Shown: one piece after another, positions 1-64,000 of the stretch
How the letters are laid out: each line of letters begins with the position of its first letter
Numbering within the stretch: the stretch's first letter is position 1
Origin: a virus
Lineage: Duplodnaviria; Caudoviricetes
DNA: 64,000 nucleotides
Reading direction: 5' to 3' (one strand)
IMG/VR virus record: IMGVR_UViG_3300036772_000211
Location: 961 to 64,960 of that record
Made by a program: the position numbers and the translations under genes
The notes under the pieces: model-generated
The model's database searches: none
What the model was told of the DNA's origin: nothing
The model's input: only the letters and a program-made list of their open reading frames with translations

Positions 1-902
1 TTCTGGCGAAACGGTTGCACAGTTACGAGCCCGTGCAGACCACCTCGGCTGGCGCCTCGGACGGTTCGACGCTGGTCGGCGTGCAGATGGCCGGCGCGGG
101 TGACAGCAACCGCTACCGCAGCTGGTGGGTGCTGGTTGCCGACCAGCTTGCCCCCTCCGCGCTGCTAGGTCAGGTACGCAAGGTGCCGGATTCAGCGCTC
201 GGTACGACCGACGGCACGCTCAACTTCCCGATCGTGAAGTGGCCAGCCCAGATCCCAGCCGGACTCCAGCTGGAGTTCCACAAGATGCTGCCGCCCACCG
301 CAAACCTGCATGGCGTAACCGGACTGACGGAGTGCCTGAATGCGGCGCTGCGCGAGTGCTACGTGCCAGATCGCCTGCTGTTGGCTGGCTCCAGCACGAC
401 CGCTGTCTACGACCTGACTGGGTTCGGTTCCTGGCTGGAGACGGACGCGATCAAGGAACTCTGGTATCCGCCCGCGGGCAACGCGATGGTGCGCTTCGAG
501 TGGCCCGGCTTCAACGCCTGGCGGGCAGGTCAGAACCTGAACCTCGACGCGATCGGGCTGCCGACGGGACAGAACATGGAGATTGGCGTCACACGCCAGG
601 GCGAAACGCTGATCAAGACCAACGGCGTGTGGACCGACAACTCGTCGGGCTTCGTCAACGATCTGGACGAGTCGCTGTTCCAGCCGGAGTTCCTGTCTGA
701 GATCGCGATGGCGCATGCGTACGCAGCACTGGCCAGGACGTCCTCAGGCACCGATCACGCCGAGTTCACCGCGCTGGCTGACGACCAGCGGCGCGCGGCC
801 AACTATCTCAAGCTGCGCTATCTGGAGCATCTGTCCGAACGGCTGAGCCATCCGGTGAATGCGCTGGGCATCGGCGCCGACTGGCCGCTGCTGGTTCGCT
901 GA
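1..902 (+). CDS. Virion structural protein, probable head-tail adaptor (5'-truncated)
   Basis: Frame is open from the window edge and is coupled to the next gene by TGATG. It sits upstream of nozzle and fibre genes. Confidence 0.5.
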   Translation, partial: LAKRLHSYEPVQTTSAGASDGSTLVGVQMAGAGDSNRYRSWWVLVADQLAPSALLGQVRKVPDSALGTTDGTLNFPIVKWPAQIPAGLQLEFHKMLPPTANLHGVTGLTECLNAALRECYVPDRLLLAGSSTTAVYDLTGFGSWLETDAIKELWYPPAGNAMVRFEWPGFNAWRAGQNLNLDAIGLPTGQNMEIGVTRQGETLIKTNGVWTDNSSGFVNDLDESLFQPEFLSEIAMAHAYAALARTSSGTDHAEFTALADDQRRAANYLKLRYLEHLSERLSHPVNALGIGADWPLLVR

Positions 903-2962
903 TGGCCCAGGCTCCGCGTCCAGCTGCCGCTCCGATGTCCTTCAAGGAGGTCATCACCCTCAACGGGCTGACGTACAGCGCCGCGCGCCAGGTGATGGAC
1001 CCGAACACCACCGGCGTGGCGTACGTGCCAAAGACCGCCTCGGCCATTCAGGACCAGGCTGGTGCCCCACAGCTGGACCCGATCAACGTCATCACCTTCC
1101 ACCACGGCTCGGGTGCCAGCCGCGACGTCGGGCTGCCGATGGCTGCCTGGGGCGAAAATGTCTGGTGCTGTGATCCAGGCTTGATCCTGCCGGGTCCGCT
1201 GGTGACGCGCGTGAGCCTGCCGGTGGCCGGCACGGCGCCAGTCCCTGGCCAGGGATTCGCGGAGTACGGCGGCGACATCTTCTTCGTGGCTGGCCGCTAC
1301 GTGTACCGCATCCCCGCGGGCAACGGCACGATCGTGCAGGACTTCGACCTCGGTCTGAACTCCGCGGGTAACTGCTTCCAGCTGGGCTTCGGGCAGCTAC
1401 TGCTCTCAGCTGGTCCCACGGGCATCGACCTGTCAGCCAAGACCGCGCCGGGTGCTGGCAACTGGACTCAGGCGCTCACGGGACCGAGCGCGATTCAGCC
1501 TGGCACGCTGAGCCATGTCTACTGGACAACCGGCGGGGTCACGTCCGAACGCATCGTAGGTCAGTTCGGTCCCACCACGATCCGCTACACGAATGGTGGA
1601 GATCCGCGGAACAGCAACTCGTGGACACCTGGCCTCACGGCTAACGCCATTGACGTTGGGCCATACGCGATCAACAGATTCATAGCCACGCTCGATCATC
1701 TGTATATCGCTACCACCGGCGGTCTGCGCGACCTCGATTCCAGCGGCAACGCGCCGATGCTCACGCCCGAGATCGAGCTACAGCAGATGCCGACCAACGG
1801 CATCTCGGTGCTCGCCGCGGGCGGCCTCGTCTACATCAACGGCGGGTACGAACTGTACCGCGTGCCTGTCACCGCGCAGCTGAGCTTCGCCGAGGTGCAG
1901 CTATGTACGCCAGGCAACCCGAGCATGCTGCCGAACGAGACGCCGGTGCATGGCTACATCAGCGCCATGACGCGGCGCGGCCAGTGGGTGATCGCCTGCC
2001 AGTACGACGACACCAACAACATCAGCTGGATCAGCTGGGGCCGCGAGGCATTCGCCGGTTTCCTGACCAGCCCGATCCAGCCCGCGAGAGAAGCCGGGCC
2101 GATGGTCTGGAACATGTGTCCGATCGTGCTCCGCGGGCAGAAGGTCACGTCGCTCTGGGTAAGCGGCCTGGTGAGTGCCAATCCGCGGCTGTGGATCGCA
2201 GGCATCGACAACGCGAACAACGTCATCATCCAGTGGGCACCGCTGGCGACGCAGACGCCGTATCAGGATCTACGCAACGGGCGCCCGTACCAGTTCAATC
2301 CTGGCACCGTGACCGCGGTCACGGTAACGCACCCAGCCTACGACGCGGGTGACGACTCGATGCCGAAGGATCTGGAGGAGGCGGTCATCGAGGCCGAGAA
2401 CCTGACCTCCGGCAATCAGGTGACGCTGAAGGTCGCGACCGATGCCGCGCCAGGCGTCTTCACCTCGATCGGCACGTGGGCGAAAGGCCCGCGCCAATCC
2501 ATCCTGCCGTCGCTTACCGTGCTCGGCAACCGCATCATCCCGCAGCTGGTGATGCAGGGTGGCGTCTCGTCACCGGTAATCGTGCGCAAGCAGTCGTATC
2601 TGGTCAACCCGCGGCCAGAGATGGCGCAGGTACGCACCTACTTCCTGAAGCTCGGGCGCTTCGAGCGGCACGCCTTCAACGATCCCGATGAAACGGACCC
2701 CCTGGTGCGCATGGCAGCGCTCGAAGCGCTACAGGTGGGTAGTCGCGCCACGCTGCTTGACGAAGCCCAGCAGAGCATGGTCGTCCTGCTCAAGCACATC
2801 GGCCAGGTTGTCGAGGCCGAGGACTCCGTCTACGGCGGGCGCGTGCTGGCTGCCACGATCGTGCTGCGTGTGGTTGCTGCGGCCCAGGAACCGCTATTCA
2901 GTCTCACCCCTGGTCGGTACGACTCCACGGCCACCTACGACACCGTGTTCACCTACTCGTGA
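902..2962 (+). CDS. Probable tail nozzle/tube protein (beta-rich)
   Basis: 686 aa, beta-strand/propeller-like composition; lies between the adaptor-like and fibre genes as in podoviruses. Confidence 0.55.
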   Translation: MAQAPRPAAAPMSFKEVITLNGLTYSAARQVMDPNTTGVAYVPKTASAIQDQAGAPQLDPINVITFHHGSGASRDVGLPMAAWGENVWCCDPGLILPGPLVTRVSLPVAGTAPVPGQGFAEYGGDIFFVAGRYVYRIPAGNGTIVQDFDLGLNSAGNCFQLGFGQLLLSAGPTGIDLSAKTAPGAGNWTQALTGPSAIQPGTLSHVYWTTGGVTSERIVGQFGPTTIRYTNGGDPRNSNSWTPGLTANAIDVGPYAINRFIATLDHLYIATTGGLRDLDSSGNAPMLTPEIELQQMPTNGISVLAAGGLVYINGGYELYRVPVTAQLSFAEVQLCTPGNPSMLPNETPVHGYISAMTRRGQWVIACQYDDTNNISWISWGREAFAGFLTSPIQPAREAGPMVWNMCPIVLRGQKVTSLWVSGLVSANPRLWIAGIDNANNVIIQWAPLATQTPYQDLRNGRPYQFNPGTVTAVTVTHPAYDAGDDSMPKDLEEAVIEAENLTSGNQVTLKVATDAAPGVFTSIGTWAKGPRQSILPSLTVLGNRIIPQLVMQGGVSSPVIVRKQSYLVNPRPEMAQVRTYFLKLGRFERHAFNDPDETDPLVRMAALEALQVGSRATLLDEAQQSMVVLLKHIGQVVEAEDSVYGGRVLAATIVLRVVAAAQEPLFSLTPGRYDSTATYDTVFTYS

Positions 2963-2970
2963 GGTAGCTA

Positions 2971-4551
2971 ATGGTTTCTCTGTACACCGTCGGCCCGACC
3001 GTCAACAGCGGACTGATCGAGTCCGCCGACCTCAACCAGCTGGTCAACACTCTGAGCGGGGCTCAGAACACGCCGGTCTTCATTAAGAACACCGACCCCA
3101 TCAGCTTCACCCTCCAGCTGCAGAACACCGACTCGGCGAGCAAGGCACTGCTGGTGACTGCCGCAGACGGTTCAACCGTGCTCGCGCGCGTGCAAGGCAG
3201 CGGCATGGTGGCCAGTCCCGACGGGACCGTTGCCGACACCATCGTTACGATCAGCCACGCGCAGACGCTCACCAACAAGACGCTGAGCAACCCGATCATC
3301 AACACAGGTGGTCTGCAGGTCAATGGCGGCAACATCGGCATCGGGGGTGCGGCGACAGGCAACAACGGGCTCCTTATTCCTGGCAGCTACAACATCAACG
3401 CTTCGGGTGGCGCCGGGGCTGGTCTGAGCGTCGACCCGACGCTGGTCGCGCAGGCTACCAACGACAGCCTGTATGGCGTCTACGTCCAGCCAGCGTTCAA
3501 TGACAATTCGCACACTGGCGTTCTCCATTACGGCCTGTACGTCGGCAGCGGCCAGAGCTACTTCGCGAACAACGTCGGGCTCGGATTCAGTCCTGGCACC
3601 GTGCAACGGTTGTGGATTCGCGGTGCCACGGCAGACGCCGGTAGCGACGCGCTGCTGGCGCAGAACTCTGCTGGGACCAACCTGCTCGAAGTTCGCGACG
3701 ACGGCTACCTGCTGTTCGCGAACGGGGCGCGCAACATCTCTCCAAACGGCACAGTCAACTCGTTTTACCTGACCACTACCGACGGCTCGAATGGCATCGT
3801 CCAGTCAAGCAACGGCAGCCTGTACGTGCGCTCCGCTGGCGGCGCTAACGGCGTCATCATGGACACCGGTACGGGTGGCCTGAACGTTAGCTCCGGTGGC
3901 CCCCTCAACTGCGCGGGCTATATCGCCGCTGGTCCCGCGATCTCTGCTGGTGCTGGCGACCTGAACGCCAATCGCAACAACGGCACCGGCTACGTGTTCC
4001 TGGCCAACGCAAGCCACTACATCGGCTTCGACGGCACGAGCTACCAGATGCCCACGAGCGGCCTGAATGTTGGTGGAGGCATCACCGGCACCACCCTCGC
4101 CGCTGGAGCAAGCCTGATAGCGCAGGCTGGAGACATCAGCGCCAACCGCGGCAACGGTACCGGGGTCATCTACCTGGGCAACAATACTCACTATCTGTTC
4201 TTTGACGGCACCAACTACCAGTTGCCAGGTAGCAAGCTTCAAGTTACCGGCCTCAATGCACTGCTGTCGCAAACCAATGCGACCGACTTCAAGTTCGACT
4301 GCGGCAACGCTTTTATGAACAACATCCCCAACGGCACCCAGGTGGTGGCGATAGGTTTCAACGCTGCCTTCGCCGCGGCACCCACGTCCATCGTCTTCTC
4401 GATGAACAACATCAGCGGGGGGCGTGGCAGCTACAGCCAGGTTCACCTGGGCGCTGATGGCATCGGCACCAACGGCTTCAACCTCGTGATCGACAACACC
4501 AGCGGAGGCAGCCAGAGCTTCCTCGTTGGTTGGATGGCGTTCGGCCATTAG
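2971..4551 (+). CDS. Tail fibre / receptor-binding protein
   Basis: GAGG RBS. G/N/T-rich, with a TLTNKTL fibre motif, an internal duplicated module (AGDLNANRNNGTGY.. / AGDISANRGNGTGV..) and a lectin-like C-terminus ending WMAFGH. Confidence 0.8.
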   Translation: MVSLYTVGPTVNSGLIESADLNQLVNTLSGAQNTPVFIKNTDPISFTLQLQNTDSASKALLVTAADGSTVLARVQGSGMVASPDGTVADTIVTISHAQTLTNKTLSNPIINTGGLQVNGGNIGIGGAATGNNGLLIPGSYNINASGGAGAGLSVDPTLVAQATNDSLYGVYVQPAFNDNSHTGVLHYGLYVGSGQSYFANNVGLGFSPGTVQRLWIRGATADAGSDALLAQNSAGTNLLEVRDDGYLLFANGARNISPNGTVNSFYLTTTDGSNGIVQSSNGSLYVRSAGGANGVIMDTGTGGLNVSSGGPLNCAGYIAAGPAISAGAGDLNANRNNGTGYVFLANASHYIGFDGTSYQMPTSGLNVGGGITGTTLAAGASLIAQAGDISANRGNGTGVIYLGNNTHYLFFDGTNYQLPGSKLQVTGLNALLSQTNATDFKFDCGNAFMNNIPNGTQVVAIGFNAAFAAAPTSIVFSMNNISGGRGSYSQVHLGADGIGTNGFNLVIDNTSGGSQSFLVGWMAFGH

Positions 4552-4560
4552 GAGGTCCAC

Positions 4561-4746
4561 ATGGAGATACAACCCGACGAACTGATCGTCCTGCTCGGCT
4601 GGAAGGAAGCCGAGATTCACGTGTTGCGCAAGAAGGTCGCCAAGCTCGAAGCGATGGTTGCCCAGCTGGCGCAGCAGGAGACGGACAAGCCAGCAGAGCC
4701 ACCACCGGACCCGCTGTTGAGCATGGCAGCCAACGGAGTCCGCTGA
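4561..4746 (+). CDS. Small coiled-coil protein, possible fibre chaperone
   Basis: AGGAGG RBS; 61 aa with a heptad pattern; directly follows the fibre gene. Confidence 0.55.
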   Translation: MEIQPDELIVLLGWKEAEIHVLRKKVAKLEAMVAQLAQQETDKPAEPPPDPLLSMAANGVR

Positions 4747-4747
4747 C

Positions 4748-5041
4748 GTGGCGGGCCTGGTGTTTCCCTACACCGATCCCAGGAGCGGCTTCCAGTACCC
4801 GTCGGCGTTTCTGGTGATTGACGATGCGCGCGTTCACTGGGCCGCACAGACTGCCATCCTGGGTATCTCGATCTACGGGTCGGAGGCTCTCTACAACCAG
4901 GGCAAAGATCCGATCTTCCGCGACACCGACCTGTACCTGACCAGTGGCGAGCTTGCGAACGAAGAGCCGCGATTCCTGGGTGACCTGTACGGCATCCTGC
5001 AGGCTCGTCCCACCTTCGCTGGAGGCACCATTGTCACCTGA
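4748..5041 (+). CDS. Hypothetical protein, possible tail fibre assembly factor
   Basis: Tightly packed ORF in the tail operon. Confidence 0.5.
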   Translation: MAGLVFPYTDPRSGFQYPSAFLVIDDARVHWAAQTAILGISIYGSEALYNQGKDPIFRDTDLYLTSGELANEEPRFLGDLYGILQARPTFAGGTIVT

Positions 5042-5067
5042 GCGACGGCTCTGGTCGCAGTGAGTGG

Positions 5068-5370
5068 GTGGACACCCTTGGTAGTCCAGCCGCTCTGCTG
5101 CCGCTCCTGGCTGGGCCAAGCGGTGCGATCGCGGCGCTACTGCTCTTTTGCGGGTATCTGCTGCGTGAACTCAGCCTGGCGCGCGCGGATGTCAAAAGTT
5201 ACCAGGCCAAGTACGAAGCCATGCGTGAATCCAGGGATGAGTTCCGCTTCCTGACCGGCGACGCGGTGCGTGCGGGCAAACGTGCGATTCAGACAGCCGT
5301 GGCGAGCGAGTTCGTTCACGAGCAGCACGGTCGCGAAACGCACGAGGTCCGCGAAGAGGTTCACGAATGA
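5068..5370 (+). CDS. Membrane protein with coiled coil (lysis cassette, holin-like)
   Basis: N-terminal TM segment (AIAALLLFCGYLL) followed by a coiled coil; upstream of the endolysin. Confidence 0.55.
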   Translation: MDTLGSPAALLPLLAGPSGAIAALLLFCGYLLRELSLARADVKSYQAKYEAMRESRDEFRFLTGDAVRAGKRAIQTAVASEFVHEQHGRETHEVREEVHE

Positions 5371-5633
5371 ACTGGCCGCACTGGTTGCGCTGGCTGCGCT
5401 GGTTGCTGGGCAAGCCTCCCATGCCTGCTGTCAGGCTGGACGAGCCAGACATCAACGAGGAAAAAGCGCAGATACGCAGAGATGTGGGGCAGATCAAGGA
5501 ACTCAACGAGTACCTGCTGAACAAGGCTGTCGCCCGCGGGCGCCTGTCACCGGAAGCGGCAGCCGCAATCCGCGCATCTCAAACCTATGAACGCGAGGTA
5601 ATGGATATTGGATCTGGTAGTAAGTCGAATTGA
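5367..5633 (+). CDS. Hypothetical lysis-cassette protein
   Basis: ATGA overlap with the previous gene; amphipathic Trp-rich N-terminus. Confidence 0.5.
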   Translation: MNWPHWLRWLRWLLGKPPMPAVRLDEPDINEEKAQIRRDVGQIKELNEYLLNKAVARGRLSPEAAAAIRASQTYEREVMDIGSGSKSN

Positions 5634-5970
5634 GGATCCGGCCATTCTGGTGTGGCTGGCTGTTGCGCTGATCGGATTCACGTCAAGCCTGGGAACCTTG
5701 CTGCTTATGCGCTTCGAGATTGCCCTGCACCCAATGGCACTGGCCGTTCCAGCCGTCGCAGCCATGAAGAATCACAACATGGGTGCCGAGGCGGCGCGCA
5801 TTGCGGCGCAGCTGATCGCTTTTGGCGTGGGCATAGGCTTCATTGTCGACTGGCTTTCGCCGGAAGTTGTCGCCTGGGCACTGGTGCTGATGAACTTCAT
5901 CTTGTGCGCCAACTCGGTCAACGAGTTCGTGCTGTCTATCCGCCTGCTTGGCGGACTGGAGACTCATTGA
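5608..5970 (+). CDS. Multi-pass membrane protein (holin candidate)
   Basis: About three hydrophobic segments; its stop overlaps the endolysin start (TGATG). Confidence 0.55.
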   Translation: MDLVVSRIEDPAILVWLAVALIGFTSSLGTLLLMRFEIALHPMALAVPAVAAMKNHNMGAEAARIAAQLIAFGVGIGFIVDWLSPEVVAWALVLMNFILCANSVNEFVLSIRLLGGLETH

Positions 5971-7238
5971 TGCCTGGCATAAATGTCGACGTTCTCAATC
6001 AGCCGCCCACGGTTGCCCTGCTGCAGCAGGCTGGCATCGACGCGGTGCGCCTGGTGTCGCAACCGGACCCCAACGGACCCGGTGTCCATCCGCTGATCGA
6101 GCAGTACCTGGCAGACCTGAAAGCGGCCAATATCTTCGCCCTGGTGGTGATCACTGGCCAGTCCGCGGGCAAGCTGCCGGCCAACAACCAGGGCTGGTTC
6201 CAGTGCCGCAACGAACCTGACGGGCAGCCGCCGGCGTCCGAGCCGATGACCACCGACCAGTACGTTCAGGAGTTCAACACCTACAGCGAGACGTTCCCGC
6301 AGTTCAACTGGGTGGCAGCTGGGCTGTGCGGCTCGGACCCGCTCGGGTACTGGCAGACGATCGCGCCGCAGCTGGTCAACTGCACTGGCTTCGCGGTCCA
6401 TCCGTACCTGAAGACACCCACCGACGCGACGGCTCTGGTCGACGCCATGCAAGCAGTGGACACCTCGAAGCTCGCGTTCGTGACGGAGTTCAACACCGAT
6501 GCTGGCAGCCTGCTGGCGATGCTGGTCGGCCTCCACGGCGACACCGCTGGACAGTACTGGTACGCCGCGGGCGACTGGATGAACAGTGGCTACGGCCTGC
6601 TCGATCACCCCGATAAGCTCACCGCGTGGACGCAGGCTCTGCAGCTGATCCAGAACCCTCCGCAGCCACAGCCGGAGCAATGGGTCGACTTGTCGAACTA
6701 CCAGGGCGACCTGACGGCGAACATGATGGCAGACATGCGCAACAGCGGCGTCGTCGGTATAGTCAGTCAAGCAATCACGGGCCTCAACGGCATGAGTTAC
6801 TGTCGCCAGCAATTGCAAGCTGCGCTCGAAGGCTCCTTCCGCATCGCCGGTTACGCGTGGTGCTTCCACGGCGTGAGCGTCTCGCAGCGGTTGCACATGT
6901 TCGATGGCTTCCAGCTGGAGTACCTGGCTCTTGACAACGAACAGGCGGGCATCACGATCGCTGATGTCAACCGCGACTTCGGGCTGTGCGACCAGTACAT
7001 GGGCAAACTCACTGAGGACTACACCGCACGCTGGTTCTTCCAACAGCAGGGCTGGCAGAACTTCACGGGTTGGTCCGGTCGGCCGCTCTGGTACGCGCTC
7101 TACGACAACGAGAAAGACCTGGCCGATTTCGCCCCATTCGGCGGCTGGACGCGACCGCGGATGCACCAGTTCTCTGCTAGCCAGGTGTTCGGAGGTGTCA
7201 AGTGCGACATCTCGATCCGCTACCCCACGATGCCGTGA
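5970..7238 (+). CDS. Endolysin: N-terminal clan-A-like glycoside hydrolase plus C-terminal GH25-type muramidase
   Basis: Start re-assigned to ATG 5970 (GGAG RBS). N-domain has NEPD..HPY..TEF. After a PPQPQP linker the C-domain has VDLSNYQG..LDNE..YT..LWYA..FGGW..HQF. Confidence 0.8.
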   Translation: MPGINVDVLNQPPTVALLQQAGIDAVRLVSQPDPNGPGVHPLIEQYLADLKAANIFALVVITGQSAGKLPANNQGWFQCRNEPDGQPPASEPMTTDQYVQEFNTYSETFPQFNWVAAGLCGSDPLGYWQTIAPQLVNCTGFAVHPYLKTPTDATALVDAMQAVDTSKLAFVTEFNTDAGSLLAMLVGLHGDTAGQYWYAAGDWMNSGYGLLDHPDKLTAWTQALQLIQNPPQPQPEQWVDLSNYQGDLTANMMADMRNSGVVGIVSQAITGLNGMSYCRQQLQAALEGSFRIAGYAWCFHGVSVSQRLHMFDGFQLEYLALDNEQAGITIADVNRDFGLCDQYMGKLTEDYTARWFFQQQGWQNFTGWSGRPLWYALYDNEKDLADFAPFGGWTRPRMHQFSASQVFGGVKCDISIRYPTMP

Positions 7239-7435
7239 ACTGGTCGGCCATCGTCTGGCTCACGTGGCTGGGTTCGTTTGTCGTGCTTGAGGGAGCAGCA
7301 ATCAGCGGCAGAGTGCCCTGGACGACGCTGAGCGTTTATACGTGGATGCTCGAATCGACTGACGGCGTGGTGCGGTGGGTGCTGCTCATTGGCCTGGCAG
7401 CGCTACTGACGCACCTCGTGGCGAAGTGGCCCTAG
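7235..7435 (+). CDS. Small two-TM membrane protein (holin-like)
   Basis: GTGA overlap with the endolysin stop; two hydrophobic helices. Confidence 0.6.
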   Translation: MNWSAIVWLTWLGSFVVLEGAAISGRVPWTTLSVYTWMLESTDGVVRWVLLIGLAALLTHLVAKWP

Positions 7436-7698
7436 CCAGGCGCTTCGAGCAGGTCGCGCGGCTCGCATTCAAGCGCGTCTGCGAGCTTGCGGACGGTAGA
7501 TGGTAGGGCCTCGCCGCCGTTCTCCAGGCGAGTAACAGTGAACCGCTGGACGCCAGCACGCTTGCCAAGCTCTTCCTGCGACAGCGCGGCCAGGTGGCGC
7601 GCTCGCTTTAGGCCGGGCAGTTTGACCAATCTGACGTCAATCGTACCGTCAGCGTCCCCCGGAAGCACAGTCACGTCTATATCGCGAGGTCGAGTCAT
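7432..7698 (-). CDS. Xre-family HTH regulator, divergent from the T4SS-like operon
   Basis: LKRARHLAALSQEELGKRAGVQRFTVTRLENG..TVRKLADAL. ATG 7698 lies 6 nt after a TACAAT -10 box. Confidence 0.85.
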   Translation of the reverse strand: MTRPRDIDVTVLPGDADGTIDVRLVKLPGLKRARHLAALSQEELGKRAGVQRFTVTRLENGGEALPSTVRKLADALECEPRDLLEAPG

Positions 7699-7744
7699 CA
7701 ATGCATTGTATGTCCGTGGTGCGTTTGCTGTATGCTGGCTGTGC
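7699..7744. promoter_or_regulatory. Divergent leaderless promoters for Xre and the T4SS-like operon
   Basis: Minus-strand TACAAT (7705-7710) is 6 nt from its ATG. Plus-strand TATGCT (7731-7736) is 8 nt from ATG 7745. Palindrome CAATGCATTG at 7699-7708. Confidence 0.6.
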
Positions 7745-8746
7745 ATGATGAAGTGGCTCGCCTGGCCGGTGGGGGTGGTGGCTGCGCTGGTCGTGGTGAC
7801 GGCATACGCGCAGGGCAACCCCATCGTGACCGCGCCACCGAGCAGCAGCAGCACCTCGACGCACATAGACGTGACTGTCCAGGCACCCCCAGAAGATCCG
7901 AAAGCAATCGCGGAGGCAGCGACGCAGTCGTCAGACGCGGTGATCGTGAATGTGCTCGCGCCGATTCCGGTGGGCTTCGTCAAGGGAGCTATCGGCAGCT
8001 TCCCGAACGTGTGGACGCAGACGCCGCCGAACCTTACTTACGCCAACGGCGATCTGTCGCGGCTGGCGGGGGTAGTGCGGGATGGATCGCTGGCGCTGAG
8101 CGGCCTGGCGGTCTTCGCGCTCGGTATGAAGCTGGCGTTCACGCGCACGGCGCCGACGGGGCGACTGCTCTTCGGCGTGGTGATGTGTCTGGGCAACCTT
8201 GTCTGGTGGAAGGTCGGCATTGACCTGAACAACGCGATCAACCAGCAGATCAGCGCGCCGACGTTAGCCAGCCTGCTCAACCCCGGCATGACGCTCCCGA
8301 AGGTCGCGGATGGGACCATCCCCACGCCAGACATCGTCGCCAGCGCTGTGCTGGCCGCGGTCTTCGCGGTTGTCGGATTCCTGACGATGTTCAGTCTGCT
8401 TGCGCGGCTGGCGCTGATCGACATCCTGATCGTCGTCGGACCGCTCGCGCTGATCTGTTTCGCATCAGAAGAGTCGGCCAGCTGGGGCACGATGTACGCG
8501 CGCACGGCAGTGGGGCTGACGTTCAGCCAGGTGCTGATCACGGTCGCGTTCCTCGTGGCGAAAGTACTGGGCGTCCTGGGCACCTCCGGCGTGCTCGGGG
8601 CGATCGTGGGCATCGCGGTGCTGCTGACCATTCGCGGCCTGCCGAGCCTGATGGCATCCGGTCGTATGACGGCTGGGCCAAGCAACAGCGCGGCGTTCGG
8701 CGCCATCCTGGCGTTCGGTCGCCGCGCACTGGGGCTACTGATCTGA
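7745..8746 (+). CDS. VirB6/TrbL-like polytopic membrane protein
   Basis: Signal/TM N-terminus and about six TM helices; the segment ARLALIDILIVVGPLALICF...W...F.Q is typical of TrbL-like proteins. Confidence 0.7.
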   Translation: MMKWLAWPVGVVAALVVVTAYAQGNPIVTAPPSSSSTSTHIDVTVQAPPEDPKAIAEAATQSSDAVIVNVLAPIPVGFVKGAIGSFPNVWTQTPPNLTYANGDLSRLAGVVRDGSLALSGLAVFALGMKLAFTRTAPTGRLLFGVVMCLGNLVWWKVGIDLNNAINQQISAPTLASLLNPGMTLPKVADGTIPTPDIVASAVLAAVFAVVGFLTMFSLLARLALIDILIVVGPLALICFASEESASWGTMYARTAVGLTFSQVLITVAFLVAKVLGVLGTSGVLGAIVGIAVLLTIRGLPSLMASGRMTAGPSNSAAFGAILAFGRRALGLLI

Positions 8747-9354
8747 TGGGCTGGATTGCAGGCGCCGCGGGCGCGTTCTTTGGGATCTTCCTGATGTTCT
8801 GGGTCGGCTTCACCACCCAGCCGTGGTCGCCGTGGTGGATCTCCGGCGGCAGCCAGGACCAGACGGTAGCCGGCGGCGGCGACATCAGCCTGCCAAGCTT
8901 CAGCGTCCCATCCGGTGGCGCTCTGCCGCCTATCTCGGACGCGCCCGCTCCACCTGTCACAGCTGGTCATGTCAGCGACGTGCAGCGCTTCCAGCTGATC
9001 GAGGCAGCTGGAGCTTCGCCACAGGTCGCGATCGTCATGACGGCGCTGAGCATCGCCGAGGATGGCTCGGGCGACCCGTCCATCGTCGGTCCCCCCAACC
9101 GTGACCATTCGGTCGACAACGGACTCTGGCAGGTCAACAGCGGGCACATCGGGCAGTGCGGCATCACCAGCCAGCAGTGGCTCTTCGACCCGATGAACAA
9201 CGCGCGGGCTGCCATGTGCATCCTGGGGCCTGGGCTGAACTACTGCGCCTGGTCGACGTTCGAGGCTAGCTGCGGTGCGGGTCATACGGGCGCGTACCGC
9301 GCGTTCATCGCGGGCGCGACGTTCATCGCGCAGGGGCAAACATGGCAGCACTGA
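8746..9354 (+). CDS. Membrane-anchored lysozyme-fold transglycosylase (VirB1 analogue)
   Basis: N-terminal TM; AED..GDP..GLWQVN..LFDPMNNARAA..WST motif set. Confidence 0.8.
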   Translation: MGWIAGAAGAFFGIFLMFWVGFTTQPWSPWWISGGSQDQTVAGGGDISLPSFSVPSGGALPPISDAPAPPVTAGHVSDVQRFQLIEAAGASPQVAIVMTALSIAEDGSGDPSIVGPPNRDHSVDNGLWQVNSGHIGQCGITSQQWLFDPMNNARAAMCILGPGLNYCAWSTFEASCGAGHTGAYRAFIAGATFIAQGQTWQH

Positions 9355-9611
9355 TCGCGCTTCTGATGGTGGCTCAGCAGCTGCTGAGCGTTCCTGGGTT
9401 CCTCACCGAGATCGTGCCAGGCGACCTCGATACGACAGTGCTGCAGGTCGACCAGACCAGCTACGAGATCGCGTTCGGACCAGGGTGCGAGGACTTCCAG
9501 CCCGGAATGGACGTGCTGGTGGAGGCAGGAAGCGGCGGCGTGGCCACGCTTTACGACGACAGCGGAAGCGGGCAGTGCAACGTGCTGATCGGAGCACCGG
9601 TCGGCGAATGA
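9342..9611 (+). CDS. Small exported acidic protein
   Basis: Signal-like N-terminus, two Cys, overlaps both neighbours. Confidence 0.55.
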   Translation: MAALIALLMVAQQLLSVPGFLTEIVPGDLDTTVLQVDQTSYEIAFGPGCEDFQPGMDVLVEAGSGGVATLYDDSGSGQCNVLIGAPVGE

Positions 9612-9712
9612 ACTGGAGGGTGCTCAGGGGTTGGGTGGTGGTGGTGGTCATCGTATCCATTGACGTGCTGGGGTGCGCATTCATCGCACAGCACATCATT
9701 TCGGGAGGTTAG
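9608..9712 (+). CDS. 34-aa single-TM peptide
   Basis: ATGA overlap; MNWRVLRGWVVVVVIVSIDVLGCAFIAQHIISGG. Confidence 0.45.
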   Translation: MNWRVLRGWVVVVVIVSIDVLGCAFIAQHIISGG

Positions 9713-9717
9713 CGTTC

Positions 9718-9927
9718 ATGTTCGGTCCTATCGTCAACATCCTGAATCAGATCCTGACGTCGGCTCAGCCAATCATCGCGCCACTGATCGGCCTGGCGCT
9801 GCTGATGTACGGCGCCATCCTGGCGGCTGGCAACCACGCCAAGGCGCGCGAGGGCATCATCTGCGCCATCATCGGCGGTGCCATCATGCTCGGCTCACAG
9901 CAGATCGCTGCGGCGATCCATCCGTAG
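9718..9927 (+). CDS. VirB2/TrbC-like pilin
   Basis: GGAGG RBS; 69 aa with two hydrophobic helices separated by a charged loop (GNHAKARE), the pilin pattern. Confidence 0.75.
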   Translation: MFGPIVNILNQILTSAQPIIAPLIGLALLMYGAILAAGNHAKAREGIICAIIGGAIMLGSQQIAAAIHP

Positions 9928-9928
9928 T

Positions 9929-10519
9929 GTGCGAGACGATGAGCAGCCAGCCGTCTACATCGTTCCGACCGAACTCGGCCGCTCGGATGCATTCAACGAC
10001 CTGGCTTTCCTGGCAGTATCGTTTCTGGTCATCTGGTGGCTGTTCCAGCGTGGGCTGCCATTGTGGACAGGCGCCGTGGTGCTGCCCTTCGTGGCGATTG
10101 AGACGCTCACTTCTGAAGCTGCCGAGTCTGTCGCGTGGGTCGGCGATTTTGCGCAGGTACTGCGGATGGTCTTCGGCCACAGGCGGGCGCACGAATGGGC
10201 TTTAGCTTTCGGCCATCACGTGCAAAGCGTGACGTGGCGCCGGTGGAACCATCGTGCCAGGGCACGCTGGAGATCACTCCTACGTCGAACGCTCCGATGG
10301 GTTCGGCGGCAGAACGCGAGGACGCGGCGGATGCTTTCGCGCGCGTGCTCATGGGCCTCAGCTACCCGCTCCAGATTGTCAGCCAGGCTCGCGAGATCCA
10401 GAACCCGCCGGAGTGGCGCAAGCCACCCCGTCTCCGTCGACGCTGGCTGGCTGTCTTACGCGGCAAAGATGCGGCGGAACGGGACTGGCGACTCCGAACA
10501 CTCGAAGAGTCGCTCATAG
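9929..10519 (+). CDS. PrgI/VirB3-like membrane protein
   Basis: YIVPTEL..D followed by two TM segments; sits between pilin and VirB4 and overlaps the VirB4 start. Confidence 0.55.
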   Translation: MRDDEQPAVYIVPTELGRSDAFNDLAFLAVSFLVIWWLFQRGLPLWTGAVVLPFVAIETLTSEAAESVAWVGDFAQVLRMVFGHRRAHEWALAFGHHVQSVTWRRWNHRARARWRSLLRRTLRWVRRQNARTRRMLSRACSWASATRSRLSARLARSRTRRSGASHPVSVDAGWLSYAAKMRRNGTGDSEHSKSRS

Positions 10520-11970
10520 GAGTAGGGCTGCATGCCAGAGTGGCTGATCCAGGCGACGTCAGTGGACATGCGAGGCGTGTTCATTCTTCTTTTGCTTTCG
10601 TGGACGGTGACCCTAACCCTTATCACGGTACGCTGGTGCTCCGACGATGGCCGCGAGAAGTCTCAGTCGGATGGCTCGGCAACGCTACCGCGGGGGAACT
10701 CCCCATCGACTGGGCGATGCATGTCCGCCCAGAGGACGCGAAGGCGGTAGCGCGCTACCTGAAGCGCCAGCAGTCCTGGCAGAGCGACCAGTACAGCCTC
10801 AAGCCTGACGCGCACAACGCGCTCGGGCGCCGCGACGCCCAGGAGACACAGCGCAAGCTGATCGCGGGCACTGATCGTCCGGTGAAGGTTGCTGTCGCGT
10901 TCACGGTGGCAGCCCCGTCCGAAGCAGAGTTGAAGGTGCGGATGGAAACAGCGCGGCACCAGATCGGCCTCACGCTGGGTGACGCTCGCGCGGCACGCTG
11001 GGAGATGGCCCGTGGCTACCAGGCGACGTCACCCGAAGGGGTCTGCGACCTGCTGGGCGCGTGGCGACGGCTGGACTGCACGTCGGTAGCTTCGGCGTGG
11101 CCATTCATGCCGGCCACGGTGTGGCACGAGCACGGCGCACCGCTGGGCACCACCCACAAGGGTGCGATGGAAGTGCGGCTCGATCCATTCGATGAGTCGC
11201 TGGAGAGCTTCGGTGGTCTGATCCTGGCCAAGGTCGGCGCGGGCAAGAGCTACCTGCTCAAGCTGCTGACACTGCGGTTGCCAGATGTCGAGATGCTCAT
11301 TGTCGAACAGCGCAACCCACCTGAATACCGCGGGATGCGAGCGACGACGATCAACCTGGCCGACCACGAGTACCACGAGCGAGCCGCGAAGCTGCGCGAG
11401 TTCGTAGAGAACATCTGGGAGACAGCCAAGCGCGACCCGCGCCCGCGACTGCTGGTGCTGGACGAGTTATGGAGCTTGCTGCTGGATGGCAACATGGCGC
11501 GCCTCGTAGAAGAGATCGCGCGCATCGGCAGGCACCACTACCTGAGCATGTGGATTGCGACGCAGCAGGTACAGGAAATGCTGGGCAGCCAGGAGCGCCC
11601 GTGTCGTGAGGGCCGCGCGGTGCTCGACAATGCCGCCATCCGCATCTTCCTGAAGCAGCACGACCGCGACCTGGCGAGTATCGCCGATGCGGTTGGCCTG
11701 TCGAAGACCGCGCGGCGGTACGTTCGTTCGGCAGCCCGCGGGCAAGCGCTCCTGAGCGTGAATGACTTACTCGTCCCGGTTGACATTCAAGCAACAATGC
11801 GGGAGCATCAATTAATCTCAACCGACCCCCGTGAACGCCATGCTGCTGCTACGAATCCCCTGGCTGATCCTGAAGGTGACCTTCCTGATTCTCTGGAAGG
11901 TGCTGGTGGTCCTTGGGTTCCTCGTGGTCGCACTGGTGATCCTGTTGGACTCGGGGCGTCCGCAGGTTGA
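10195..11970 (+). CDS. virB4: Compact VirB4-family ATPase
   Basis: Walker A AKVGAGKS, Walker B LLVLDE, R.GRH..LSMWIATQ, NAAIRIFLKQ and RGQAL motifs. Start is uncertain (10135 or 10195). Confidence 0.8.
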   Translation: MGFSFRPSRAKRDVAPVEPSCQGTLEITPTSNAPMGSAAEREDAADAFARVLMGLSYPLQIVSQAREIQNPPEWRKPPRLRRRWLAVLRGKDAAERDWRLRTLEESLIGVGLHARVADPGDVSGHARRVHSSFAFVDGDPNPYHGTLVLRRWPREVSVGWLGNATAGELPIDWAMHVRPEDAKAVARYLKRQQSWQSDQYSLKPDAHNALGRRDAQETQRKLIAGTDRPVKVAVAFTVAAPSEAELKVRMETARHQIGLTLGDARAARWEMARGYQATSPEGVCDLLGAWRRLDCTSVASAWPFMPATVWHEHGAPLGTTHKGAMEVRLDPFDESLESFGGLILAKVGAGKSYLLKLLTLRLPDVEMLIVEQRNPPEYRGMRATTINLADHEYHERAAKLREFVENIWETAKRDPRPRLLVLDELWSLLLDGNMARLVEEIARIGRHHYLSMWIATQQVQEMLGSQERPCREGRAVLDNAAIRIFLKQHDRDLASIADAVGLSKTARRYVRSAARGQALLSVNDLLVPVDIQATMREHQLISTDPRERHAAATNPLADPEGDLPDSLEGAGGPWVPRGRTGDPVGLGASAG

Positions 11971-11980
11971 CCTACGTTGA
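11840..11980 (+). CDS. Hidden 46-aa hydrophobic membrane peptide overlapping the VirB4 3' end
   Basis: Manual translation MLLLRIPWLILKVTFLILWKVLVVLGFLVVALVILLDSGRPQVDLR; too short for the ORF track. Confidence 0.5.
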   Translation: MLLLRIPWLILKVTFLILWKVLVVLGFLVVALVILLDSGRPQVDLR

Positions 11981-13664
11981 GCCGACACGCGCTCTGCTAG
12001 CTGGCGCGTGGGCTGAGCCTGCGACTCGACTCCCACTGGTTCTCCTGGCCATAGGAGTCTTCTTGTTGCTCTTCTGGCGACCTGGCCAGCAAGGCGCCCA
12101 GCAGCGCTCGAAGCTGCAGACAGAAGAGCGAGACGTCAGGCGTCCGACGAACACCGTGTGGTGGAAGCGCTGGTGGTGGAAGCTGCGCCCGCCTGTGGAC
12201 ACGATGGCTGTCGACGGTCTGGTGATCGAGCGCACCGGGCGCCGCTCGCACTGCCTGTGGCTGGGACCGACCGGCGCAGGCAAGAGCCAGAGCGTAGCCA
12301 CGGTACGGGTGAATCACCAGCGGCCCATGCTCATCGTCACGCCAGACCTGAGCGACCCCTTCATTCCGCTCGCGGACTTCCACTGGACAGCTGGCGGCAA
12401 GCGATCGGTGGACTTCCTGATCGGCACGCCCGAGCAGGTAGCCGAGCGGCTGACTGAGGTCTTCCGCAGCGGTGGCAATGGCGTGTGGAAGATGACCGCC
12501 AGGCGCGCGGTCACGGCCATCATCTACGTGCTCGATTCGATGCGCGAGCCGCGGACGCTGCAGGCGATCGGCGAGATGCTGGCCGACGAGGTGAAGGATG
12601 ACCGCGAGCTACGCACGGCGTGTGCTGGCTGGGTGGAGCGGTTCCTGTCGACGGCGCAGCAGTTCGGGGAGAGCATCGGCGCCGGTGGCGTGGACGTCGC
12701 CGAGCTTCTGCTGCAAGGCAAGACGGTGCTGCTGGACAACGATGCCTTCGCTCACCCCGGCCTGGTGGGCGACGTGGTCGCGTTCGGGCTGGCTGAGGCC
12801 AAGCGCTGTGCTGACCGCGTGCCTGGCGGCTTCCGCCTGATTTTCGAGGAGGCTGGCCAGCTTGGCGATCGCATCGACCTGGCCGATCCCTTCTTCCGCG
12901 CGGGTCGACGGCGGCGCATCGCTGTAGATGCCCTCACACAGGCAGAAAGCGACCTCAATGACGCGATTAGCCAGAATGCGGCCACAAGGGTGTATTTCAG
13001 CCAGGAGCTTCAGAACCTCCAGAAAGCGGCCGCAAATCGCCTGTCTATGGACTGGCACGATCTGGACCCCGCGGTGATGCAGGACTTCACAGCGTGGATC
13101 ACCAGTGGCAAGATCCGCCGCCTTGTTCACTTCCCGAAGCCCAGGAATGCACGTCCACCTGTGACGGTGGGCATCTCCTACGAAGCTACGGATGGACGTT
13201 CACAGGTGGACGTGCGTCTGGTGGTGACCGAACAGAAGCGCTGGAAGGGCACAGGCGAAGCGGTTGACGTCGAATGGAACGGACCAAGAATGCTGCCGCC
13301 TCCGCAGGTACGGTTTCAGAAGCTCGTGGACGGGGCCTATCGGGATGGGGCGTGCTTACGGTGGAAGGCTCATCTGCGGCATGACAAGGATGGCTATGGC
13401 GAGGTGTGGATCGACGGGGAAGGTCGGTACATGAAGGTGCATCGTCTGGCCTACGAGCTTGCGTATGGAGCGATCCCGCGGAACCCTGACGGAACGACCA
13501 TGACGGTTGACCATCTGAGCGGGGTGTGCCAGCACAAGGATTGCTTCGAGCTAACGCACCTCGAACTGGTGACACGTGCAAAGAACAGCAGTAGACGGCA
13601 GGCCGCTGCGAAGGCTCGGCCGAAGGCTGGGGGGTCTGGGGGGAGACACGCCGGGATTGGCTGA
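11967..13664 (+). CDS. virD4: VirD4/TrwB-like coupling ATPase fused to a C-terminal HNH endonuclease
   Basis: N-terminal TM, Walker A GPTGAGKS, Walker B LIFEEAG, AGRRR..ALTQ. C-terminal GYG..HRLAY..G.IP..DH..C..C..HLELVT..N. Confidence 0.75.
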   Translation: MTYVEPTRALLAGAWAEPATRLPLVLLAIGVFLLLFWRPGQQGAQQRSKLQTEERDVRRPTNTVWWKRWWWKLRPPVDTMAVDGLVIERTGRRSHCLWLGPTGAGKSQSVATVRVNHQRPMLIVTPDLSDPFIPLADFHWTAGGKRSVDFLIGTPEQVAERLTEVFRSGGNGVWKMTARRAVTAIIYVLDSMREPRTLQAIGEMLADEVKDDRELRTACAGWVERFLSTAQQFGESIGAGGVDVAELLLQGKTVLLDNDAFAHPGLVGDVVAFGLAEAKRCADRVPGGFRLIFEEAGQLGDRIDLADPFFRAGRRRRIAVDALTQAESDLNDAISQNAATRVYFSQELQNLQKAAANRLSMDWHDLDPAVMQDFTAWITSGKIRRLVHFPKPRNARPPVTVGISYEATDGRSQVDVRLVVTEQKRWKGTGEAVDVEWNGPRMLPPPQVRFQKLVDGAYRDGACLRWKAHLRHDKDGYGEVWIDGEGRYMKVHRLAYELAYGAIPRNPDGTTMTVDHLSGVCQHKDCFELTHLELVTRAKNSSRRQAAAKARPKAGGSGGRHAGIG

Positions 13665-13680
13665 GGCCAGCCGCCGCGGG

Positions 13681-16600
13681 CTAGTTGTCGTACGCCTCGG
13701 CCCAGTCGTAGTCGACGGTGCAGGTTCCTGCGCCAGGCTGGCTGGGGTTCATGGCCGGTCCCAGCCGACCGCCTGTCACTTGCCAGGGAGTGCCGGTGGT
13801 GGTGTCGTTCAGGGTGGTATCGAGCACGCCGGCGACGTAGACGCGGTAAACGCTCTTCGCGCCGGAATTGTCCTGCAGCAAGTCGATCTGATACCACGTG
13901 CCGACCGCGAAGCTCTGGAAGGTGAGTGACGCCTGCAGGAACGTGCCGTCTGCGGCAGACACGCCGATCGTCCAGGCGCCGTTGAAGTCGTAGATCTCAG
14001 TACCGTGGCCGCTACCGTCGACCAGCTGGATGATCTGACAGGCACCGCCGGTGACGTTCCACGCCGACAGGCGGAACACCGTTGAGAACCTGAAGATCTT
14101 ACTGATGGGTGCCAGACCCGGGGTGTCGATTGCGGCTTGCGCCCCGCCCAGCGGCGGCACAGACATCTCCGCATAGACGTTGTCTGCGCTGGGGGTGGTG
14201 CCGGTCAGGATCGTTTGCGTGCTGCCGGTGTCGATCGTGAAATGGTTGCCCCACAAGGGGAACGTGACAGCCTCGCCAGCGAAGCCGTCTCCGAACATCG
14301 GGTGAGCGACGGTGATGACGAGTGTGGTGCTCACCCCCTGGAGCTTCGCGGTGATGGTCGCAGCACCGATCGCCAGACAGCTGTAGTTGCCAAGCTGGTC
14401 GACGGTGACCTTGGTTGCATCCGAGGTCGACCAGACCGCGTAGGCATTCAGCCCGAGACGGATGGTGTCGTCGGAGAACAGACCCTGGATCTGCAGCTGT
14501 CCCGTTTTGCCGGGGTACGGCCAGGAAACCGGAGCGATGGTCATGGACACCACCTCGCCAACCAGATCCTGTGGCACGAACTTGCTCATGTCCGTCGGCA
14601 ACACGCCTGCCGCAGCTGCCGTGTGGCAGATGTACTGCTTCCCGAAGAAGTCCACCGAATCGCCAGGCGCGTACGTGTTCGTCAGACTGTAGACACCTCG
14701 CCAGTTGACGGTGTACGGGCCGGGGCTGATGCCGCCGAGGGTGGTGGCGTTTGGGTTGAAGGCGACGATCTGTTCCTTCAGTGCCGTTGGATCGCCGCCG
14801 GTCGCGGTCACGTTGATGGCCAGATCGCCGAGCGTGTTGGTGTCGACCGCGGTGGCGTGGAAGATGTACCAGCCGCCGCCGACCTCGCTGACGGTGCCCG
14901 CGGGCGCGGCGAAGCTGCCGCCGGCCTTGCTGATCTGCAGGGTAGGGCTGGCACCCGTCAGCGCACTGATGTGGTCGCTCGAAGACACCATCGCGAACTC
15001 AATGCTGGCGGCGACGGATTGCTGCCACTGTCCCATAAGCTGGATTGCCTTTCGTGGTCGAACAGCGCTGCCGGTGACGGACAGTGTGGCGCTTGCCTTG
15101 CCCTGGCCTGTAGCGTTGCCCGAGAGGGCTGGATTGACCACGCCGCCCGTAGCCTGGAGGTTGAAGCTGAGCCGCTCGTTGTAGGTGGTGACGTTGATGA
15201 ACTGGATCTGGGTGTAGTTCGCAGGCGGGTTGGCCTGCATGTCGATGGGCTTGATGCCACGCAGCGGCGCGAGGTGGCTGGTGACGTAAGCGTTCTGGTC
15301 ACTGACGCCAGCTGACACCTCGGCGATCTGCGTCGTCTGGCCTGAGTTATCGACTTGCTGGCGCGGGTTGAGGATGGCGTACTGGGTGGCGCCGCCGATG
15401 ACGTAGGGCGGGTTCGGACCCGGGAACGCCTGGCTACCGAAGCTCGCGCCCAGGAGCAGCTGGTTATTGCCCACCTTGATGCTCACGTTCGGGCACGACT
15501 CGCCGAGCCAGTAGTTCGAGATCGTTGACGGGCCACTGAAGCTGGAGAAGTCGACGTTCACGGCGCCGCCGACGATGCGTCCACCGTCCAGGCTGAATGT
15601 GCCATTGCCACCCCCGGCGATCAGGTTGCTGGTGCGACTGCTGTTCTCGGCGTAGATGTTGGCGCAGGCGATCGTGCCGCCCGAGTAGCAGCGGTAGAAC
15701 GGGCCGTTGCCATTGCCCGTGGTGCCGAAGATCACGTGGACCGTGGACCCGTTTTCGCTGCTGATGCCGTACACGCCGGTGGTGCCGGGCCAGCCGTCCT
15801 GCTCATTGAGTGAGACGCTCGAATTGATGACGTCGACCCTGATCCCGCCCAGGTTGTTGGCCAGGATGCCGCCGACCTGGGCTGCCTGCGAGTTGGCGAA
15901 GCCGTCGATGTGGATGACGCCCCCGCCGCCGTTCGGTCCGCTGGTGCCGAAGCAGTCGGCGATGCTGGCGCCCTGGACCTGCATGTTGCGGAAGATCACC
16001 TGTGACGGCAGGTTCAGCATGAACACCGGCCCCGTGCCGCTGCCGCTCCAGACCAGATTCGTCGCGTACTGTGAGTCGCCCTCGAAGAAGAGCGGGAAGT
16101 TCGCGGGAACCTGAATGGTCTGACTGACACCGATCTGGCCGGCGCCGATGTGGATGACGTCGAATGGTTGGGCGCTGTTGATTGCTGACTGGATCGAGCC
16201 GCCACTGGACTGGTTATCCCAGATGGTGCGTGTGACGACCGGCGGCTCAGCTGGGCGCGCGGGGAAGCCTGGATCGCTCCAGGCGATGCTGAAGGTGTCA
16301 CTGATGGAGTGCGTCCGGGTGAAGGCGCTCGCGAAGTAAGGCGAACCGTCGGCGTACGTGTTGTTGATACCAACCTGCTCGCCGCTGGAGTTATCTCCGC
16401 TGTACGGGCACTCGGCGATAATTGCCACGGCGCCGCCCGTGCCATGTGCGCCGACAAGGTTATCGACCATGATGATCGGACCGGCGTTGCTGAGTTGGAT
16501 GATCTCCGCGGCTTTGCCGCCGATGTTGCAGCCCTGGACGGTGAAGCTGGCGATGAAGTTACCGATCGCCTGCGCCTCGACGTGACGCCAGGCGCCCGGC

Positions 16601-17487
16601 GCACTGTAATTCCAGCGGCTGGACATGTTGGCGCCCAGGTTGCCGAAGAAGATGTCGTGCTCGCTGCATTGGAACGCCGAGCGGGCCACGACGAAGTCGC
16701 CCGAGAAGCCGGCCTGGTAGGTGGTGTTGCAGACGCCGTGATTGGGGCCGATGAACTGGCAGTCCCAGATCCAGTTATCCAGACTGTTGAAGTTGTAGGT
16801 CATGATGCCGACCACGTCGGGGTTGGTGTTCCCCGTGATCGGGTTCTTGCTGCCGTAGGGGTTCTGCGCGTAGTTGAAATAGCAGCGCATGATCGACGTC
16901 TCGGACGCGCCGAAGCCGTAGACGCCGAGCATCAGGCCCGCGGTTTCGGACTGGGGACCGCTCTGATTAGAGACGCCGAGCAGGTTGACGAAGCCGAGAT
17001 CTTCGTAGCGGTTGCCGGTCGGAAAGTACTGATTGTCAGGTGTCGGCGCGCCGTCGATCGAGTGGTACGCATCCATGACCCCAACGTTGGCGATGCCGGC
17101 GCCGTCGAAGGTCAGCCGCGCCAGCCGCAACTGGGTGACCCCATTGTGGACGAGCATGATCGCGTCATTGGTCGCGCCGCTACTGTTGGGCGGCGGGCCA
17201 ACCCACTGGATGACCGTGTCGTCTCTGGAGTGGCCGACGATCATCGGGCCGATCAGCCCTTGCCCCACGGGTCGATACGCCGCGTCACCATAGCCGGTGC
17301 CCATACCCAGCGTGGCGTTCTGGTAGTAGCGGCCCGGGTTCACGTAGTACGCGCTGGGGAAGCCGGGTCGGGAGATGTTGGAGCACATCGCCTGCAGCGC
17401 CGCGGTGTCGGTCGCGCCGCTGGTGTCACCGCTGGGGCGGACCTGGCCCCAGCTGGGAAACAGGTGCCCGTGGAACTCTTCCAGCAT
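13681..17487 (-). CDS. 1268-aa multidomain beta-helix (pectate-lyase-like) / Ig-like / lectin-like protein; tailspike or depolymerase-like
   Basis: ATDTAALQA..PGRY and IQSAINSA beta-helix caps; Big_2-like WSTSDATKVTVDQLG..GAATITA; LamG-like C-terminus. Confidence 0.7.
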   Translation of the reverse strand: MLEEFHGHLFPSWGQVRPSGDTSGATDTAALQAMCSNISRPGFPSAYYVNPGRYYQNATLGMGTGYGDAAYRPVGQGLIGPMIVGHSRDDTVIQWVGPPPNSSGATNDAIMLVHNGVTQLRLARLTFDGAGIANVGVMDAYHSIDGAPTPDNQYFPTGNRYEDLGFVNLLGVSNQSGPQSETAGLMLGVYGFGASETSIMRCYFNYAQNPYGSKNPITGNTNPDVVGIMTYNFNSLDNWIWDCQFIGPNHGVCNTTYQAGFSGDFVVARSAFQCSEHDIFFGNLGANMSSRWNYSAPGAWRHVEAQAIGNFIASFTVQGCNIGGKAAEIIQLSNAGPIIMVDNLVGAHGTGGAVAIIAECPYSGDNSSGEQVGINNTYADGSPYFASAFTRTHSISDTFSIAWSDPGFPARPAEPPVVTRTIWDNQSSGGSIQSAINSAQPFDVIHIGAGQIGVSQTIQVPANFPLFFEGDSQYATNLVWSGSGTGPVFMLNLPSQVIFRNMQVQGASIADCFGTSGPNGGGGVIHIDGFANSQAAQVGGILANNLGGIRVDVINSSVSLNEQDGWPGTTGVYGISSENGSTVHVIFGTTGNGNGPFYRCYSGGTIACANIYAENSSRTSNLIAGGGNGTFSLDGGRIVGGAVNVDFSSFSGPSTISNYWLGESCPNVSIKVGNNQLLLGASFGSQAFPGPNPPYVIGGATQYAILNPRQQVDNSGQTTQIAEVSAGVSDQNAYVTSHLAPLRGIKPIDMQANPPANYTQIQFINVTTYNERLSFNLQATGGVVNPALSGNATGQGKASATLSVTGSAVRPRKAIQLMGQWQQSVAASIEFAMVSSSDHISALTGASPTLQISKAGGSFAAPAGTVSEVGGGWYIFHATAVDTNTLGDLAINVTATGGDPTALKEQIVAFNPNATTLGGISPGPYTVNWRGVYSLTNTYAPGDSVDFFGKQYICHTAAAAGVLPTDMSKFVPQDLVGEVVSMTIAPVSWPYPGKTGQLQIQGLFSDDTIRLGLNAYAVWSTSDATKVTVDQLGNYSCLAIGAATITAKLQGVSTTLVITVAHPMFGDGFAGEAVTFPLWGNHFTIDTGSTQTILTGTTPSADNVYAEMSVPPLGGAQAAIDTPGLAPISKIFRFSTVFRLSAWNVTGGACQIIQLVDGSGHGTEIYDFNGAWTIGVSAADGTFLQASLTFQSFAVGTWYQIDLLQDNSGAKSVYRVYVAGVLDTTLNDTTTGTPWQVTGGRLGPAMNPSQPGAGTCTVDYDWAEAYDN

Positions 17488-17516
17488 GCCTGACTGCTAT
17501 TGTCAGGCATGCTGGA
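17480..17516. repeat. Perfect 15-bp inverted repeat covering the start codon of the 1268-aa gene
   Basis: TCCAGCATGCCTGAC-tgctatt-GTCAGGCATGCTGGA. Confidence 0.9.
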
Positions 17517-17551
17517 CTGAGAGGGCTACCCCGAGCTAATTCGCCTTATCG

Positions 17552-17722
17552 TTACCAAACTGCGGTGTGGGCCGCGTACGCATGATTCACTTCGCGCTCG
17601 TATTCGCCCTGCGCGTAGTGCTGCTGGCAGTAATCCTCGTCTAGCAGGCGGCGTTCGCATCGCTTTCCGTCCTGCCTGATTCCGTGGCACTGCTCAGTCT
17701 CGTCGTGTTGATCGTTTGGCAT
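17552..17722 (-). CDS. 56-aa Cys/His zinc-binding protein
   Basis: Manual translation MPNDQHDETEQCHGIRQDGKRCERRLLDEDYCQQH..; C-x-G..G-x-RC..C-x-x-H pattern. Confidence 0.55.
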   Translation of the reverse strand: MPNDQHDETEQCHGIRQDGKRCERRLLDEDYCQQHYAQGEYEREVNHAYAAHTAVW

Positions 17723-17740
17723 ATCTAACTCGCTCTATCT

Positions 17741-19349
17741 CTACCCAAGGGCTTCCAGTGCCCGAACTAACGAATCGACCTGAGTCGTGTTGAGCAGCAC
17801 TCGGCACACGTCAACGATTGGGGCACCATCATTTCGATGTGCTGACCCTCGAAGACAAGCAAGCACTGATTGAGACGATTCTGCTACCGCCCGCAGCCGC
17901 TCGATCTCAGCGCGAAGGTCGCGCTCACGCTTGTCAGCATCGGCAACGTTCACTGCGTTTCTAACAGCCAGCATGTGCCAGTATTCCGCGTCACTCTCGG
18001 TCATGGGCGCTTGCCGGGGTGGCCCAAATGCCAGGCATGACAAAGCTCACAGAGGTACGCGCGCATGACGGCAGCCGAGCCTCGATGCCAGGCTAACGCT
18101 TTGCGCGCGGCCTGCTTGGACGTGTAACGAATCTTGTCCTGGCATGGTGTGTTCACCGCTTGCTCCTTGTGTAGCGCCGCTTGGGCGCGATGTCGCTGTA
18201 GGTGATCGGGGTGTAAGCCGCGGCACCGCCAAGCTTCTCCTGCTCGGGGCAGCGCCGCCCGTGCTCCAGGCAGGACTGGCAGCCGTCGACGGGGCAGATG
18301 TGCTCGGAGTGCTGCTCGGGCTCCCAGTCGGGCTGGAGCCGCGAGGCAGGGAAGCTCTCGCGGCAGCCGCACGTATAGATCAGGACTAGCTCAGGCACGC
18401 GCGTCGGGCCACTCCTGAACCTCTGACCAGTGGCCCAGGTTGCGCGCCACCCGCGCGGCCTGCAGGTTGAGCAGGACCGGCGGGTAGTTGCGGTACAGAC
18501 CGCTGAGCAGAAGCTCTAGCGCCTTCACCAGGCGCACGCGCGCGGCCAGCTTGGGCGGCAGCGCATCGATCGCAGACTGCTCCTGCAGCACGCGGCTGGC
18601 AATCGCATCGAGCGCGCCGTGGAAGTCTGACTCGGGATCGGGGATCTCTGACTGCTTCGTGTTCTTACTCATGAATGACTAATAGCCTCGGAAGGGTGAA
18701 AGCGGAAATCAATCGATGTCGCCCTGCGCGGTCAGCTGGTTACGCAGCAACACCGCACGAGCCTTCAGGTCGACGTCGGCGACGATGGCCTCGTAGTCGC
18801 GTGTCCAGTCACCCATGTCGAGCAGCTTGCGCGTAGCCTCGATGGCTACGTTCTGCCCGTGGATGTCGCGGATGACCGCCCAGCCGCTGGCGACGTGGGT
18901 GATCGTCCAGTGGCCGCGGGCTTCGTCCATCGCTGGCGTGATGGCCAGCCCGCTGCGCATCCACGGCGTCTGCGCCATGTCGTAGCCGCGTACGCCACGC
19001 TTCTCCCAGGCGATGCGCACCAGTGGGCGTTTTCTCAGCGGGACACTCATGACTCGTCCTCCGTCTCACCTGGCCACAGGTCGCCGCAGCTGAGTGCCTG
19101 GCAGCGGCACATCGGGCACTCTTCGATGTCGCAGCCAGGGTGGTGCAGCTGGTCGAGGCCAACACCACAGTCGTGGCACGTGCGGCCGCTGGCGATGATG
19201 CCCGGTCGCCAGGGGTCGCCTGGCACCGTACGGCCGAAGCGGTCCACGTCGAAGCGCTGCTCCTGGCCGTACGGGATGCGCTCGATACCCTCCCACGGCG
19301 TGCAGGCGTTCCGCGACAACATCTCCTGGCCGCAGTGCTCGCAGATCAC
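17741..19349 (-). other. Run of small leftward early hypothetical genes (17741-18004, 18001-18156 Zn-ribbon, 18153-18398, 18391-18672, 18709-19050, 19047-19349 Cys-rich)
   Basis: Overlapping stop/start junctions and RBSs; several CxxC motifs. Confidence 0.6.
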
Positions 19350-19870
19350 GACTTCGCCTCGCGAACGCCGACCACCTTGCGGACCTTGGGGTCGGTCTTG
19401 GCACGGTGGATCGCCTCCTCCAGGGACACGGCGTACAGGGTGATCGTGGTCGTGGTGACTATCTCTACCTCGACGTCGTACGCGGGTAGCTGCGCGCCCA
19501 CGCGCTCGGCGCTGACCACGGTGCTGTACTTGTCGACCGTGTACTTGACGCCTCCGTTAGCAGGCCGGTCCTGTGGCTTCAGTGCGTTCGGAACGGGGCC
19601 GCTGGCAGCGGCCACAGCGCGCGCCAGGTTGGGCTGGGCCGGGGGGACTGGTGTGCTCACGGGGGCCTCCTGGGGCTTCTCAGTGGCCTTTGCGCGGGGA
19701 TGCAATGTGGCGATACCGCGGGACCGCATCCAGCCGTAGAGTGTGCCGATCGAAACGCCATACGCACGGCAGATCTCATCTGACCGAGTGCCGCACTGGT
19801 ACAGCGAGATCGCCTCATCGACCTGAGCGGCGGTAACCTTGCGTAGCCCGTGCCCTGGCTTAGCTGTCAT
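19346..19870 (-). CDS. HTH DNA-binding protein
   Basis: AISLYQCGTRSDEICRAYGVSIGTLYGWM; AGGAGG RBS before ATG 19870. Confidence 0.65.
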   Translation of the reverse strand: MTAKPGHGLRKVTAAQVDEAISLYQCGTRSDEICRAYGVSIGTLYGWMRSRGIATLHPRAKATEKPQEAPVSTPVPPAQPNLARAVAAASGPVPNALKPQDRPANGGVKYTVDKYSTVVSAERVGAQLPAYDVEVEIVTTTTITLYAVSLEEAIHRAKTDPKVRKVVGVREAKS

Positions 19871-20037
19871 CACTTCTCCTCCTTCGGGTAGTCGGTAAAA
19901 AACCCGGCCTCGATGGCCTTGCGGTAGTTGTCCAGACGGATGGTGTCGAGTCCTAGCTGTTCGGCGATCGCCCAGACGTTCAGTCGCCATACCCTGGGCG
20001 GGATGCCTTCGGTCCTGACTGGAAGTTCGAGTAACAT
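19870..20037 (-). CDS. 55-aa hypothetical protein
   Basis: AGGAG RBS; MLLELPVRTEG..PKEEK; TGATG-coupled to the next gene. Confidence 0.5.
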   Translation of the reverse strand: MLLELPVRTEGIPPRVWRLNVWAIAEQLGLDTIRLDNYRKAIEAGFFTDYPKEEK

Positions 20038-20080
20038 TGGAATGACTCCTCTCGCACCACGGTGGGGTCGAATCGAATAG

Positions 20081-20113
20081 AGGGGCGGGGTTGATGCAGT
20101 TGGCCCCGCCCCT
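20081..20113 (-). terminator. GC-rich hairpin, probable terminator or processing site
   Basis: AGGGGCGGGG..CCCCGCCCCT 10-bp stem in an intergenic gap; weak U-tract. Confidence 0.5.
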
Positions 20114-20121
20114 TCGGTTGT

Positions 20122-20235
20122 CTAGCGGCAGTTCTGCCCGAGCTTCTTGCCGCGTGGGCAACGGTGCTGCCCCTGTCGAATCAAGTGGCCACGAGCGCCG
20201 TGCTTCGGGCATGGCACCGATTCACGCTTGTTCAT
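20122..20235 (-). CDS. 37-aa Cys/His-rich peptide
   Basis: TGATG-coupled to the DUF932 stop; MNKRESVPCPKHGARGHLIRQGQHRCPRGKKLGQNCR. Confidence 0.4.
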   Translation of the reverse strand: MNKRESVPCPKHGARGHLIRQGQHRCPRGKKLGQNCR

Positions 20236-21329
20236 CAGTCCTGACCTTTGCCTGCGTAGCTCAGGAGGCCGCTCCAGCGTTTTTCCGCGTCCAGGCGCGC
20301 GTCCTGATGCCCTACCGACCGCGCGGCAGCCGTGCCGCCGTTGATCAGATCCCAGAGGTTGCTGGGGTTGCCGCTGCTGCCGGTGTCACCACCCTGCGCG
20401 GCCAGCTGCATCGCGACCTTCGACTCGAAGGTGCCGAAGCCTTTGCGCGCCAGCCACTTCTCGACGTCGCTGACGGTCTTGCCGACGTAGGTTTCCTTGG
20501 CCGACTTGATGGCCGTCACGATCGGCTCGGGGCTGCCCTCTGCAAGCGCCTTGAGCGCTGGCTGGGCCTCTTCGATGAAGCGGTCGGGCGCCAGGCTGGT
20601 ATGGCGGATGCGAAGCTCTTCGATGTCGCGAGCGCCCCAGATGATGCGGTTGCAACAGACGTAGCTGTAGATGAAGCTGTTCAGACCGAAGGTCCGATCG
20701 CCGACTTCGCTGTTCCACGTGTAGAACCCGCGGAAGTAGGTCTGCCCGTCGATGTCGATGGGGCGCGTCTCGTCTACCAGAAACGCGAACATGTCGTGGT
20801 CGCTGGCGTACAGCGTGGTGTTCGCCTTCGTGACGGTGAACCCCTCGGTGCGGTTGAACTCGGACGGGACCGTCCAGATGTTCCCCGAGCGTTCGTTCAT
20901 CTGACGCACGGCCGCGACGATCTGCGAGTCCCAGATCCGCCCGTAATTGGGGCCGGTGGTGGCGCGCATCACCTCGGGCGTGTACAGGAACTTGCGGTCT
21001 TCGACGTCACCGCGAAACTTCATGCCGAACTCCAGCAGGTCGGCTGCCATCGGCGCGGGAAGCTCGCGCAGGTAGCTGGCGGGGGTCTTCGTGCGAGCGG
21101 CCATCTGGCCGAAGCTGTAGTGGGTCAGCTTGAGCGGGTCAGCGCCCACGCCGCGAACGACGATCTCGTCGTCAACCACGCCAGCTTCCAGGCTGCGCGT
21201 GCTCATCACCGCGGAGGTCGACATCTCGCGGCTGTAGTTGGTGGCGTCCTGTAGCGCGTCCAGGGAGTCGAAGCGCTGGTCGTCTGGGCGGCTGGCCCAC
21301 TGTGCAGAAGCGGCGTAAATGTTCGTCAT
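20235..21329 (-). CDS. DUF932-family protein
   Basis: W.SRPDDQRF.SL, TTLYASDHDMF.FLVD, RGFY.WNSEVG and VC.NRIIWG motifs. Confidence 0.8.
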   Translation of the reverse strand: MTNIYAASAQWASRPDDQRFDSLDALQDATNYSREMSTSAVMSTRSLEAGVVDDEIVVRGVGADPLKLTHYSFGQMAARTKTPASYLRELPAPMAADLLEFGMKFRGDVEDRKFLYTPEVMRATTGPNYGRIWDSQIVAAVRQMNERSGNIWTVPSEFNRTEGFTVTKANTTLYASDHDMFAFLVDETRPIDIDGQTYFRGFYTWNSEVGDRTFGLNSFIYSYVCCNRIIWGARDIEELRIRHTSLAPDRFIEEAQPALKALAEGSPEPIVTAIKSAKETYVGKTVSDVEKWLARKGFGTFESKVAMQLAAQGGDTGSSGNPSNLWDLINGGTAAARSVGHQDARLDAEKRWSGLLSYAGKGQD

Positions 21330-21370
21330 GTCAGGTAGTGCCTCTCGGTCTTGAATGAATGGGCGGCTGA

Positions 21371-21658
21371 TCAGTTGGAGTGGGAAGCTTCCCACTCCGC
21401 GAATCGGGAAGCGAAGCTAGCGACTGCATCACGCCAGCCTTGCTCGAACTCTGTGCCCGCGACCTCGGCGATGCGACCCTCGCCAGCTTCGATAGCCTGC
21501 CGACCGATCTCGCGTCGGTCGGCGATTACGTTGGCGAAATTCCCCAGACAAGCCTTGCGGCCGAAGTCTGTCCTGAGCGATTCAAACAATTCCTGGTTGC
21601 TGATGGCGCGCGCCTGGCGGGCGCGGGCGAAACGGCGAGCGGTGCTGTTCTTGTTCAT
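21371..21658 (-). CDS. Hypothetical early protein (leaderless)
   Basis: Starts directly after promoter P1. Confidence 0.6.
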   Translation of the reverse strand: MNKNSTARRFARARQARAISNQELFESLRTDFGRKACLGNFANVIADRREIGRQAIEAGEGRIAEVAGTEFEQGWRDAVASFASRFAEWEASHSN

Positions 21659-21665
21659 CACGTCT

Positions 21666-21706
21666 AATGTACTCCATACGTGCATGACTGTCAATAGGGT
21701 GCATGC
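21666..21706 (-). promoter_or_regulatory. Leaderless sigma70 promoter P1 with GCAT operator-like repeats
   Basis: TTGACA-17 nt-TACATT; TCATGCAC in the spacer and GCATGCAC upstream of the -35. Confidence 0.85.
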
Positions 21707-22081
21707 CTGCAATACTAGGTGCCGGCACGCAGGCTGAGTGATTCGACCCAGCACCCTCTCCCGCTAGCAACGATCACGTTCGCGGTGAAGTAGCCGTTCT
21801 GGTAGCCCCAGAGTCGCCAGTGGCCGGCATGACGGTCCCACGTGTCGACGCGATAGCCTCGCTTGCCCGACGTATAGACCAAGCGAAAGAGGCGGGCTGG
21901 CGGGCCGTGGACGGCATAGAGTTCATTGCTCATCGTGGTGCCTCCTGGCGGATCTTGGCGCGGTCGCGGCTGGCAGCCAGCCGATCGAGGGTGAGCAGGA
22001 ACGCGCGGCTCGTGGTTGGCGTGTGGCGAGCCTTCGAGCGGCGTTGCTCGCGCCGCTCGCTCTTGAACTGGGGTGCTCGGC

Positions 22082-22291
22082 TCACCGCATCACCTTGCGC
22101 AGCGAGGCTGGCAAACGGTACTGCTGACCGCACGCCATGCAGTCCACCACCTGGCCGATCTGCTCGGGCTTGAAGTTATGCATCGAGAGCAGCTGGCTGC
22201 CGTCCTCGGTGCCGTCGTAGCTCTCGCCGCAGGTCGGGCAGTTGGCGTACATGGCGGCGATCTCTGTTCTGGCGCTCGGGATGCTTGGCAT
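22082..22291 (-). CDS. Zn-ribbon protein (leaderless)
   Basis: CPTC..CMAC; ATG 6 nt after the -10 of P2. Confidence 0.65.
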   Translation of the reverse strand: MPSIPSARTEIAAMYANCPTCGESYDGTEDGSQLLSMHNFKPEQIGQVVDCMACGQQYRLPASLRKVMR

Positions 22292-22297
22292 GTATCC

Positions 22298-22340
22298 AAG
22301 ATATAGCATGCGCGCATGCTTGTCAATACCCTGCATGCAC
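22298..22340 (-). promoter_or_regulatory. Leaderless sigma70 promoter P2
   Basis: GTGCATGCAGGGTA-TTGACA-AGCATGCGCGCATGCTA-TATCTT-GGATAC-ATG. Confidence 0.9.
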
Positions 22341-22343
22341 GAC

Positions 22344-22982
22344 TTACTCACCCGGCGCGATGCAGACAAGGAAGTACGAGTGCCGCTTCCTGGCATGAAC
22401 CTGCTGCTTGATGCGGCCTGTCGACGGGTGGTCTGGCCTGACGACGACGACCAGATCCTTGATGTACCAGCCGCCGCGCTGCAGATAGCCGATGAGTTCG
22501 GCGTGGGTGAGCCACTGCCGATGGTTGCTGACCTCGTCCTGGCATTTGAGGATCAGCACGCCGCTGGGCCTCAGCACGCGCTGTGCTTCGCGAATGCCAC
22601 CCTCGTACAGCGCCAGCACTGCCGCGTGGTACTTGGGACCAGTGCCGTCTACGAACTGCTCGTCTGAGTAGCGTTCCCGAAAATCACCGTGGCTGATCGG
22701 CACTTGGTGTGCCTGGTTATGGAAGCCTGACATGTACGGCGGATCGAGCACGAGGCAGTCAACGCTGCCGCAGACGTACGGCAGCTGGCGGAAGTCGGTG
22801 CCGGTGCGGATGTCGGTGGCCAGGAGGTCGTACGTGCCTGGTGGCACCTGCTTCCAGAACGTGCCACGCCCATAGGTCACATCAGCCACGCGCGCGCCGC
22901 GCGGCACGTGCAGGTCGAGAATGCGCTTGAACACTGGCGCGTTGTGCGCCACGTACGCGGAGTACAGCGGCTCAGTGTTCAC
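22344..22982 (-). CDS. Orphan amino (N6-A/N4-C) DNA methyltransferase
   Basis: SAM-binding VADVTYGRG.FW, catalytic DPPY, RVLRPSG. Confidence 0.8.
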   Translation of the reverse strand: MNTEPLYSAYVAHNAPVFKRILDLHVPRGARVADVTYGRGTFWKQVPPGTYDLLATDIRTGTDFRQLPYVCGSVDCLVLDPPYMSGFHNQAHQVPISHGDFRERYSDEQFVDGTGPKYHAAVLALYEGGIREAQRVLRPSGVLILKCQDEVSNHRQWLTHAELIGYLQRGGWYIKDLVVVVRPDHPSTGRIKQQVHARKRHSYFLVCIAPGE

Positions 22983-23740
22983 TTCGTGAACCCCTTCCTC
23001 GCCAGCCAGGCGGCGATGTCGTAGTCGCGGCTGCCCTTGAATACGACGCTCTCGGCGCCGTTGTCGTACGCGACCTCCGCGGCGTTGTCCTGGGCAACGG
23101 TGGGCATGACTGGCGCGTCTTGTCGGTCCTGACTGACTGGGGCTGCCATCAGGTCGGCAGCCGTGGTGCCCTCGGGGAAGCGGAGGATGCAGACGGGGCC
23201 GATGCCGCGCGCCACGCTGTCAGCTGCCTTGAGGCGGCGACCGCACCAGGCGCAGATGCCGTACAGTGTGCTGAAGCGGAGCGCTTCGTCGCGGCTCATC
23301 TTGCGGCCTTCGCTCAGAGCGACCGACTTCAGCTGCGGCGCGTACTGGTAGTCGCCCTGGCTGCGGTTGTTCTTGAGGGTTTCGGGGTCGATCTCCTCTG
23401 TCAGGCGGTAGCCCGAGATGTGCTGCCAAGCCATCGCGTAGCTGCCGGTCTTCTCAGCATTGGTCTTGATCCGGACGATGTCGCTGCTCGGGAGGACGTA
23501 CACGCCGCACTCGGCCAGCATGGTCTGGAAAGCCATCCAGGCGTCGTAGCTGGCGTCGTCGGCGTCGCGGCTGGCCGCCACCATCACTGGCTGGTAACCG
23601 CTGCGCTGCTCGAAGTGAGCCGTGGTCGGGCAGACGAGGTGGGTGGCTGGATTGCCCTTCGTCCACTCGACGTTCTCGCGAGGCTGGATGCGGATGCTGC
23701 AGTTCGGGCAGACGCTGGAGAACTTCGCTTCGATGACCAT
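22979..23740 (-). CDS. Zn-binding protein with DUF6011-like domain (leaderless)
   Basis: CPNC..H..C N-terminus; CAWCGRRL..S..RGIGPVC. Confidence 0.7.
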   Translation of the reverse strand: MVIEAKFSSVCPNCSIRIQPRENVEWTKGNPATHLVCPTTAHFEQRSGYQPVMVAASRDADDASYDAWMAFQTMLAECGVYVLPSSDIVRIKTNAEKTGSYAMAWQHISGYRLTEEIDPETLKNNRSQGDYQYAPQLKSVALSEGRKMSRDEALRFSTLYGICAWCGRRLKAADSVARGIGPVCILRFPEGTTAADLMAAPVSQDRQDAPVMPTVAQDNAAEVAYDNGAESVVFKGSRDYDIAAWLARKGFTK

Positions 23741-23746
23741 GTACGT

Positions 23747-23789
23747 AGTATGAGGCATGCATGCATGCTTGTCAATACATTGCATGCAC
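23747..23789 (-). promoter_or_regulatory. Leaderless sigma70 promoter P3
   Basis: GTGCATGCAATGTA-TTGACA-AGCATGCATGCATGCCT-CATACT-ACGTAC-ATG. Confidence 0.9.
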
Positions 23790-23797
23790 GGGTTTCT

Positions 23798-24527
23798 CTA
23801 TGCCGGCGAGGTGAGTTCGAGCATCCAGATCGCGAGCGCGTGCTTGCGCCCGCAGGCGGCACGCCAACCGATGAACCCGCCGTCGGCGTTCACCCAGCCA
23901 TAGACGCTGGCGCAGCGCTTATCGCAGCCGGGTTGCGCACACCAGTACGCGTGGTCCAGGCTGCGCGGGCGCTTCATGCGCAGTAGCTCTTCGCCCGTGG
24001 CGAGCTTGTAGGTGAACAGGCGGGCCATCAGGCTGTCCTGAACCCGATGTCGCTGGCCTGCCAGCTGGCGCCCTGGTCGTGCGAGACGTACAGCACGCCC
24101 GACAGCCAGCCCGTCATGAACGGGTGGCCGACGTAGCTGCTGGCGTCCTGAATGCAGGTCACGAGGTGGCCCGTGCGCAGGCGCACCGTGGTCGGCGTCT
24201 CGAAGCTGCCTTGCGTCGGTTTCATGCGATCTCCTGAGCGTGCAGCCGACCGTCTTCAGTGATACGGCAGGCGTACTTGCCGAGCTTCGGCTCCCATTCG
24301 ATCCAGCCCTTACGCTCGAAGCTGCGCAGGGTGGACGCATCGCCGCTGCCACTGGCCCAGAACACGAACGACTCGTGTCCGATGCTGAAGTATTGGCCCC
24401 GGCCGTCGAGTGACGGCAGCCACGCTGCGCCCTCGAACGCAGCGCAGCGCTGCTCGATCAGCAGCAGGAATTGATCGGCGCGCGTGAGCGCCCGCCCGTC
24501 AGCGTCCCGCGGTACGTTGCCGTTCAT
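23798..24527 (-). other. Three small coupled hypothetical genes (23798-24028, 24028-24225, 24222-24527)
   Basis: Overlapping stop/start junctions. Confidence 0.55.
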
Positions 24528-24988
24528 CGCGTGTACTCCGCGACATTGCACTTGCCCTGGCACTCGTCGCCATTCAGGCAGCCGTCGTGATCATTGGCGC
24601 CGCAGTGCGGGCACTCGACGGGAATCTCAGACTCCATTAGTTGCTCCTCTCGTTTCGCCGCCCACCACTCGCGTTTCCGCTGGGCGATCTTTTCTCGGCG
24701 CTCTGCCGACTGTGGCCCCAGGACCAGGCCGCGGGGTCCACGTAGCCGCCCCTTCTGGGCGGCGTCTCTGGCGTTGATTAGGCGCGTGCCCAGGAACAGG
24801 TGGTCAGGCTCGAAGCACGGCGGGTTGTCGCACGTATGGCAGATCTCCATGCCCGCGGGGATCTGACCATGGATCGTGGCCCATACGAACCGGTGGACGT
24901 ACTGGAGCTTGCCGCCGCGACCCCCAATGCGGATCTGGCCATAGCCGTTCTTCGAACGCGCTCGAAGCCACTCGCGACAAGGCTTCAC
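24524..24988 (-). CDS. HNH endonuclease (free-standing)
   Basis: GYG..HRFVW..G.IP..CHTCDNPPCFEPDHLFLGT..N. Confidence 0.85.
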   Translation of the reverse strand: MKPCREWLRARSKNGYGQIRIGGRGGKLQYVHRFVWATIHGQIPAGMEICHTCDNPPCFEPDHLFLGTRLINARDAAQKGRLRGPRGLVLGPQSAERREKIAQRKREWWAAKREEQLMESEIPVECPHCGANDHDGCLNGDECQGKCNVAEYTR

Positions 24989-25179
24989 GGGCGCGGCCGG
25001 AGCAGCGCCATAGCCTCTTCGACTGCGAGGCGGGTTTCAGCTTTGATGCGGCTCGGGGCCGAAGTATCAAAGCTGTTGAGGTAGAGGTCCGCGGCCTCTA
25101 CGGCTGCGGCCAGCACCTTGACCATGTCGGTGATCTCGCTGAGCTTCTCAGCGGCGATGCGGCTCTGCTCGTTGTCCAT
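24985..25179 (-). CDS. Hypothetical protein
   Basis: GGAGGA RBS; coupled to the HNH gene. Confidence 0.55.
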   Translation of the reverse strand: MDNEQSRIAAEKLSEITDMVKVLAAAVEAADLYLNSFDTSAPSRIKAETRLAVEEAMALLRPRP

Positions 25180-25181
25180 GA

Positions 25182-25451
25182 CTAGTTCCTCCGGTCGTTC
25201 GGGAATGACTTGGCGGCTCGGCCGTTGAGCACCGCGAGCGCGTCGCGCGCTACCTGCAGCACCTCGGGGGCCTGGTCGATCTTCGGTAGCTCGAACGCCA
25301 TCACCTCAAGGAAGGCCCAGCAGTAGCGCCCCTCGGCGCCGGCCTTGCAGGAGCAGGGGTGCTCCATGTCGATCGGCGCCAGCGTCACGGCGTCGAGGTG
25401 AATCACGTGCGTCACGCCACCGGAGCGGCTCGGGCGAGTGAAGGTTTTCAT
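25182..25451 (-). CDS. SWIM-like Zn-finger protein (leaderless)
   Basis: SRSGG..H..CSCKAG..CW; ATG 7 nt after the -10 of P4. Confidence 0.6.
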   Translation of the reverse strand: MKTFTRPSRSGGVTHVIHLDAVTLAPIDMEHPCSCKAGAEGRYCWAFLEVMAFELPKIDQAPEVLQVARDALAVLNGRAAKSFPNDRRN

Positions 25452-25458
25452 TACCGTC

Positions 25459-25491
25459 ATTATGGGGCATGCATGAATGCATGTCAATAGG
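25459..25491 (-). promoter_or_regulatory. Leaderless sigma70 promoter P4
   Basis: TA-TTGACA-TGCATTCATGCATGCCC-CATAAT-GACGGTA-ATG. Confidence 0.9.
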
Positions 25492-25898
25492 CAATCTCAG
25501 CGCCAGCGTCTACGAGGCGATCGAGCCTCGGCCATTACCGCTCATCCACCGGCAGCACGCGCACGTCTTCGCGCTCGCCGGCCGGTCGACGGCTGTACTC
25601 TTCGTCGGTCGCATGAACGATCACACGCGTCATGTGAGTGCGGCAGTACGGGCGGTACTCACCGAACGGAACCGCGACTAGATAACGTGCAGCTAGCCCG
25701 CACTCACTGGCACCGAGGATGTATCGGCAGGTCGTCATCATCAGTTGGCCTCCTGTTGCTCGCGCAGCGCCTTCTCCTCGGCGTAGCTGCGCCGTATCTC
25801 GACGTACCACCATTCGCGCTCCTCGGCGGTCAGAAAATCCCAGTTCGGCGGGACGCGCCCGGTGCGCGCCCACGCCTCGATCCATTCCTTCAGGTCCA

Positions 25899-26465
25899 TC
25901 AGTTGGCCTCCTCGTGGATGGGATCGGTTTTCTCATTGCCGCAGCTGCCACACATGCTGACGATCTCTGGCCGACCGAACAGACGGTTCTGGCCATTCAC
26001 CCAATCGATGTCCCGCTGCGGCGCCCTGGTGAACGTGTGCGGGTGGTAGGGGCGGCAGGTTGAGCAGTAGTCGCTGGTCTTGCTGGCGCGGCCGTCGCAC
26101 GGTCGACCGTTCCAGTCGCTGCCGGCGCAGTGCTTGATCGACGCCTGCTTGGCGGCTTCCTTGGCTGCCTTCGCGGCCTGGCGCTCCGACTCCTTGAGAG
26201 CGGTGGTCTGGTAGCCAGCGACGCGCTCGGCGCACTTGGCCAGTCGGCGAGCCTCGAAGGCTGGGTTGCAGGTTGGGCACTGTGTCTCGGCCTGGTCAGC
26301 GTGGTAGCCGTCGAGGTGCTCGTTCTCGTAGCCAGCGCTATCGAAGCAACCGCTGCACAGGCGACCCGTCTGGCTGTCCTGGCGATCGGCCCAGCTGCGA
26401 ACTCCGCAGAACTCGCAGACCTTGGTGCCGCGGTTGTCGAGTCCGAATCGGGTGGGGTTCTGCAT
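25899..26465 (-). CDS. Cys-rich multi-zinc protein (leaderless)
   Basis: Several CxxC pairs; ATG 6 nt after the -10 of P5. Confidence 0.65.
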   Translation of the reverse strand: MQNPTRFGLDNRGTKVCEFCGVRSWADRQDSQTGRLCSGCFDSAGYENEHLDGYHADQAETQCPTCNPAFEARRLAKCAERVAGYQTTALKESERQAAKAAKEAAKQASIKHCAGSDWNGRPCDGRASKTSDYCSTCRPYHPHTFTRAPQRDIDWVNGQNRLFGRPEIVSMCGSCGNEKTDPIHEEAN

Positions 26466-26471
26466 ACACGT

Positions 26472-26502
26472 AGTATCGCTCATGCATGCATGCATGTCAA
26501 TA
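26472..26502 (-). promoter_or_regulatory. Leaderless sigma70 promoter P5
   Basis: TA-TTGACA-TGCATGCATGCATGAGC-GATACT-ACGTGT-ATG. Confidence 0.9.
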
Positions 26503-26577
26503 GGTTTCTAGAATGAGATCGGCAGGCCGGCAGCCGTGAGAACGCCAATCCGCGCGTGCTAGCCGCCGGCCCTGCCG

Positions 26578-27686
26578 TCATGGCCGCGACTTGACGACGC
26601 GACCCGTGAACGACACCAGCACGGTGTAATCGTTGTCGCCCTTCTGGACGCTGTGCTGGCAGCCCTGCAGTAGGTTCAGCGCCAGGCGGTACGCCTCATA
26701 CGGCGACAGCTTCAAGTCGATCAGGTCGCCGTGGTCGGCGTGGTTCGAGTCGAAGATCACGGTGTGAGACATCAGCTGGCCACCTCCGCGGGCGTGACCA
26801 TGTCCTCCAGCAGCTTGACGCGGTCAGCTGGCAGGTTGCGAGCGGTCACGATGGCCACGGGCTTCCTGTCGGAGTACCAGCCCCCCATCCCGTTGATGTT
26901 CACCTCGGTGCCGTCTGGGAAGGCGAGCACGTAGTGTGGCGTGCGGTCGGCGCGGAACCGGCCGCGGAAGCCGGACTTCGCGCGAGCGAGCGCCTGGTCG
27001 GCGGAAGCTGGGTTGTCACGGTCGTTGGAGAAACCCCAGGACTGGTCGGTGATGGCGAGGTAGATCACGAGTGCTCCTCTGGTCCGATGCGGACCCCTTC
27101 AAGGCTGAACCAGCCGATCAGTTCGTTCAGCGTGTCCATACGCACTTCGAGTGTTCGGGCGTAGCGGGCAGTCGCGGTGTGCTCGTATTCCCGCTGGAGC
27201 CGATCGCGGCGAGAGACAAGCTCTTCGATGACGCCCGCCTTACCGGCGATGATGGTGACGCTCACGACTTCACTCCGTTGGCAGCCAGGTTGCCGACCAG
27301 GCGCGCGGCCTGGTCGCGGGTCATGCGGACCTGAAACACCGACTCTTTGTCCGCGAAGCTGATCTCTAGCTCGTCGGCGCTGATCGTTCGGGCGCCGATC
27401 GCGATGTTGCTCTGCGCGGTGTTGAGCCAGACGGTCTGGCTGGTCGGCAGGCTCATCAGTTGGCCTCCGGCTCCGGGGTGTTGACGAGAACTTCCTGCAG
27501 CTGACGGATGATCTCGGGCAGCTGGTCACGGGTGAAGGTCAGGCGCACGAGCGCTGGCGAGTGCGAGTCCTGGGTCGGCGTCTCGCGGAACCCGTACGAG
27601 CGGATCGTGGTCTGACCGCTGACTGGCTGGTAGTTGACGACGGCGCCCGTCGAGAAGAACTTGTAGCGGGTGGGGGTCTGCTGCAT
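26578..27686 (-). other. Five small coupled genes (26578-26772, 26772-27068, 27065-27265, 27262-27456, 27456-27686)
   Basis: TGATG/GTGA junctions with GGAG(G) RBSs; the first gene is leaderless from P6. Confidence 0.65.
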
Positions 27687-27692
27687 GCATGC

Positions 27693-27743
27693 ATTATCGC
27701 TCATGTTTGACTATGCTGTCAAGAGCGTATATGGTGGTCATGC
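27693..27743. promoter_or_regulatory. Overlapping divergent promoters P6 (leftward) and P-RHH (rightward)
   Basis: Minus: TTGACA-18-GATAAT-GCATGC-ATG. Plus: TTGACT-17-TATGGT-GGTCATGC-ATG. Confidence 0.85.
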
Positions 27744-27944
27744 ATGAACAACATACGAGCTTCCTATGCGCCCGAGCGCATGATTCAGGTGAGAAACCTC
27801 GACCCACAAGTCAAGCGCGAGATGCGGTTGGAATGTGCTTACCGTGACCTGACGCTTGGTGAGCTAATCAACGAGATCTGGCGAGAGCACATCGACGCGA
27901 ATGGGTCGCTATGGGCGCGGGAAGATGTGGCAGCAGCTAGCTAG
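27744..27944 (+). CDS. Ribbon-helix-helix-like DNA-binding protein
   Basis: MIQVRNLDPQVKREMRLECAYRDLTLGELINEIW: alternating beta strand followed by two helices. Confidence 0.7.
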   Translation: MNNIRASYAPERMIQVRNLDPQVKREMRLECAYRDLTLGELINEIWREHIDANGSLWAREDVAAAS

Positions 27945-28302
27945 ACAGCTGCTCTATGAACGCGACCGCGGTCTATGCTGCTTCTGCGACCTGCCCGTCC
28001 CATTCGAGACGATGCATATAGACCACAGGCAACCGCGCGCGCTCGGCGGCGGTAGCGATGCGGGCAACCTTCGCGTCGCGCATCGTGGCTGCAACATTGC
28101 TGCCGGCAACGAGGTGGCTATGAAGCGACGCGCTATGGGTATGCCGCCCGTCACCGTCACGCTGTCTATCTATCGGTTGCACGCGTCACTGATTCACGCG
28201 ATGCGAGTCGAATGCGCCGCGCGCGACATCCCCATATCGCAGCTGATCGCCGACATGTGGCACACCTACCAGTCGAGCGGGGCGTCCGCGGTCAGGTCAT
28301 AG
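27901..28302 (+). CDS. HNH endonuclease fused to a C-terminal RHH-like domain
   Basis: RD..CCFC..HIDHRQPRALGG....NLRVAHRGCN, then LSIYRL..MRVECAARDIPISQLIADMW. Start could be 27925. Confidence 0.75.
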   Translation: MGRYGRGKMWQQLARQLLYERDRGLCCFCDLPVPFETMHIDHRQPRALGGGSDAGNLRVAHRGCNIAAGNEVAMKRRAMGMPPVTVTLSIYRLHASLIHAMRVECAARDIPISQLIADMWHTYQSSGASAVRS

Positions 28303-28339
28303 AAAAACCCGCCTGACGCGGGGAGCCGCCAGGCGGGTA
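28303..28339 (-). terminator. Intrinsic terminator downstream of the integrase
   Basis: ACCCGCCTGGCG..CGTCAGGCGGGT-TTTT on the minus strand. Confidence 0.75.
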
Positions 28340-28340
28340 T

Positions 28341-28448
28341 GTTAGAAACTGGTTAGAAACGTGTTTTCGAGTTGATAACGTGACGCCGTTACACCTGAAC
28401 AAGATTGCGGCTGTAACAGTGTTCGTTTGACGGTTCCGGAGTTAGCGC
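28341..28448. repeat. AT-richer gap with direct repeat GTTAGAAAC x2; candidate integrase arm sites / attP
   Basis: GTTAGAAAC-TG-GTTAGAAAC at 28341-28360, immediately 3' of the integrase. Confidence 0.45.
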
Positions 28449-29696
28449 TTACTTTGTCAGGCGCCGGCTCCCACGCGGGCTGGCAAAGCGCGTGGCTGGG
28501 GCTGTCTGCTGTTCCACGGGAGGCACCCCGGCCATGTCGTCACCAGCCCACGTAGGGCCCGCGTAACCAGTCAACGGAGCCCGCCGGCGAGCGGCTATGG
28601 GGCTCGATTGCAGTTGGGTTACGACAGGGTGTGGGCCGAGTACCGATTCGGCCAGGGATGCACGCCCGCGGCGCGCGTCGATCGTCGTCTGCGCCAGGTG
28701 GACGTAATCCGCCAGGACGCCGGTGCTGATGTGGCCCACGATGCGCCGCAGGCCCATCTCGTCGCCTGGATGCACCGTCAGATACCACGTACAGAAGGTA
28801 TGCCTGAAACGGTGGGGATAGGCGTCCTCGACGTCTGAGGCGGCGGCGATGCGCTTGATGACGTCGTTGCCGCCCTCGGCGGTCAGCTGGTGGCCGTCGC
28901 GCGCCAGGAAGACATAGCCGAGCGGGTTGCTCCAGCGCTGCTCCTGAATCGACAGGTGACGCGCGAGCGCGCGCACGACGCGCCCGCCGTCGCGCCTTGG
29001 ACGACCGTTGTCGTCGTAGGACTGGATAGAGATGGTTCGCTCCCGGCGACCCTTGCCCATAACCGTAACCGCGCGTTCCGTCAGGTTGAGCTTCTCAAGT
29101 TTGAGGCTGCACGCTTCTCCGATCCGTACTCCAGTGTCCAGCAGCAGTAGGAACAGCGCCTCGTCGCGCGCCGGATTGCGAGTCCGGAAGCAGGCCCCCC
29201 ACATGGCGGCTAGCTCTTGGTCGCTGAACGGTGTACGGGTGAACTTTGTTATGCGCGGTCGCTTGAGCTTGCGCAGCGGGTTGACCTCAACATACTCGTT
29301 CTCTTCGAGCAGGTTGCCCAGCCGCTTGAGCACGTCCGCGGCGGCGCGCACGGCAACCTCGCCGCCACGCGTGCGCCGCGGGTGCTCCAGGGTGCGATAC
29401 CAGACGAGGAACTCCCGGACCCGATCTGGCCGCAGTTCATTGAGTGCCGGCGTGATGCCGCGGCCTCTCAAGAACTCAAGGAAGCGCACCTCGTAGTCGA
29501 GGTACTGCTTGTGCGTATGCTCTGATGCGCCGTTGGCGCCGAGCACCAGCTGGTGAAACGAAACAGCGTCGCGGAGATCCTGCACAGACCCCCTCCACGC
29601 GGGCACAGATTCGGGTGCCTGTCGCCGACTCCCCGTGGTCCGGGGACTGCTGCCCTGCCCGCGAGAAGTCGTGTTACGGCGCATCAAGCGTGCCAC
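28449..29696 (-). CDS. int: Tyrosine integrase/recombinase
   Basis: LLLDTGVRIGE, GKGRRER, PHRFRHTF, VGH..DY catalytic set. Confidence 0.92.
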   Translation of the reverse strand: MARLMRRNTTSRGQGSSPRTTGSRRQAPESVPAWRGSVQDLRDAVSFHQLVLGANGASEHTHKQYLDYEVRFLEFLRGRGITPALNELRPDRVREFLVWYRTLEHPRRTRGGEVAVRAAADVLKRLGNLLEENEYVEVNPLRKLKRPRITKFTRTPFSDQELAAMWGACFRTRNPARDEALFLLLLDTGVRIGEACSLKLEKLNLTERAVTVMGKGRRERTISIQSYDDNGRPRRDGGRVVRALARHLSIQEQRWSNPLGYVFLARDGHQLTAEGGNDVIKRIAAASDVEDAYPHRFRHTFCTWYLTVHPGDEMGLRRIVGHISTGVLADYVHLAQTTIDARRGRASLAESVLGPHPVVTQLQSSPIAARRRAPLTGYAGPTWAGDDMAGVPPVEQQTAPATRFASPRGSRRLTK

Positions 29697-29781
29697 CGTT
29701 CATGTCCGTACATGCGTCTGCTTCATGGATCTATCTGAGGGATGGCCAGGACCGATGTCACAAACGCGGTACGACGCCCGA

Positions 29782-30342
29782 TTAGACTGACGCTAGTGCT
29801 TCATCACGTATGTCGAGATGACGGGGCTTTATTGGGCGCTGACGGCGTCTGTATCCCTTGATGGAGCCTGTCGGCGGCACTGTATCGGCCGATTCTTCTA
29901 CGACTCTATCGGGCGATACGTCGTTGGGCTGCTGGCGCAGCATCTCGGCGGTATTGCGGGCATTCTCGGTCGCCAGGTTGAAGTTGGCCTGGATGATGGC
30001 TGGCCAGAAGGCTTCGGGTGCGCCGCGCACGGCTGCCATGAACTCCGCAGTACGCGCGGCGATGTCGACCTCGATGTCGCTCTTCGCGTCCAACTGCGCC
30101 TTGCCAGGACGGTAGCCGCACAGGATCAGCAGGTCGTCGTACGGCACGTCCAGCACCGGCGCGTACTTCTCAAGGTTCTCGGGGCTGGGGCGCACGCGGC
30201 GCCTGGGGTCAGCGGCCAGGTGCTTGCTAACCAGAGACTGGGCGATCTCGGTCGCCTCAGCCAGGCGAGCTTGTGACCAGCCGCGGCGTTCGAGCCACGC
30301 GAGCACAAACTCTCGGAAATCTTCCATGCGAATCAGGGCCAT
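29782..30342 (-). CDS. CI-like Xre repressor
   Basis: RRGWSQARLAEATEIAQSLVSK..PSPENLEKYA.VL; divergent from the cro-like gene and co-oriented with int. Confidence 0.85.
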   Translation of the reverse strand: MALIRMEDFREFVLAWLERRGWSQARLAEATEIAQSLVSKHLAADPRRRVRPSPENLEKYAPVLDVPYDDLLILCGYRPGKAQLDAKSDIEVDIAARTAEFMAAVRGAPEAFWPAIIQANFNLATENARNTAEMLRQQPNDVSPDRVVEESADTVPPTGSIKGYRRRQRPIKPRHLDIRDEALASV

Positions 30343-30365
30343 CCTTATACGTGGGAGTTGACAGC

Positions 30366-30459
30366 ACTCTAACGCGTGCATGACTACGCGTCAATCGAAT
30401 GCACACTCTGTTGACAATCGAGCATTGCAGTCAGTCACGCCAGACGCTAAGATTCTGTC
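30366..30459. promoter_or_regulatory. Lysis/lysogeny switch promoters
   Basis: Minus: TTGACG-17-TAGAGT. Plus: TTGCAG-17-TAAGAT-6 nt-ATG (leaderless cro). Confidence 0.75.
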
Positions 30460-30705
30460 ATGCAAAACAAGGCTGTGGGGGCCAGGATCTCAGAGCGACT
30501 GGAACTTTTCGAGCGCGATCAGCGCTGGCTGGCGCGACGCGTTGGAAAGAGTCCGTCGCTGATCTCTCGATGGATGGATGGCAGCCGACAGATGACGCCG
30601 CAGGAGCTACGCGAGGTAGCCATCGCGCTGCACATGGAGCCGACCGCTCTGTTCGACGCGCTGTTCGATTCTGCCGACAAGGCTGAGCAGGAGAAGGTGG
30701 CGTGA
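30460..30705 (+). CDS. Cro-like HTH protein
   Basis: QRWLARRVGKSPSLISRWMDGSR. Confidence 0.85.
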   Translation: MQNKAVGARISERLELFERDQRWLARRVGKSPSLISRWMDGSRQMTPQELREVAIALHMEPTALFDALFDSADKAEQEKVA

Positions 30706-31160
30706 AGGTCTACCTGGCCGCGCGCTACTCGCGGCACCCCGAGATGCAGGTTTACGCGGCAGAGATTGAGAGCTTCGGCCACTCGATCACCAGCCGCTGG
30801 ATCTGGGGCAGTCATCAGGTGATGCTCAACGGTGAACCGCTCGGGCCTGAACGCGAAGCGATGTTCGAGTCTGACCACGAAGCGATGGAGCAGCAGCGGC
30901 GCGAGTTCGCCGGCCACGACTGGGACGACCTGATGGCCGCGGACGTGGTGATCTCGTTCACCGAGCGACCGCGCACATCGAGCACCTCGCGCGGCGGCAG
31001 GCATGTTGAGTTCGGTGCGGCACTGGCAGCTGGCAAGCGCTGCATCGTCGTCGGCTGGCGCGAGAACGTCTTCCATTGTCTGCCTGGCGTCGAGTTCTAC
31101 ATGACCTGGGGCGAGGCGTTCGAGGCTGTTGTCGTCGGCGGAAAGGAGCGGGTGGCGTGA
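30702..31160 (+). CDS. Nucleoside 2-deoxyribosyltransferase-like protein
   Basis: KVYLA..D..ADVVI..GGRHVEFGAA.A.GK..VG.RENVFH. Confidence 0.75.
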   Translation: MKVYLAARYSRHPEMQVYAAEIESFGHSITSRWIWGSHQVMLNGEPLGPEREAMFESDHEAMEQQRREFAGHDWDDLMAADVVISFTERPRTSSTSRGGRHVEFGAALAAGKRCIVVGWRENVFHCLPGVEFYMTWGEAFEAVVVGGKERVA

Positions 31161-31417
31161 TCACCTCGAAGCCCTGGTACGCGAGCCTGACGCTATGGGT
31201 CAACCTGCTGTCAATCATTGCCGTGGGCCTGGTCACCGCTGGTCCGCTGGCCGACCTGCTGCAACTGACACCTCAGCAGGTCGCAGCTGGCGCGGTGCTC
31301 CTGGCCGTGGTCAACGGAGCCATCCGCGTCCTGCGCACCAACCAGCCGATCAGTGGCACGCCGGCACAGGCAGCGCTGGAGCATGCGGCGGTCATGCGTC
31401 GGCTGACCGAGGACTGA
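31157..31417 (+). CDS. Two-TM holin-like protein
   Basis: KPWYASLTLWVN..VN..IR..TNQPI, a pattern common in small phage holin-like proteins. Confidence 0.55.
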   Translation: MITSKPWYASLTLWVNLLSIIAVGLVTAGPLADLLQLTPQQVAAGAVLLAVVNGAIRVLRTNQPISGTPAQAALEHAAVMRRLTED

Positions 31418-31420
31418 GCG

Positions 31421-31705
31421 GTGAAGCGCTTCTGTCCGATCCACGAGTACGAGCGTTATGAGTGCGGTCCTGAGTGCCGCGCTCGGCGCAAACAGTTCAA
31501 GGCGATCTGCCACAGCTTCAACGTCCTCTGGCACGATCGCATGCGCCGCGGCGTCAAGTACGTCTCGCTGGCGCGCGTGCTGCGTTGCCCCGTCTGCCGC
31601 CACCTGTTCGCACCCCAACGGGGCAATCAGCTGTTCTGCTCGATCGAATGCCGTCGGCGCCAGGAGCACTGGCGTCGTTACGCCAGGCTCAAGGCCGCGG
31701 CATGA
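31421..31705 (+). CDS. Zn-finger protein
   Basis: CPVC..F..Q.FCS.EC. Confidence 0.6.
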   Translation: MKRFCPIHEYERYECGPECRARRKQFKAICHSFNVLWHDRMRRGVKYVSLARVLRCPVCRHLFAPQRGNQLFCSIECRRRQEHWRRYARLKAAA

Positions 31706-32133
31706 CCAGCGCGGCCATCGTCACCTCGGCGCTGACCCACAACCAGTGGGTGAACCAGATTGTCGAGTGGGCGCACCTGGGCGGCTGGCGCGTCTACGTG
31801 ATGCACGACTCACGCAGCCAGCACTGGGCCACAGACACCGGCTTCGCGGACGTCTTCTGCGTCGATGAGCGTGGCCTCGGCCGCGGCGCAGTCTGCTTCG
31901 AGTGCAAGACGGGTAGCGGTCGCGAGCGCAGGGATCAGGCTGCCTGGAGATCCGCCATGCTCGATGCAGGCATCCGCAGCCTGGTGGTCTATCCCGTCGA
32001 TGACAGGGTGGTGCAGCAGATCCTGTTGGACGGCATCCCCTTACACGACATAGTCATGCGCGGTATACTCAGAGACGCACGCCTGCCTGACAGGCGCCAA
32101 CCACGAAGAAGCCCCAGACGCGTGAACGCCTGA
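31702..32133 (+). CDS. VRR-NUC-like nuclease / resolvase
   Basis: H.DSR..GFAD..FECKT..G....Q..W. Confidence 0.75.
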   Translation: MTSAAIVTSALTHNQWVNQIVEWAHLGGWRVYVMHDSRSQHWATDTGFADVFCVDERGLGRGAVCFECKTGSGRERRDQAAWRSAMLDAGIRSLVVYPVDDRVVQQILLDGIPLHDIVMRGILRDARLPDRRQPRRSPRRVNA

Positions 32134-32169
32134 GGCTTCGGACACCACAAGGAAGGTTGAGTTCCACGG

Positions 32170-32319
32170 ATGTCGCTCTTCGATTGTAACCAAGCCAGCG
32201 CTCGCGCAGCGATCAAGAACTGGCTTCATCACCATTTTCACAGCAGTGTGAAGATCGGCCCGTTCTACGTGAGCACGTGGGACTGGGAAGAGCAGCACCG
32301 GATCTGCTGCCACCCCTGA
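32170..32319 (+). CDS. 49-aa hypothetical protein
   Basis: AAGGAAGG upstream; fills the intergenic gap. Confidence 0.35.
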   Translation: MSLFDCNQASARAAIKNWLHHHFHSSVKIGPFYVSTWDWEEQHRICCHP

Positions 32320-32406
32320 CGAAAGGATGGTTTCCGCGTTTCTGTCTATCCGCACGTCTAGTGCGCCTCGCGTCAGCGCTGGAATCGACGCCGCAAACGC
32401 CCCCTC

Positions 32407-33027
32407 ATGAATATGTTCGCCACCCCTAAGAGCGTTTCCTACGTGGCTTCCGCGGAGCCAATCGACCCCAATGCCAAGTACCTCGTCGTTCTCATGGAGA
32501 TCAAGGACGAGGGTGTCAGCCAGTTCGCTGACCAGGCGGACGCTGACCCGCCGCACAACCTGGGCTGGACGTTCCGCCTCCACAACATGGACAAGACGCC
32601 CGTCCTGAATATCGATGGTGACGTGTACGAGCACCACGACTTCACCTCGAACCGCACCGGCAAAGGTGGTGCGCGCACAGCCAAGGCGCGCGAGTGGATC
32701 GAAGCCCTGCTCGGTCGCGCCGTCGATGACGGCGAGATCAACGACTCGCTGCCTGGCCAGCTGATCCACAAGGCCGCGGTGATCCTCTTCGAGACGAAGG
32801 AAGTCACGGGTCGCAACGGTGAGACGTATGAGCGGCTGCGCATCATGCGCATGTCGCCCATGAAAGACGGCGGGCAACCGATGCCGCAGGCCGCGGCCAT
32901 CTCTCCCCGTCAAGGAGCCGCGCCACTGCCGGTCGCGGCGCCATCACTCGACGCCGTCCTGGCGGGAAGACCTCAAGGAGCACCGGCAGCGCGCACGCCA
33001 GACCCCGACAACGAGCTTCCCTTCTAG
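32407..33027 (+). CDS. Single-stranded DNA-binding protein-like
   Basis: Beta-rich core, Pro/Ala linker and acidic C-terminal tail DPDNELPF; directly precedes the primase. Confidence 0.7.
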   Translation: MNMFATPKSVSYVASAEPIDPNAKYLVVLMEIKDEGVSQFADQADADPPHNLGWTFRLHNMDKTPVLNIDGDVYEHHDFTSNRTGKGGARTAKAREWIEALLGRAVDDGEINDSLPGQLIHKAAVILFETKEVTGRNGETYERLRIMRMSPMKDGGQPMPQAAAISPRQGAAPLPVAAPSLDAVLAGRPQGAPAARTPDPDNELPF

Positions 33028-33052
33028 GCCCAGGTAACCCGAGTCCACCCGG

Positions 33053-34972
33053 GTGACGTTCACAGCCCCCGCCGAACTCGCCACGCGACCCCAGTGGGTC
33101 GCGTGGCGGATCGAGGATCGCATCGACGCGAAGGGGGAAGTCAAACCTACCAAGGTGCCGTACAACGCGCGCACAGGCAAGCGGGCAGCTAGCACTGACC
33201 CGTCAACCTGGGCGGCGTTCGAGGTGGCTGTGGCGTTCGCAGAGCACGAGCGCATGGGTGGCATCGGCTTCGTGGTCACCAACGATGACCCGTACGTCGG
33301 CGTCGACCTTGATCACTGCCGCGATGATGACACGGGTGCGATCGAAGAGTGGGCTGCCGTGATTGCGATGCAACTCGACAGCTACACAGAGATCAGCCCG
33401 TCGGGCACTGGACTGCGGATCTTCGTCCGCGGCGAGCTACCACCGTTCGGCAAGCGCAAAGGCCACGTCGAGATGTACCAGCACGCGCGCTTCCTGACGG
33501 TGACCGGCAACCATCTCGAAGGCAGCCCCGAAGCCATCGAAGATCGGTGCAGTGAACTGCTCGAACTGCACCACAGCGTCTTCGGAGCGCCGCCGGAGGC
33601 GCGCCAGAACGGTCATGTGGCGGCGCGCCTCCCTCTCGCGCTCGCTGACGCCGACGTGCTCAAGAAGGCTCGCGGCGCGACCAATGGCGAGAAGTTCTGG
33701 GCACTGTGGAACGGTGACTGGTCAGGCAGCTACGACTCGCAGTCCGAAGCTGACCTGGCACTGGTGAGTTACCTGGCGTTCTATACGGGTCCAGACGAAG
33801 CGCGCCTGGATCAGCTGTTCCGCGCGAGCGGCCTGGTGCGTGACAAGTGGGACCGACCTGACTACCGCGGAAGCACGATCAGCAAAGCGCTGGACGGTCG
33901 CACGGAGTTCTATGGTAACGGCAGCCTCGCGCTAGCGCCCAGGCTCAGCGTCAACGGTCTGGTGCATGCCAGCGCTGGTGAGGTTGACCCAGAGACGGGC
34001 GAGGTGGTCAAGCCGCGCCTGATTATCTCGCTAGCTGAGATGGTGAAGGGCGCACCCGAGTCAGACCGCCAGCTTGTCGAAGGCATGCTGTGGGCCGGCC
34101 TGCTGCACTGGCTGTACTCAGGACCAGGCTCAGGCAAGACCATGCTCGCGCTCGCGATGGGCATGCACATCGCGGCTGGCAAGCCGTTCCTGGGCCGTGC
34201 CGTGGAACAGGGCACGGTGCTGCTGGTCGAAGAGGATTCGCCGCGCACCGTTATGCGCGACTACGTTGAGCTTCTGGCGGCAATCTATGACATCGACCTC
34301 GACGGGCTGCCGTTCTATATGAACGACATTCGCGGGCTGAAGATGTCAGACGAAGACGGCTGTAACGCGGTCAAAGAGCTTGTGGCCGCATGCCCGCAGC
34401 AACCGCTGCTGCTGATCCTCGACGCCTGCGAGCGCCTGGTGCCGAGCGCTGACTTCAACAGCCGAGAGCTAGCACCGCTCAAAGATTTCCGCGTGTGGGC
34501 CGAAGAGCAAGCCGTCGCAATGCTGATGATCGACCACACGCGAAAGCCAGGCAATGGCGACAAGATAGACGACATCGACCTGCTCTATGGTGGCCGCTCA
34601 AAGTCCGCGCTCGCGGACATCATGATGTGCATAAAGGGCAGCATCAAAGCTGAGGCTAAGCTGACCTTCCCCAAGCGTCGCGGCGAGGATATCCCAGCTA
34701 TCGATCTGAACTTCGATGCTGCTGGCGGATTCATCTTCAAGCAGGAAGCTGCGCCGCTCAGCGACAACGAACGGCTGATAATCAAAGCCATCAACAATGC
34801 ACCTGGGACGCGGCTAACCAAAGCCGACATCATGAAGGATTCTGGCCTACCAGAAGGCATCGCGAACCGCGCGCTGCAAGCCCTTGTGAAGGCTGGTCGT
34901 ATCGACCGTCAGGGAGCCTCAGTGGCGACCACGTACGGCCTGCGGACTGGCACAGGAGGGTTCTTCAGTTGA
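33053..34972 (+). CDS. Primase-polymerase (NrS-1-like) fused to an AAA/RecA-type helicase and wHTH
   Basis: QWVAW..KVPY..GVDLDHC..YTEISPSGTG..EMY..RFLTVTG; SEAD; Walker A GPGSGKT; IDHTRK. Confidence 0.9.
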   Translation: MTFTAPAELATRPQWVAWRIEDRIDAKGEVKPTKVPYNARTGKRAASTDPSTWAAFEVAVAFAEHERMGGIGFVVTNDDPYVGVDLDHCRDDDTGAIEEWAAVIAMQLDSYTEISPSGTGLRIFVRGELPPFGKRKGHVEMYQHARFLTVTGNHLEGSPEAIEDRCSELLELHHSVFGAPPEARQNGHVAARLPLALADADVLKKARGATNGEKFWALWNGDWSGSYDSQSEADLALVSYLAFYTGPDEARLDQLFRASGLVRDKWDRPDYRGSTISKALDGRTEFYGNGSLALAPRLSVNGLVHASAGEVDPETGEVVKPRLIISLAEMVKGAPESDRQLVEGMLWAGLLHWLYSGPGSGKTMLALAMGMHIAAGKPFLGRAVEQGTVLLVEEDSPRTVMRDYVELLAAIYDIDLDGLPFYMNDIRGLKMSDEDGCNAVKELVAACPQQPLLLILDACERLVPSADFNSRELAPLKDFRVWAEEQAVAMLMIDHTRKPGNGDKIDDIDLLYGGRSKSALADIMMCIKGSIKAEAKLTFPKRRGEDIPAIDLNFDAAGGFIFKQEAAPLSDNERLIIKAINNAPGTRLTKADIMKDSGLPEGIANRALQALVKAGRIDRQGASVATTYGLRTGTGGFFS

Positions 34973-34977
34973 GCGGG

Positions 34978-35144
34978 AAAAGCGTGCTACGGGGCGTGAC
35001 ACGCTTTAGCACGCTCAATCTCAAAAGCGTGCCAAAAGCGTGCTACGACTACAAGATCAATACAGGATCGAGCGTGCTACGTAGCGTGCCAAAAGCGTGC
35101 CAAGCGTGCTACGCCCGAGTTCAAAAGCGTGCTACGGAGCGTGT
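34978..35144. repeat. Iteron array, probable replication origin
   Basis: Eight direct AGCGTGC copies (34981, 35026, 35037, 35071, 35083, 35094, 35103, 35126), mostly (AAA)AGCGTGC(TAC/C), plus inverted copies near 35000-35015. Confidence 0.8.
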
Positions 35145-35269
35145 CGCCTCGCGCGCGTACGCGAGCGCGTGCATGACGCGCGCCCCCTTCGGGGGAGAGA
35201 TGGTTTGTGTGGTCGGGGCGGCTCCCGCTAACGCTCCCGCCGCCCTCCGACCAGTGTGTGGAGGATCGA

Positions 35270-35542
35270 ATGGCTAAATTCGTTCATGTGTCGGCGCTTG
35301 ACGCTGACACTCGGCAATGGCGGCACGTGTTCGTCAACGCCGAGCAGATTCAGTACATCCGAGACATGCCGATGGGCGCACCATCGATGACTCAGATCGT
35401 GATGGCGAACGGCATTGTGCTCAGCGTGGATGGCAGCGCTGACTGCCTCGCTGAGTACCTGGCGGGGGATTCTGTTCACCCGCTCGAAGACTGGATCTAC
35501 ACCAACCATCGGCGGATCGACATGGATGGGTCCGCAACCTGA
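35270..35542 (+). CDS. Hypothetical protein
   Basis: GGAGG RBS; coupled to the next gene. Confidence 0.55.
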   Translation: MAKFVHVSALDADTRQWRHVFVNAEQIQYIRDMPMGAPSMTQIVMANGIVLSVDGSADCLAEYLAGDSVHPLEDWIYTNHRRIDMDGSAT

Positions 35543-36276
35543 TGGAAAAGCACCCGCCTGCCTACCTGAGCAGTAGCCGTCTCGGCTGCTACGACTGGTG
35601 CCCTGCCGAGTTTCGCAAGCGGTACGTGGAAAACCACGATGAGCCACCTACCGCGGAGCGCATCTTCGGCGTGTCGGTGCATGCGGGATTCGAGGCCCAT
35701 TTCAAGGGTGAGGATGGCGACGTTGCGTTCCTGCGAGCGTGGCGCGAAGGCGTCAAAGAGCTACAGGCAGCCGACGTGCTCTTCGGCCCTGGTCTGGAGC
35801 TACGCGGCCTGGAAATGCTGGATCAGATCCGCGACCTGGGCATCGCTGGTGAGCCTGAGCGCTTCGTATCGGTAGTGTATCCGGGCTTCAAGATCCCGTT
35901 CATCGGCTACGCAGATCTGTGGGCCGATGGGCACATTTACGACTTCAAAACCACGGGCTACCCCTGGACGCAGGCCAAGGCGGACGCCCAGATATTTCAG
36001 CCGGCAATCTACTCGCAGGCATACCTCGATGAGCACGGCACGCTGCCGCGGTTCACGTTCATCGTGCTGCCGAGGATTGCAGGACAGATTCAGATGTTGA
36101 ATGGCACGCGCGACATCGAGCAGATCGAGGCAGTGTTCGCTCGCGCGCATCAGATCCACGAGTGCATCGAGAATCATCAGTTCGATTGCCAGTGCGGAAA
36201 GCACGGGCTGGATGACGACATGGTGATCAATCTGCAGATCGCCAAGACGTTCGAGCGGAGGAAGTTCATCGTATGA
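35542..36276 (+). CDS. PD-(D/E)XK RecB-family exonuclease
   Basis: LS.S....CP..FG..VH..E..IGYAD..IYDFKT..Q..IY. Confidence 0.85.
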   Translation: MEKHPPAYLSSSRLGCYDWCPAEFRKRYVENHDEPPTAERIFGVSVHAGFEAHFKGEDGDVAFLRAWREGVKELQAADVLFGPGLELRGLEMLDQIRDLGIAGEPERFVSVVYPGFKIPFIGYADLWADGHIYDFKTTGYPWTQAKADAQIFQPAIYSQAYLDEHGTLPRFTFIVLPRIAGQIQMLNGTRDIEQIEAVFARAHQIHECIENHQFDCQCGKHGLDDDMVINLQIAKTFERRKFIV

Positions 36277-39200
36277 CCACCGATGTGATGATCGAGATTC
36301 AGGTGACGGACCCAGGAGGTGAGCGCTGGACACTGACGCAGCACCACGGGTTCGAGGAGCCTGTTGATGAGTGCGACGTCGAAGAGTGGAAGCGGTACGT
36401 GATCCGTTCAGGATGCCCGCGGGGCGAGATCGTTCGAGAGATGAGGCATGAGGCATGAAACCTGACGAAGCCGCGCGCAAATGGCTGGCCAACGTGTGGC
36501 CAGAGCACGAGCAGAACTACTTGCGTGACATTGATGTCGATGAGCAGCTGCAGGACGCGTTGGATCACTGCCTGGTGCAAGCGTTCCACGCCGGTGTGGA
36601 GTGGCAGCGAAAGAACGGCTCGATTAGGGCTCGCGTCGAAGGCGACATGCTGGTGAATATCGACCCTGTGACGTTCGAGGTGCAGCCATGAGTCACTGGT
36701 GCGATTTCTGCCAGGACAGCTTCGAGATCGACCACTTCGAGGATGGCTGCCACAAGGTTGGGTCAGCGTTTGGACCTGAAGGTCTGACCATGTGGAAGCT
36801 CAGAGAGCTACACCGCCTGGCTACTGAGATTAGCGAGCCGCCAAACTGGCGAGACGAAGTGCTGGTCATCTTGAACACGAGGGAGCCACGATGACGTTGA
36901 TGATCGGTACAACTGAACTCGCGAAGGCGTGCTACGCAGTGTGGCGGGCGTACGAGCAGCTGCATGGTCACGAGATGGCTCGCGTGCGCAGCTACTACGC
37001 GATGATCGAGATGCACCGCACGCTGGTGTGGGACCACCTGAGCAATCGCGAGCAGCAGCAGTGGCGCCAGGTGGCAATGGCTGCGGGACAGAAGCTCACC
37101 GGGGCATTCGGCGATCGCGAGGTATGCGCGGCGTGTGATGGCAGCGGTGCCGAGACTGTGCAGCACGAGTGTGAGCGGTGTCATGGGGCGGGTCACATGT
37201 TGGGCGACGGCTGGGAAGTGATCACAGTCGCACCCAGCGACGATCCGTCCGGCGCGCAGGATGTCGCGAACATGCGAGCCGCGCTGGGCGGCGAGTGTGA
37301 CACAAGCCCGGACACGTGCGACACGGGCGAGCTAGACTAGTCAGGCAAGCACGACAACATGGAGCAGGCACACATGGTTCGAGCAGAATTCGTGATACGC
37401 ACGATCAATTTCAAGCCAGGCAAGGATGCCGACGGTAACGAGGTGACGGTGGCCGAGGTCAAGCTGGTGACCGATGACCTGACCGCGGCAACGCGGCTGG
37501 GTTGGGCGTTACGCAAGCTGGCCAACGTGAGCTTCGAGTTCTTGCAGCCGACGCTGCCGATGCAAGACGAGCAGCTGGGGCTGCCGAACAAGAACATCGA
37601 CGTCACACTGCCGGCGCGCGAAGCCGATCTCAGGGCAGACATGACCGAGATCATTGGCGACGGCGTGTACTCGCGCGAGAGCGATCAGCCGTCAGACCCG
37701 GCTGTCACTGAGCAGCTGGCTGAGATGGGCACGTGGACTGGTGGTGAGCAGCGCACTGGTCTGTGTGCGCACGGGCGCTACTACGACCGAGCCTGTCCCG
37801 AGTGCGATCGCAGGCCCACCGAGTGGAAGCCGACCACGCGCGAGGAAGTCCTGGCTGACCTCGACAAGCGATCCGAAGCGCTGGACTCGCGATGAGGTGC
37901 CTGTGGTGCGGCACGTGGGTCTTTGACAGTCAGGACCATGAACGGCCGCTGAAGACAGGGACGATCCGTCTGCTCATCGACCACCTGGCCGACGTTCACC
38001 GCGTGGTGAGGGTATGAAGCGCTCACAGGTAAAACGGAAGCGCTCGCAAGCGCAGCGCGAAGCGTTCGCGCTGCTGGCCGGCATCCCACTTGAGCAGCTG
38101 AACAAGCCGAAGACGAAGCGCGTCATCACCGTCTGGGAAACGTGCCGCGTCTGCGCTGACCAGATGTACGGAGGCCCGCGCTGTTTCGAGCACAACCCCA
38201 CGCCGGAGCAGCGTGAACGAGGTGCGGCATGAAGACCTACGTGGTACGCGTCGGTGACAAGTCAGCGCTGACGAACGCCGAGGACGAGGTGACCGCGGTC
38301 AAGCTCGCGCGTGCTCGCGGCCTGGTCGGCAGCCGGTACGAAGTGATCGACCACGACTGCAACGTCTGGATGGTCGACGTCAGCGAGGTGGGCAATGGCT
38401 GATCAGTGGCAGGAGCGAGCACGCCAGGCACAGGACGAGTTCGCGATGAAGATGCCGGGCAGCGAGTTCAACCAGATCATGGGCGGCGGTATGACGAGCA
38501 CGTCTGGGTCACTGACTTACCCAATGCCGCCGCCGAAGCAGCTGGACGAGCGCATGGCTCACATCGTCGGCGACCTGATCACTGCACGCCAGGTGCTCGA
38601 TCGCGTGCTCGGCACCAGCAAAGGTGAGCCAGCCAACGAGCCAGAAGGCATCGAGCGAGGGCTGGTATTCGCGGTCGACCAGGCTGGCCACCTGGCTCAG
38701 ACCATCAACAAGCTCGCCCAGGAACTCGAAGCCAGGATTGGCAGACTGTGATGCCCGATCACACCGAGACAGTGCTGCGCAACATCGCCATCGGCACGGT
38801 TGTCTGGATGGCGCTCGCCTGCGTTGTGGCCGCGGCGTTCAGCTGGTGGGTGAAGGTGAGACGCTGGCGTGAGTGAACCAGGCGAGAAGGCATTTCTGGA
38901 TCTGTTGCTGAGCAACCTGCCAGGCGACGTCAAGCACGCGATGATGATCCTCGTTGATGACGACGGCAACATCGAGACTGCGGAAGCCAACCTCGGGCCG
39001 GAGAACATGATGCTGGTGTGCTTCAGCCTGGCGTGCTCCATCGCACAGGATCTGAAGTCCAGCGGCAAGTATCCCGCGGACTATCCGACCGAACACCGCA
39101 ACGGCAAGACCAAGCCGTTGCTCTACCTGCCGCCAGACCTGCAGAGAAAGCTGGATCAGCTGTGACCCTCAAGCTCGTGCCGACCGTCAGGCGGCGACTG

Positions 39201-39502
39201 TCCAGATTGCGACGCCTCGGCGAGCACTCGTACTACGTCAACCTGTGGACGCACACCGTCTACGTCTGGTGGCCATGATGGACCCGAAAGACCCTCAGCG
39301 CCTGTTCAGTAACCGCACGCTGTGGCTCGATGCCGAGTCGATGGAAGTCGCGCGCGATCGTTTTTGGAAGGCGTGGCTGTCGCGTACAGAGCATGCGCCT
39401 GAAGGCTGGCATCACGAGGTCTGGAACATCGCCTGGGCAGCTGGCATCAGCGCCTATCTGTACATGGCCGAAGGGAATTTAGGCCCTGATCCACAGCAGT
39501 GA
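36273..39502 (+). other. Run of small rightward hypothetical genes (e.g. 36455-36691, 36891-37340, 37359-37895, 38014-38232, 38395-38751, 38869-39165)
   Basis: Coupled ORFs between the replication and packaging modules. Confidence 0.6.
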
Positions 39503-39560
39503 CTGGCGCAGTCAGTCAAGCACGCGTAGACTTTGAGCGCGTGCCTGACCCACGCTGACC

Positions 39561-40031
39561 GTGCCACGTGAACGCAAGCCTGCTCGCCACTACGATCCAG
39601 AGACGATCGCGACCGCGATCAGGCGCTACATGGCCGGCGATTCCGCGGTGTCGATCGCTCGCGATCTGGGCGTCACACGCTTCGTCGTCCACGGGTGGAT
39701 CAACCGTCACGACCCGGCGCACGCGCCGGTCCCGCGGCAGATGTACCAGCGCAATGCCGAAGAGCTAGCGCAGCTGGTCTATGACACGGTCACCGAAACC
39801 CTCAACGCAATTAGAGCTAGAGCCATCGCGACTCGCTCGGTGGAGTGGATCACGGCACAATCGGCCAACGACCTTGCCCAGCTGGATGCTGCTCAGTGGG
39901 ACAGAGTCATCCGCATGGTTCAGGCCCTCCGACCTCGCCCGGCAAGTGACGAAGAAGCCGGTGATGCCGCGGACGCCTCAGACGACGAACCTGCGGTTCA
40001 TCGAAACGGAACCGTGGACACCACCGACTGA
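39561..40031 (+). CDS. Terminase small subunit-like HTH protein
   Basis: N-terminal HTH (SIARDLGVTRFVVHGW); overlaps the terminase large subunit gene. Confidence 0.65.
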   Translation: MPRERKPARHYDPETIATAIRRYMAGDSAVSIARDLGVTRFVVHGWINRHDPAHAPVPRQMYQRNAEELAQLVYDTVTETLNAIRARAIATRSVEWITAQSANDLAQLDAAQWDRVIRMVQALRPRPASDEEAGDAADASDDEPAVHRNGTVDTTD

Positions 40032-41637
40032 CGCGCACCCAGGCTGCAGCCTGTTCGAGTTCATCAAGCAAGCCTGGCGCATCCTCGAACCAGCCGAGCC
40101 GTTTGTCGACAACTGGCACCTCCACGAGTTCGTAGAGCACGCCGAAGCCGTCAGCACTAGCAAGCTGGCCGAGTCCAGCCTGCTGATCAACACGCCACCA
40201 GGCACGTCGAAATCGCTGTTCTGGGCCGTGTTCTGGCCAGCCTGGGAATGGACCTGGGCGCCATGGACGAGATGGCTGACGATGTCCTACGACGAGGGCC
40301 TGGCGCTGCGCGACGCGGTCAGGTGCCGTCGGCTGATGCAGACGCAGTGGTATCGCCAGGTGGCCATGAGCGAGCCGTGGGAGTTCGTCGGCGACCAGAA
40401 CGTCAAGGGTAACTACGTCAACGATCGCACGGGCTGGCGCATCGCCACCTCGATCAAGGGCGCCGTCACCGGCAACCACGCGCACCGCGTCATGGTCGAT
40501 GACCCGCACAACGTCAAGAAAGCTGAGTCGGACGCCGAGCGCGAGAACACGCTGAGCATCTGGCGTGAAGCTATCCCGAGCCGCGTGCTGCCAACTGGCA
40601 CCCGCGTGATGATCGGCCAGCGCACCCACGAGCTTGACGCGACCGCGGACTGGCTCGATCGCGAGAAGAGCGACATCCATCACATCGAACTCAAGATGGA
40701 GCACGAGGTGCCGAAAGGGGGTGGTCAACCTGAGCGAGCATCCAGTGAACTGCGTCTGTCAGATGTGCACGATGATTCGCCCGCAGTCTCTGTGGCCGGC
40801 TGGTGCTCGCTGACCAGCCGGCCACATGACCCCAGAGCGAAAGAGGGCGACCTGCTGGTGCCCGACCGCTACCCGCGGTCAGTGCTTGAGAGGCGCAAGA
40901 TCGAGCTAGGCCCGTACGCGTACTCGGCGCAGTACCAGCAGGCACCTACGCCGCGCGCCGGCATGGTTGTCGACCCCAGCTGGATCGTCCAGTCGCCCGA
41001 GCAAATGGACCTGAGCCACTTCGATCTGGTGATGGTCTGGGATCTCAACTACTCCAGCCGCGACGCCAGCGACTGGACGGTAGGCATGATGGCCGCGGTC
41101 GAACGCGTGCCCGACCTGCCGAAGATCCACATCGTCGGCATCTACCGCGACCACCTGTCGTCAGAGATGCACGACAAGGTCATCGCCGATCAGATCGTGC
41201 TCTACAAGCCGCTGATGGTCGGCATCGAGAAGCGCGCCTTCGAGAAACAAGGCGCGACCCAGGATCTGATGCGCCAGGTGATGCTGCGCCTCGATCGAGC
41301 GCGCGTCACGACGAGCCTTGAACCTGTCGACGCCGACGAGGACAAGGTCGCCAGGGCCATGATCATCCCTGGCCGCGCCAAGGCTGGCCTGATCACCGCG
41401 GACAAGCGCGCAGCCTGGTGGAGCGCGTTCAGCCGCGAGCTATCGAGCTTCCCGAAAGGCGCCAACGATGATCAGGTCGACTGCCTGGCGCATCTGGTGC
41501 GCCTGGTCGTGGAGAAGCTCTCGCGTGTGCGTAGCCAGCGGGCGCTGCTCGGCAAGAGCGCGCACATGCAGATCGTTGCCTCAGTGCCGCCGCCCAAGCG
41601 TGAGGGCTGGCAGACGATGGTGGATTCAGTCAGGTGA
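39964..41637 (+). CDS. terL: Terminase large subunit
   Basis: NWH, PPGTSKS, TGNHA, MVDDPH, QRTHE.D, AQYQQAP, WDL..SD, FPKGANDDQVD. Start is uncertain. Confidence 0.95.
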   Translation: MPRTPQTTNLRFIETEPWTPPTDAHPGCSLFEFIKQAWRILEPAEPFVDNWHLHEFVEHAEAVSTSKLAESSLLINTPPGTSKSLFWAVFWPAWEWTWAPWTRWLTMSYDEGLALRDAVRCRRLMQTQWYRQVAMSEPWEFVGDQNVKGNYVNDRTGWRIATSIKGAVTGNHAHRVMVDDPHNVKKAESDAERENTLSIWREAIPSRVLPTGTRVMIGQRTHELDATADWLDREKSDIHHIELKMEHEVPKGGGQPERASSELRLSDVHDDSPAVSVAGWCSLTSRPHDPRAKEGDLLVPDRYPRSVLERRKIELGPYAYSAQYQQAPTPRAGMVVDPSWIVQSPEQMDLSHFDLVMVWDLNYSSRDASDWTVGMMAAVERVPDLPKIHIVGIYRDHLSSEMHDKVIADQIVLYKPLMVGIEKRAFEKQGATQDLMRQVMLRLDRARVTTSLEPVDADEDKVARAMIIPGRAKAGLITADKRAAWWSAFSRELSSFPKGANDDQVDCLAHLVRLVVEKLSRVRSQRALLGKSAHMQIVASVPPPKREGWQTMVDSVR

Positions 41638-41888
41638 GTGCGATCGAGTTCGAGGTGTTGTACTGCGACGGGCAGCGCGAGGTGGAAATCCAGGGCGACT
41701 GGCCTCAGCAGACGTCGATCAGTATCGGACTGCTAGAGGTATCTGATCCAGGCATCCTGCGTCGCGAAGACGACAAGATCACCATCGACGTCGACAACGC
41801 TGCGGCCACGTATCGCATCATCGGCGAAGACCAGTCGCTGCCATGCGTGCAGTGCGAACTGATCCAGGGCGCGGTGCATGGCAGCTGA
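41634..41888 (+). CDS. Hypothetical protein
   Basis: Overlaps terL and the portal-like gene. Confidence 0.5.
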   Translation: MSAIEFEVLYCDGQREVEIQGDWPQQTSISIGLLEVSDPGILRREDDKITIDVDNAAATYRIIGEDQSLPCVQCELIQGAVHGS

Positions 41889-44058
41889 TCCACGCCAGGA
41901 CACGACTGCCAACGGTCAGCGCTTCAACCTGGCCGATTACTGGTCGCAGCACTATGAGCGCTTCAGAGATTCGCGTGAACGCGTGCGGTTGTGCGCGCTG
42001 CTGCGTCGCGGTGAGGACCAGCCGGCTGTGCCGAGCGACATGGACTCGGCAGACGCGTTCCGCATCCAGACGCCGATGGCGCCGAAGCTCGTGCAGGACG
42101 TCATGCAGAACTTCACCGCGAAGCTGCCAGACATCAAGCGCAACAGTGGGCCCGGGCCGATGGCCGAGCGCACCGCGGAGAAGATCGAGCACTTCCTGGG
42201 CCAGTCGGGCAAAGCCGGCGCGCTTGGCGAGCTACGCAGCGGCGGCGAGGAAATCTGGGAGAGCCTGGTTGCGCACAGCGCTGAGGGCGAGTACGGCATG
42301 CTGGTCGTCCCGCGCGCAGCGCACTGGTCGGGCTTGCTCGATTTCACCGAGCCCGATCCTGACAACCCCGAGGGGCCAGGCAAGGTCCAGCCGTTCTTCC
42401 AGCGTGACGCCAGCGGCAACTCGCCCGAAGACATTCTGTACGCCAACCCGCACGAACCCGAGTTCGACTTCCAGATAGACGATCGGAAGAGTGCCGACGC
42501 GTACTATGCTTATGCTCGCGACGCCAAAGCGCGCCGTCTGCCGATCGTGGCTGTGGTTCTGGCCCCTGACGTGTGCCTGCCGATCGGGCTGGACCCAGCC
42601 ACGGGACGCGTGGATGCGCTGCTGGTGCGTACCGTCCGCAGCGCTCGCTCGCTGAACCGCGACGGCTTCCACTGGGTGATGCTGGGTGCCGGCGACGCGC
42701 CGACCGACCAGAGCCGCAGCTGGATGGAGACGTCAGTGCTCCGCGGCCTCGATCAGCGCCTGTTGCTGTACGAACTCTGGGTGCCTGGTGGCGTCTACTA
42801 CCAGATCGGCAGCGTGCCGCCGAAAGGCCAGGAACCTGTCGGCTACCCGACCAGCTTCGCGGTCTACAAGCGCGACGGCAGCATCATCGACAGGCACGAG
42901 GCGTTCGTCAACCTCGAAGCCGAGTACGGCATCACTGACGTGCCAGGCGGCTACTTCTACGGTTGCCACTGGGCCGCTGAACTCGATCCCGACAAGAAGG
43001 GCTACCCGCTGCTCTGGACGTACCGCTCGATCATCAAGGGCCTGAACCAGACGGTCAGCGCCGACGTGGCGCACATGTACAACGTGGCCTACGGCGGCTG
43101 GCTCATTGACCCGACCGGCATCGACCCGAAGTTCTGGACGGAGAACGGCAGGCCGATGTCGGTCAGGATCAAGCGTGGCGAGGTCACGTATGTTGCAGGC
43201 AAGCCTGTCCCTGCGGTTCATCCTGGCGTGAACAAGGACACCAGCGCGTTTATCACCTTCGCGCTCAGCCAGCTGGGATCGACCTCGCCCCCAGGCCCAG
43301 GCTCGCAAGCTGGGGCCGGTCCTGTCGCGATGGGCGTGGCGCAGGTCAACAGCGAGTACGCTCAGGCGCAGATCCTGGCCGGCGCGGTCAGGGGCTACAA
43401 GCGCTGCGCCGAGATCGTGCTGGAGATCACCGCGGCACTCAGCGAACGACTCGGCGAGCCGATCCCCGTCTACACGCGCATCGACCGCGATGGCAAGCGC
43501 CACGACCTGCTCGAACTGTCCAGCAAGGACATCAACAGCGACTACGGCGTCGACGTCGTGTTCCCGACCAAGAAGGGCAGCAACGTCCCGCTGGCGCAGG
43601 CTGGCTACCAGTGGATGCAGGGTCAGAATCCGGCGATCAGCCACTACACCTGGCTCAGCGATATGTGGGGCGAAGAGTTCCCCGAGGAGGAGATCGACAA
43701 GATCAACGTCGAGAAGGCGCTCAATTCACCTGAAGGCCAGAAGCTGGTCTGGGACATCGCATCGAAGATCAGCGGCGATCGCGAGATGGCCAAGATCGCC
43801 AAGCTGCAGCAGGCAGGTCAGATGACGCTCGGCGGCACGCCCACCGCGCTGCTGCCGCCCAGACCACCCGTCTCAGGAGGCGTGGGACCAGCCGGGACGC
43901 CAGCCCCGGGAACCGCGGGCGTCCAGGCCGGCAACCCGGCCATCTCCAGCCTGGGTGGCCAGATGAACGCGACGATGGGCAACGGAATCCAGAGCGACAT
44001 CATGCAGCAGACCGGCCAGGGCGCCGCGCTCGCGCCGAACGGCGCCATAGGAGGGTAG
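41878..44058 (+). CDS. Portal protein (probable)
   Basis: 726 aa directly after terL; helical with a low-complexity C-tail as in podoviral portals. Confidence 0.7.
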   Translation: MAADPRQDTTANGQRFNLADYWSQHYERFRDSRERVRLCALLRRGEDQPAVPSDMDSADAFRIQTPMAPKLVQDVMQNFTAKLPDIKRNSGPGPMAERTAEKIEHFLGQSGKAGALGELRSGGEEIWESLVAHSAEGEYGMLVVPRAAHWSGLLDFTEPDPDNPEGPGKVQPFFQRDASGNSPEDILYANPHEPEFDFQIDDRKSADAYYAYARDAKARRLPIVAVVLAPDVCLPIGLDPATGRVDALLVRTVRSARSLNRDGFHWVMLGAGDAPTDQSRSWMETSVLRGLDQRLLLYELWVPGGVYYQIGSVPPKGQEPVGYPTSFAVYKRDGSIIDRHEAFVNLEAEYGITDVPGGYFYGCHWAAELDPDKKGYPLLWTYRSIIKGLNQTVSADVAHMYNVAYGGWLIDPTGIDPKFWTENGRPMSVRIKRGEVTYVAGKPVPAVHPGVNKDTSAFITFALSQLGSTSPPGPGSQAGAGPVAMGVAQVNSEYAQAQILAGAVRGYKRCAEIVLEITAALSERLGEPIPVYTRIDRDGKRHDLLELSSKDINSDYGVDVVFPTKKGSNVPLAQAGYQWMQGQNPAISHYTWLSDMWGEEFPEEEIDKINVEKALNSPEGQKLVWDIASKISGDREMAKIAKLQQAGQMTLGGTPTALLPPRPPVSGGVGPAGTPAPGTAGVQAGNPAISSLGGQMNATMGNGIQSDIMQQTGQGAALAPNGAIGG

Positions 44059-44059
44059 A

Positions 44060-44551
44060 TTGCCAACCGAACTCGACAACATTCTCGCCCCGCCGTTCGA
44101 GGCGAACCCGATGGACGTGCGCGTCTGGAATGACGATGGCAACGGCGGCGGTCAGCGCCAGATGGGCAACATCGTCGGCACGCTGCTGGCCAGCGGTGTG
44201 CGCACGACCAACACCAACGGCCTCGCGATGGTCAACCCCAACCATCGCGGCCTGGTCCTGTACGCCAACGTCACCGCGTTCAGCGGCACCACGCCGACAC
44301 TGCAGTTCCGCATCAACTCGATCGACCCGATCACGGGCACCCCGCAAATCCTCTGGCTGCCGGTAGCTGTTGCAGCCGCGGCTGGCGAGTTCGTCTGGAT
44401 CATGTACCCCGGCTACACCACGGCCCTGACCGGCGCGGTGAACACAGTCGTGGCTAGTGGCGTGCTTACCCGCACTTGGAGCGTCGACTTCGTTATTGGC
44501 GGCACAACGCCGAGTACCACCTTCAGCCTGGGTTACAGCCTGCTTCTCTGA
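44060..44551 (+). CDS. Beta-sandwich virion protein
   Basis: NVTAFSGTTPTL..GGTTPSTTFS motif. Confidence 0.55.
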   Translation: MPTELDNILAPPFEANPMDVRVWNDDGNGGGQRQMGNIVGTLLASGVRTTNTNGLAMVNPNHRGLVLYANVTAFSGTTPTLQFRINSIDPITGTPQILWLPVAVAAAAGEFVWIMYPGYTTALTGAVNTVVASGVLTRTWSVDFVIGGTTPSTTFSLGYSLLL

Positions 44552-44562
44552 GGAGGTTCATT

Positions 44563-44799
44563 ATGGTCGTAGTCAAAAGCATCGACGTCGTTTCACACCC
44601 CGTCTTCGCTATCTGCCAGCTGGACACGGGCAAGACCTGCAAATTCCCGAAGGTCAAGCCGACGGGCGCCAGCGACGCCAGCGATGCCGCGTGGCAGACG
44701 CGCTTCCAGACCGAACTCGTCAACGCCATCGGCGCGGTCATGATCAGCGGTAGCGGCAGCAACAAGAACGCCACTCATCACCTCGCCGGCCTGGCGTGA
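44563..44799 (+). CDS. Hypothetical protein
   Basis: GGAGG RBS before ATG 44563. Confidence 0.5.
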   Translation: MVVVKSIDVVSHPVFAICQLDTGKTCKFPKVKPTGASDASDAAWQTRFQTELVNAIGAVMISGSGSNKNATHHLAGLA

Positions 44800-45161
44800 G
44801 CCACGAGGAACAGGTTCTCCAAGAGCTTCGGCTGATCCGTCAGTCGATGCACCGTCCGCCGATGCGGCACGGTTGGCTGAAGCTGTTCGTCCACGACCTC
44901 GAATACAACCCGCAGACCCAGTACAAGGTGCATCTCTATGCCGCGTACTTCTGGGTCATCAACGCCATTGCGGTGACGATTGCGCTGTTCGCGTTCCCCG
45001 ATCAGTGGAACATGATCGCCGTCTTCTACGTCGCGCTCGTGTCGCTGTACGCCAACTTCGCGACGGACTACGGCGCGATGAGCGCAACGCTGGCCGCGAT
45101 GGGACAGATGCCGCTGCCCGAGATTCCAGTCGAGGCCCACGTCAATGAGCCCTCTCAGTAA
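44796..45161 (+). CDS. Two-TM membrane protein
   Basis: Hydrophobic helices; VSLYANFATD motif. Confidence 0.6.
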   Translation: MSHEEQVLQELRLIRQSMHRPPMRHGWLKLFVHDLEYNPQTQYKVHLYAAYFWVINAIAVTIALFAFPDQWNMIAVFYVALVSLYANFATDYGAMSATLAAMGQMPLPEIPVEAHVNEPSQ

Positions 45162-45318
45162 GAAGGGGGCCAAGATCCTCGACGCCATGACCAAGGAGTA
45201 CGGCGACGAGAAGAAAGCCAAGTCAGTCATGTACGGCAGCATCAGCGAGGGACGCATTACAGGGGCTGACCCCACATTCGAGAAGCGCATGAAGGCGCGC
45301 AAGTCTAAGAAAGGCTGA
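45145..45318 (+). CDS. 57-aa basic protein
   Basis: Manual translation MSPLSKKGAKILDAMTKEYGDEKKAKSVMYGSISEGRITG.. Confidence 0.6.
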   Translation: MSPLSKKGAKILDAMTKEYGDEKKAKSVMYGSISEGRITGADPTFEKRMKARKSKKG

Positions 45319-45321
45319 GCG

Positions 45322-45798
45322 ATGGCAAATCTCACAGCGGCCAGTCGGAACAAGTTGAAGTCCAGCCAGTTCGCTCTGCCAGGGAAGGGCGAAGGCGAAG
45401 GCGGCAAAGGATCGGGTAGCTATCCGATTCCAGACGAGGAGCACGCCAGAGCGGCTCTGAGTCTGGCGCATAACGCTGGCCCCGCGGGCGAAGCCAAGAT
45501 CCGCGCTAAGGTCGCGGCGAAGTTTCCAGGCATCAAGGTGAGCGGCGCCAAGCACAAGCCGACGCACGGCTCGGGCAAGCTGACCGCGATGGGCTCCAAG
45601 ACGCTCGGCGCGCTGCAGGATAAGCACGGCGCTGACGAAGGCAAGAAGCGCTTCCACGCCGCGATGGACAGCGGCAAGCTCGATAAGGGACGCATGATGA
45701 GCGCGGCCGAGGACGAGGCCGAAGACAAGAAAGCCGGCATCAAGGAAGGCTCGGCCAAGGACAAGGCCCTCGACAAAAAGCGCGGGGTGAAGGACTAG
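45322..45798 (+). CDS. Basic phage protein
   Basis: LT...R..L..SQFALP..YPIPD..HARAAL motif. Confidence 0.65.
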   Translation: MANLTAASRNKLKSSQFALPGKGEGEGGKGSGSYPIPDEEHARAALSLAHNAGPAGEAKIRAKVAAKFPGIKVSGAKHKPTHGSGKLTAMGSKTLGALQDKHGADEGKKRFHAAMDSGKLDKGRMMSAAEDEAEDKKAGIKEGSAKDKALDKKRGVKD

Positions 45799-45801
45799 CG
45801 C

Positions 45802-46515
45802 ATGCTTCCCCCGCAGCCTGCTCAGCTGGGGCCGGCGAATCCACCCGTTCCTGCAGTTGCCGCCAGCCCTGGCGCTGCGGGAGCTATGCCACCTCCCCCC
45901 GGTGCGGGTGGTGCGCCGGCCCCGCCTCCCGCGGCACCGATGCAGCCTGGTCCGAACACATCAGCGACGATCCCGACGGGTATTCCGCAACCACCTGTGC
46001 AGCCGCCGGTGCCCGCCGGCCCACTGCCCCCGATTCAGCGCACCATGCCGCCGCAGGAAGGTGTGACCGCGGAGAACGCCCAGAACCCGTTCGAGCGCGT
46101 GGCCGCGCTGGTCGTGGATCAGGCCCAGAACCTGGCGCAGCGGCTGTCGGCCAACCTGAGTGAAGCTCCCGCGAACTCGCGCGAGCTTTCGCCTGACGAA
46201 ATCAAAGCCATGTGGTACTACTCGCCGACTGGCCAGACGCCGACGCAGGCTGACGCCACGTTCTGGCAGGTCCACGATCAGGTTCTGGCGCAGACCGGAG
46301 ATCCCAACCAGGCCGAGACGCAGGCGATGAAAGCCTCGTACCCGTACCGTCCGACCCTGGCCCTGGTCGGCGCTGCCAATGCCGAGAAGCAGGTCCAGAT
46401 GGCTGAGTACCTGCGCAAGAGCATCGACGGCGACCAGGCGCCCGATTCGGCACAAACGGGCTTCGACGCCGCGATGCATAGCACCGCGGTCAGGAACGCG
46501 AACGGGAGTGTCTGA
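45802..46515 (+). CDS. Pro-rich virion-associated protein
   Basis: Long ORF coupled to the next gene. Confidence 0.55.
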   Translation: MLPPQPAQLGPANPPVPAVAASPGAAGAMPPPPGAGGAPAPPPAAPMQPGPNTSATIPTGIPQPPVQPPVPAGPLPPIQRTMPPQEGVTAENAQNPFERVAALVVDQAQNLAQRLSANLSEAPANSRELSPDEIKAMWYYSPTGQTPTQADATFWQVHDQVLAQTGDPNQAETQAMKASYPYRPTLALVGAANAEKQVQMAEYLRKSIDGDQAPDSAQTGFDAAMHSTAVRNANGSV

Positions 46516-48521
46516 TGCCTGATCCGACAGTAAGCGGTCCGCCACCAGCTGTCAGCGGTCCGTCGGCGCCGCCAGGCACGGGCAACCAGCCTGATCCGAT
46601 GGGTGGTTGGACCCCGCCGACGCTGGACACCTCGGGCACGCCGGATGGCTCGCAGCTGGATGCGGACTACGCCGCCGCGACGCAGGGGTTGGCAGATGCG
46701 AAGCAGGCAGTTCAGGACGCCGTCGGACGCTACCAGCAGCTGTATCAGGACTTCAACCAGGCGAAGACCGATGCTCAAGATCCGTCGAACACCAACGCAG
46801 CGCAAGAACTTCAGGCTGCCTATCAAGCCTTCGATACCGCACAGCGCGATCTAGGGACCGCAAACACCGCGTACGCCAATGCGAGCGCGCGTGTCGCGTC
46901 TGCAGCTGAATCCGCAGCCGCACGACCAGCCAACAATCCGGCGCTGAAGGCGTACTACCAGGCACATGCCAACCAGGCGAACGCATCTGGCGCGCTCGCC
47001 ACCAATCAGTCGCTGGCATTGCAGGCGACAACGCCGGAGCAGGTCAAGAACCTGGCGGCGAATACCACCAAGACGCTGCAGGACGCCCAGGATGCGGGCC
47101 TCATTACTCCGGCGCAAGTCGAGCAGATCAAGGCAAACACCAGCCAGATCACCAGCCAGACTGCGACAGCTGATGCCATCCGTCCGTACGTCGTCCAGCA
47201 GCAGAAAGCTGCGGCGACGACGGCAACGGCGCAGGCGAACCTCGCGCCAGAGGCCGCGCAGGCTGCGGTCGACAAGGCTCAGGCCGAGGTCGACCAGACA
47301 AAGACGCAGACGCAGCAGCTGGCGCAGACCCTGGCTAACACGCCGACGACGTCGGAAGCGCACGACGCGATTCAGCTGCAGCTGCAGCAGGCGACGACTG
47401 ACCTCGCGACCAAGCAGCAAGCGCTCGAACAGGCGCGGCAACTCATGCCTATCGCGGTCGCGGGCGCGCAGGCCAACGTCGGCCAGACTCTGGCGACCAC
47501 CCAGGCGACCCAGGCAGGCGCTGTGGCCACCCTTGCCGGTGTCGCGCAGAAGACGCTCGGTCCGCTGTACGGCGTGGGCGATCAGATCACCAAGCTGCGC
47601 GGCATGATCGCCAACGGTCAGATCCAGCCCGAGGACGCCAGCACCGCGCTCAACACCTACCTGAACAGTCAGCTGCAGGGTGCGACGCCGTTCCAGCAGG
47701 CTCAGGAAGCCAACACCTACAACCTGTCCAACCGCACGCTCGACGTCAACCAGGCCAATACGCGGCTGCAGGCTGGCGCCTCGTACGCGGGCAACACAAT
47801 GGGTATGTTCGGCCAGCTGGCCGCCGGCGCGGGACCAGGGCATGGTGCCGCGATGGCAGCTGGCCTGCAGGCGGCGCTCAACATGGGGCGCCAGTACTTC
47901 GCTCAGCTGGGTGGTTTGACCAACACGCCCGCGGCGCCCAATGCGATGTCGCAGGCTCCGACGGTGCACATCAACATCGGTAGTGGCCAGCCGACGAGCG
48001 CTGACACAACGCAATCCCAGCCGCAGCAACCCGTGCCGGCGATCAACACGACGCAGCCAGCTGGCGGCGCAGCTGTGCCAGGTACAGGTGGTATCGCTGG
48101 TGCGAATGCCAATCTGGGCGGCGCGCCGTCGGGTGGCATGTCGGGCGACTCCCTCGACTGGCAGGCTGCGACGGCAGCCATGCAGAACGCGGGCAATACG
48201 AGCGGTCTGCCGAACCCGATGACAATGGGCAACAACATGACATTGGGTGGTGTGAACCCGGGCCTGCAGATGCCAGCGTTCGCCTCCGGCGGCGTGGTCA
48301 CCAAGCCGACGGTTGCCCTGATTGGCGAGGCCGGCCCAGAAGCCGTCGTGCCGCTTGGCCATACGGGTGACGCCATTGCGTCGCACCCGTCGGTTCTGGC
48401 CGCGCTGGCCGCGCACCCGGGAGCTACGCCGAACAGCCCGTGGGGCCAGCACGTCAGCCGCTGGCGCAACGAGATCGCTTCGGGCAAGGTGTCGGTGGCT
48501 GCGGCGAGAGGAAGGCCATAG
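46515..48521 (+). CDS. Internal virion / ejection protein (Q/A-rich coiled coil)
   Basis: 668 aa; C-terminal FASGGVVTKPTVALIGEAGPEAVVPL motif, also seen in tape-measure proteins. Confidence 0.6.
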   Translation: MPDPTVSGPPPAVSGPSAPPGTGNQPDPMGGWTPPTLDTSGTPDGSQLDADYAAATQGLADAKQAVQDAVGRYQQLYQDFNQAKTDAQDPSNTNAAQELQAAYQAFDTAQRDLGTANTAYANASARVASAAESAAARPANNPALKAYYQAHANQANASGALATNQSLALQATTPEQVKNLAANTTKTLQDAQDAGLITPAQVEQIKANTSQITSQTATADAIRPYVVQQQKAAATTATAQANLAPEAAQAAVDKAQAEVDQTKTQTQQLAQTLANTPTTSEAHDAIQLQLQQATTDLATKQQALEQARQLMPIAVAGAQANVGQTLATTQATQAGAVATLAGVAQKTLGPLYGVGDQITKLRGMIANGQIQPEDASTALNTYLNSQLQGATPFQQAQEANTYNLSNRTLDVNQANTRLQAGASYAGNTMGMFGQLAAGAGPGHGAAMAAGLQAALNMGRQYFAQLGGLTNTPAAPNAMSQAPTVHINIGSGQPTSADTTQSQPQQPVPAINTTQPAGGAAVPGTGGIAGANANLGGAPSGGMSGDSLDWQAATAAMQNAGNTSGLPNPMTMGNNMTLGGVNPGLQMPAFASGGVVTKPTVALIGEAGPEAVVPLGHTGDAIASHPSVLAALAAHPGATPNSPWGQHVSRWRNEIASGKVSVAAARGRP

Positions 48522-48524
48522 CTC

Positions 48525-50006
48525 ATGCCGACATACTCGCTGCCAAACACCCAGACTGGCGGCAGCCAGAGCGTTGATGCAAGCTCGCTGGCTGCCGCGG
48601 AGTCTCAGGCGCAGTCAGGCGGCACGTGGTCGCCAGCCGCTGGCACGTATGGCGCGAAATCGTCACCGGGAGGCGACACTAGCGGCGGCAGCCAGGGTGG
48701 CAACCAGGGCGGCGGTAATGCCGCCGACACAGCTGCGCTCACGGCCGCATTCAACGCTGCTGGGACGATGTCCCAGAAGCAGCTTGATCAGCAGAAAGCC
48801 GAGTTCGACGCCCAGCTTGCCTTCCAGCAGCAGCAGATGCAGCAGGAGGGCATCCCGCAGGTCGTTATCAACCAGCAGCTGGCCGTGCTCCAGCAGCAAG
48901 AGTTCGCGTTCCAGTCCAATCAGGCCGTTCAGCAGCAAGCGCTGGCTCAGGCTCAGGTCACGGGTCAGTACAGCCAGCCGTTCCAGCCGTCGACGCCCGA
49001 TCAGTTCGCTCAGCAATCGAATAGCGTCCAGCAGCAGTACATCAACGCGCACGGCAAGGACAATCCGCAGCTTTCGGCTGCGGCTAACGCTGCGAATGCC
49101 TGGGCCGCGGATGCTTCGCAGGCGGGCCTCGCGGCGTACAACGCGAACGGCGGCGGCACGCCACAGCAGACGTTGGCAGCCCAGCTTCAGGCGGCGAACA
49201 TCGCCGCGCAGAACGCGGGCCTGACGGGCATCTTTCAAGGTTCCCCAACGCTGGCAGCGCAGCAGCAAGCCTTCGGGCAAGGCGTTACTGCCGCGGGGCT
49301 CACGGGCAGCTACCAGGGGCAGCAGACCCAGCAAGCTCAACTGCAAGCCTTCAACGAGGCATTGCAGCAGCAACAGCTGGGCCTGGGCGCGCTGCAGACC
49401 GCGGCCACGCTCACCGGTCCCTCGAATTTCGTCCAGGCGGCGAACTACGCCCGCGGCATCCAGAACACTCAGGTGCCGCAGTTCCTGAACAACCTGCTCA
49501 GCGGCCAGAACGGCACGATCGCCACGGGTGGATCGGGGCTGAGCACGCCGCTGTCGATCGGCACATTGGCGAGCAACCTCGGCGCGACGCCGGGCAACCC
49601 GAATGGTGTCTCTGGCATGAATGGCGGCACTGGCAATGGCACCGCGGCGACGAATGCGACTGGCGCATCACCACAGTATTCGAACATGTACTGGAATCCC
49701 AACGCGCCAGGTGCTGTTCCGCCTGGCACCCAGGCTCCCGTCCAGCAGATGGCGCTTCTTGGAAGCCCGACCTCGGCACCATCTGGCGCTACAAGTCAGC
49801 CAGACATGAATCAGACGCTCAGTCAGGCGTCGAAGGTGGCGCAGGCGGGCGGCTCAGCGCTCGGTCCGCAAGCCTGGGAGTCGCTGTCGCCAGACGAGCA
49901 GAGCATGTTCGGCTCGATGGTGGGAGGCGTGGGCGGCAGCATGCCGACGTTCTTGCAGCAGTACAAGCAGAGCCGCATTGGGCAGGGAGCAGCGCAAGCA
50001 GCATGA
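48525..50006 (+). CDS. Internal virion / ejection protein (Q/G-rich)
   Basis: Repeated AGLTG.Y/F.G..TL..Q units. Confidence 0.6.
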   Translation: MPTYSLPNTQTGGSQSVDASSLAAAESQAQSGGTWSPAAGTYGAKSSPGGDTSGGSQGGNQGGGNAADTAALTAAFNAAGTMSQKQLDQQKAEFDAQLAFQQQQMQQEGIPQVVINQQLAVLQQQEFAFQSNQAVQQQALAQAQVTGQYSQPFQPSTPDQFAQQSNSVQQQYINAHGKDNPQLSAAANAANAWAADASQAGLAAYNANGGGTPQQTLAAQLQAANIAAQNAGLTGIFQGSPTLAAQQQAFGQGVTAAGLTGSYQGQQTQQAQLQAFNEALQQQQLGLGALQTAATLTGPSNFVQAANYARGIQNTQVPQFLNNLLSGQNGTIATGGSGLSTPLSIGTLASNLGATPGNPNGVSGMNGGTGNGTAATNATGASPQYSNMYWNPNAPGAVPPGTQAPVQQMALLGSPTSAPSGATSQPDMNQTLSQASKVAQAGGSALGPQAWESLSPDEQSMFGSMVGGVGGSMPTFLQQYKQSRIGQGAAQAA

Positions 50007-50224
50007 GCAACCTCACGGTGTGGAACGGTCGCGTTGCGGAGCTTCGCGAACTCAGGACGGCGATCGAGGACAACTGCACGTGTGCTAAGCAGGCCGACGC
50101 GAAGCCCGGCAATACGTGCTCGGCGCACTCGCTCATGACCGACCAGCGTGTGATGGATCACCTGGCGTTTGCAGCGCGCTACCGCTGGAAATGGCAGCTG
50201 CAGGAAGACACGCGCCAGGACTGA
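50003..50224 (+). CDS. Small Cys/His protein
   Basis: ATGA overlap; NCTC..CSAH. Confidence 0.5.
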   Translation: MSNLTVWNGRVAELRELRTAIEDNCTCAKQADAKPGNTCSAHSLMTDQRVMDHLAFAARYRWKWQLQEDTRQD

Positions 50225-50227
50225 GGC

Positions 50228-53200
50228 GTGCCGCCGGTCTTCATCTCCAACGACGATTACCAGCAGTTCCAGGGCGATACCTGGGCGCAGCAGGCGCAGG
50301 GACAGGTCGCCGATCAGTGGGCGCAGCAGGCTAACGGCAACGCGCCGAGCATGGTCGCAGACGCTGCAGACCGAGCCCAGCAGTCGGCGCAGGCCCAGCA
50401 GGCTGTCCAACAGGGACAGGACCAACAGGCCGGCCTCGACAGTGCCGCGCAGCAAGGTGCGCAGGCGGGTATCCAGCAGGCTGCGACGGAGGCGCAGAAC
50501 AACCAGAACGCTCAGGACTGGACGAACAAGGCGTACTCGGATACAGCGACCAAAGTCACGGGTGTTGCGCCGCTGCCTTCGGCCGCGCCCGCCCCGGCTG
50601 CGGCTCCGTCCGACACCTCGGCGCCAGCACCAGCCGCTGTCGCACCTGACGTCACGGCGTCCGCCGCGCCGAGCGCGCCCGCCGGCCTCCCAAGCGGCGC
50701 TGCGGGCAACTTCGTGGCTTATGCGTGGCAGGCGGCACAGAAGGCTGGCATTGACCCGAACATCTTCGTGCGTCAGATCCAGCAGGAGTCGGGCTTCAAT
50801 CCGACCGCCAAGAGCGGGGCTGGTGCGCAAGGTATCGCCCAGATCATGCCGGCTACGGCGAAGGGTTGGGGTGTCGATCCCAGCGACCCGCTTGCAAGCC
50901 TGGACGCCGCTGCGACGCACATGGCTGGCTACCTTCAGTCTTACGGCGGCGACTGGGCGAAAGCGCTCGCAGCGTACAACGCTGGTCCTGGCAACGTCGA
51001 TAAGTTTGGCGGGGTGCCGCCCTTTGCGGAGACGCAGAAGTACGTCTCAAGCATCCTGGGCAGCGCTGGGCCGAGCGCGCAGGATTTGCTGAACAAGGCC
51101 GGCACGGCAGCACAGGGCGCAGGCACCGTGGCGAGCAGCGCCATCCAGGCGCCCGTGCAGAGCGCCCAGGACATCCTCGCGAAGGCGAACCCGTTCATCG
51201 GCAACAACTACGTGTGGGGCGGCAAGAGTCCGCAGCAGGGCTTCGACTGCTCAGGTCTGGCCGGCTACTTGACCACAGGCCAGCCTGAGTCGACCACCTC
51301 GCTGTACGGCAAGAGCACTGGTGTCGGCGCCGACCAGGCGCAGCCGGGCGACCTCGTGTTCTGGAACATGAACTCCAGCGACCCGCACGAGCAGCACGTC
51401 GCCGTCTACCTGGGCAATGGCCAGATCGTGCAGTCAGGCGGCGACCAGACGAAGGTCAACATCGGCAGCGTCAACCAGTCGATCGGCTCGGCGCCCGAGT
51501 TCCGACGCGTGAGCACGACTGCCGGCCAGGGACAGCCGGCACAGGCTAACGCGCCAGCTGGTGCTCCACCACCCAACGCGCCGCCAGGCCAGCCGGGCCA
51601 GCCGGCCCAGCCAGCTGCGACCAACCTGAGCGACTACATCACCCAGTACCAGGCAGCCAACAACGGAGCGATGCCCGACGATCAGGCTGTTGGCAACTTC
51701 GTGATGGGCCAGATGCAGCCTGCTGCCGGTGGCGCGCCACCACCACCCCCGCCGCCAGGTGGTCCGAACAACAACGGCAACAACCAGAATCAGCAACAGC
51801 CGAGTCCGCTGGATACGTTTCTCACCGGACTCGGCGGCGCCGGTAGTGCGCTCGGTGGCGTGCTCAGCAACGCTGGGCAGACCGCGCAGGGTGCGCTCGG
51901 CGATCTCGGGCAAGGTGCGCAGGCAGCTGGCACTGGTGTGGTCAATGCCGCGCAGTCACCGCAGGTTCAGGGCGCGCTCGGCACTGCGGGTGACCTGGCC
52001 TCCGGCGGCATTACTCGGGCGTTCAATAACCAGCTGCAGGATCTGGGGCAGAACGTGATCGCCCCGCCCATCAACGCCGTGGCCGACGCACTGAATCCCG
52101 CGGTCACGCCCACGCCCCCGCTCGCTCAGGGCGCGCAGGCGTTGTCGCAGCAGGATGTGCCGTTCTTGAGTGGCGCCGCGGGTGTTGCCGCGCCGTTCCT
52201 CGCTCAGCCAGGTGCGCTCGATGCGCTCATGAACCCGAACGTGCCAGACAGCCAGAGGATGCTGGCTGTCGGCGGCGTGGCAAGCCCGCTCGCGTTGGAG
52301 CAGGGTGGCGGCGAAGCGCTGGCGAACGCGGCCGGCCGCACCATGCAGGGCGCAAGCCTCGGCCAGCGATTGTTGGGCATTGGCCAGGACGCAGCCGACG
52401 CGACGGGCGGGGCGACAATGCCGATTGGACGCACACCGATCGGTCAGGGTGGTCTGGGGACGCCGAACTACAACTTTGCTGAAGGGTCGCCTGAGCAGCA
52501 GATCACTCAGGTGCTGCGCAATGCAGCGTCGACCGACGAGACAGGCCGCGCCAGGCTTACATCAGAGCAGATGTCGCAGCTACCTGGCATGCCTACTCCT
52601 GACGCGCCGTTGACTGCGCAGGGCAACACGCAGTGGAACTCTGGGCAGCCGCCGGCACTGGACGATTGGCGTTCGGCCATCGACGCGGGCATCCAGCACT
52701 CGCAGTGGTATTCGCAGTTCGCGAAGGGCATCGCCAATACGGTTGGACGCGCGAACATTCCCGAGTTTTCATCGCTGTTCGGCATCACGTCGCCTCAGGC
52801 CAAGGTTGACGTCAACCTGTCTCAGACGCTGGCTCTCATGCGGATGGCGCGCGAGTTCGAGGCGAACGGCACCCCGTTTACCGAGCAGACCATTCAGGAT
52901 TGGGTGCATGCCACGGATTCGAACGGCGTGCAGACCAACGGCATCCTGAAGAACGACGGCACGCCAGGCGGCTGGCAATCGTGGACGGGTCAGAAGGCAA
53001 AGCAGGTCGCCCAGCTTTATAGCGAGGGGAGCGTCGAGGTGCCGTCCAACGCGAAGACCCCGAGCTACGCGGGCAACATCATCTCGGCGCTAAACAATCA
53101 GTTCGATCCGAACTCCACGATTGACACGTGGATGTTTCAGCTTGGCGGCTATCAGAACAACAGCAAGGCTGCGAGTGAAGACCTGGCCTACCGTGCGATG

Positions 53201-56200
53201 CGTACGGTCAACGGGCATCTAGCCGGCGAGCTAGGGATCACTCCGAATCAGGCGCAGGCAGCAGCGTGGTTCGGGATGAAGGCAGTCAAGGACTTTGCCG
53301 ATACGGCGGGTGCTCCGCAAGCCCTGAAGTCAGCGATCGCTGACTACGGCAAGCCAGGCAGTACGACGACGCTCGGGGATCTCGTCGCGATGGGCAAGAA
53401 CGAGGGTGGCCAGTTTGGCGACTACGGGAACCTGTTTGACAGTCCGTCGGGCACCTGGCAGGACACGATCAACACCCCAAAGATCGCGCACCAACTCGGG
53501 ATGCTTCCCGACAACATCACCGATACGACACCTCCGGGCGCGGCCAGTGCTGGTCAGCTAACGTATCCCGGCCAGACGACCAAGGCGATCCCGTCGTCGT
53601 TTCCAGTCACGCCAGAGGACACGGCAGCCAGGCGAACGCTCGCGGAGGGTCAAGCGCCCGTGGTCACCTTGCCAGGCATGTCGGACAACATCGCTCAGCA
53701 GCTTGGCTACGATCCGCAGACGAGCCAGTTCTCAGCGCTCGGCAACATGCCCCACATTGTGGACGCAAGCGGTGACACGACCAAGGTGCTCATTCCAGGC
53801 GGTAACGTCGACGCGGCGCTGTACGCGGGCGCGACCGTCAATAAGGCCGCTGGCACCGACGCGATGGACGTTCACATGTTCACGCCGCAGGGCCAGGACA
53901 CCATTGGTTACCACGTGGTCAACAGCGACGGCAGCAACCTCGACGGGCCACAGGCTGAGGCAGTCAGGAACGCACTCGACGCGCATGACTTGCAATACTC
54001 TGCCTCGCCAGATGGTACAATCGTACGTGTACACGCTCCTACGAGCGGGGCCGATGAGGCTTTCCAGAGCCAGATGGCGCAGGCATTGGACAAGATGCCT
54101 AACCTTCAGGTTGAGGAACTCAAGGGTGTAGCTCAGAGCGTCGGGGCAGGTGACTATGACCAGATCATTCAAAGATATGCTTCGCGGTACGGCGCCCCCG
54201 AACAGCCCGGCGTACAAGCTGGGAACGTCGATCTCGGTGGGACCGAAGCTGGGGCCGGAGCAGCAGGGGGCGCTCAAACAGCTGGATACGGCGGAGCACT
54301 CGGAGGGGGCGGGCCAGGGGGCCAAGCCCCAGGGGCTAACGCCGCCACCTCGCCTCAACAAGTAATCGGTGGCGCCCAGGCGGGCGCTGTCAATCCGCGG
54401 TTCGCGACCTCGCTTGGCGGCGCCGCCGCGGGGGGCCTGGCAGGCTACAACTCGGATCCGAACGCTGACGAGCAGACGAAGATCGAGCGCGCGGCAGCTG
54501 GCGCGCTCGCGGGCGCAGGACTTGGCTACGCGGCGGGTAGCATTGCCTCGGGGGGCGTCGACCCGTGGGCCGTCATCCAGGCTGAGCGCGTCGGTTCGAT
54601 GGCGGGTGGCGTCTCGTCGCTTGCGCACATCGCGCTCAACACGCCGATCCAGGCGATGTGGAAGGTCGCGGGCGACGCGATCCTGTCGGTCAAGAGTCCT
54701 GAGACGATCCCGATGGAGTTCTTCGGCGCGTATAAAGGATTGGCCGAGTGGCTGCCGACCGTCATCCCGCAGCTGACCGCGCCAGGGAAGCTGGCGACGC
54801 AGATCGGTGGCGTCGAGGGGCAGGCTGTCGAGACAGGGCTGATGGGGCTGGTCAAGACCCACGGCGTGCTGCAGGACTTCGCCAGTTCGGTCGGCACGAA
54901 CATGGAGCTATGGCGCCTGGCAGGCGAACAGGCCGCTCAGAACAGCGTGCGCTTTTCGCCTCAATGGTGGAACGACGTCAACAAGATCGCCGCAGCGCCG
55001 CCAGGCCAGATGACTCAGCAAGCGCAACAGGTCGGCCAGCAATTCGCGCTCCGCGGTCCGCTGGGGCAGACAGGTTCGGCGATTCAGGACTTCCTGCAAG
55101 CCTCGCGGCTGGGGCGCTTGCTCAACCCGTTCTTCGGCATCGGCGCGCACGTTGTCTCGGGTGGCATCGAGCGCTCGCCGCTTGGCGCTCTGGGCACCGC
55201 AGCTGACGTCGCGCGCGCTCCATTCGGTTTCGGACCGTATGCAGCTACCGTTCCCGCTGGCCAGAGTCTGCTGCCAGGGGCGTCCCGCGTCAACTGGGGT
55301 GGTACGGACGCCGTAACTGCGCTCGGACCTCGTCTCAGGAACAATATCCTGGGCCTGGGGGCCGCGGTCTGGGCGTTCAACCAGGCTGCGCAGGGCAATA
55401 TCACAGGAAATGGGCCGTCAGACCCCGCAATCCGCGCGGAATTGACGAAAACGGGCTGGGCGCCGAACTCGGTGCGCATCGGAGGCCGCTATTTCAGCCT
55501 CAATACGCTCGGCGTGGCTGGCTGGGGGCTCGCGCAGGGCGCGAATGTGTACGAAGCGACGCATACGGGCGACCAGGGCGGCTACATGAAGCCAGATGCG
55601 ACCCTGCAGGACCAGTTAGGCGACGTTGCGGGCCGCATGTCGGCCTATGTTGAGAACGAAACCTTCTTGAAAGGCATCGGCGACCTCGCGGCTGCCATGC
55701 AGAACAAGGCGACAGGCTCTGGCGACGTCGCGTACGAGCTTGGCAGCATGGGATCGTCGCTCATCCCGCAAGGATCGCTGATTGGCAACGCTGCGAGCGC
55801 AATGGACCCCTTCCAGCGCAAGATTCAGACGGGTGACATCGGCCAGCAGATCGAAAATCGCATTCCAGGGCTTCGAGAGACGCTAAATCCGAAGCTGGGC
55901 GACACCGGCCAGCCGTTATCCAACCCGCAGGCGGGTTTGGGGGTGGTTTTGCCGCGAAGCAGCGTCATTCAGGACGATCCGGTGGCCAATATGCTGCTGA
56001 ACGTCGGAATGAGCCCGCCGGTGGCCCCGAAGACCATTCGCGCGGGCAATGAGCAGGTTCAGATCACCCCGGACGAGCAATACCAGTACCAGACCCTCCG
56101 CGGGGCCATGTTGCAGCAGATGATGGGTCCGTTGACCTCGAATGCGAAATTCCTGCAGGCTCAACCCCAGGCGCGCAAGCAAGTGCTCACGAAGATGCTG

Positions 56201-56452
56201 TCGCAGGCCGATTCCGTGGCTCAGCGGCAGCTTCTGGGGCAGATTGCGCAGGGTGGCGCTCTGGCGGGCCGTCTAACGCCTCAGGCGAAGAATGTGGCAC
56301 CGCAGAGCTTCGGCCCGCCCATGTCGATCCAGCAGTACCAGCCGCAGGGCGCTTCAGCGCCGCAGCAGAACCTGCCCGTCGAATCGGACATGGCTACTCT
56401 GTCTCCTGAGCTTCAGATGCAGCTGCAGGATCAGATGGGTGGCGGCGGGTAA
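50228..56452 (+). CDS. 2074-aa polyvalent virion protein: SLT transglycosylase + NlpC/P60 peptidase + further domains
   Basis: QQESGFNP..GAQGIAQIMP..ALAAYNAGPG; YVWGG..FDCSGL..HVAVY; central WY..SPQ..N..TIDTWM..QAAAW domain. Confidence 0.85.
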   Translation: MPPVFISNDDYQQFQGDTWAQQAQGQVADQWAQQANGNAPSMVADAADRAQQSAQAQQAVQQGQDQQAGLDSAAQQGAQAGIQQAATEAQNNQNAQDWTNKAYSDTATKVTGVAPLPSAAPAPAAAPSDTSAPAPAAVAPDVTASAAPSAPAGLPSGAAGNFVAYAWQAAQKAGIDPNIFVRQIQQESGFNPTAKSGAGAQGIAQIMPATAKGWGVDPSDPLASLDAAATHMAGYLQSYGGDWAKALAAYNAGPGNVDKFGGVPPFAETQKYVSSILGSAGPSAQDLLNKAGTAAQGAGTVASSAIQAPVQSAQDILAKANPFIGNNYVWGGKSPQQGFDCSGLAGYLTTGQPESTTSLYGKSTGVGADQAQPGDLVFWNMNSSDPHEQHVAVYLGNGQIVQSGGDQTKVNIGSVNQSIGSAPEFRRVSTTAGQGQPAQANAPAGAPPPNAPPGQPGQPAQPAATNLSDYITQYQAANNGAMPDDQAVGNFVMGQMQPAAGGAPPPPPPPGGPNNNGNNQNQQQPSPLDTFLTGLGGAGSALGGVLSNAGQTAQGALGDLGQGAQAAGTGVVNAAQSPQVQGALGTAGDLASGGITRAFNNQLQDLGQNVIAPPINAVADALNPAVTPTPPLAQGAQALSQQDVPFLSGAAGVAAPFLAQPGALDALMNPNVPDSQRMLAVGGVASPLALEQGGGEALANAAGRTMQGASLGQRLLGIGQDAADATGGATMPIGRTPIGQGGLGTPNYNFAEGSPEQQITQVLRNAASTDETGRARLTSEQMSQLPGMPTPDAPLTAQGNTQWNSGQPPALDDWRSAIDAGIQHSQWYSQFAKGIANTVGRANIPEFSSLFGITSPQAKVDVNLSQTLALMRMAREFEANGTPFTEQTIQDWVHATDSNGVQTNGILKNDGTPGGWQSWTGQKAKQVAQLYSEGSVEVPSNAKTPSYAGNIISALNNQFDPNSTIDTWMFQLGGYQNNSKAASEDLAYRAMRTVNGHLAGELGITPNQAQAAAWFGMKAVKDFADTAGAPQALKSAIADYGKPGSTTTLGDLVAMGKNEGGQFGDYGNLFDSPSGTWQDTINTPKIAHQLGMLPDNITDTTPPGAASAGQLTYPGQTTKAIPSSFPVTPEDTAARRTLAEGQAPVVTLPGMSDNIAQQLGYDPQTSQFSALGNMPHIVDASGDTTKVLIPGGNVDAALYAGATVNKAAGTDAMDVHMFTPQGQDTIGYHVVNSDGSNLDGPQAEAVRNALDAHDLQYSASPDGTIVRVHAPTSGADEAFQSQMAQALDKMPNLQVEELKGVAQSVGAGDYDQIIQRYASRYGAPEQPGVQAGNVDLGGTEAGAGAAGGAQTAGYGGALGGGGPGGQAPGANAATSPQQVIGGAQAGAVNPRFATSLGGAAAGGLAGYNSDPNADEQTKIERAAAGALAGAGLGYAAGSIASGGVDPWAVIQAERVGSMAGGVSSLAHIALNTPIQAMWKVAGDAILSVKSPETIPMEFFGAYKGLAEWLPTVIPQLTAPGKLATQIGGVEGQAVETGLMGLVKTHGVLQDFASSVGTNMELWRLAGEQAAQNSVRFSPQWWNDVNKIAAAPPGQMTQQAQQVGQQFALRGPLGQTGSAIQDFLQASRLGRLLNPFFGIGAHVVSGGIERSPLGALGTAADVARAPFGFGPYAATVPAGQSLLPGASRVNWGGTDAVTALGPRLRNNILGLGAAVWAFNQAAQGNITGNGPSDPAIRAELTKTGWAPNSVRIGGRYFSLNTLGVAGWGLAQGANVYEATHTGDQGGYMKPDATLQDQLGDVAGRMSAYVENETFLKGIGDLAAAMQNKATGSGDVAYELGSMGSSLIPQGSLIGNAASAMDPFQRKIQTGDIGQQIENRIPGLRETLNPKLGDTGQPLSNPQAGLGVVLPRSSVIQDDPVANMLLNVGMSPPVAPKTIRAGNEQVQITPDEQYQYQTLRGAMLQQMMGPLTSNAKFLQAQPQARKQVLTKMLSQADSVAQRQLLGQIAQGGALAGRLTPQAKNVAPQSFGPPMSIQQYQPQGASAPQQNLPVESDMATLSPELQMQLQDQMGGGG

Positions 56453-56612
56453 TCCAGATCGCGCATCCCAGGATAACCACGTAGGTTCCGATCACGATGA
56501 GTACCCAGTTGGGGTACTCGCGGCTGAAGGCTCCGACGCTCACCACGGTAAGAAGTACGGCGACCGCTGTCCACGCTCCGCGCCACGCTCGCTCGCGTTG
56601 TAGGTCAGTCAC
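56394..56612 (-). CDS. Small two-TM protein, antisense to the late operon
   Basis: Two hydrophobic helices; fills the gap between the giant gene and the scaffold. Confidence 0.5.
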   Translation of the reverse strand: MTDLQRERAWRGAWTAVAVLLTVVSVGAFSREYPNWVLIVIGTYVVILGCAIWITRRHPSDPAAASEAQETE

Positions 56613-56711
56613 GAGGCCGTTTTACCGCTGTACCTTTGCTTTCTCAAGCTGAGGCCGTAGACTTCTGTGCAAGCCTGCACTGACTAATCGGTCAGGCATG
56701 CTATAGAGGCA

Positions 56712-57722
56712 ATGACCACTCAGGACCAAACGACGTTCGACGCGGCGGATCTGGCACCCATCAGCACGTCCAGTTCAGTCGAGCAGCTTGATGAAGCGAT
56801 GGACGTGGCGCGCATGGCCGCTAACGCCCAGCGCGACCTCGAAGCTGCCGGCGAGAACCCACTGGACCCATCTGACGAGGAAGAGGAAAACCCCGAGTCT
56901 GGCGAGCAGGGCGAGGAGTCGACCACAGGCAGTCCCGCCGAAGAGGCGCAGGAGTCTGAGGACGCCACTACCGACGAAGAGGAAGCCGAGGAAGAGCCTG
57001 AAGAGGCACCTCCCGCGGCACCAACCCCTCAGCAGCAACCCCAGCCAACGTACAGTCGACGGGACGCTGCTCGGTTCAAGTCCGAGCTAGATACTGCTCG
57101 AACAGAACTCCAGACCCTCAGAGGCCAGGTCAACGCGCATCGGTCATCCGATAGCTCGATCATCCAGCAGATCGCCCAGCAGGCAGGCTCCGAAACGGAC
57201 TACCAGCAGCTGGTCGACAAGGTGGTCAGTGGCCAGGCGACAGCGGATGAGCAGCAGCGCGCCAACATCATGAAGCAGTGGCGCACGATTGCTGGTCCGA
57301 TCTTCCGCACAGCACAGGAACAGGTGTTCAACCAGTGGGCGGGTGCCTACCAGGCAGCCTCCCAGTATGACGGCGTCACGCCCGAAGCGGCGCAAGCCAT
57401 CATGAACGCCAGTGACCCCGCTAGAGCGTTGGAGACGATCCACGCCGCGGGCGCTGTGGCTGGTGCCGAGAAGGCGCGCCAGGAGTTCAAGGACGAGCAG
57501 AAGAAGGTCCAGGCCGAAAATCAGCGTCTCAAGGCCGAGCTATCCAGCGTGAAGTCCAAACAGGTCGCGGGCAAGCCGCAGCCGGCAACGCCAGACGGGT
57601 CAAGCCCCGCGGCGATGCCCAAGCTGCCGCCGATGTTCCTTGAGGACGGAGCGCTGAATCCCGACTTCGAGAAGTTGGCGAGTTCAGGGAAGCTGCTAGG
57701 AGTTGAGAAGTTGACTGGCTAG
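56712..57722 (+). CDS. Capsid scaffolding protein (probable)
   Basis: Acidic disordered N-terminus and coiled coils; directly precedes the capsid gene. Confidence 0.7.
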   Translation: MTTQDQTTFDAADLAPISTSSSVEQLDEAMDVARMAANAQRDLEAAGENPLDPSDEEEENPESGEQGEESTTGSPAEEAQESEDATTDEEEAEEEPEEAPPAAPTPQQQPQPTYSRRDAARFKSELDTARTELQTLRGQVNAHRSSDSSIIQQIAQQAGSETDYQQLVDKVVSGQATADEQQRANIMKQWRTIAGPIFRTAQEQVFNQWAGAYQAASQYDGVTPEAAQAIMNASDPARALETIHAAGAVAGAEKARQEFKDEQKKVQAENQRLKAELSSVKSKQVAGKPQPATPDGSSPAAMPKLPPMFLEDGALNPDFEKLASSGKLLGVEKLTG

Positions 57723-57751
57723 TCGCCCGAAGCGACTGAAGGAACTCTCGC

Positions 57752-58729
57752 TTGGCAGTAACAACATACTCGGCCCTCACGAATGAGCAGCGCTCGTTCT
57801 ACGTGGCTCGCCTGATCAAACGTCTTTTGCCGTTCATTCCGCTCCAGAAAGACGGTGAAAAAACCACCGTCGGCAGGAACACTGGTACTGGTGTCCAGTG
57901 GCGTAAATGGGGCGCACTCGCCCTGGCGACCTCGGCTCTTACTGAAGGTACGCCACCGACTGAAATGTCGCTGACGATCACCGCGGTGACTGCGACGCTC
58001 GCGCAGTACGGCGCGTTCGTCAAGATCTCGGACCTGCTGATCGTGGCGGGTATCGATCCAGCAATGGAACAGGTCAACGACCTTGAGTCCGAGCAGGCTG
58101 GTCGCTCGGTTCACACGCTGATCGTCAACGCGCTCGCCTCGGGCACGACCGTTCAGTACGCCAGCACGGCGACCACGCGCGGCACGGTTGCCGCGGGCAT
58201 GAACTTTTTCATGATTGAGGTCAGGAAAGCTGTCCGCACGCTGAAGAAGAACAACGTGATGCGCTTCCCTGATGGCTACTACCACGGCACACTGACGCCT
58301 TCGCAGTGGTACGACCTGCGCGCTGACTCTAGCGCCGCCACGGGTATGACCTGGGCGCAGGCGAATACCTACGTCAACACCGAGAACTTCCAGAAGGGCA
58401 TGCTGGGAGCGGTTGAAGGAGTGACGTTCTACGAGACGTCGACTGATAACCCCGTGTTCGTGGGAGCTGGTCAAGGCCCCATCGACGTGCACGCAGCGTT
58501 TATCTACGGCCCTGGCGGCTACGGGACGGTCGACCTGACAACCCAGACGGTTGCCGACATCGACCCGACTACCAACCGTGGCATCGACGTCATGGTGGTC
58601 CCGGCGAATACGCCTTCAAAAATTGATCCTCTTCAGCAGTACGGCATCAGTGGCTGGAAGGTCGCGTACGTCGTTCAGGTCTTGGATGCGTTGCGCATGC
58701 TGCGCGTCGAGACGGCGGTTTCGGGCTAG
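57752..58729 (+). CDS. Major capsid protein (N4-gp56-like)
   Basis: AAGGA RBS with TTG start; LTEGTPP..QYG....SD; G..EGV.F.E; K.DPLQQYG..GWK. Confidence 0.9.
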   Translation: MAVTTYSALTNEQRSFYVARLIKRLLPFIPLQKDGEKTTVGRNTGTGVQWRKWGALALATSALTEGTPPTEMSLTITAVTATLAQYGAFVKISDLLIVAGIDPAMEQVNDLESEQAGRSVHTLIVNALASGTTVQYASTATTRGTVAAGMNFFMIEVRKAVRTLKKNNVMRFPDGYYHGTLTPSQWYDLRADSSAATGMTWAQANTYVNTENFQKGMLGAVEGVTFYETSTDNPVFVGAGQGPIDVHAAFIYGPGGYGTVDLTTQTVADIDPTTNRGIDVMVVPANTPSKIDPLQQYGISGWKVAYVVQVLDALRMLRVETAVSG

Positions 58730-58736
58730 GTAGCGA

Positions 58737-59039
58737 ATGAGGGATATAACGCTAGGAACTCCCGACCCGGACAGCGGTACAGCCGTGATGGCGAAAACCT
58801 TGACTCTGCCAGACGACTTCCCACTGGACGGGTCAAGGGCGATCATCGTCGGCGCTGCTGCGTTAGCCACGATAAATACGACATACGGGCCAACCGCGGT
58901 CCACTTGAACGGCGAGGACTCCGTCGTGTGGGTGGACATCCACGACTGGTCTGTGCTGCCGTCCAAGCCGGCGCTGACTCACGCCCAGCTTGCTGCGCTG
59001 GGGTTCGCCGCCGTGACGTACGGCGGGTTCTACACCTAG
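58737..59039 (+). CDS. Virion-region hypothetical protein
   Basis: Directly follows the capsid gene. Confidence 0.5.
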   Translation: MRDITLGTPDPDSGTAVMAKTLTLPDDFPLDGSRAIIVGAAALATINTTYGPTAVHLNGEDSVVWVDIHDWSVLPSKPALTHAQLAALGFAAVTYGGFYT

Positions 59040-59052
59040 TAAGGAGGAATCT

Positions 59053-59814
59053 ATGCCGAACCCCAATCACGTCGTCAGCAATACCGACAAGCCCTTCGTG
59101 CGCCAGCCGCGCTACGAAGAGCAGGCTGTGGGTTCAGCTGGCGACGAGCAGCACAAGGCCGAAGAGCGCTCGATTCTCGAACCGCACGACAACCTTGGCC
59201 GTCAGGCAGACAAGCTTGACGGCGAGGCGGGACGTCGAGGCGAGGATGCTGGCCTGGTGACGCGTGCCGAACTCGATCAGATCCTGCTCCAGCATCAACA
59301 GCAGATGCAGGGGATCATGGCGCTCTTCGAGATGTTCCAGCAGAACGATCCGCGGCGCGGCACCCCACCGACAGAAGACTTCATGGAATCCGAGCGGAAG
59401 GTCTACGAGCACACCATCAAGGAACTGACCGAAGCTCCCCGAGAAGCCGTCTACATCGTGCCGCTGGGGTACGAGGCCCAGGCGATCGAGCAGAACGGCA
59501 ACAAGCCGCTGTACCGCGTCATCTGCATCAACGGCGTGCAGTTTCCAGTCGAGGTCGGCAAGGTTTGCGAGGTGCCGTACCAGATTGCCGAGATCATCCG
59601 CCACGCCAAGGATGGCGGCCTGGGCACATGGCGGCAGCAAGAGCCAGGTCCACCAATCCTGCGTCACTCGACGCAATCGGCCCAGGATCTGGAGCAGATT
59701 CCACGCCCACCCAAGGTTCCTGGGGCCGACGAAATGGGACGCTCCGGCCTCGTCGGCCTGGATGTCTTCCGCCCATTCACCACCGAGCGGGCAGCGCCGC
59801 TCGATTCGAGGTAA
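59053..59814 (+). CDS. Hypothetical protein of the post-capsid region
   Basis: AAGGAGG RBS; INGV....G...VP..IAEI motif. Confidence 0.6.
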   Translation: MPNPNHVVSNTDKPFVRQPRYEEQAVGSAGDEQHKAEERSILEPHDNLGRQADKLDGEAGRRGEDAGLVTRAELDQILLQHQQQMQGIMALFEMFQQNDPRRGTPPTEDFMESERKVYEHTIKELTEAPREAVYIVPLGYEAQAIEQNGNKPLYRVICINGVQFPVEVGKVCEVPYQIAEIIRHAKDGGLGTWRQQEPGPPILRHSTQSAQDLEQIPRPPKVPGADEMGRSGLVGLDVFRPFTTERAAPLDSR

Positions 59815-59818
59815 GCAC

Positions 59819-60454
59819 ATGGCCACAGACCCCACTTTCATCCCCAGCATGAGCGCTCCACCGGTCCCTCCTATGCCTGGGCCAACCCCGCCGCCGCCAG
59901 AACCGGCTCCGGCGCCGCCTGCGCCTGCTCCTGACCCAGAGCCAGTACCCAAAGCGGATGCCTACCTGCCGGACGGCACACCGATTGGCACTCAGAACCT
60001 GATCACGGCGATGGTCAAGGGCGCGGATGGCGTTGAGCGAGAGGTGACCGCCGCGGCGACTGATCCCAACGCGCCGAAGCCTGTACCGACAGGACTCGCG
60101 GCGGCTCCCAACGTCGGCGCCGAAATGGGTGCTGCCGCGGTTACGCGCGTGCTCATGCCCGAGTCTGAGAAGCCCGCTCTGTCACTGCCCGATCTCATTG
60201 GTCGCTGGTTTGACAGCATGATTCACAAGCGCTTCGGCGTAGACATTGGGCGCGGCCCACAGGATCTCGGCCTCGTTGGTCAGGGTCACGTGGTGGAGGG
60301 CCACCAGCTGCTCATGGACGCCGAGACTGGCGAGGTCGTGCGTGCGATGCCTGGCTCGAAGATCAACGAGGACAAGCTGTACGTGAACACGCGCAACCTG
60401 CCTGAGTGGCTCGTGAACAACCCCGACCTGGCAAAGGGAGAGCACTCCGCATGA
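59819..60454 (+). CDS. Pro-rich hypothetical protein
   Basis: GAGG RBS before ATG 59819. Confidence 0.55.
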   Translation: MATDPTFIPSMSAPPVPPMPGPTPPPPEPAPAPPAPAPDPEPVPKADAYLPDGTPIGTQNLITAMVKGADGVEREVTAAATDPNAPKPVPTGLAAAPNVGAEMGAAAVTRVLMPESEKPALSLPDLIGRWFDSMIHKRFGVDIGRGPQDLGLVGQGHVVEGHQLLMDAETGEVVRAMPGSKINEDKLYVNTRNLPEWLVNNPDLAKGEHSA

Positions 60455-60933
60455 TGCAGAGCGGTGGACAGGCAGCTGGCCAGCTGAGCGTCGGTGCGCC
60501 CGGTTCGCCGCCAGCTGCACCACTCCCGACAATCGACCAGCCAACCACGGGCGATCGCTTCCAGGCAGTCATCAACTGCCACGCCTGCAATCTCCATCAG
60601 ATCGAGGTGGCGATCGAGGCCAACCAGCACACGACCGACCCGCATCCAGCCCAGCCTGGGCGCACAGTCGCGCGCCACCCAGTCATTCTTGCCTGCTTCG
60701 ACTACGCAAGTCTGGATGACCAGGGGCGACCCGCGGAGGGCCAGCCAGCCGAACTCAACATGACGGTGATCCGCCAGATCTTCTCGACGCGCTATGCGCA
60801 CGTTTCAGCTGATCCGCCACCCGCGGACGGCTCGCACATCAGCGTTGAAGGCATGCACGTCATCGCCGAGCTTGACCAGGCTGGCAACGCCACGGGTCGG
60901 GTGAGGTTCGGCAACCCAGACGAGGTCAAGTGA
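60451..60933 (+). CDS. Hypothetical protein
   Basis: ATGA overlap; GGAG RBS. Confidence 0.5.
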   Translation: MMQSGGQAAGQLSVGAPGSPPAAPLPTIDQPTTGDRFQAVINCHACNLHQIEVAIEANQHTTDPHPAQPGRTVARHPVILACFDYASLDDQGRPAEGQPAELNMTVIRQIFSTRYAHVSADPPPADGSHISVEGMHVIAELDQAGNATGRVRFGNPDEVK

Positions 60934-61412
60934 TGCTGCAGTTACTTCTTATCTTCGCGGTGTGGCTGGGGCTGATGACGCTTGCGACCAGTGGCCGCGG
61001 TACGACCACTGATTCGAGCATCCTGCAGTTCGTACTCGGCAAAGCGGCTTACACCGCGCCAGCTGGGTGCTACGCGGCGTTGTTCTCAGCCACGCCGACC
61101 GCTGACAACGGGACGTTCACCGAACTCACCGGCTCGAACTACGCGCGTGCCACGATCGACGCAGCCAATGCGGCCGCGGCCTGGTCAGCGACTACGACGG
61201 ACAGCACCGGCGTGTGGAAGACCAACGCTAACGTGATCAACTTCCCGACCGCATCCGCGGGCTGGCTGGCTGCCACGGGCTTCGGCATCTACGACGCGGT
61301 CACCGGTACCACGAACCTGCTGTACTGGGGCACGTTCGCGTCAGCATCCACCGTCGGTAGCGGCGCGACAGCAAGCTTTGCCGCTTCAGCGCTCAAAGTA
61401 ACGGAGGCGTAA
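60930..61412 (+). CDS. Virion structural protein (tail-associated family)
   Basis: ELTGSNYAR..N...I.FPTA...W....GIYDA..G.NLLY motif. Confidence 0.7.
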   Translation: MMLQLLLIFAVWLGLMTLATSGRGTTTDSSILQFVLGKAAYTAPAGCYAALFSATPTADNGTFTELTGSNYARATIDAANAAAAWSATTTDSTGVWKTNANVINFPTASAGWLAATGFGIYDAVTGTTNLLYWGTFASASTVGSGATASFAASALKVTEA

Positions 61413-61422
61413 GCCTCGGGGC

Positions 61423-63438
61423 GTGTCAGTCAGCCCCGTCACCAACGGGTCGGGCTACGTCGACCAGGCGTCCGGCGGTAGCCTGACCCTCAGCCGTCCG
61501 AGCGGCATCGCTGACGGCGACCTGATGGTCGCGATCGTTGAGCGCGACGACGGTGCCGTCAACGTCATCCTGAGCCCGCCGTCAGGCTGGACGGTCGCCG
61601 ATACCTTTGACAGCGGCAACGGGACGGTCGGCTCCAATCTGGTCTACAAGATTGCCAGCAGCGAGCCGACTAGCTGGACCTTCAGCGTAAACAACGGTTC
61701 GATCTACGGCGTTGCACTGATGAGCTACAGGAATGTGGCGTCGTCACAGCCCGACGTCACCCTGCAGCGCGGCTCTGGCACAGCCAACACCGAGGAAGCG
61801 CCCGCGACGGCAAGTACGCCAAGCTCCGGTTGCTACGAGGTGGTGCTCTACACCGACTGGTCGAGCAATCCATCGTTTACCACTCCAACTGGCTTCACCC
61901 AGCGCGTGCTCGATCAGGGGAATGCCGCGCTCGGTATCTACGACAACGGACCGCTGACGCCGACAGGGGCGCTGGCAGCGGTCGACATGTTCGAGAACAA
62001 CGCTGCCAACTGGGTTGCCTATCACTTCATCGTCAGTCCGTCGACCACGGGCGTCGCTCTGAGCGGCAGTGTCACCATTCAGGCATCCCAGACCGCCGCG
62101 CCGAGCCTGGGCCTCTCGATCACGCTGACTGGCCTGCCGGTCACCACGGCTGCACCTTCGCTGGCCATTGCTGCAGCGGCACCCGCCCAGGCAGTCGCGA
62201 CAGCAGCGCTCACCCTGAAGCTGGCCGGAACAGCGGCACCACAACCAACGACAGCTGCCGCGCCAATTCTGTCCCTGGCCGGTGTGGTGACAGCTGGTCC
62301 TGTCGTCAGCGGCGTGCTCCCTGGAAACGGCGTAGCTCTGACTGGCGCAGCTGTTACATCTGCCGCGGCCTCCGCTGCGCCTGTCCTGGGCCTGCAGGTT
62401 GGCATACGCATCGCCACGTCGCAGTCGGCGACGGTTCACCTGGCACTGGTCGCCAGTACCGCGCCGCGGCCAGTTCTCAGCGTTGGCATCACGCTTACAC
62501 AGCCTCCCCTGGTCCTGACTGCCGGCGGCTCCGCGCTAGCTAGCCCAACGCTTCGCCTGGCGCCATCTGTAACTGCAGGCGCCAGGGTAACTGGGGTGGT
62601 GAGTATCGGGACGGGCGTTTTCGTCTCGCTCGCCGGCTCGATCAGCGTTGGCGCTGTCGTCACCAGCTACTCGCTGCCACGCGGGATTTACGGCACGCAC
62701 CCTCCAGCTGCTACCTACGGCACCCACTTTCCGGCGGGCGTCTACGGCCGCACGACAGGTGGCCCGGTCATTGGTCTGGCTGGCGTCACCGGTGGTGCTG
62801 CGAGTTCGACGCTCGCCACCGTCTCCGTCGTAAGCCTCGGCGGCGCCGTGGCGGCCGGCGCGCTCGCCGCGGGCGCTCCGGTGCTCGGCATGGCTGGCAA
62901 TGTCGGAGCGCAGGCGCTCTTCACTGGCGCGCCGCGCCTGAGCCTGCCTGCCGCTGCGACAGCACAAGCCCTGGCTACAGGGGCGGCTGCAGTTCAGGCG
63001 TACCACCTGACTGGCTCGGCCGGTGGACAGGCTGCAGCGACCGGCCTGTTCGTGGGCGAGGGACCGATCTTCGTCTTCCTGACGGGCGCCGCCGGGGGCA
63101 CAGCCGCCACGAATCAGGTCGCCGTCCACCTGGCGCTCGTGGTCGCTGGTGGAGCACACGCGAACGTGACCAGTGCAATGGCTATTGCACTGGTTAGCAG
63201 CACTGCTGGCAGCGGCAGCGCGGCGGTAATCGTCCAGCCGATCAACCAGCTGGTCGCCCAGGTAATCGCCCAGGCCCTCGTGCAGGGCGCATTCCTGATC
63301 AACTGGCCGTCACCCATCGTCCTGTTCCTTCCGCCGCCGTACAGCGGTGTCGCGGCGCCGATTTCGCGGCCGGTGCCAGGTTCGGCGACCTTCGCCGGTG
63401 GCCCACCCATCTTCCCAGGTGTGGCTGTGAAGTCGTAA
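61423..63438 (+). CDS. Virion fibre/surface protein with A/G/L-rich repeats
   Basis: N-terminal PSG.ADGDL..PSGWT domain; repeated L.G....A...A.P.L units. Confidence 0.6.
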   Translation: MSVSPVTNGSGYVDQASGGSLTLSRPSGIADGDLMVAIVERDDGAVNVILSPPSGWTVADTFDSGNGTVGSNLVYKIASSEPTSWTFSVNNGSIYGVALMSYRNVASSQPDVTLQRGSGTANTEEAPATASTPSSGCYEVVLYTDWSSNPSFTTPTGFTQRVLDQGNAALGIYDNGPLTPTGALAAVDMFENNAANWVAYHFIVSPSTTGVALSGSVTIQASQTAAPSLGLSITLTGLPVTTAAPSLAIAAAAPAQAVATAALTLKLAGTAAPQPTTAAAPILSLAGVVTAGPVVSGVLPGNGVALTGAAVTSAAASAAPVLGLQVGIRIATSQSATVHLALVASTAPRPVLSVGITLTQPPLVLTAGGSALASPTLRLAPSVTAGARVTGVVSIGTGVFVSLAGSISVGAVVTSYSLPRGIYGTHPPAATYGTHFPAGVYGRTTGGPVIGLAGVTGGAASSTLATVSVVSLGGAVAAGALAAGAPVLGMAGNVGAQALFTGAPRLSLPAAATAQALATGAAAVQAYHLTGSAGGQAAATGLFVGEGPIFVFLTGAAGGTAATNQVAVHLALVVAGGAHANVTSAMAIALVSSTAGSGSAAVIVQPINQLVAQVIAQALVQGAFLINWPSPIVLFLPPPYSGVAAPISRPVPGSATFAGGPPIFPGVAVKS

Positions 63439-64000
63439 TGCCCGTTCCTCCGAACCTGCCCACTACGCATGTCAACGATCTCGGTGAGTTCATCAACGCT
63501 GGAGATATTGACGATCTCGCGACCGCGGTCAACAGCCTGCCTATCGTGGTTAGTACAGCGTACTTCGGTGCTGATCCAACAGGCGTGGGCGACTCGACAG
63601 CCGCATTCAACAACGCACTGGCGGCGCTACCGGCTACGAACGGAACGGTGTACGCGCCACCTGGCAACTATCGCATCGACGCCGACGTCATCAAGCTGGG
63701 CAATGGCAGTGCGACAGGTGGACCGTCGACGCGCCACGGCATGCGCATCGTCGGCGCCGCGCCGCCGGGACCGTTCTGGGGTTCGGGATTTCCAGCGCAG
63801 GGAGCTACGCGGCTCTTCACCACCGCTGCCAAGGACATCATCCACGTCAATGGTCCGGTGGCGGGCTGGGGGCTGCAGAACCTGCATCTCGACGGCGGAA
63901 GCGTCGGTACGACCGGCGTCAAGGTACTGTCTGGCCAGAGTGGCGGCATGGACGGCGTCAGCTTCACGAACTTCACTAGCTGGACAGCGTCCTTCAGCTG
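63438..64000 (+). CDS. Pectate-lyase-like tailspike (3'-truncated)
   Basis: Manual translation ..FGADPTGVGDSTAAFNNALAAL..GTVYAPPGNY; TAATG coupling; open to the window end. Confidence 0.75.
   Translation, partial: MPVPPNLPTTHVNDLGEFINAGDIDDLATAVNSLPIVVSTAYFGADPTGVGDSTAAFNNALAALPATNGTVYAPPGNYRIDADVIKLGNGSATGGPSTRHGMRIVGAAPPGPFWGSGFPAQGATRLFTTAAKDIIHVNGPVAGWGLQNLHLDGGSVGTTGVKVLSGQSGGMDGVSFTNFTSWTASFS

Follow-up and report, generated by a model that had tools for sequence, protein, structure and literature searches.

Coupling proteins (T4CPs) usually have two transmembrane (TM) helices, and they are thought to receive DNA that has already been nicked by, and attached to, a separate relaxase. 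Canonical T4SSs recognise this relaxase as a protein pilot. Tyrosine-recombinase-type relaxases have also been described (PMC8152469). Streptomyces TraB, a membrane-associated ATPase of the FtsK/HerA superfamily, is reported to transfer double-stranded DNA from cell to cell in a relaxase-independent manner (PMC4447253), and the endonuclease I-HmuI is described as nicking one strand (PMC3017599, PMC3428280).

In the present work we have analysed a window of 64,000 nucleotides (positions 961 to 64,960 of IMG/VR record IMGVR_UViG_3300036772_000211) in which a tailed phage encodes a single protein, here called T4CP-HNH, that joins a T4CP-like ATPase to an HNH nuclease. No such ATPase-HNH fusion was found in the published literature. 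The family has very few members (65 representatives in a set of 1.84 billion proteins) and comes from uncultivated sequence, no cultured isolate carrying it having been found. Based on homology, fold and conservation, we are confident that the ATPase is a divergent T4CP relative on the VirD4/TrwB branch of FtsK-HerA, that it is membrane-anchored and connected by a flexible linker of about 50 aa to an intact HNH_3 domain, and that its gene is the last of a conserved T4SS-like cassette in temperate tailed phages with unrelated virion modules.

Layout of the ATPase-nuclease gene

The gene and its parts, all on the plus strand, are as follows.

11967..13664, +, T4CP-like ATPase fused to HNH nuclease (T4CP-HNH), 565 aa, last gene of the cassette
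12021..12077, +, single N-terminal TM helix, aa 19-37 (hydropathy and AF2 model)
12141..13142, +, ATPase domain, aa 59-392, pLDDT mostly >90
12264-12287, +, Walker A, GPTGAGKS, aa 100-107
12837-12857, +, Walker B, aa 291-297 (RLIFEEAG is aa 290-297)
12906-12914, +, invariant Arg cluster R314-R316
13149..13295, +, disordered variable linker, aa 395-443, about 50 aa
13296..13616, +, HNH_3 / His-Me finger nuclease domain, aa 444-550, pLDDT about 90
13512-13514, +, catalytic His516

The gene starts with TTG, and this codon shares nucleotides with the TGA that ends the preceding ORF (10135..11970). The public gene call (P0001) comprises 532 aa and starts 33 codons further downstream, which would cut the TM helix; in the alignment an N-terminal extension of 53-87 aa is retained in homologues. 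Hydropathy places the helix at aa 19-37, and the AF2 model (pLDDT 83.9) has it at 18-36. The continuous ORF with a TM anchor, Walker A, Walker B and a C-terminal HNH, as described in the initial annotation, is thus present and has one TM helix. The HNH domain is likewise present at the place first given for it (about 13340-13590), but the whole domain is wider, about nt 13296-13616. The linker between the two enzymatic parts is poorly ordered (pLDDT <50 in the model), and among 108 homologues its mean column identity is 0.26 versus 0.74 for the ATPase domain.

The ATPase domain

Residues K106 of Walker A, E295 of Walker B and R314-R316 are invariant in alignment A1: E295, R314 and R316 occur in all 108 homologues, R315 in 106 and K106 in 104, the four misses being N-terminal fragments.

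Curated models did not recognise the protein as a T4CP. Neither the Pfam models TrwB_AAD_bind, T4SS-DNA_transf and TraG-D_C (no match at E<=0.1) nor the NCBIfam T4CP models matched T4CP-HNH, and the ATPase domain is without any Pfam match of its own; only three distant HNH-less relatives (P0148, P0155, P0159) pass the Pfam T4CP models. When an ATPase-only profile was compared by hhalign with three Pfam-positive T4CPs, a probability of 98.7% was obtained (E 3.3e-16, 269 columns), versus 3.2% for the neighbouring VirB4-like family. The AF2 model aligned with TrwB in VIA-align with Z 24.5 (rmsd 3.3 A, 320 aligned residues), and both results support the coupling-protein type proposed at the outset. 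The scores of TrwB, the VirB4 C-terminal domain (Z 24.9) and DndH-C (24.3) are tied, so the fold alone cannot tell these apart. Lower scores were given by HerA (22.6), Cag-beta (21.7), DotL (19.9) and FtsK motors (17), and the fold matches also include SIR2-HerA and DUF4297-HerA.

The HNH domain and the age of the fusion

Pfam HNH_3 matched aa 490-541 (nt 13434-13589) with E 1.4e-7 and 31.5 bits (cut-off 24.8), while PHROG HNH families span aa 441-554 (best E 5e-20). The catalytic residues H516 and N540 are kept in 106/108 and 103/108 homologues, the Cys/His metal (zinc) ligands C463, H492, C526 and H531 in 96, 101, 106 and 104 of the 108, and the complete six-residue motif in 93/108. By profile, the domain weakly resembles I-PpoI (E 0.025), and T4CP-HNH showed no sign of a DNA-recognition module such as NUMOD.

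Two observations could have undone the fusion, namely close homologues that end before the HNH and a separate internal start at the ATG near 13290 (M441). Only one of the 108 homologues (P0076, 421 aa) stops right after the ATPase domain, and the M441 column is Pro in 67/108 with no conserved internal start. Among 35 distant full-length representatives the HNH is kept in 28, and six lack it, three of these being ordinary T4CPs. Pairwise identities of the ATPase and HNH domains co-vary (Mantel r 0.28 with rows from 102 of the 108 homologues; 0 of 2000 permutations reached this value). Since His516 occurs in 106/108 homologues and the HNH in 28/35 distant representatives, with no conserved internal start, the sequences indicate that the fusion is ancient, conserved and under selection, and the in-frame fusion first noticed in a single ORF proved to be real and conserved among homologues.

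The initial annotation had added the caveat that the HNH might be a recently captured homing endonuclease. A selfish element of this sort, having entered the 3' end of the ATPase gene without contributing to ATPase function, would suit the HNH_3 type, found in many free-standing phage homing endonucleases and in the free copy at 24524-24988, and would suit the truncated P0076. It is contradicted by the presence of the HNH across close and distant homologues, by the conserved catalytic and zinc-binding residues and by the co-variation of the two domains. As for the free copy, the Pfam type is indeed shared, but the identity is only 38% over 61 aa. We therefore find the homing explanation hardly credible. 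A mobile homing endonuclease was also rejected as a candidate on the grounds that absence of the domain is not sporadic (1/108), M441 is not conserved and the domains co-vary.

Neighbouring genes of the cassette

The cassette runs from a polytopic membrane protein through a TM-anchored SLT protein, two or three small TM proteins and a VirB4-like ATPase to T4CP-HNH.

7487..8746, +, polytopic membrane protein, 419 aa, first cassette gene (hydropathy)
8746..9354, +, TM-anchored lytic-transglycosylase-like protein (Pfam SLT_3)
9342..9611, +, 89-aa protein with one N-terminal hydrophobic helix (ORF list, hydropathy)
9673..9927, +, 84-aa protein with two TM helices (hydropathy)
9878..10519, +, TM protein ORF conserved in relatives (TM aa 38-56)
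10135..11970, +, VirB4-like ATPase, upstream of T4CP-HNH

The first protein exhibited eight partly overlapping hydrophobic windows in the hydropathy scan, corresponding to about 5-6 TM segments. It has no Pfam match, its homologues lie upstream of the cassette in three related loci (L004, 45%; L006, 41%; L005, 28%), and BLASTP against the TrbL_4 protein gp153 of Bacillus phage G gave a weak match (E 0.037); a VirB6/TrbL-like role is a guess. The second protein matched SLT_3 above the cut-off (E 1.8e-12), carries an N-terminal TM segment (aa 4-22) and has homologues in L003 and L004, consistent with a presumed VirB1-type role. No relative of the 89-aa protein was detected in the four related loci, and the 84-aa protein has a homologue in L004 (49% over 68 aa). 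Homologues of the 9878..10519 product in L003, L004 and L006 align to aa 10-178, and one might guess at a VirB3-like role. The boundaries here are uncertain, as the VirB4-like ORF is annotated to begin within the 3' part of this ORF; similarity of the VirB4-like protein to its relatives begins near aa 38-45, and its real start is therefore probably at about 10250-10300.

The VirB4-like ATPase is conserved in all four related loci, in one of them weakly. Its C-terminal part only matched NCBIfam VirB4-type models (best conju_CD1110, E 1.5e-18), far under the cut-off with 66.5 bits versus 325. Pfam P-loop_TraG gave 1e-4, and the family profile matched the VirB4 structure 4ag5 in the PDB with E 1.5e-15 over profile positions 360-512 only. 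About 350 aa at the N-terminus are unassigned.

Genomic context and relaxase search

The record is a complete 65-kb DTR genome of a temperate tailed phage with its own TerL and capsid. The canonical TerL (phrog_38, E 1.2e-56) lies about 26 kb from the cassette, which here directly follows an endolysin-like gene on the late (virion)-gene strand. The segment 34978-35144, earlier put forward as a candidate nick site, resembles replication iterons and lies just 3' of the primase-helicase gene.

The cassette is syntenic in related loci and is shared by four related phages, none of which (0/4) matches the TerL or MCP of the studied phage; G004 has its own TerL, portal and MCP from other PHROG families. 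An integrase (tyrosine recombinase) adjoins the cassette in three of the four relatives. The cassette is codirectional with the integrase in G002 and G004, and convergent with the virion genes in G004.

This context bears on a role in the lytic cycle, where the ATPase-HNH would process phage or host DNA in replication or packaging, with the HNH as terminase cofactor, or degrade the host chromosome, the membrane parts serving for lysis. The position directly after the endolysin-like gene, with the virion genes on that same strand, and the match of the VirB4-like protein to phrog_2666 (labelled 'terminase large subunit', E 1.7e-16) agree with such a role, and phage HNH proteins are described as packaging-machine components (PMC3592412, PMC5304195). 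However, the phage has a canonical TerL of its own, the same cassette accompanies a different TerL family in G004, its orientation is with the integrase in G002 and G004 and against the virion genes in G004, and the TM anchor, the SLT protein and the VirB4-like partner are without any tie to packaging. We regard a lytic-cycle role as improbable.

The main rival to the function favoured below is superinfection exclusion or defence, in which a membrane-anchored translocase-nuclease in the lysogen captures and cuts incoming phage or conjugative DNA, with the remaining proteins of the cassette positioning or gating this enzyme within the envelope. Pairs of FtsK/HerA-type ATPases and nucleases are typical of defence, and the fold list includes SIR2-HerA, DUF4297-HerA and DndH-C. 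The integrase-side position and orientation in relatives (G002, G004) are usual for prophage-expressed accessory genes, and like accessory genes the cassette is swapped among phages with unrelated virion modules. PADLOC 2.0 gave weak matches: T4CP-HNH matched HerA (E 1.9e-4, with no stretch passing alone), and the VirB4-like neighbour matched mad8 (E 1.2e-10) as well as HerA, on the shared ATPase core. There was no convincing system match. In addition, the ATPase profile is closest to T4CPs and not to defence HerA proteins, no known exclusion nuclease depends on a peptidoglycan hydrolase, on a polytopic protein resembling a channel or on a VirB4-like ATPase, and the cassette here follows the lysin on the late-gene strand. 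We judge defence to be rather unlikely; if the cassette does destroy incoming DNA, it would represent a new membrane-level exclusion device.

The relaxase reported missing in the initial annotation was not found: seven Pfam families (PF03432, PF08751, PF02486, PF03389, PF13814, PF07514 and PF01076) were searched in six frames of the whole record without a match at E<=1. A non-canonical relaxase may be present, for example one of the tyrosine-recombinase type, given the recombinase beside the cassette in three of the four relatives.

A putative envelope DNA conduit

The reading of the cassette that we favour, albeit tentatively and with somewhat less than even confidence, is an envelope conduit for DNA, with the HNH creating a DNA end without a relaxase; this confidence concerns the mechanism and not the identity of the protein. 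The cassette would form a conduit across the cell envelope, and the T4CP-like ring would take hold of DNA on the cytoplasmic side. The tethered HNH would then break a strand, by a nick or a cut, and the resulting DNA end would be fed into the ring. With the HNH tethered to the ring, processing and pumping would reside in one polypeptide, rendering a covalently attached relaxase unnecessary. The likely substrate would be the phage or prophage genome, giving it a second, contact-dependent route of spread. An HNH cannot religate DNA, and recircularisation would thus need terminal repeats or other phage functions.

The SLT_3 hydrolase, the TM proteins and the VirB4-like ATPase beside T4CP-HNH were counted in favour of the conduit, together with the coupling-protein identity of the ATPase, the age of the fusion, the lack of a match to the seven relaxase families and the association of the cassette with different virion modules. 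Counted against it were the protein pilot that canonical T4SSs recognise, a possible non-canonical relaxase, the lack of a Pfam or NCBIfam T4CP match, the structural tie with VirB4 and DndH-C, the guessed VirB6-like and VirB3-like roles, and the recognition of the VirB4-like partner only via its C-terminal ATPase part.

A conserved family of coupling-protein-type ATPases with a nuclease of their own and no recognisable relaxase points to another start of DNA translocation, and T4CP-HNH may let the pump cut the DNA being handled. The presence of the cassette in complete tailed-phage genomes, common to unrelated capsids and terminases, raises the question of a second contact-dependent route of spread. 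A further-reaching version, which we consider doubtful, is that some temperate tailed phages are equipped with a compact apparatus for conjugation without a relaxase, so that the genome spreads as a virion or from cell to cell, with the tethered HNH nicking DNA at the channel mouth to start transfer. If true, conjugation would be initiated here in a new manner, and the element, at once phage and conjugative, would itself be of a new kind.

Comparison with known systems

T4CPs (TrwB of R388, VirD4, Cag-beta and DotL) share the ATPase fold with T4CP-HNH: about 320 residues align, and the helical insertion that separates Walker A from Walker B is among them. Also shared are profile homology, an N-terminal membrane anchor and, for the gene, a place directly after that of a VirB4-like ATPase. 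In contrast to them, T4CP-HNH has no Pfam/NCBIfam T4CP match, a single TM helix and a C-terminal HNH, and is encoded by tailed phages, in a genome without a relaxase of the seven Pfam families.

TraB may share its host phylum with T4CP-HNH, for which there are weak Actinomycetota hints, but FtsK motors score below T4CPs against the T4CP-HNH model (Z 17). TraB is not known to carry a nuclease domain or to act together with a VirB4 or SLT cassette.

The cultured Bacillus phage G has the same gene order: gp153 is TrbL-like (TrbL_4, E 1.8e-11), gp155 is VirB4-like, gp156 is a large ATPase and gp157 an HNH protein. Here gp155 exhibits 23.6% identity to the VirB4-like protein of the window over 72% of the latter (E 3e-20). 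On the other hand, phage G is a 497-kb phage, its HNH is a separate gene of subfamily HNH_5/HNH, and gp156 (825 aa) has only sub-threshold HerA and TraG-D_C matches. No homology of T4CP-HNH to these proteins was found by hhalign (5% for gp156, 0.4% for gp157). Phage G was counted for the conduit as an independent parallel in gene order, and the adjacency of the HNH could be due to chance, as HNH genes may be numerous in that genome.

HerA-NurA, SIR2-HerA, DUF4297-HerA and DndFGH likewise couple a ring ATPase of the same superfamily to a nuclease or effector acting on the handled DNA. In these assemblies the effector is a separate subunit, and they are without a membrane anchor and T4SS-like neighbours, whereas the T4CP-HNH profile is nearer to T4CPs. 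Finally, free-standing phage HNH_3 / His-Me finger endonucleases (I-HmuI-type and terminase-associated) have the same Pfam family and motif, but in T4CP-HNH the HNH is permanently joined to a membrane ATPase as its C-terminal domain.

The fused protein and its genomic setting

The source virus record (64,960 bp, of which the window is bases 961-64960) has direct terminal repeats and is rated 100% complete, and its gene content identifies it as a genuine tailed phage. The features considered here are as follows, where T4CP denotes a type IV coupling protein.

7487-8746, polytopic membrane protein, upstream of T4CP-HNH
8746-9354, TM-anchored SLT_3 hydrolase, upstream of T4CP-HNH
9342-9611, 9673-9927 and 9878-10519, small TM proteins, upstream of T4CP-HNH
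10135-11970, VirB4-like ATPase, directly upstream of T4CP-HNH
11967..13664, plus strand, T4CP-HNH fused ORF, 565 aa
13681-17487, minus strand, 1268-aa Big_2-containing gene
24524-24988, minus strand, free-standing HNH_3 endonuclease (E 8e-14), perhaps with a phage zinc finger as its tail
39781-41637, TerL (phrog_38, E 1.2e-56)
50228-56452, 2074-aa protein of internal-virion type carrying a lysin domain (matches to lytic transglycosylase/endolysin-like and to internal virion proteins)
57752-58729, major head protein (phrog_1357, E 1.8e-46)

An integrase, a primase-helicase, a PD-(D/E)XK nuclease and a Cro/CI-type HTH protein are also encoded in the window, and the matches of the 2074-aa protein suggest an ejection protein of the kind known in short-tailed phages. 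Weak hints point to a host among the Actinomycetota: the window has 64% G+C, it contains Pfam DUF6011 and DUF6292 matches, whose range we take to be actinobacterial, the best cultured match of the HNH is a mycobacteriophage, and the Protein Atlas taxa of a homologue fall in line with these.

The fused ORF begins at a TTG that overlaps the TGA ending the ORF upstream of it. The public gene call (P0001, 532 aa) starts 33 codons downstream and would cut the hydrophobic helix; since 53-87 residues precede the ATPase domain in most homologues, and the N-terminal extension is thus kept, the long form of 565 aa was preferred. The TM anchor, Walker motifs and C-terminal HNH domain claimed for 11967-13664 in the initial annotation were all found, at the following residues.

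aa 19-37, single TM helix
aa 100-107, Walker A, GPTGAGKS
aa 290-297, Walker B, RLIFEEAG
aa 441-554, HNH families (PHROG, best E 5e-20)
aa 490-541, HNH_3 (Pfam, E 1.4e-7, above the gathering score)

Between 4400 and 14200, predicted promoters and terminators were no more frequent than in shuffled sequences. The VirB4 label of 10135-11970 refers to the C-terminal ATPase part only, with NCBIfam scores far below cut-offs and a match to PDB 4ag5 at E 1.5e-15. The boundaries of this gene and of 9878-10519 are uncertain from sequence: the latter, whose homologues align over aa 10-178, overlaps the VirB4-like 5' end out of frame with it, the VirB4-like protein resembles its relatives only from aa 38-45 onward, and in one related locus (L006) the VirB4-like gene begins directly 3' of a stop.

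Identity of the ATPase domain

Residues 1-440 of the fused protein had no match in Pfam, NCBIfam or PHROGs. An ATPase-only profile built from five sequences (the window's and those of four viral loci) retrieved only 65 proteins at E<=0.001 from 1.84 billion representatives. When ten chosen distant members of this list were run against Pfam, three without an HNH (P0148, P0155 and P0159) scored above the cut-offs for TrwB_AAD_bind and TraG-D_C, and they are therefore ordinary coupling proteins. The ATPase profile aligned with these three at 98.7% hhalign probability (E 3.3e-16, 269 columns), as against 3.2% with the neighboring VirB4-like family.

An AF2 model of the fused protein, for which 46 of the homologues described below (108 in all) were used, had a mean pLDDT of 83.9; most of the ATPase domain exceeded 90. 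Foldseek matched the model to HerA, TrwB, DndH-C, VirB4 and Cag-beta (E 1e-9 to 1e-7). The structural alignments (VIA-align) gave Z 24.9 for the VirB4 C-terminal domain (3.5 A, 315 aligned), 24.5 for TrwB (3.3 A, 320 aligned), 24.3 for DndH-C, 22.6 for HerA, 21.7 for Cag-beta, 19.9 for DotL and about 17 for FtsK and TcpA; on the predicted model, T4CP and VirB4 are thus not separable by fold alone. Three points favor a divergent T4CP: the result of the profile comparison, membrane anchoring, and the absence of an N-terminal domain of the VirB4 type. We use the label "T4CP-like", rather than that of a filed member, because the curated T4CP models were not passed. As a lead only, the Protein Atlas returned T4CP clusters for the homologue P0068 at 0.88.

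Conservation of the fusion

With aa 1-440 as query and lengths of 310-989 aa accepted, 108 homologues were obtained, nearly all of 520-610 aa, and these were aligned with the window's protein substituted for P0001. The catalytic His516 is present in 106/108, and the other HNH residues are similarly retained (C526 in 106, H531 in 104, N540 in 103, H492 in 101 and C463 in 96), the complete six-residue pattern being found in 93 homologues. Column identity was 0.74 for the ATPase, 0.26 for the linker and 0.52 for the HNH. One homologue (P0076, 421 aa) stops in the linker and has no HNH, and the C-terminus of another (P0016) diverges. An internal start at M441, from which the HNH would be translated separately, had been named as a refuting possibility, and is not borne out by the alignment, where that column holds Pro in 67 of the 108 homologues.

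The distant set consisted of 35 representatives of at least 450 aa (P0107-P0163), searched with an HMM of the family's HNH part. The HNH was found at E<=0.001 in 28 of them, weakly in one, and in none of the remaining six, which comprise three ordinary T4CPs, P0117 (an Arg/Gly-rich tail with the look of a frame error), P0120 (a short low-complexity tail at the end) and the marginal case P0152. From their sequences P0076, P0117 and P0120 are candidate HNH-less forms. Pairwise identities of the ATPase and HNH domains co-vary (Mantel r 0.28, 0/2000 permutations as high; 102 of the 108 rows, six being left out for incomplete domains).

Because the HNH residues are kept, the HNH is widespread within the family, the two domains co-vary and M441 is not conserved, the fusion is, as judged from these comparisons, a defining and selected feature of the family. 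The initial annotation had cautioned that the HNH could be a recently captured homing endonuclease, being of the same type as the free-standing one at 24524-24988; the presence of the domain in most distant representatives and its co-variation with the ATPase argue otherwise, and the free copy shares only 38% identity with the fused HNH over 61 aa. That the HNH is a selfish element is accordingly very improbable, being contradicted by the conservation and co-variation of the fusion.

A PDB profile search with the whole family produced nothing beyond weak matches of the HNH part to I-PpoI, and one with the HNH alone gave rows at chance level only. Cluster look-up of eight homologues returned uninformative names and accessions, one name being 'HNH endonuclease', and one member carried a run-derived id.

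The cassette in other phages

The fused protein was found in four viral records (G001-G004) of 54-78 kb, 96-100% complete, one with terminal repeats. A VirB4-like gene lies upstream of T4CP-HNH in all four (a weak match in G003), the 9878 ORF and the polytopic protein are each conserved in three, and the SLT protein in two; the gene count of G001 is limited by a locus truncated at the contig end. In 3/4 records the cassette has an integrase no more than 2.5 kb away. When all window ORFs of at least 90 aa were compared with the four whole records by tblastn, almost nothing was common beyond the cassette and integrase and, in some, replication genes, and the window's TerL and MCP had no match in any of them. 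G004, the only record examined for its own virion genes, has a TerL (phrog_979), a portal (phrog_2662) and an MCP (phrog_10). The virion genes of the window phage and its relatives differ, so the cassette is common to phages with different virion modules. Aminotransferase- and glycosyltransferase-like genes occur among the structural genes of G004.

These arrangements bear on a role of the cassette in packaging or lysis. Its place after the lysin in the window would fit such a role, which is nevertheless improbable given the separate canonical TerL of the window phage, the TerL of a different family in G004, and the opposite orientation of the cassette in G002 and G004.

Elsewhere, a scan of 185,579 species genomes with the family alignment gave 19 pattern matches and no relative, and scans of metagenome contigs with the family alignment A1 and with the homologue P0089 gave no relative either. 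The ATPase domain had no tblastn match in plasmids, the whole protein matched cultured phages (INPHARED) only through its HNH part (Mycobacterium phage Reindeer gp124), and scans of viral contigs with the distant relatives P0134 and P0122 gave nothing.

Relaxase and candidate DNA sites

The initial annotation had noted a missing relaxase, and this held in the complete record for the seven relaxase Pfam families searched: a six-frame search found none of them at E<=1, while controls matched. MOBC-type and tyrosine-recombinase-type relaxases lie outside that set. The latter exist (PMC8152469, PMC6414798), and an integrase is found near the cassette in relatives.

Three candidate nick sites had been suggested (17480-17516, 28341-28448 and 34978-35144). 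Sequence repeats were found, none of them tied to the cassette. In 34972-35143, directly 3' of the primase-helicase gene (33053-34972), a 14-20-nt repeat with the core AAAAGCGTGCTACG occurs six times in direct orientation; these copies look like replication iterons, and so probably an origin, rather than a transfer nick site. The stretch 17480-17516 is an inverted repeat whose 15-nt arms match perfectly across a 7-nt spacer. It shares bases with the start of the 1268-aa gene and could be an operator or regulatory site. Beside 28341-28448, a 12-nt inverted repeat at 28307-28338 adjoins the integrase gene.

Possible role of the cassette

The data show a T4CP-like ATPase whose motifs are intact, tethered by a disordered stretch to an HNH that is likewise intact; envelope proteins are encoded alongside, a known relaxase is lacking, and the two domains have long been inherited together. 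From this we tentatively infer a possible mechanism. The cassette would be a conduit through the envelope, and the DNA end handled by the ATPase ring would be made by the tethered HNH. The main rival, an exclusion or defense nuclease at the membrane, appears rather unlikely: many HerA-nuclease defense assemblies occur in the fold list, PADLOC matches are present, if weak, and in relatives the cassette adjoins an integrase, but a hydrolase, a channel-like protein and a VirB4-like partner speak against it.

Comparison with known systems

Literature searches, supplements apart, brought up no account of a T4CP fused to an HNH, nor of such a T4SS-like cassette in a tailed phage. Passages of PMC7969092 and PMC12282955, papers on phage-plasmids and plasmid mobility, mention neither; the CONJscan supplementary tables of PMC7969092 could bear on this. 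The parts belong to known families, and what is new is the obligatory fusion, the missing relaxase and the phage setting.

Bacillus phage G, a cultured phage of 497 kb, has a comparable gene row (locus L025, record 87772-93838), of which the portions of the literature covered contain no discussion. Its order is a TrbL_4 protein (gp153), gp155, an 825-aa ATPase (gp156) and an HNH gene (gp157). The protein gp155 is a relative of the window's VirB4-like protein (23.6% identity over 72% of the query, E 3e-20), whereas gp156 has sub-threshold HerA and TraG-D_C matches, and the HNH of gp157 is a separate gene of another subfamily than the window's HNH. Alignment of the window's protein to gp156 and gp157 by hhalign was not significant. 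By analogy of gene order, the phage G row may be regarded as a parallel to the window cassette, rather than as a proven relative.
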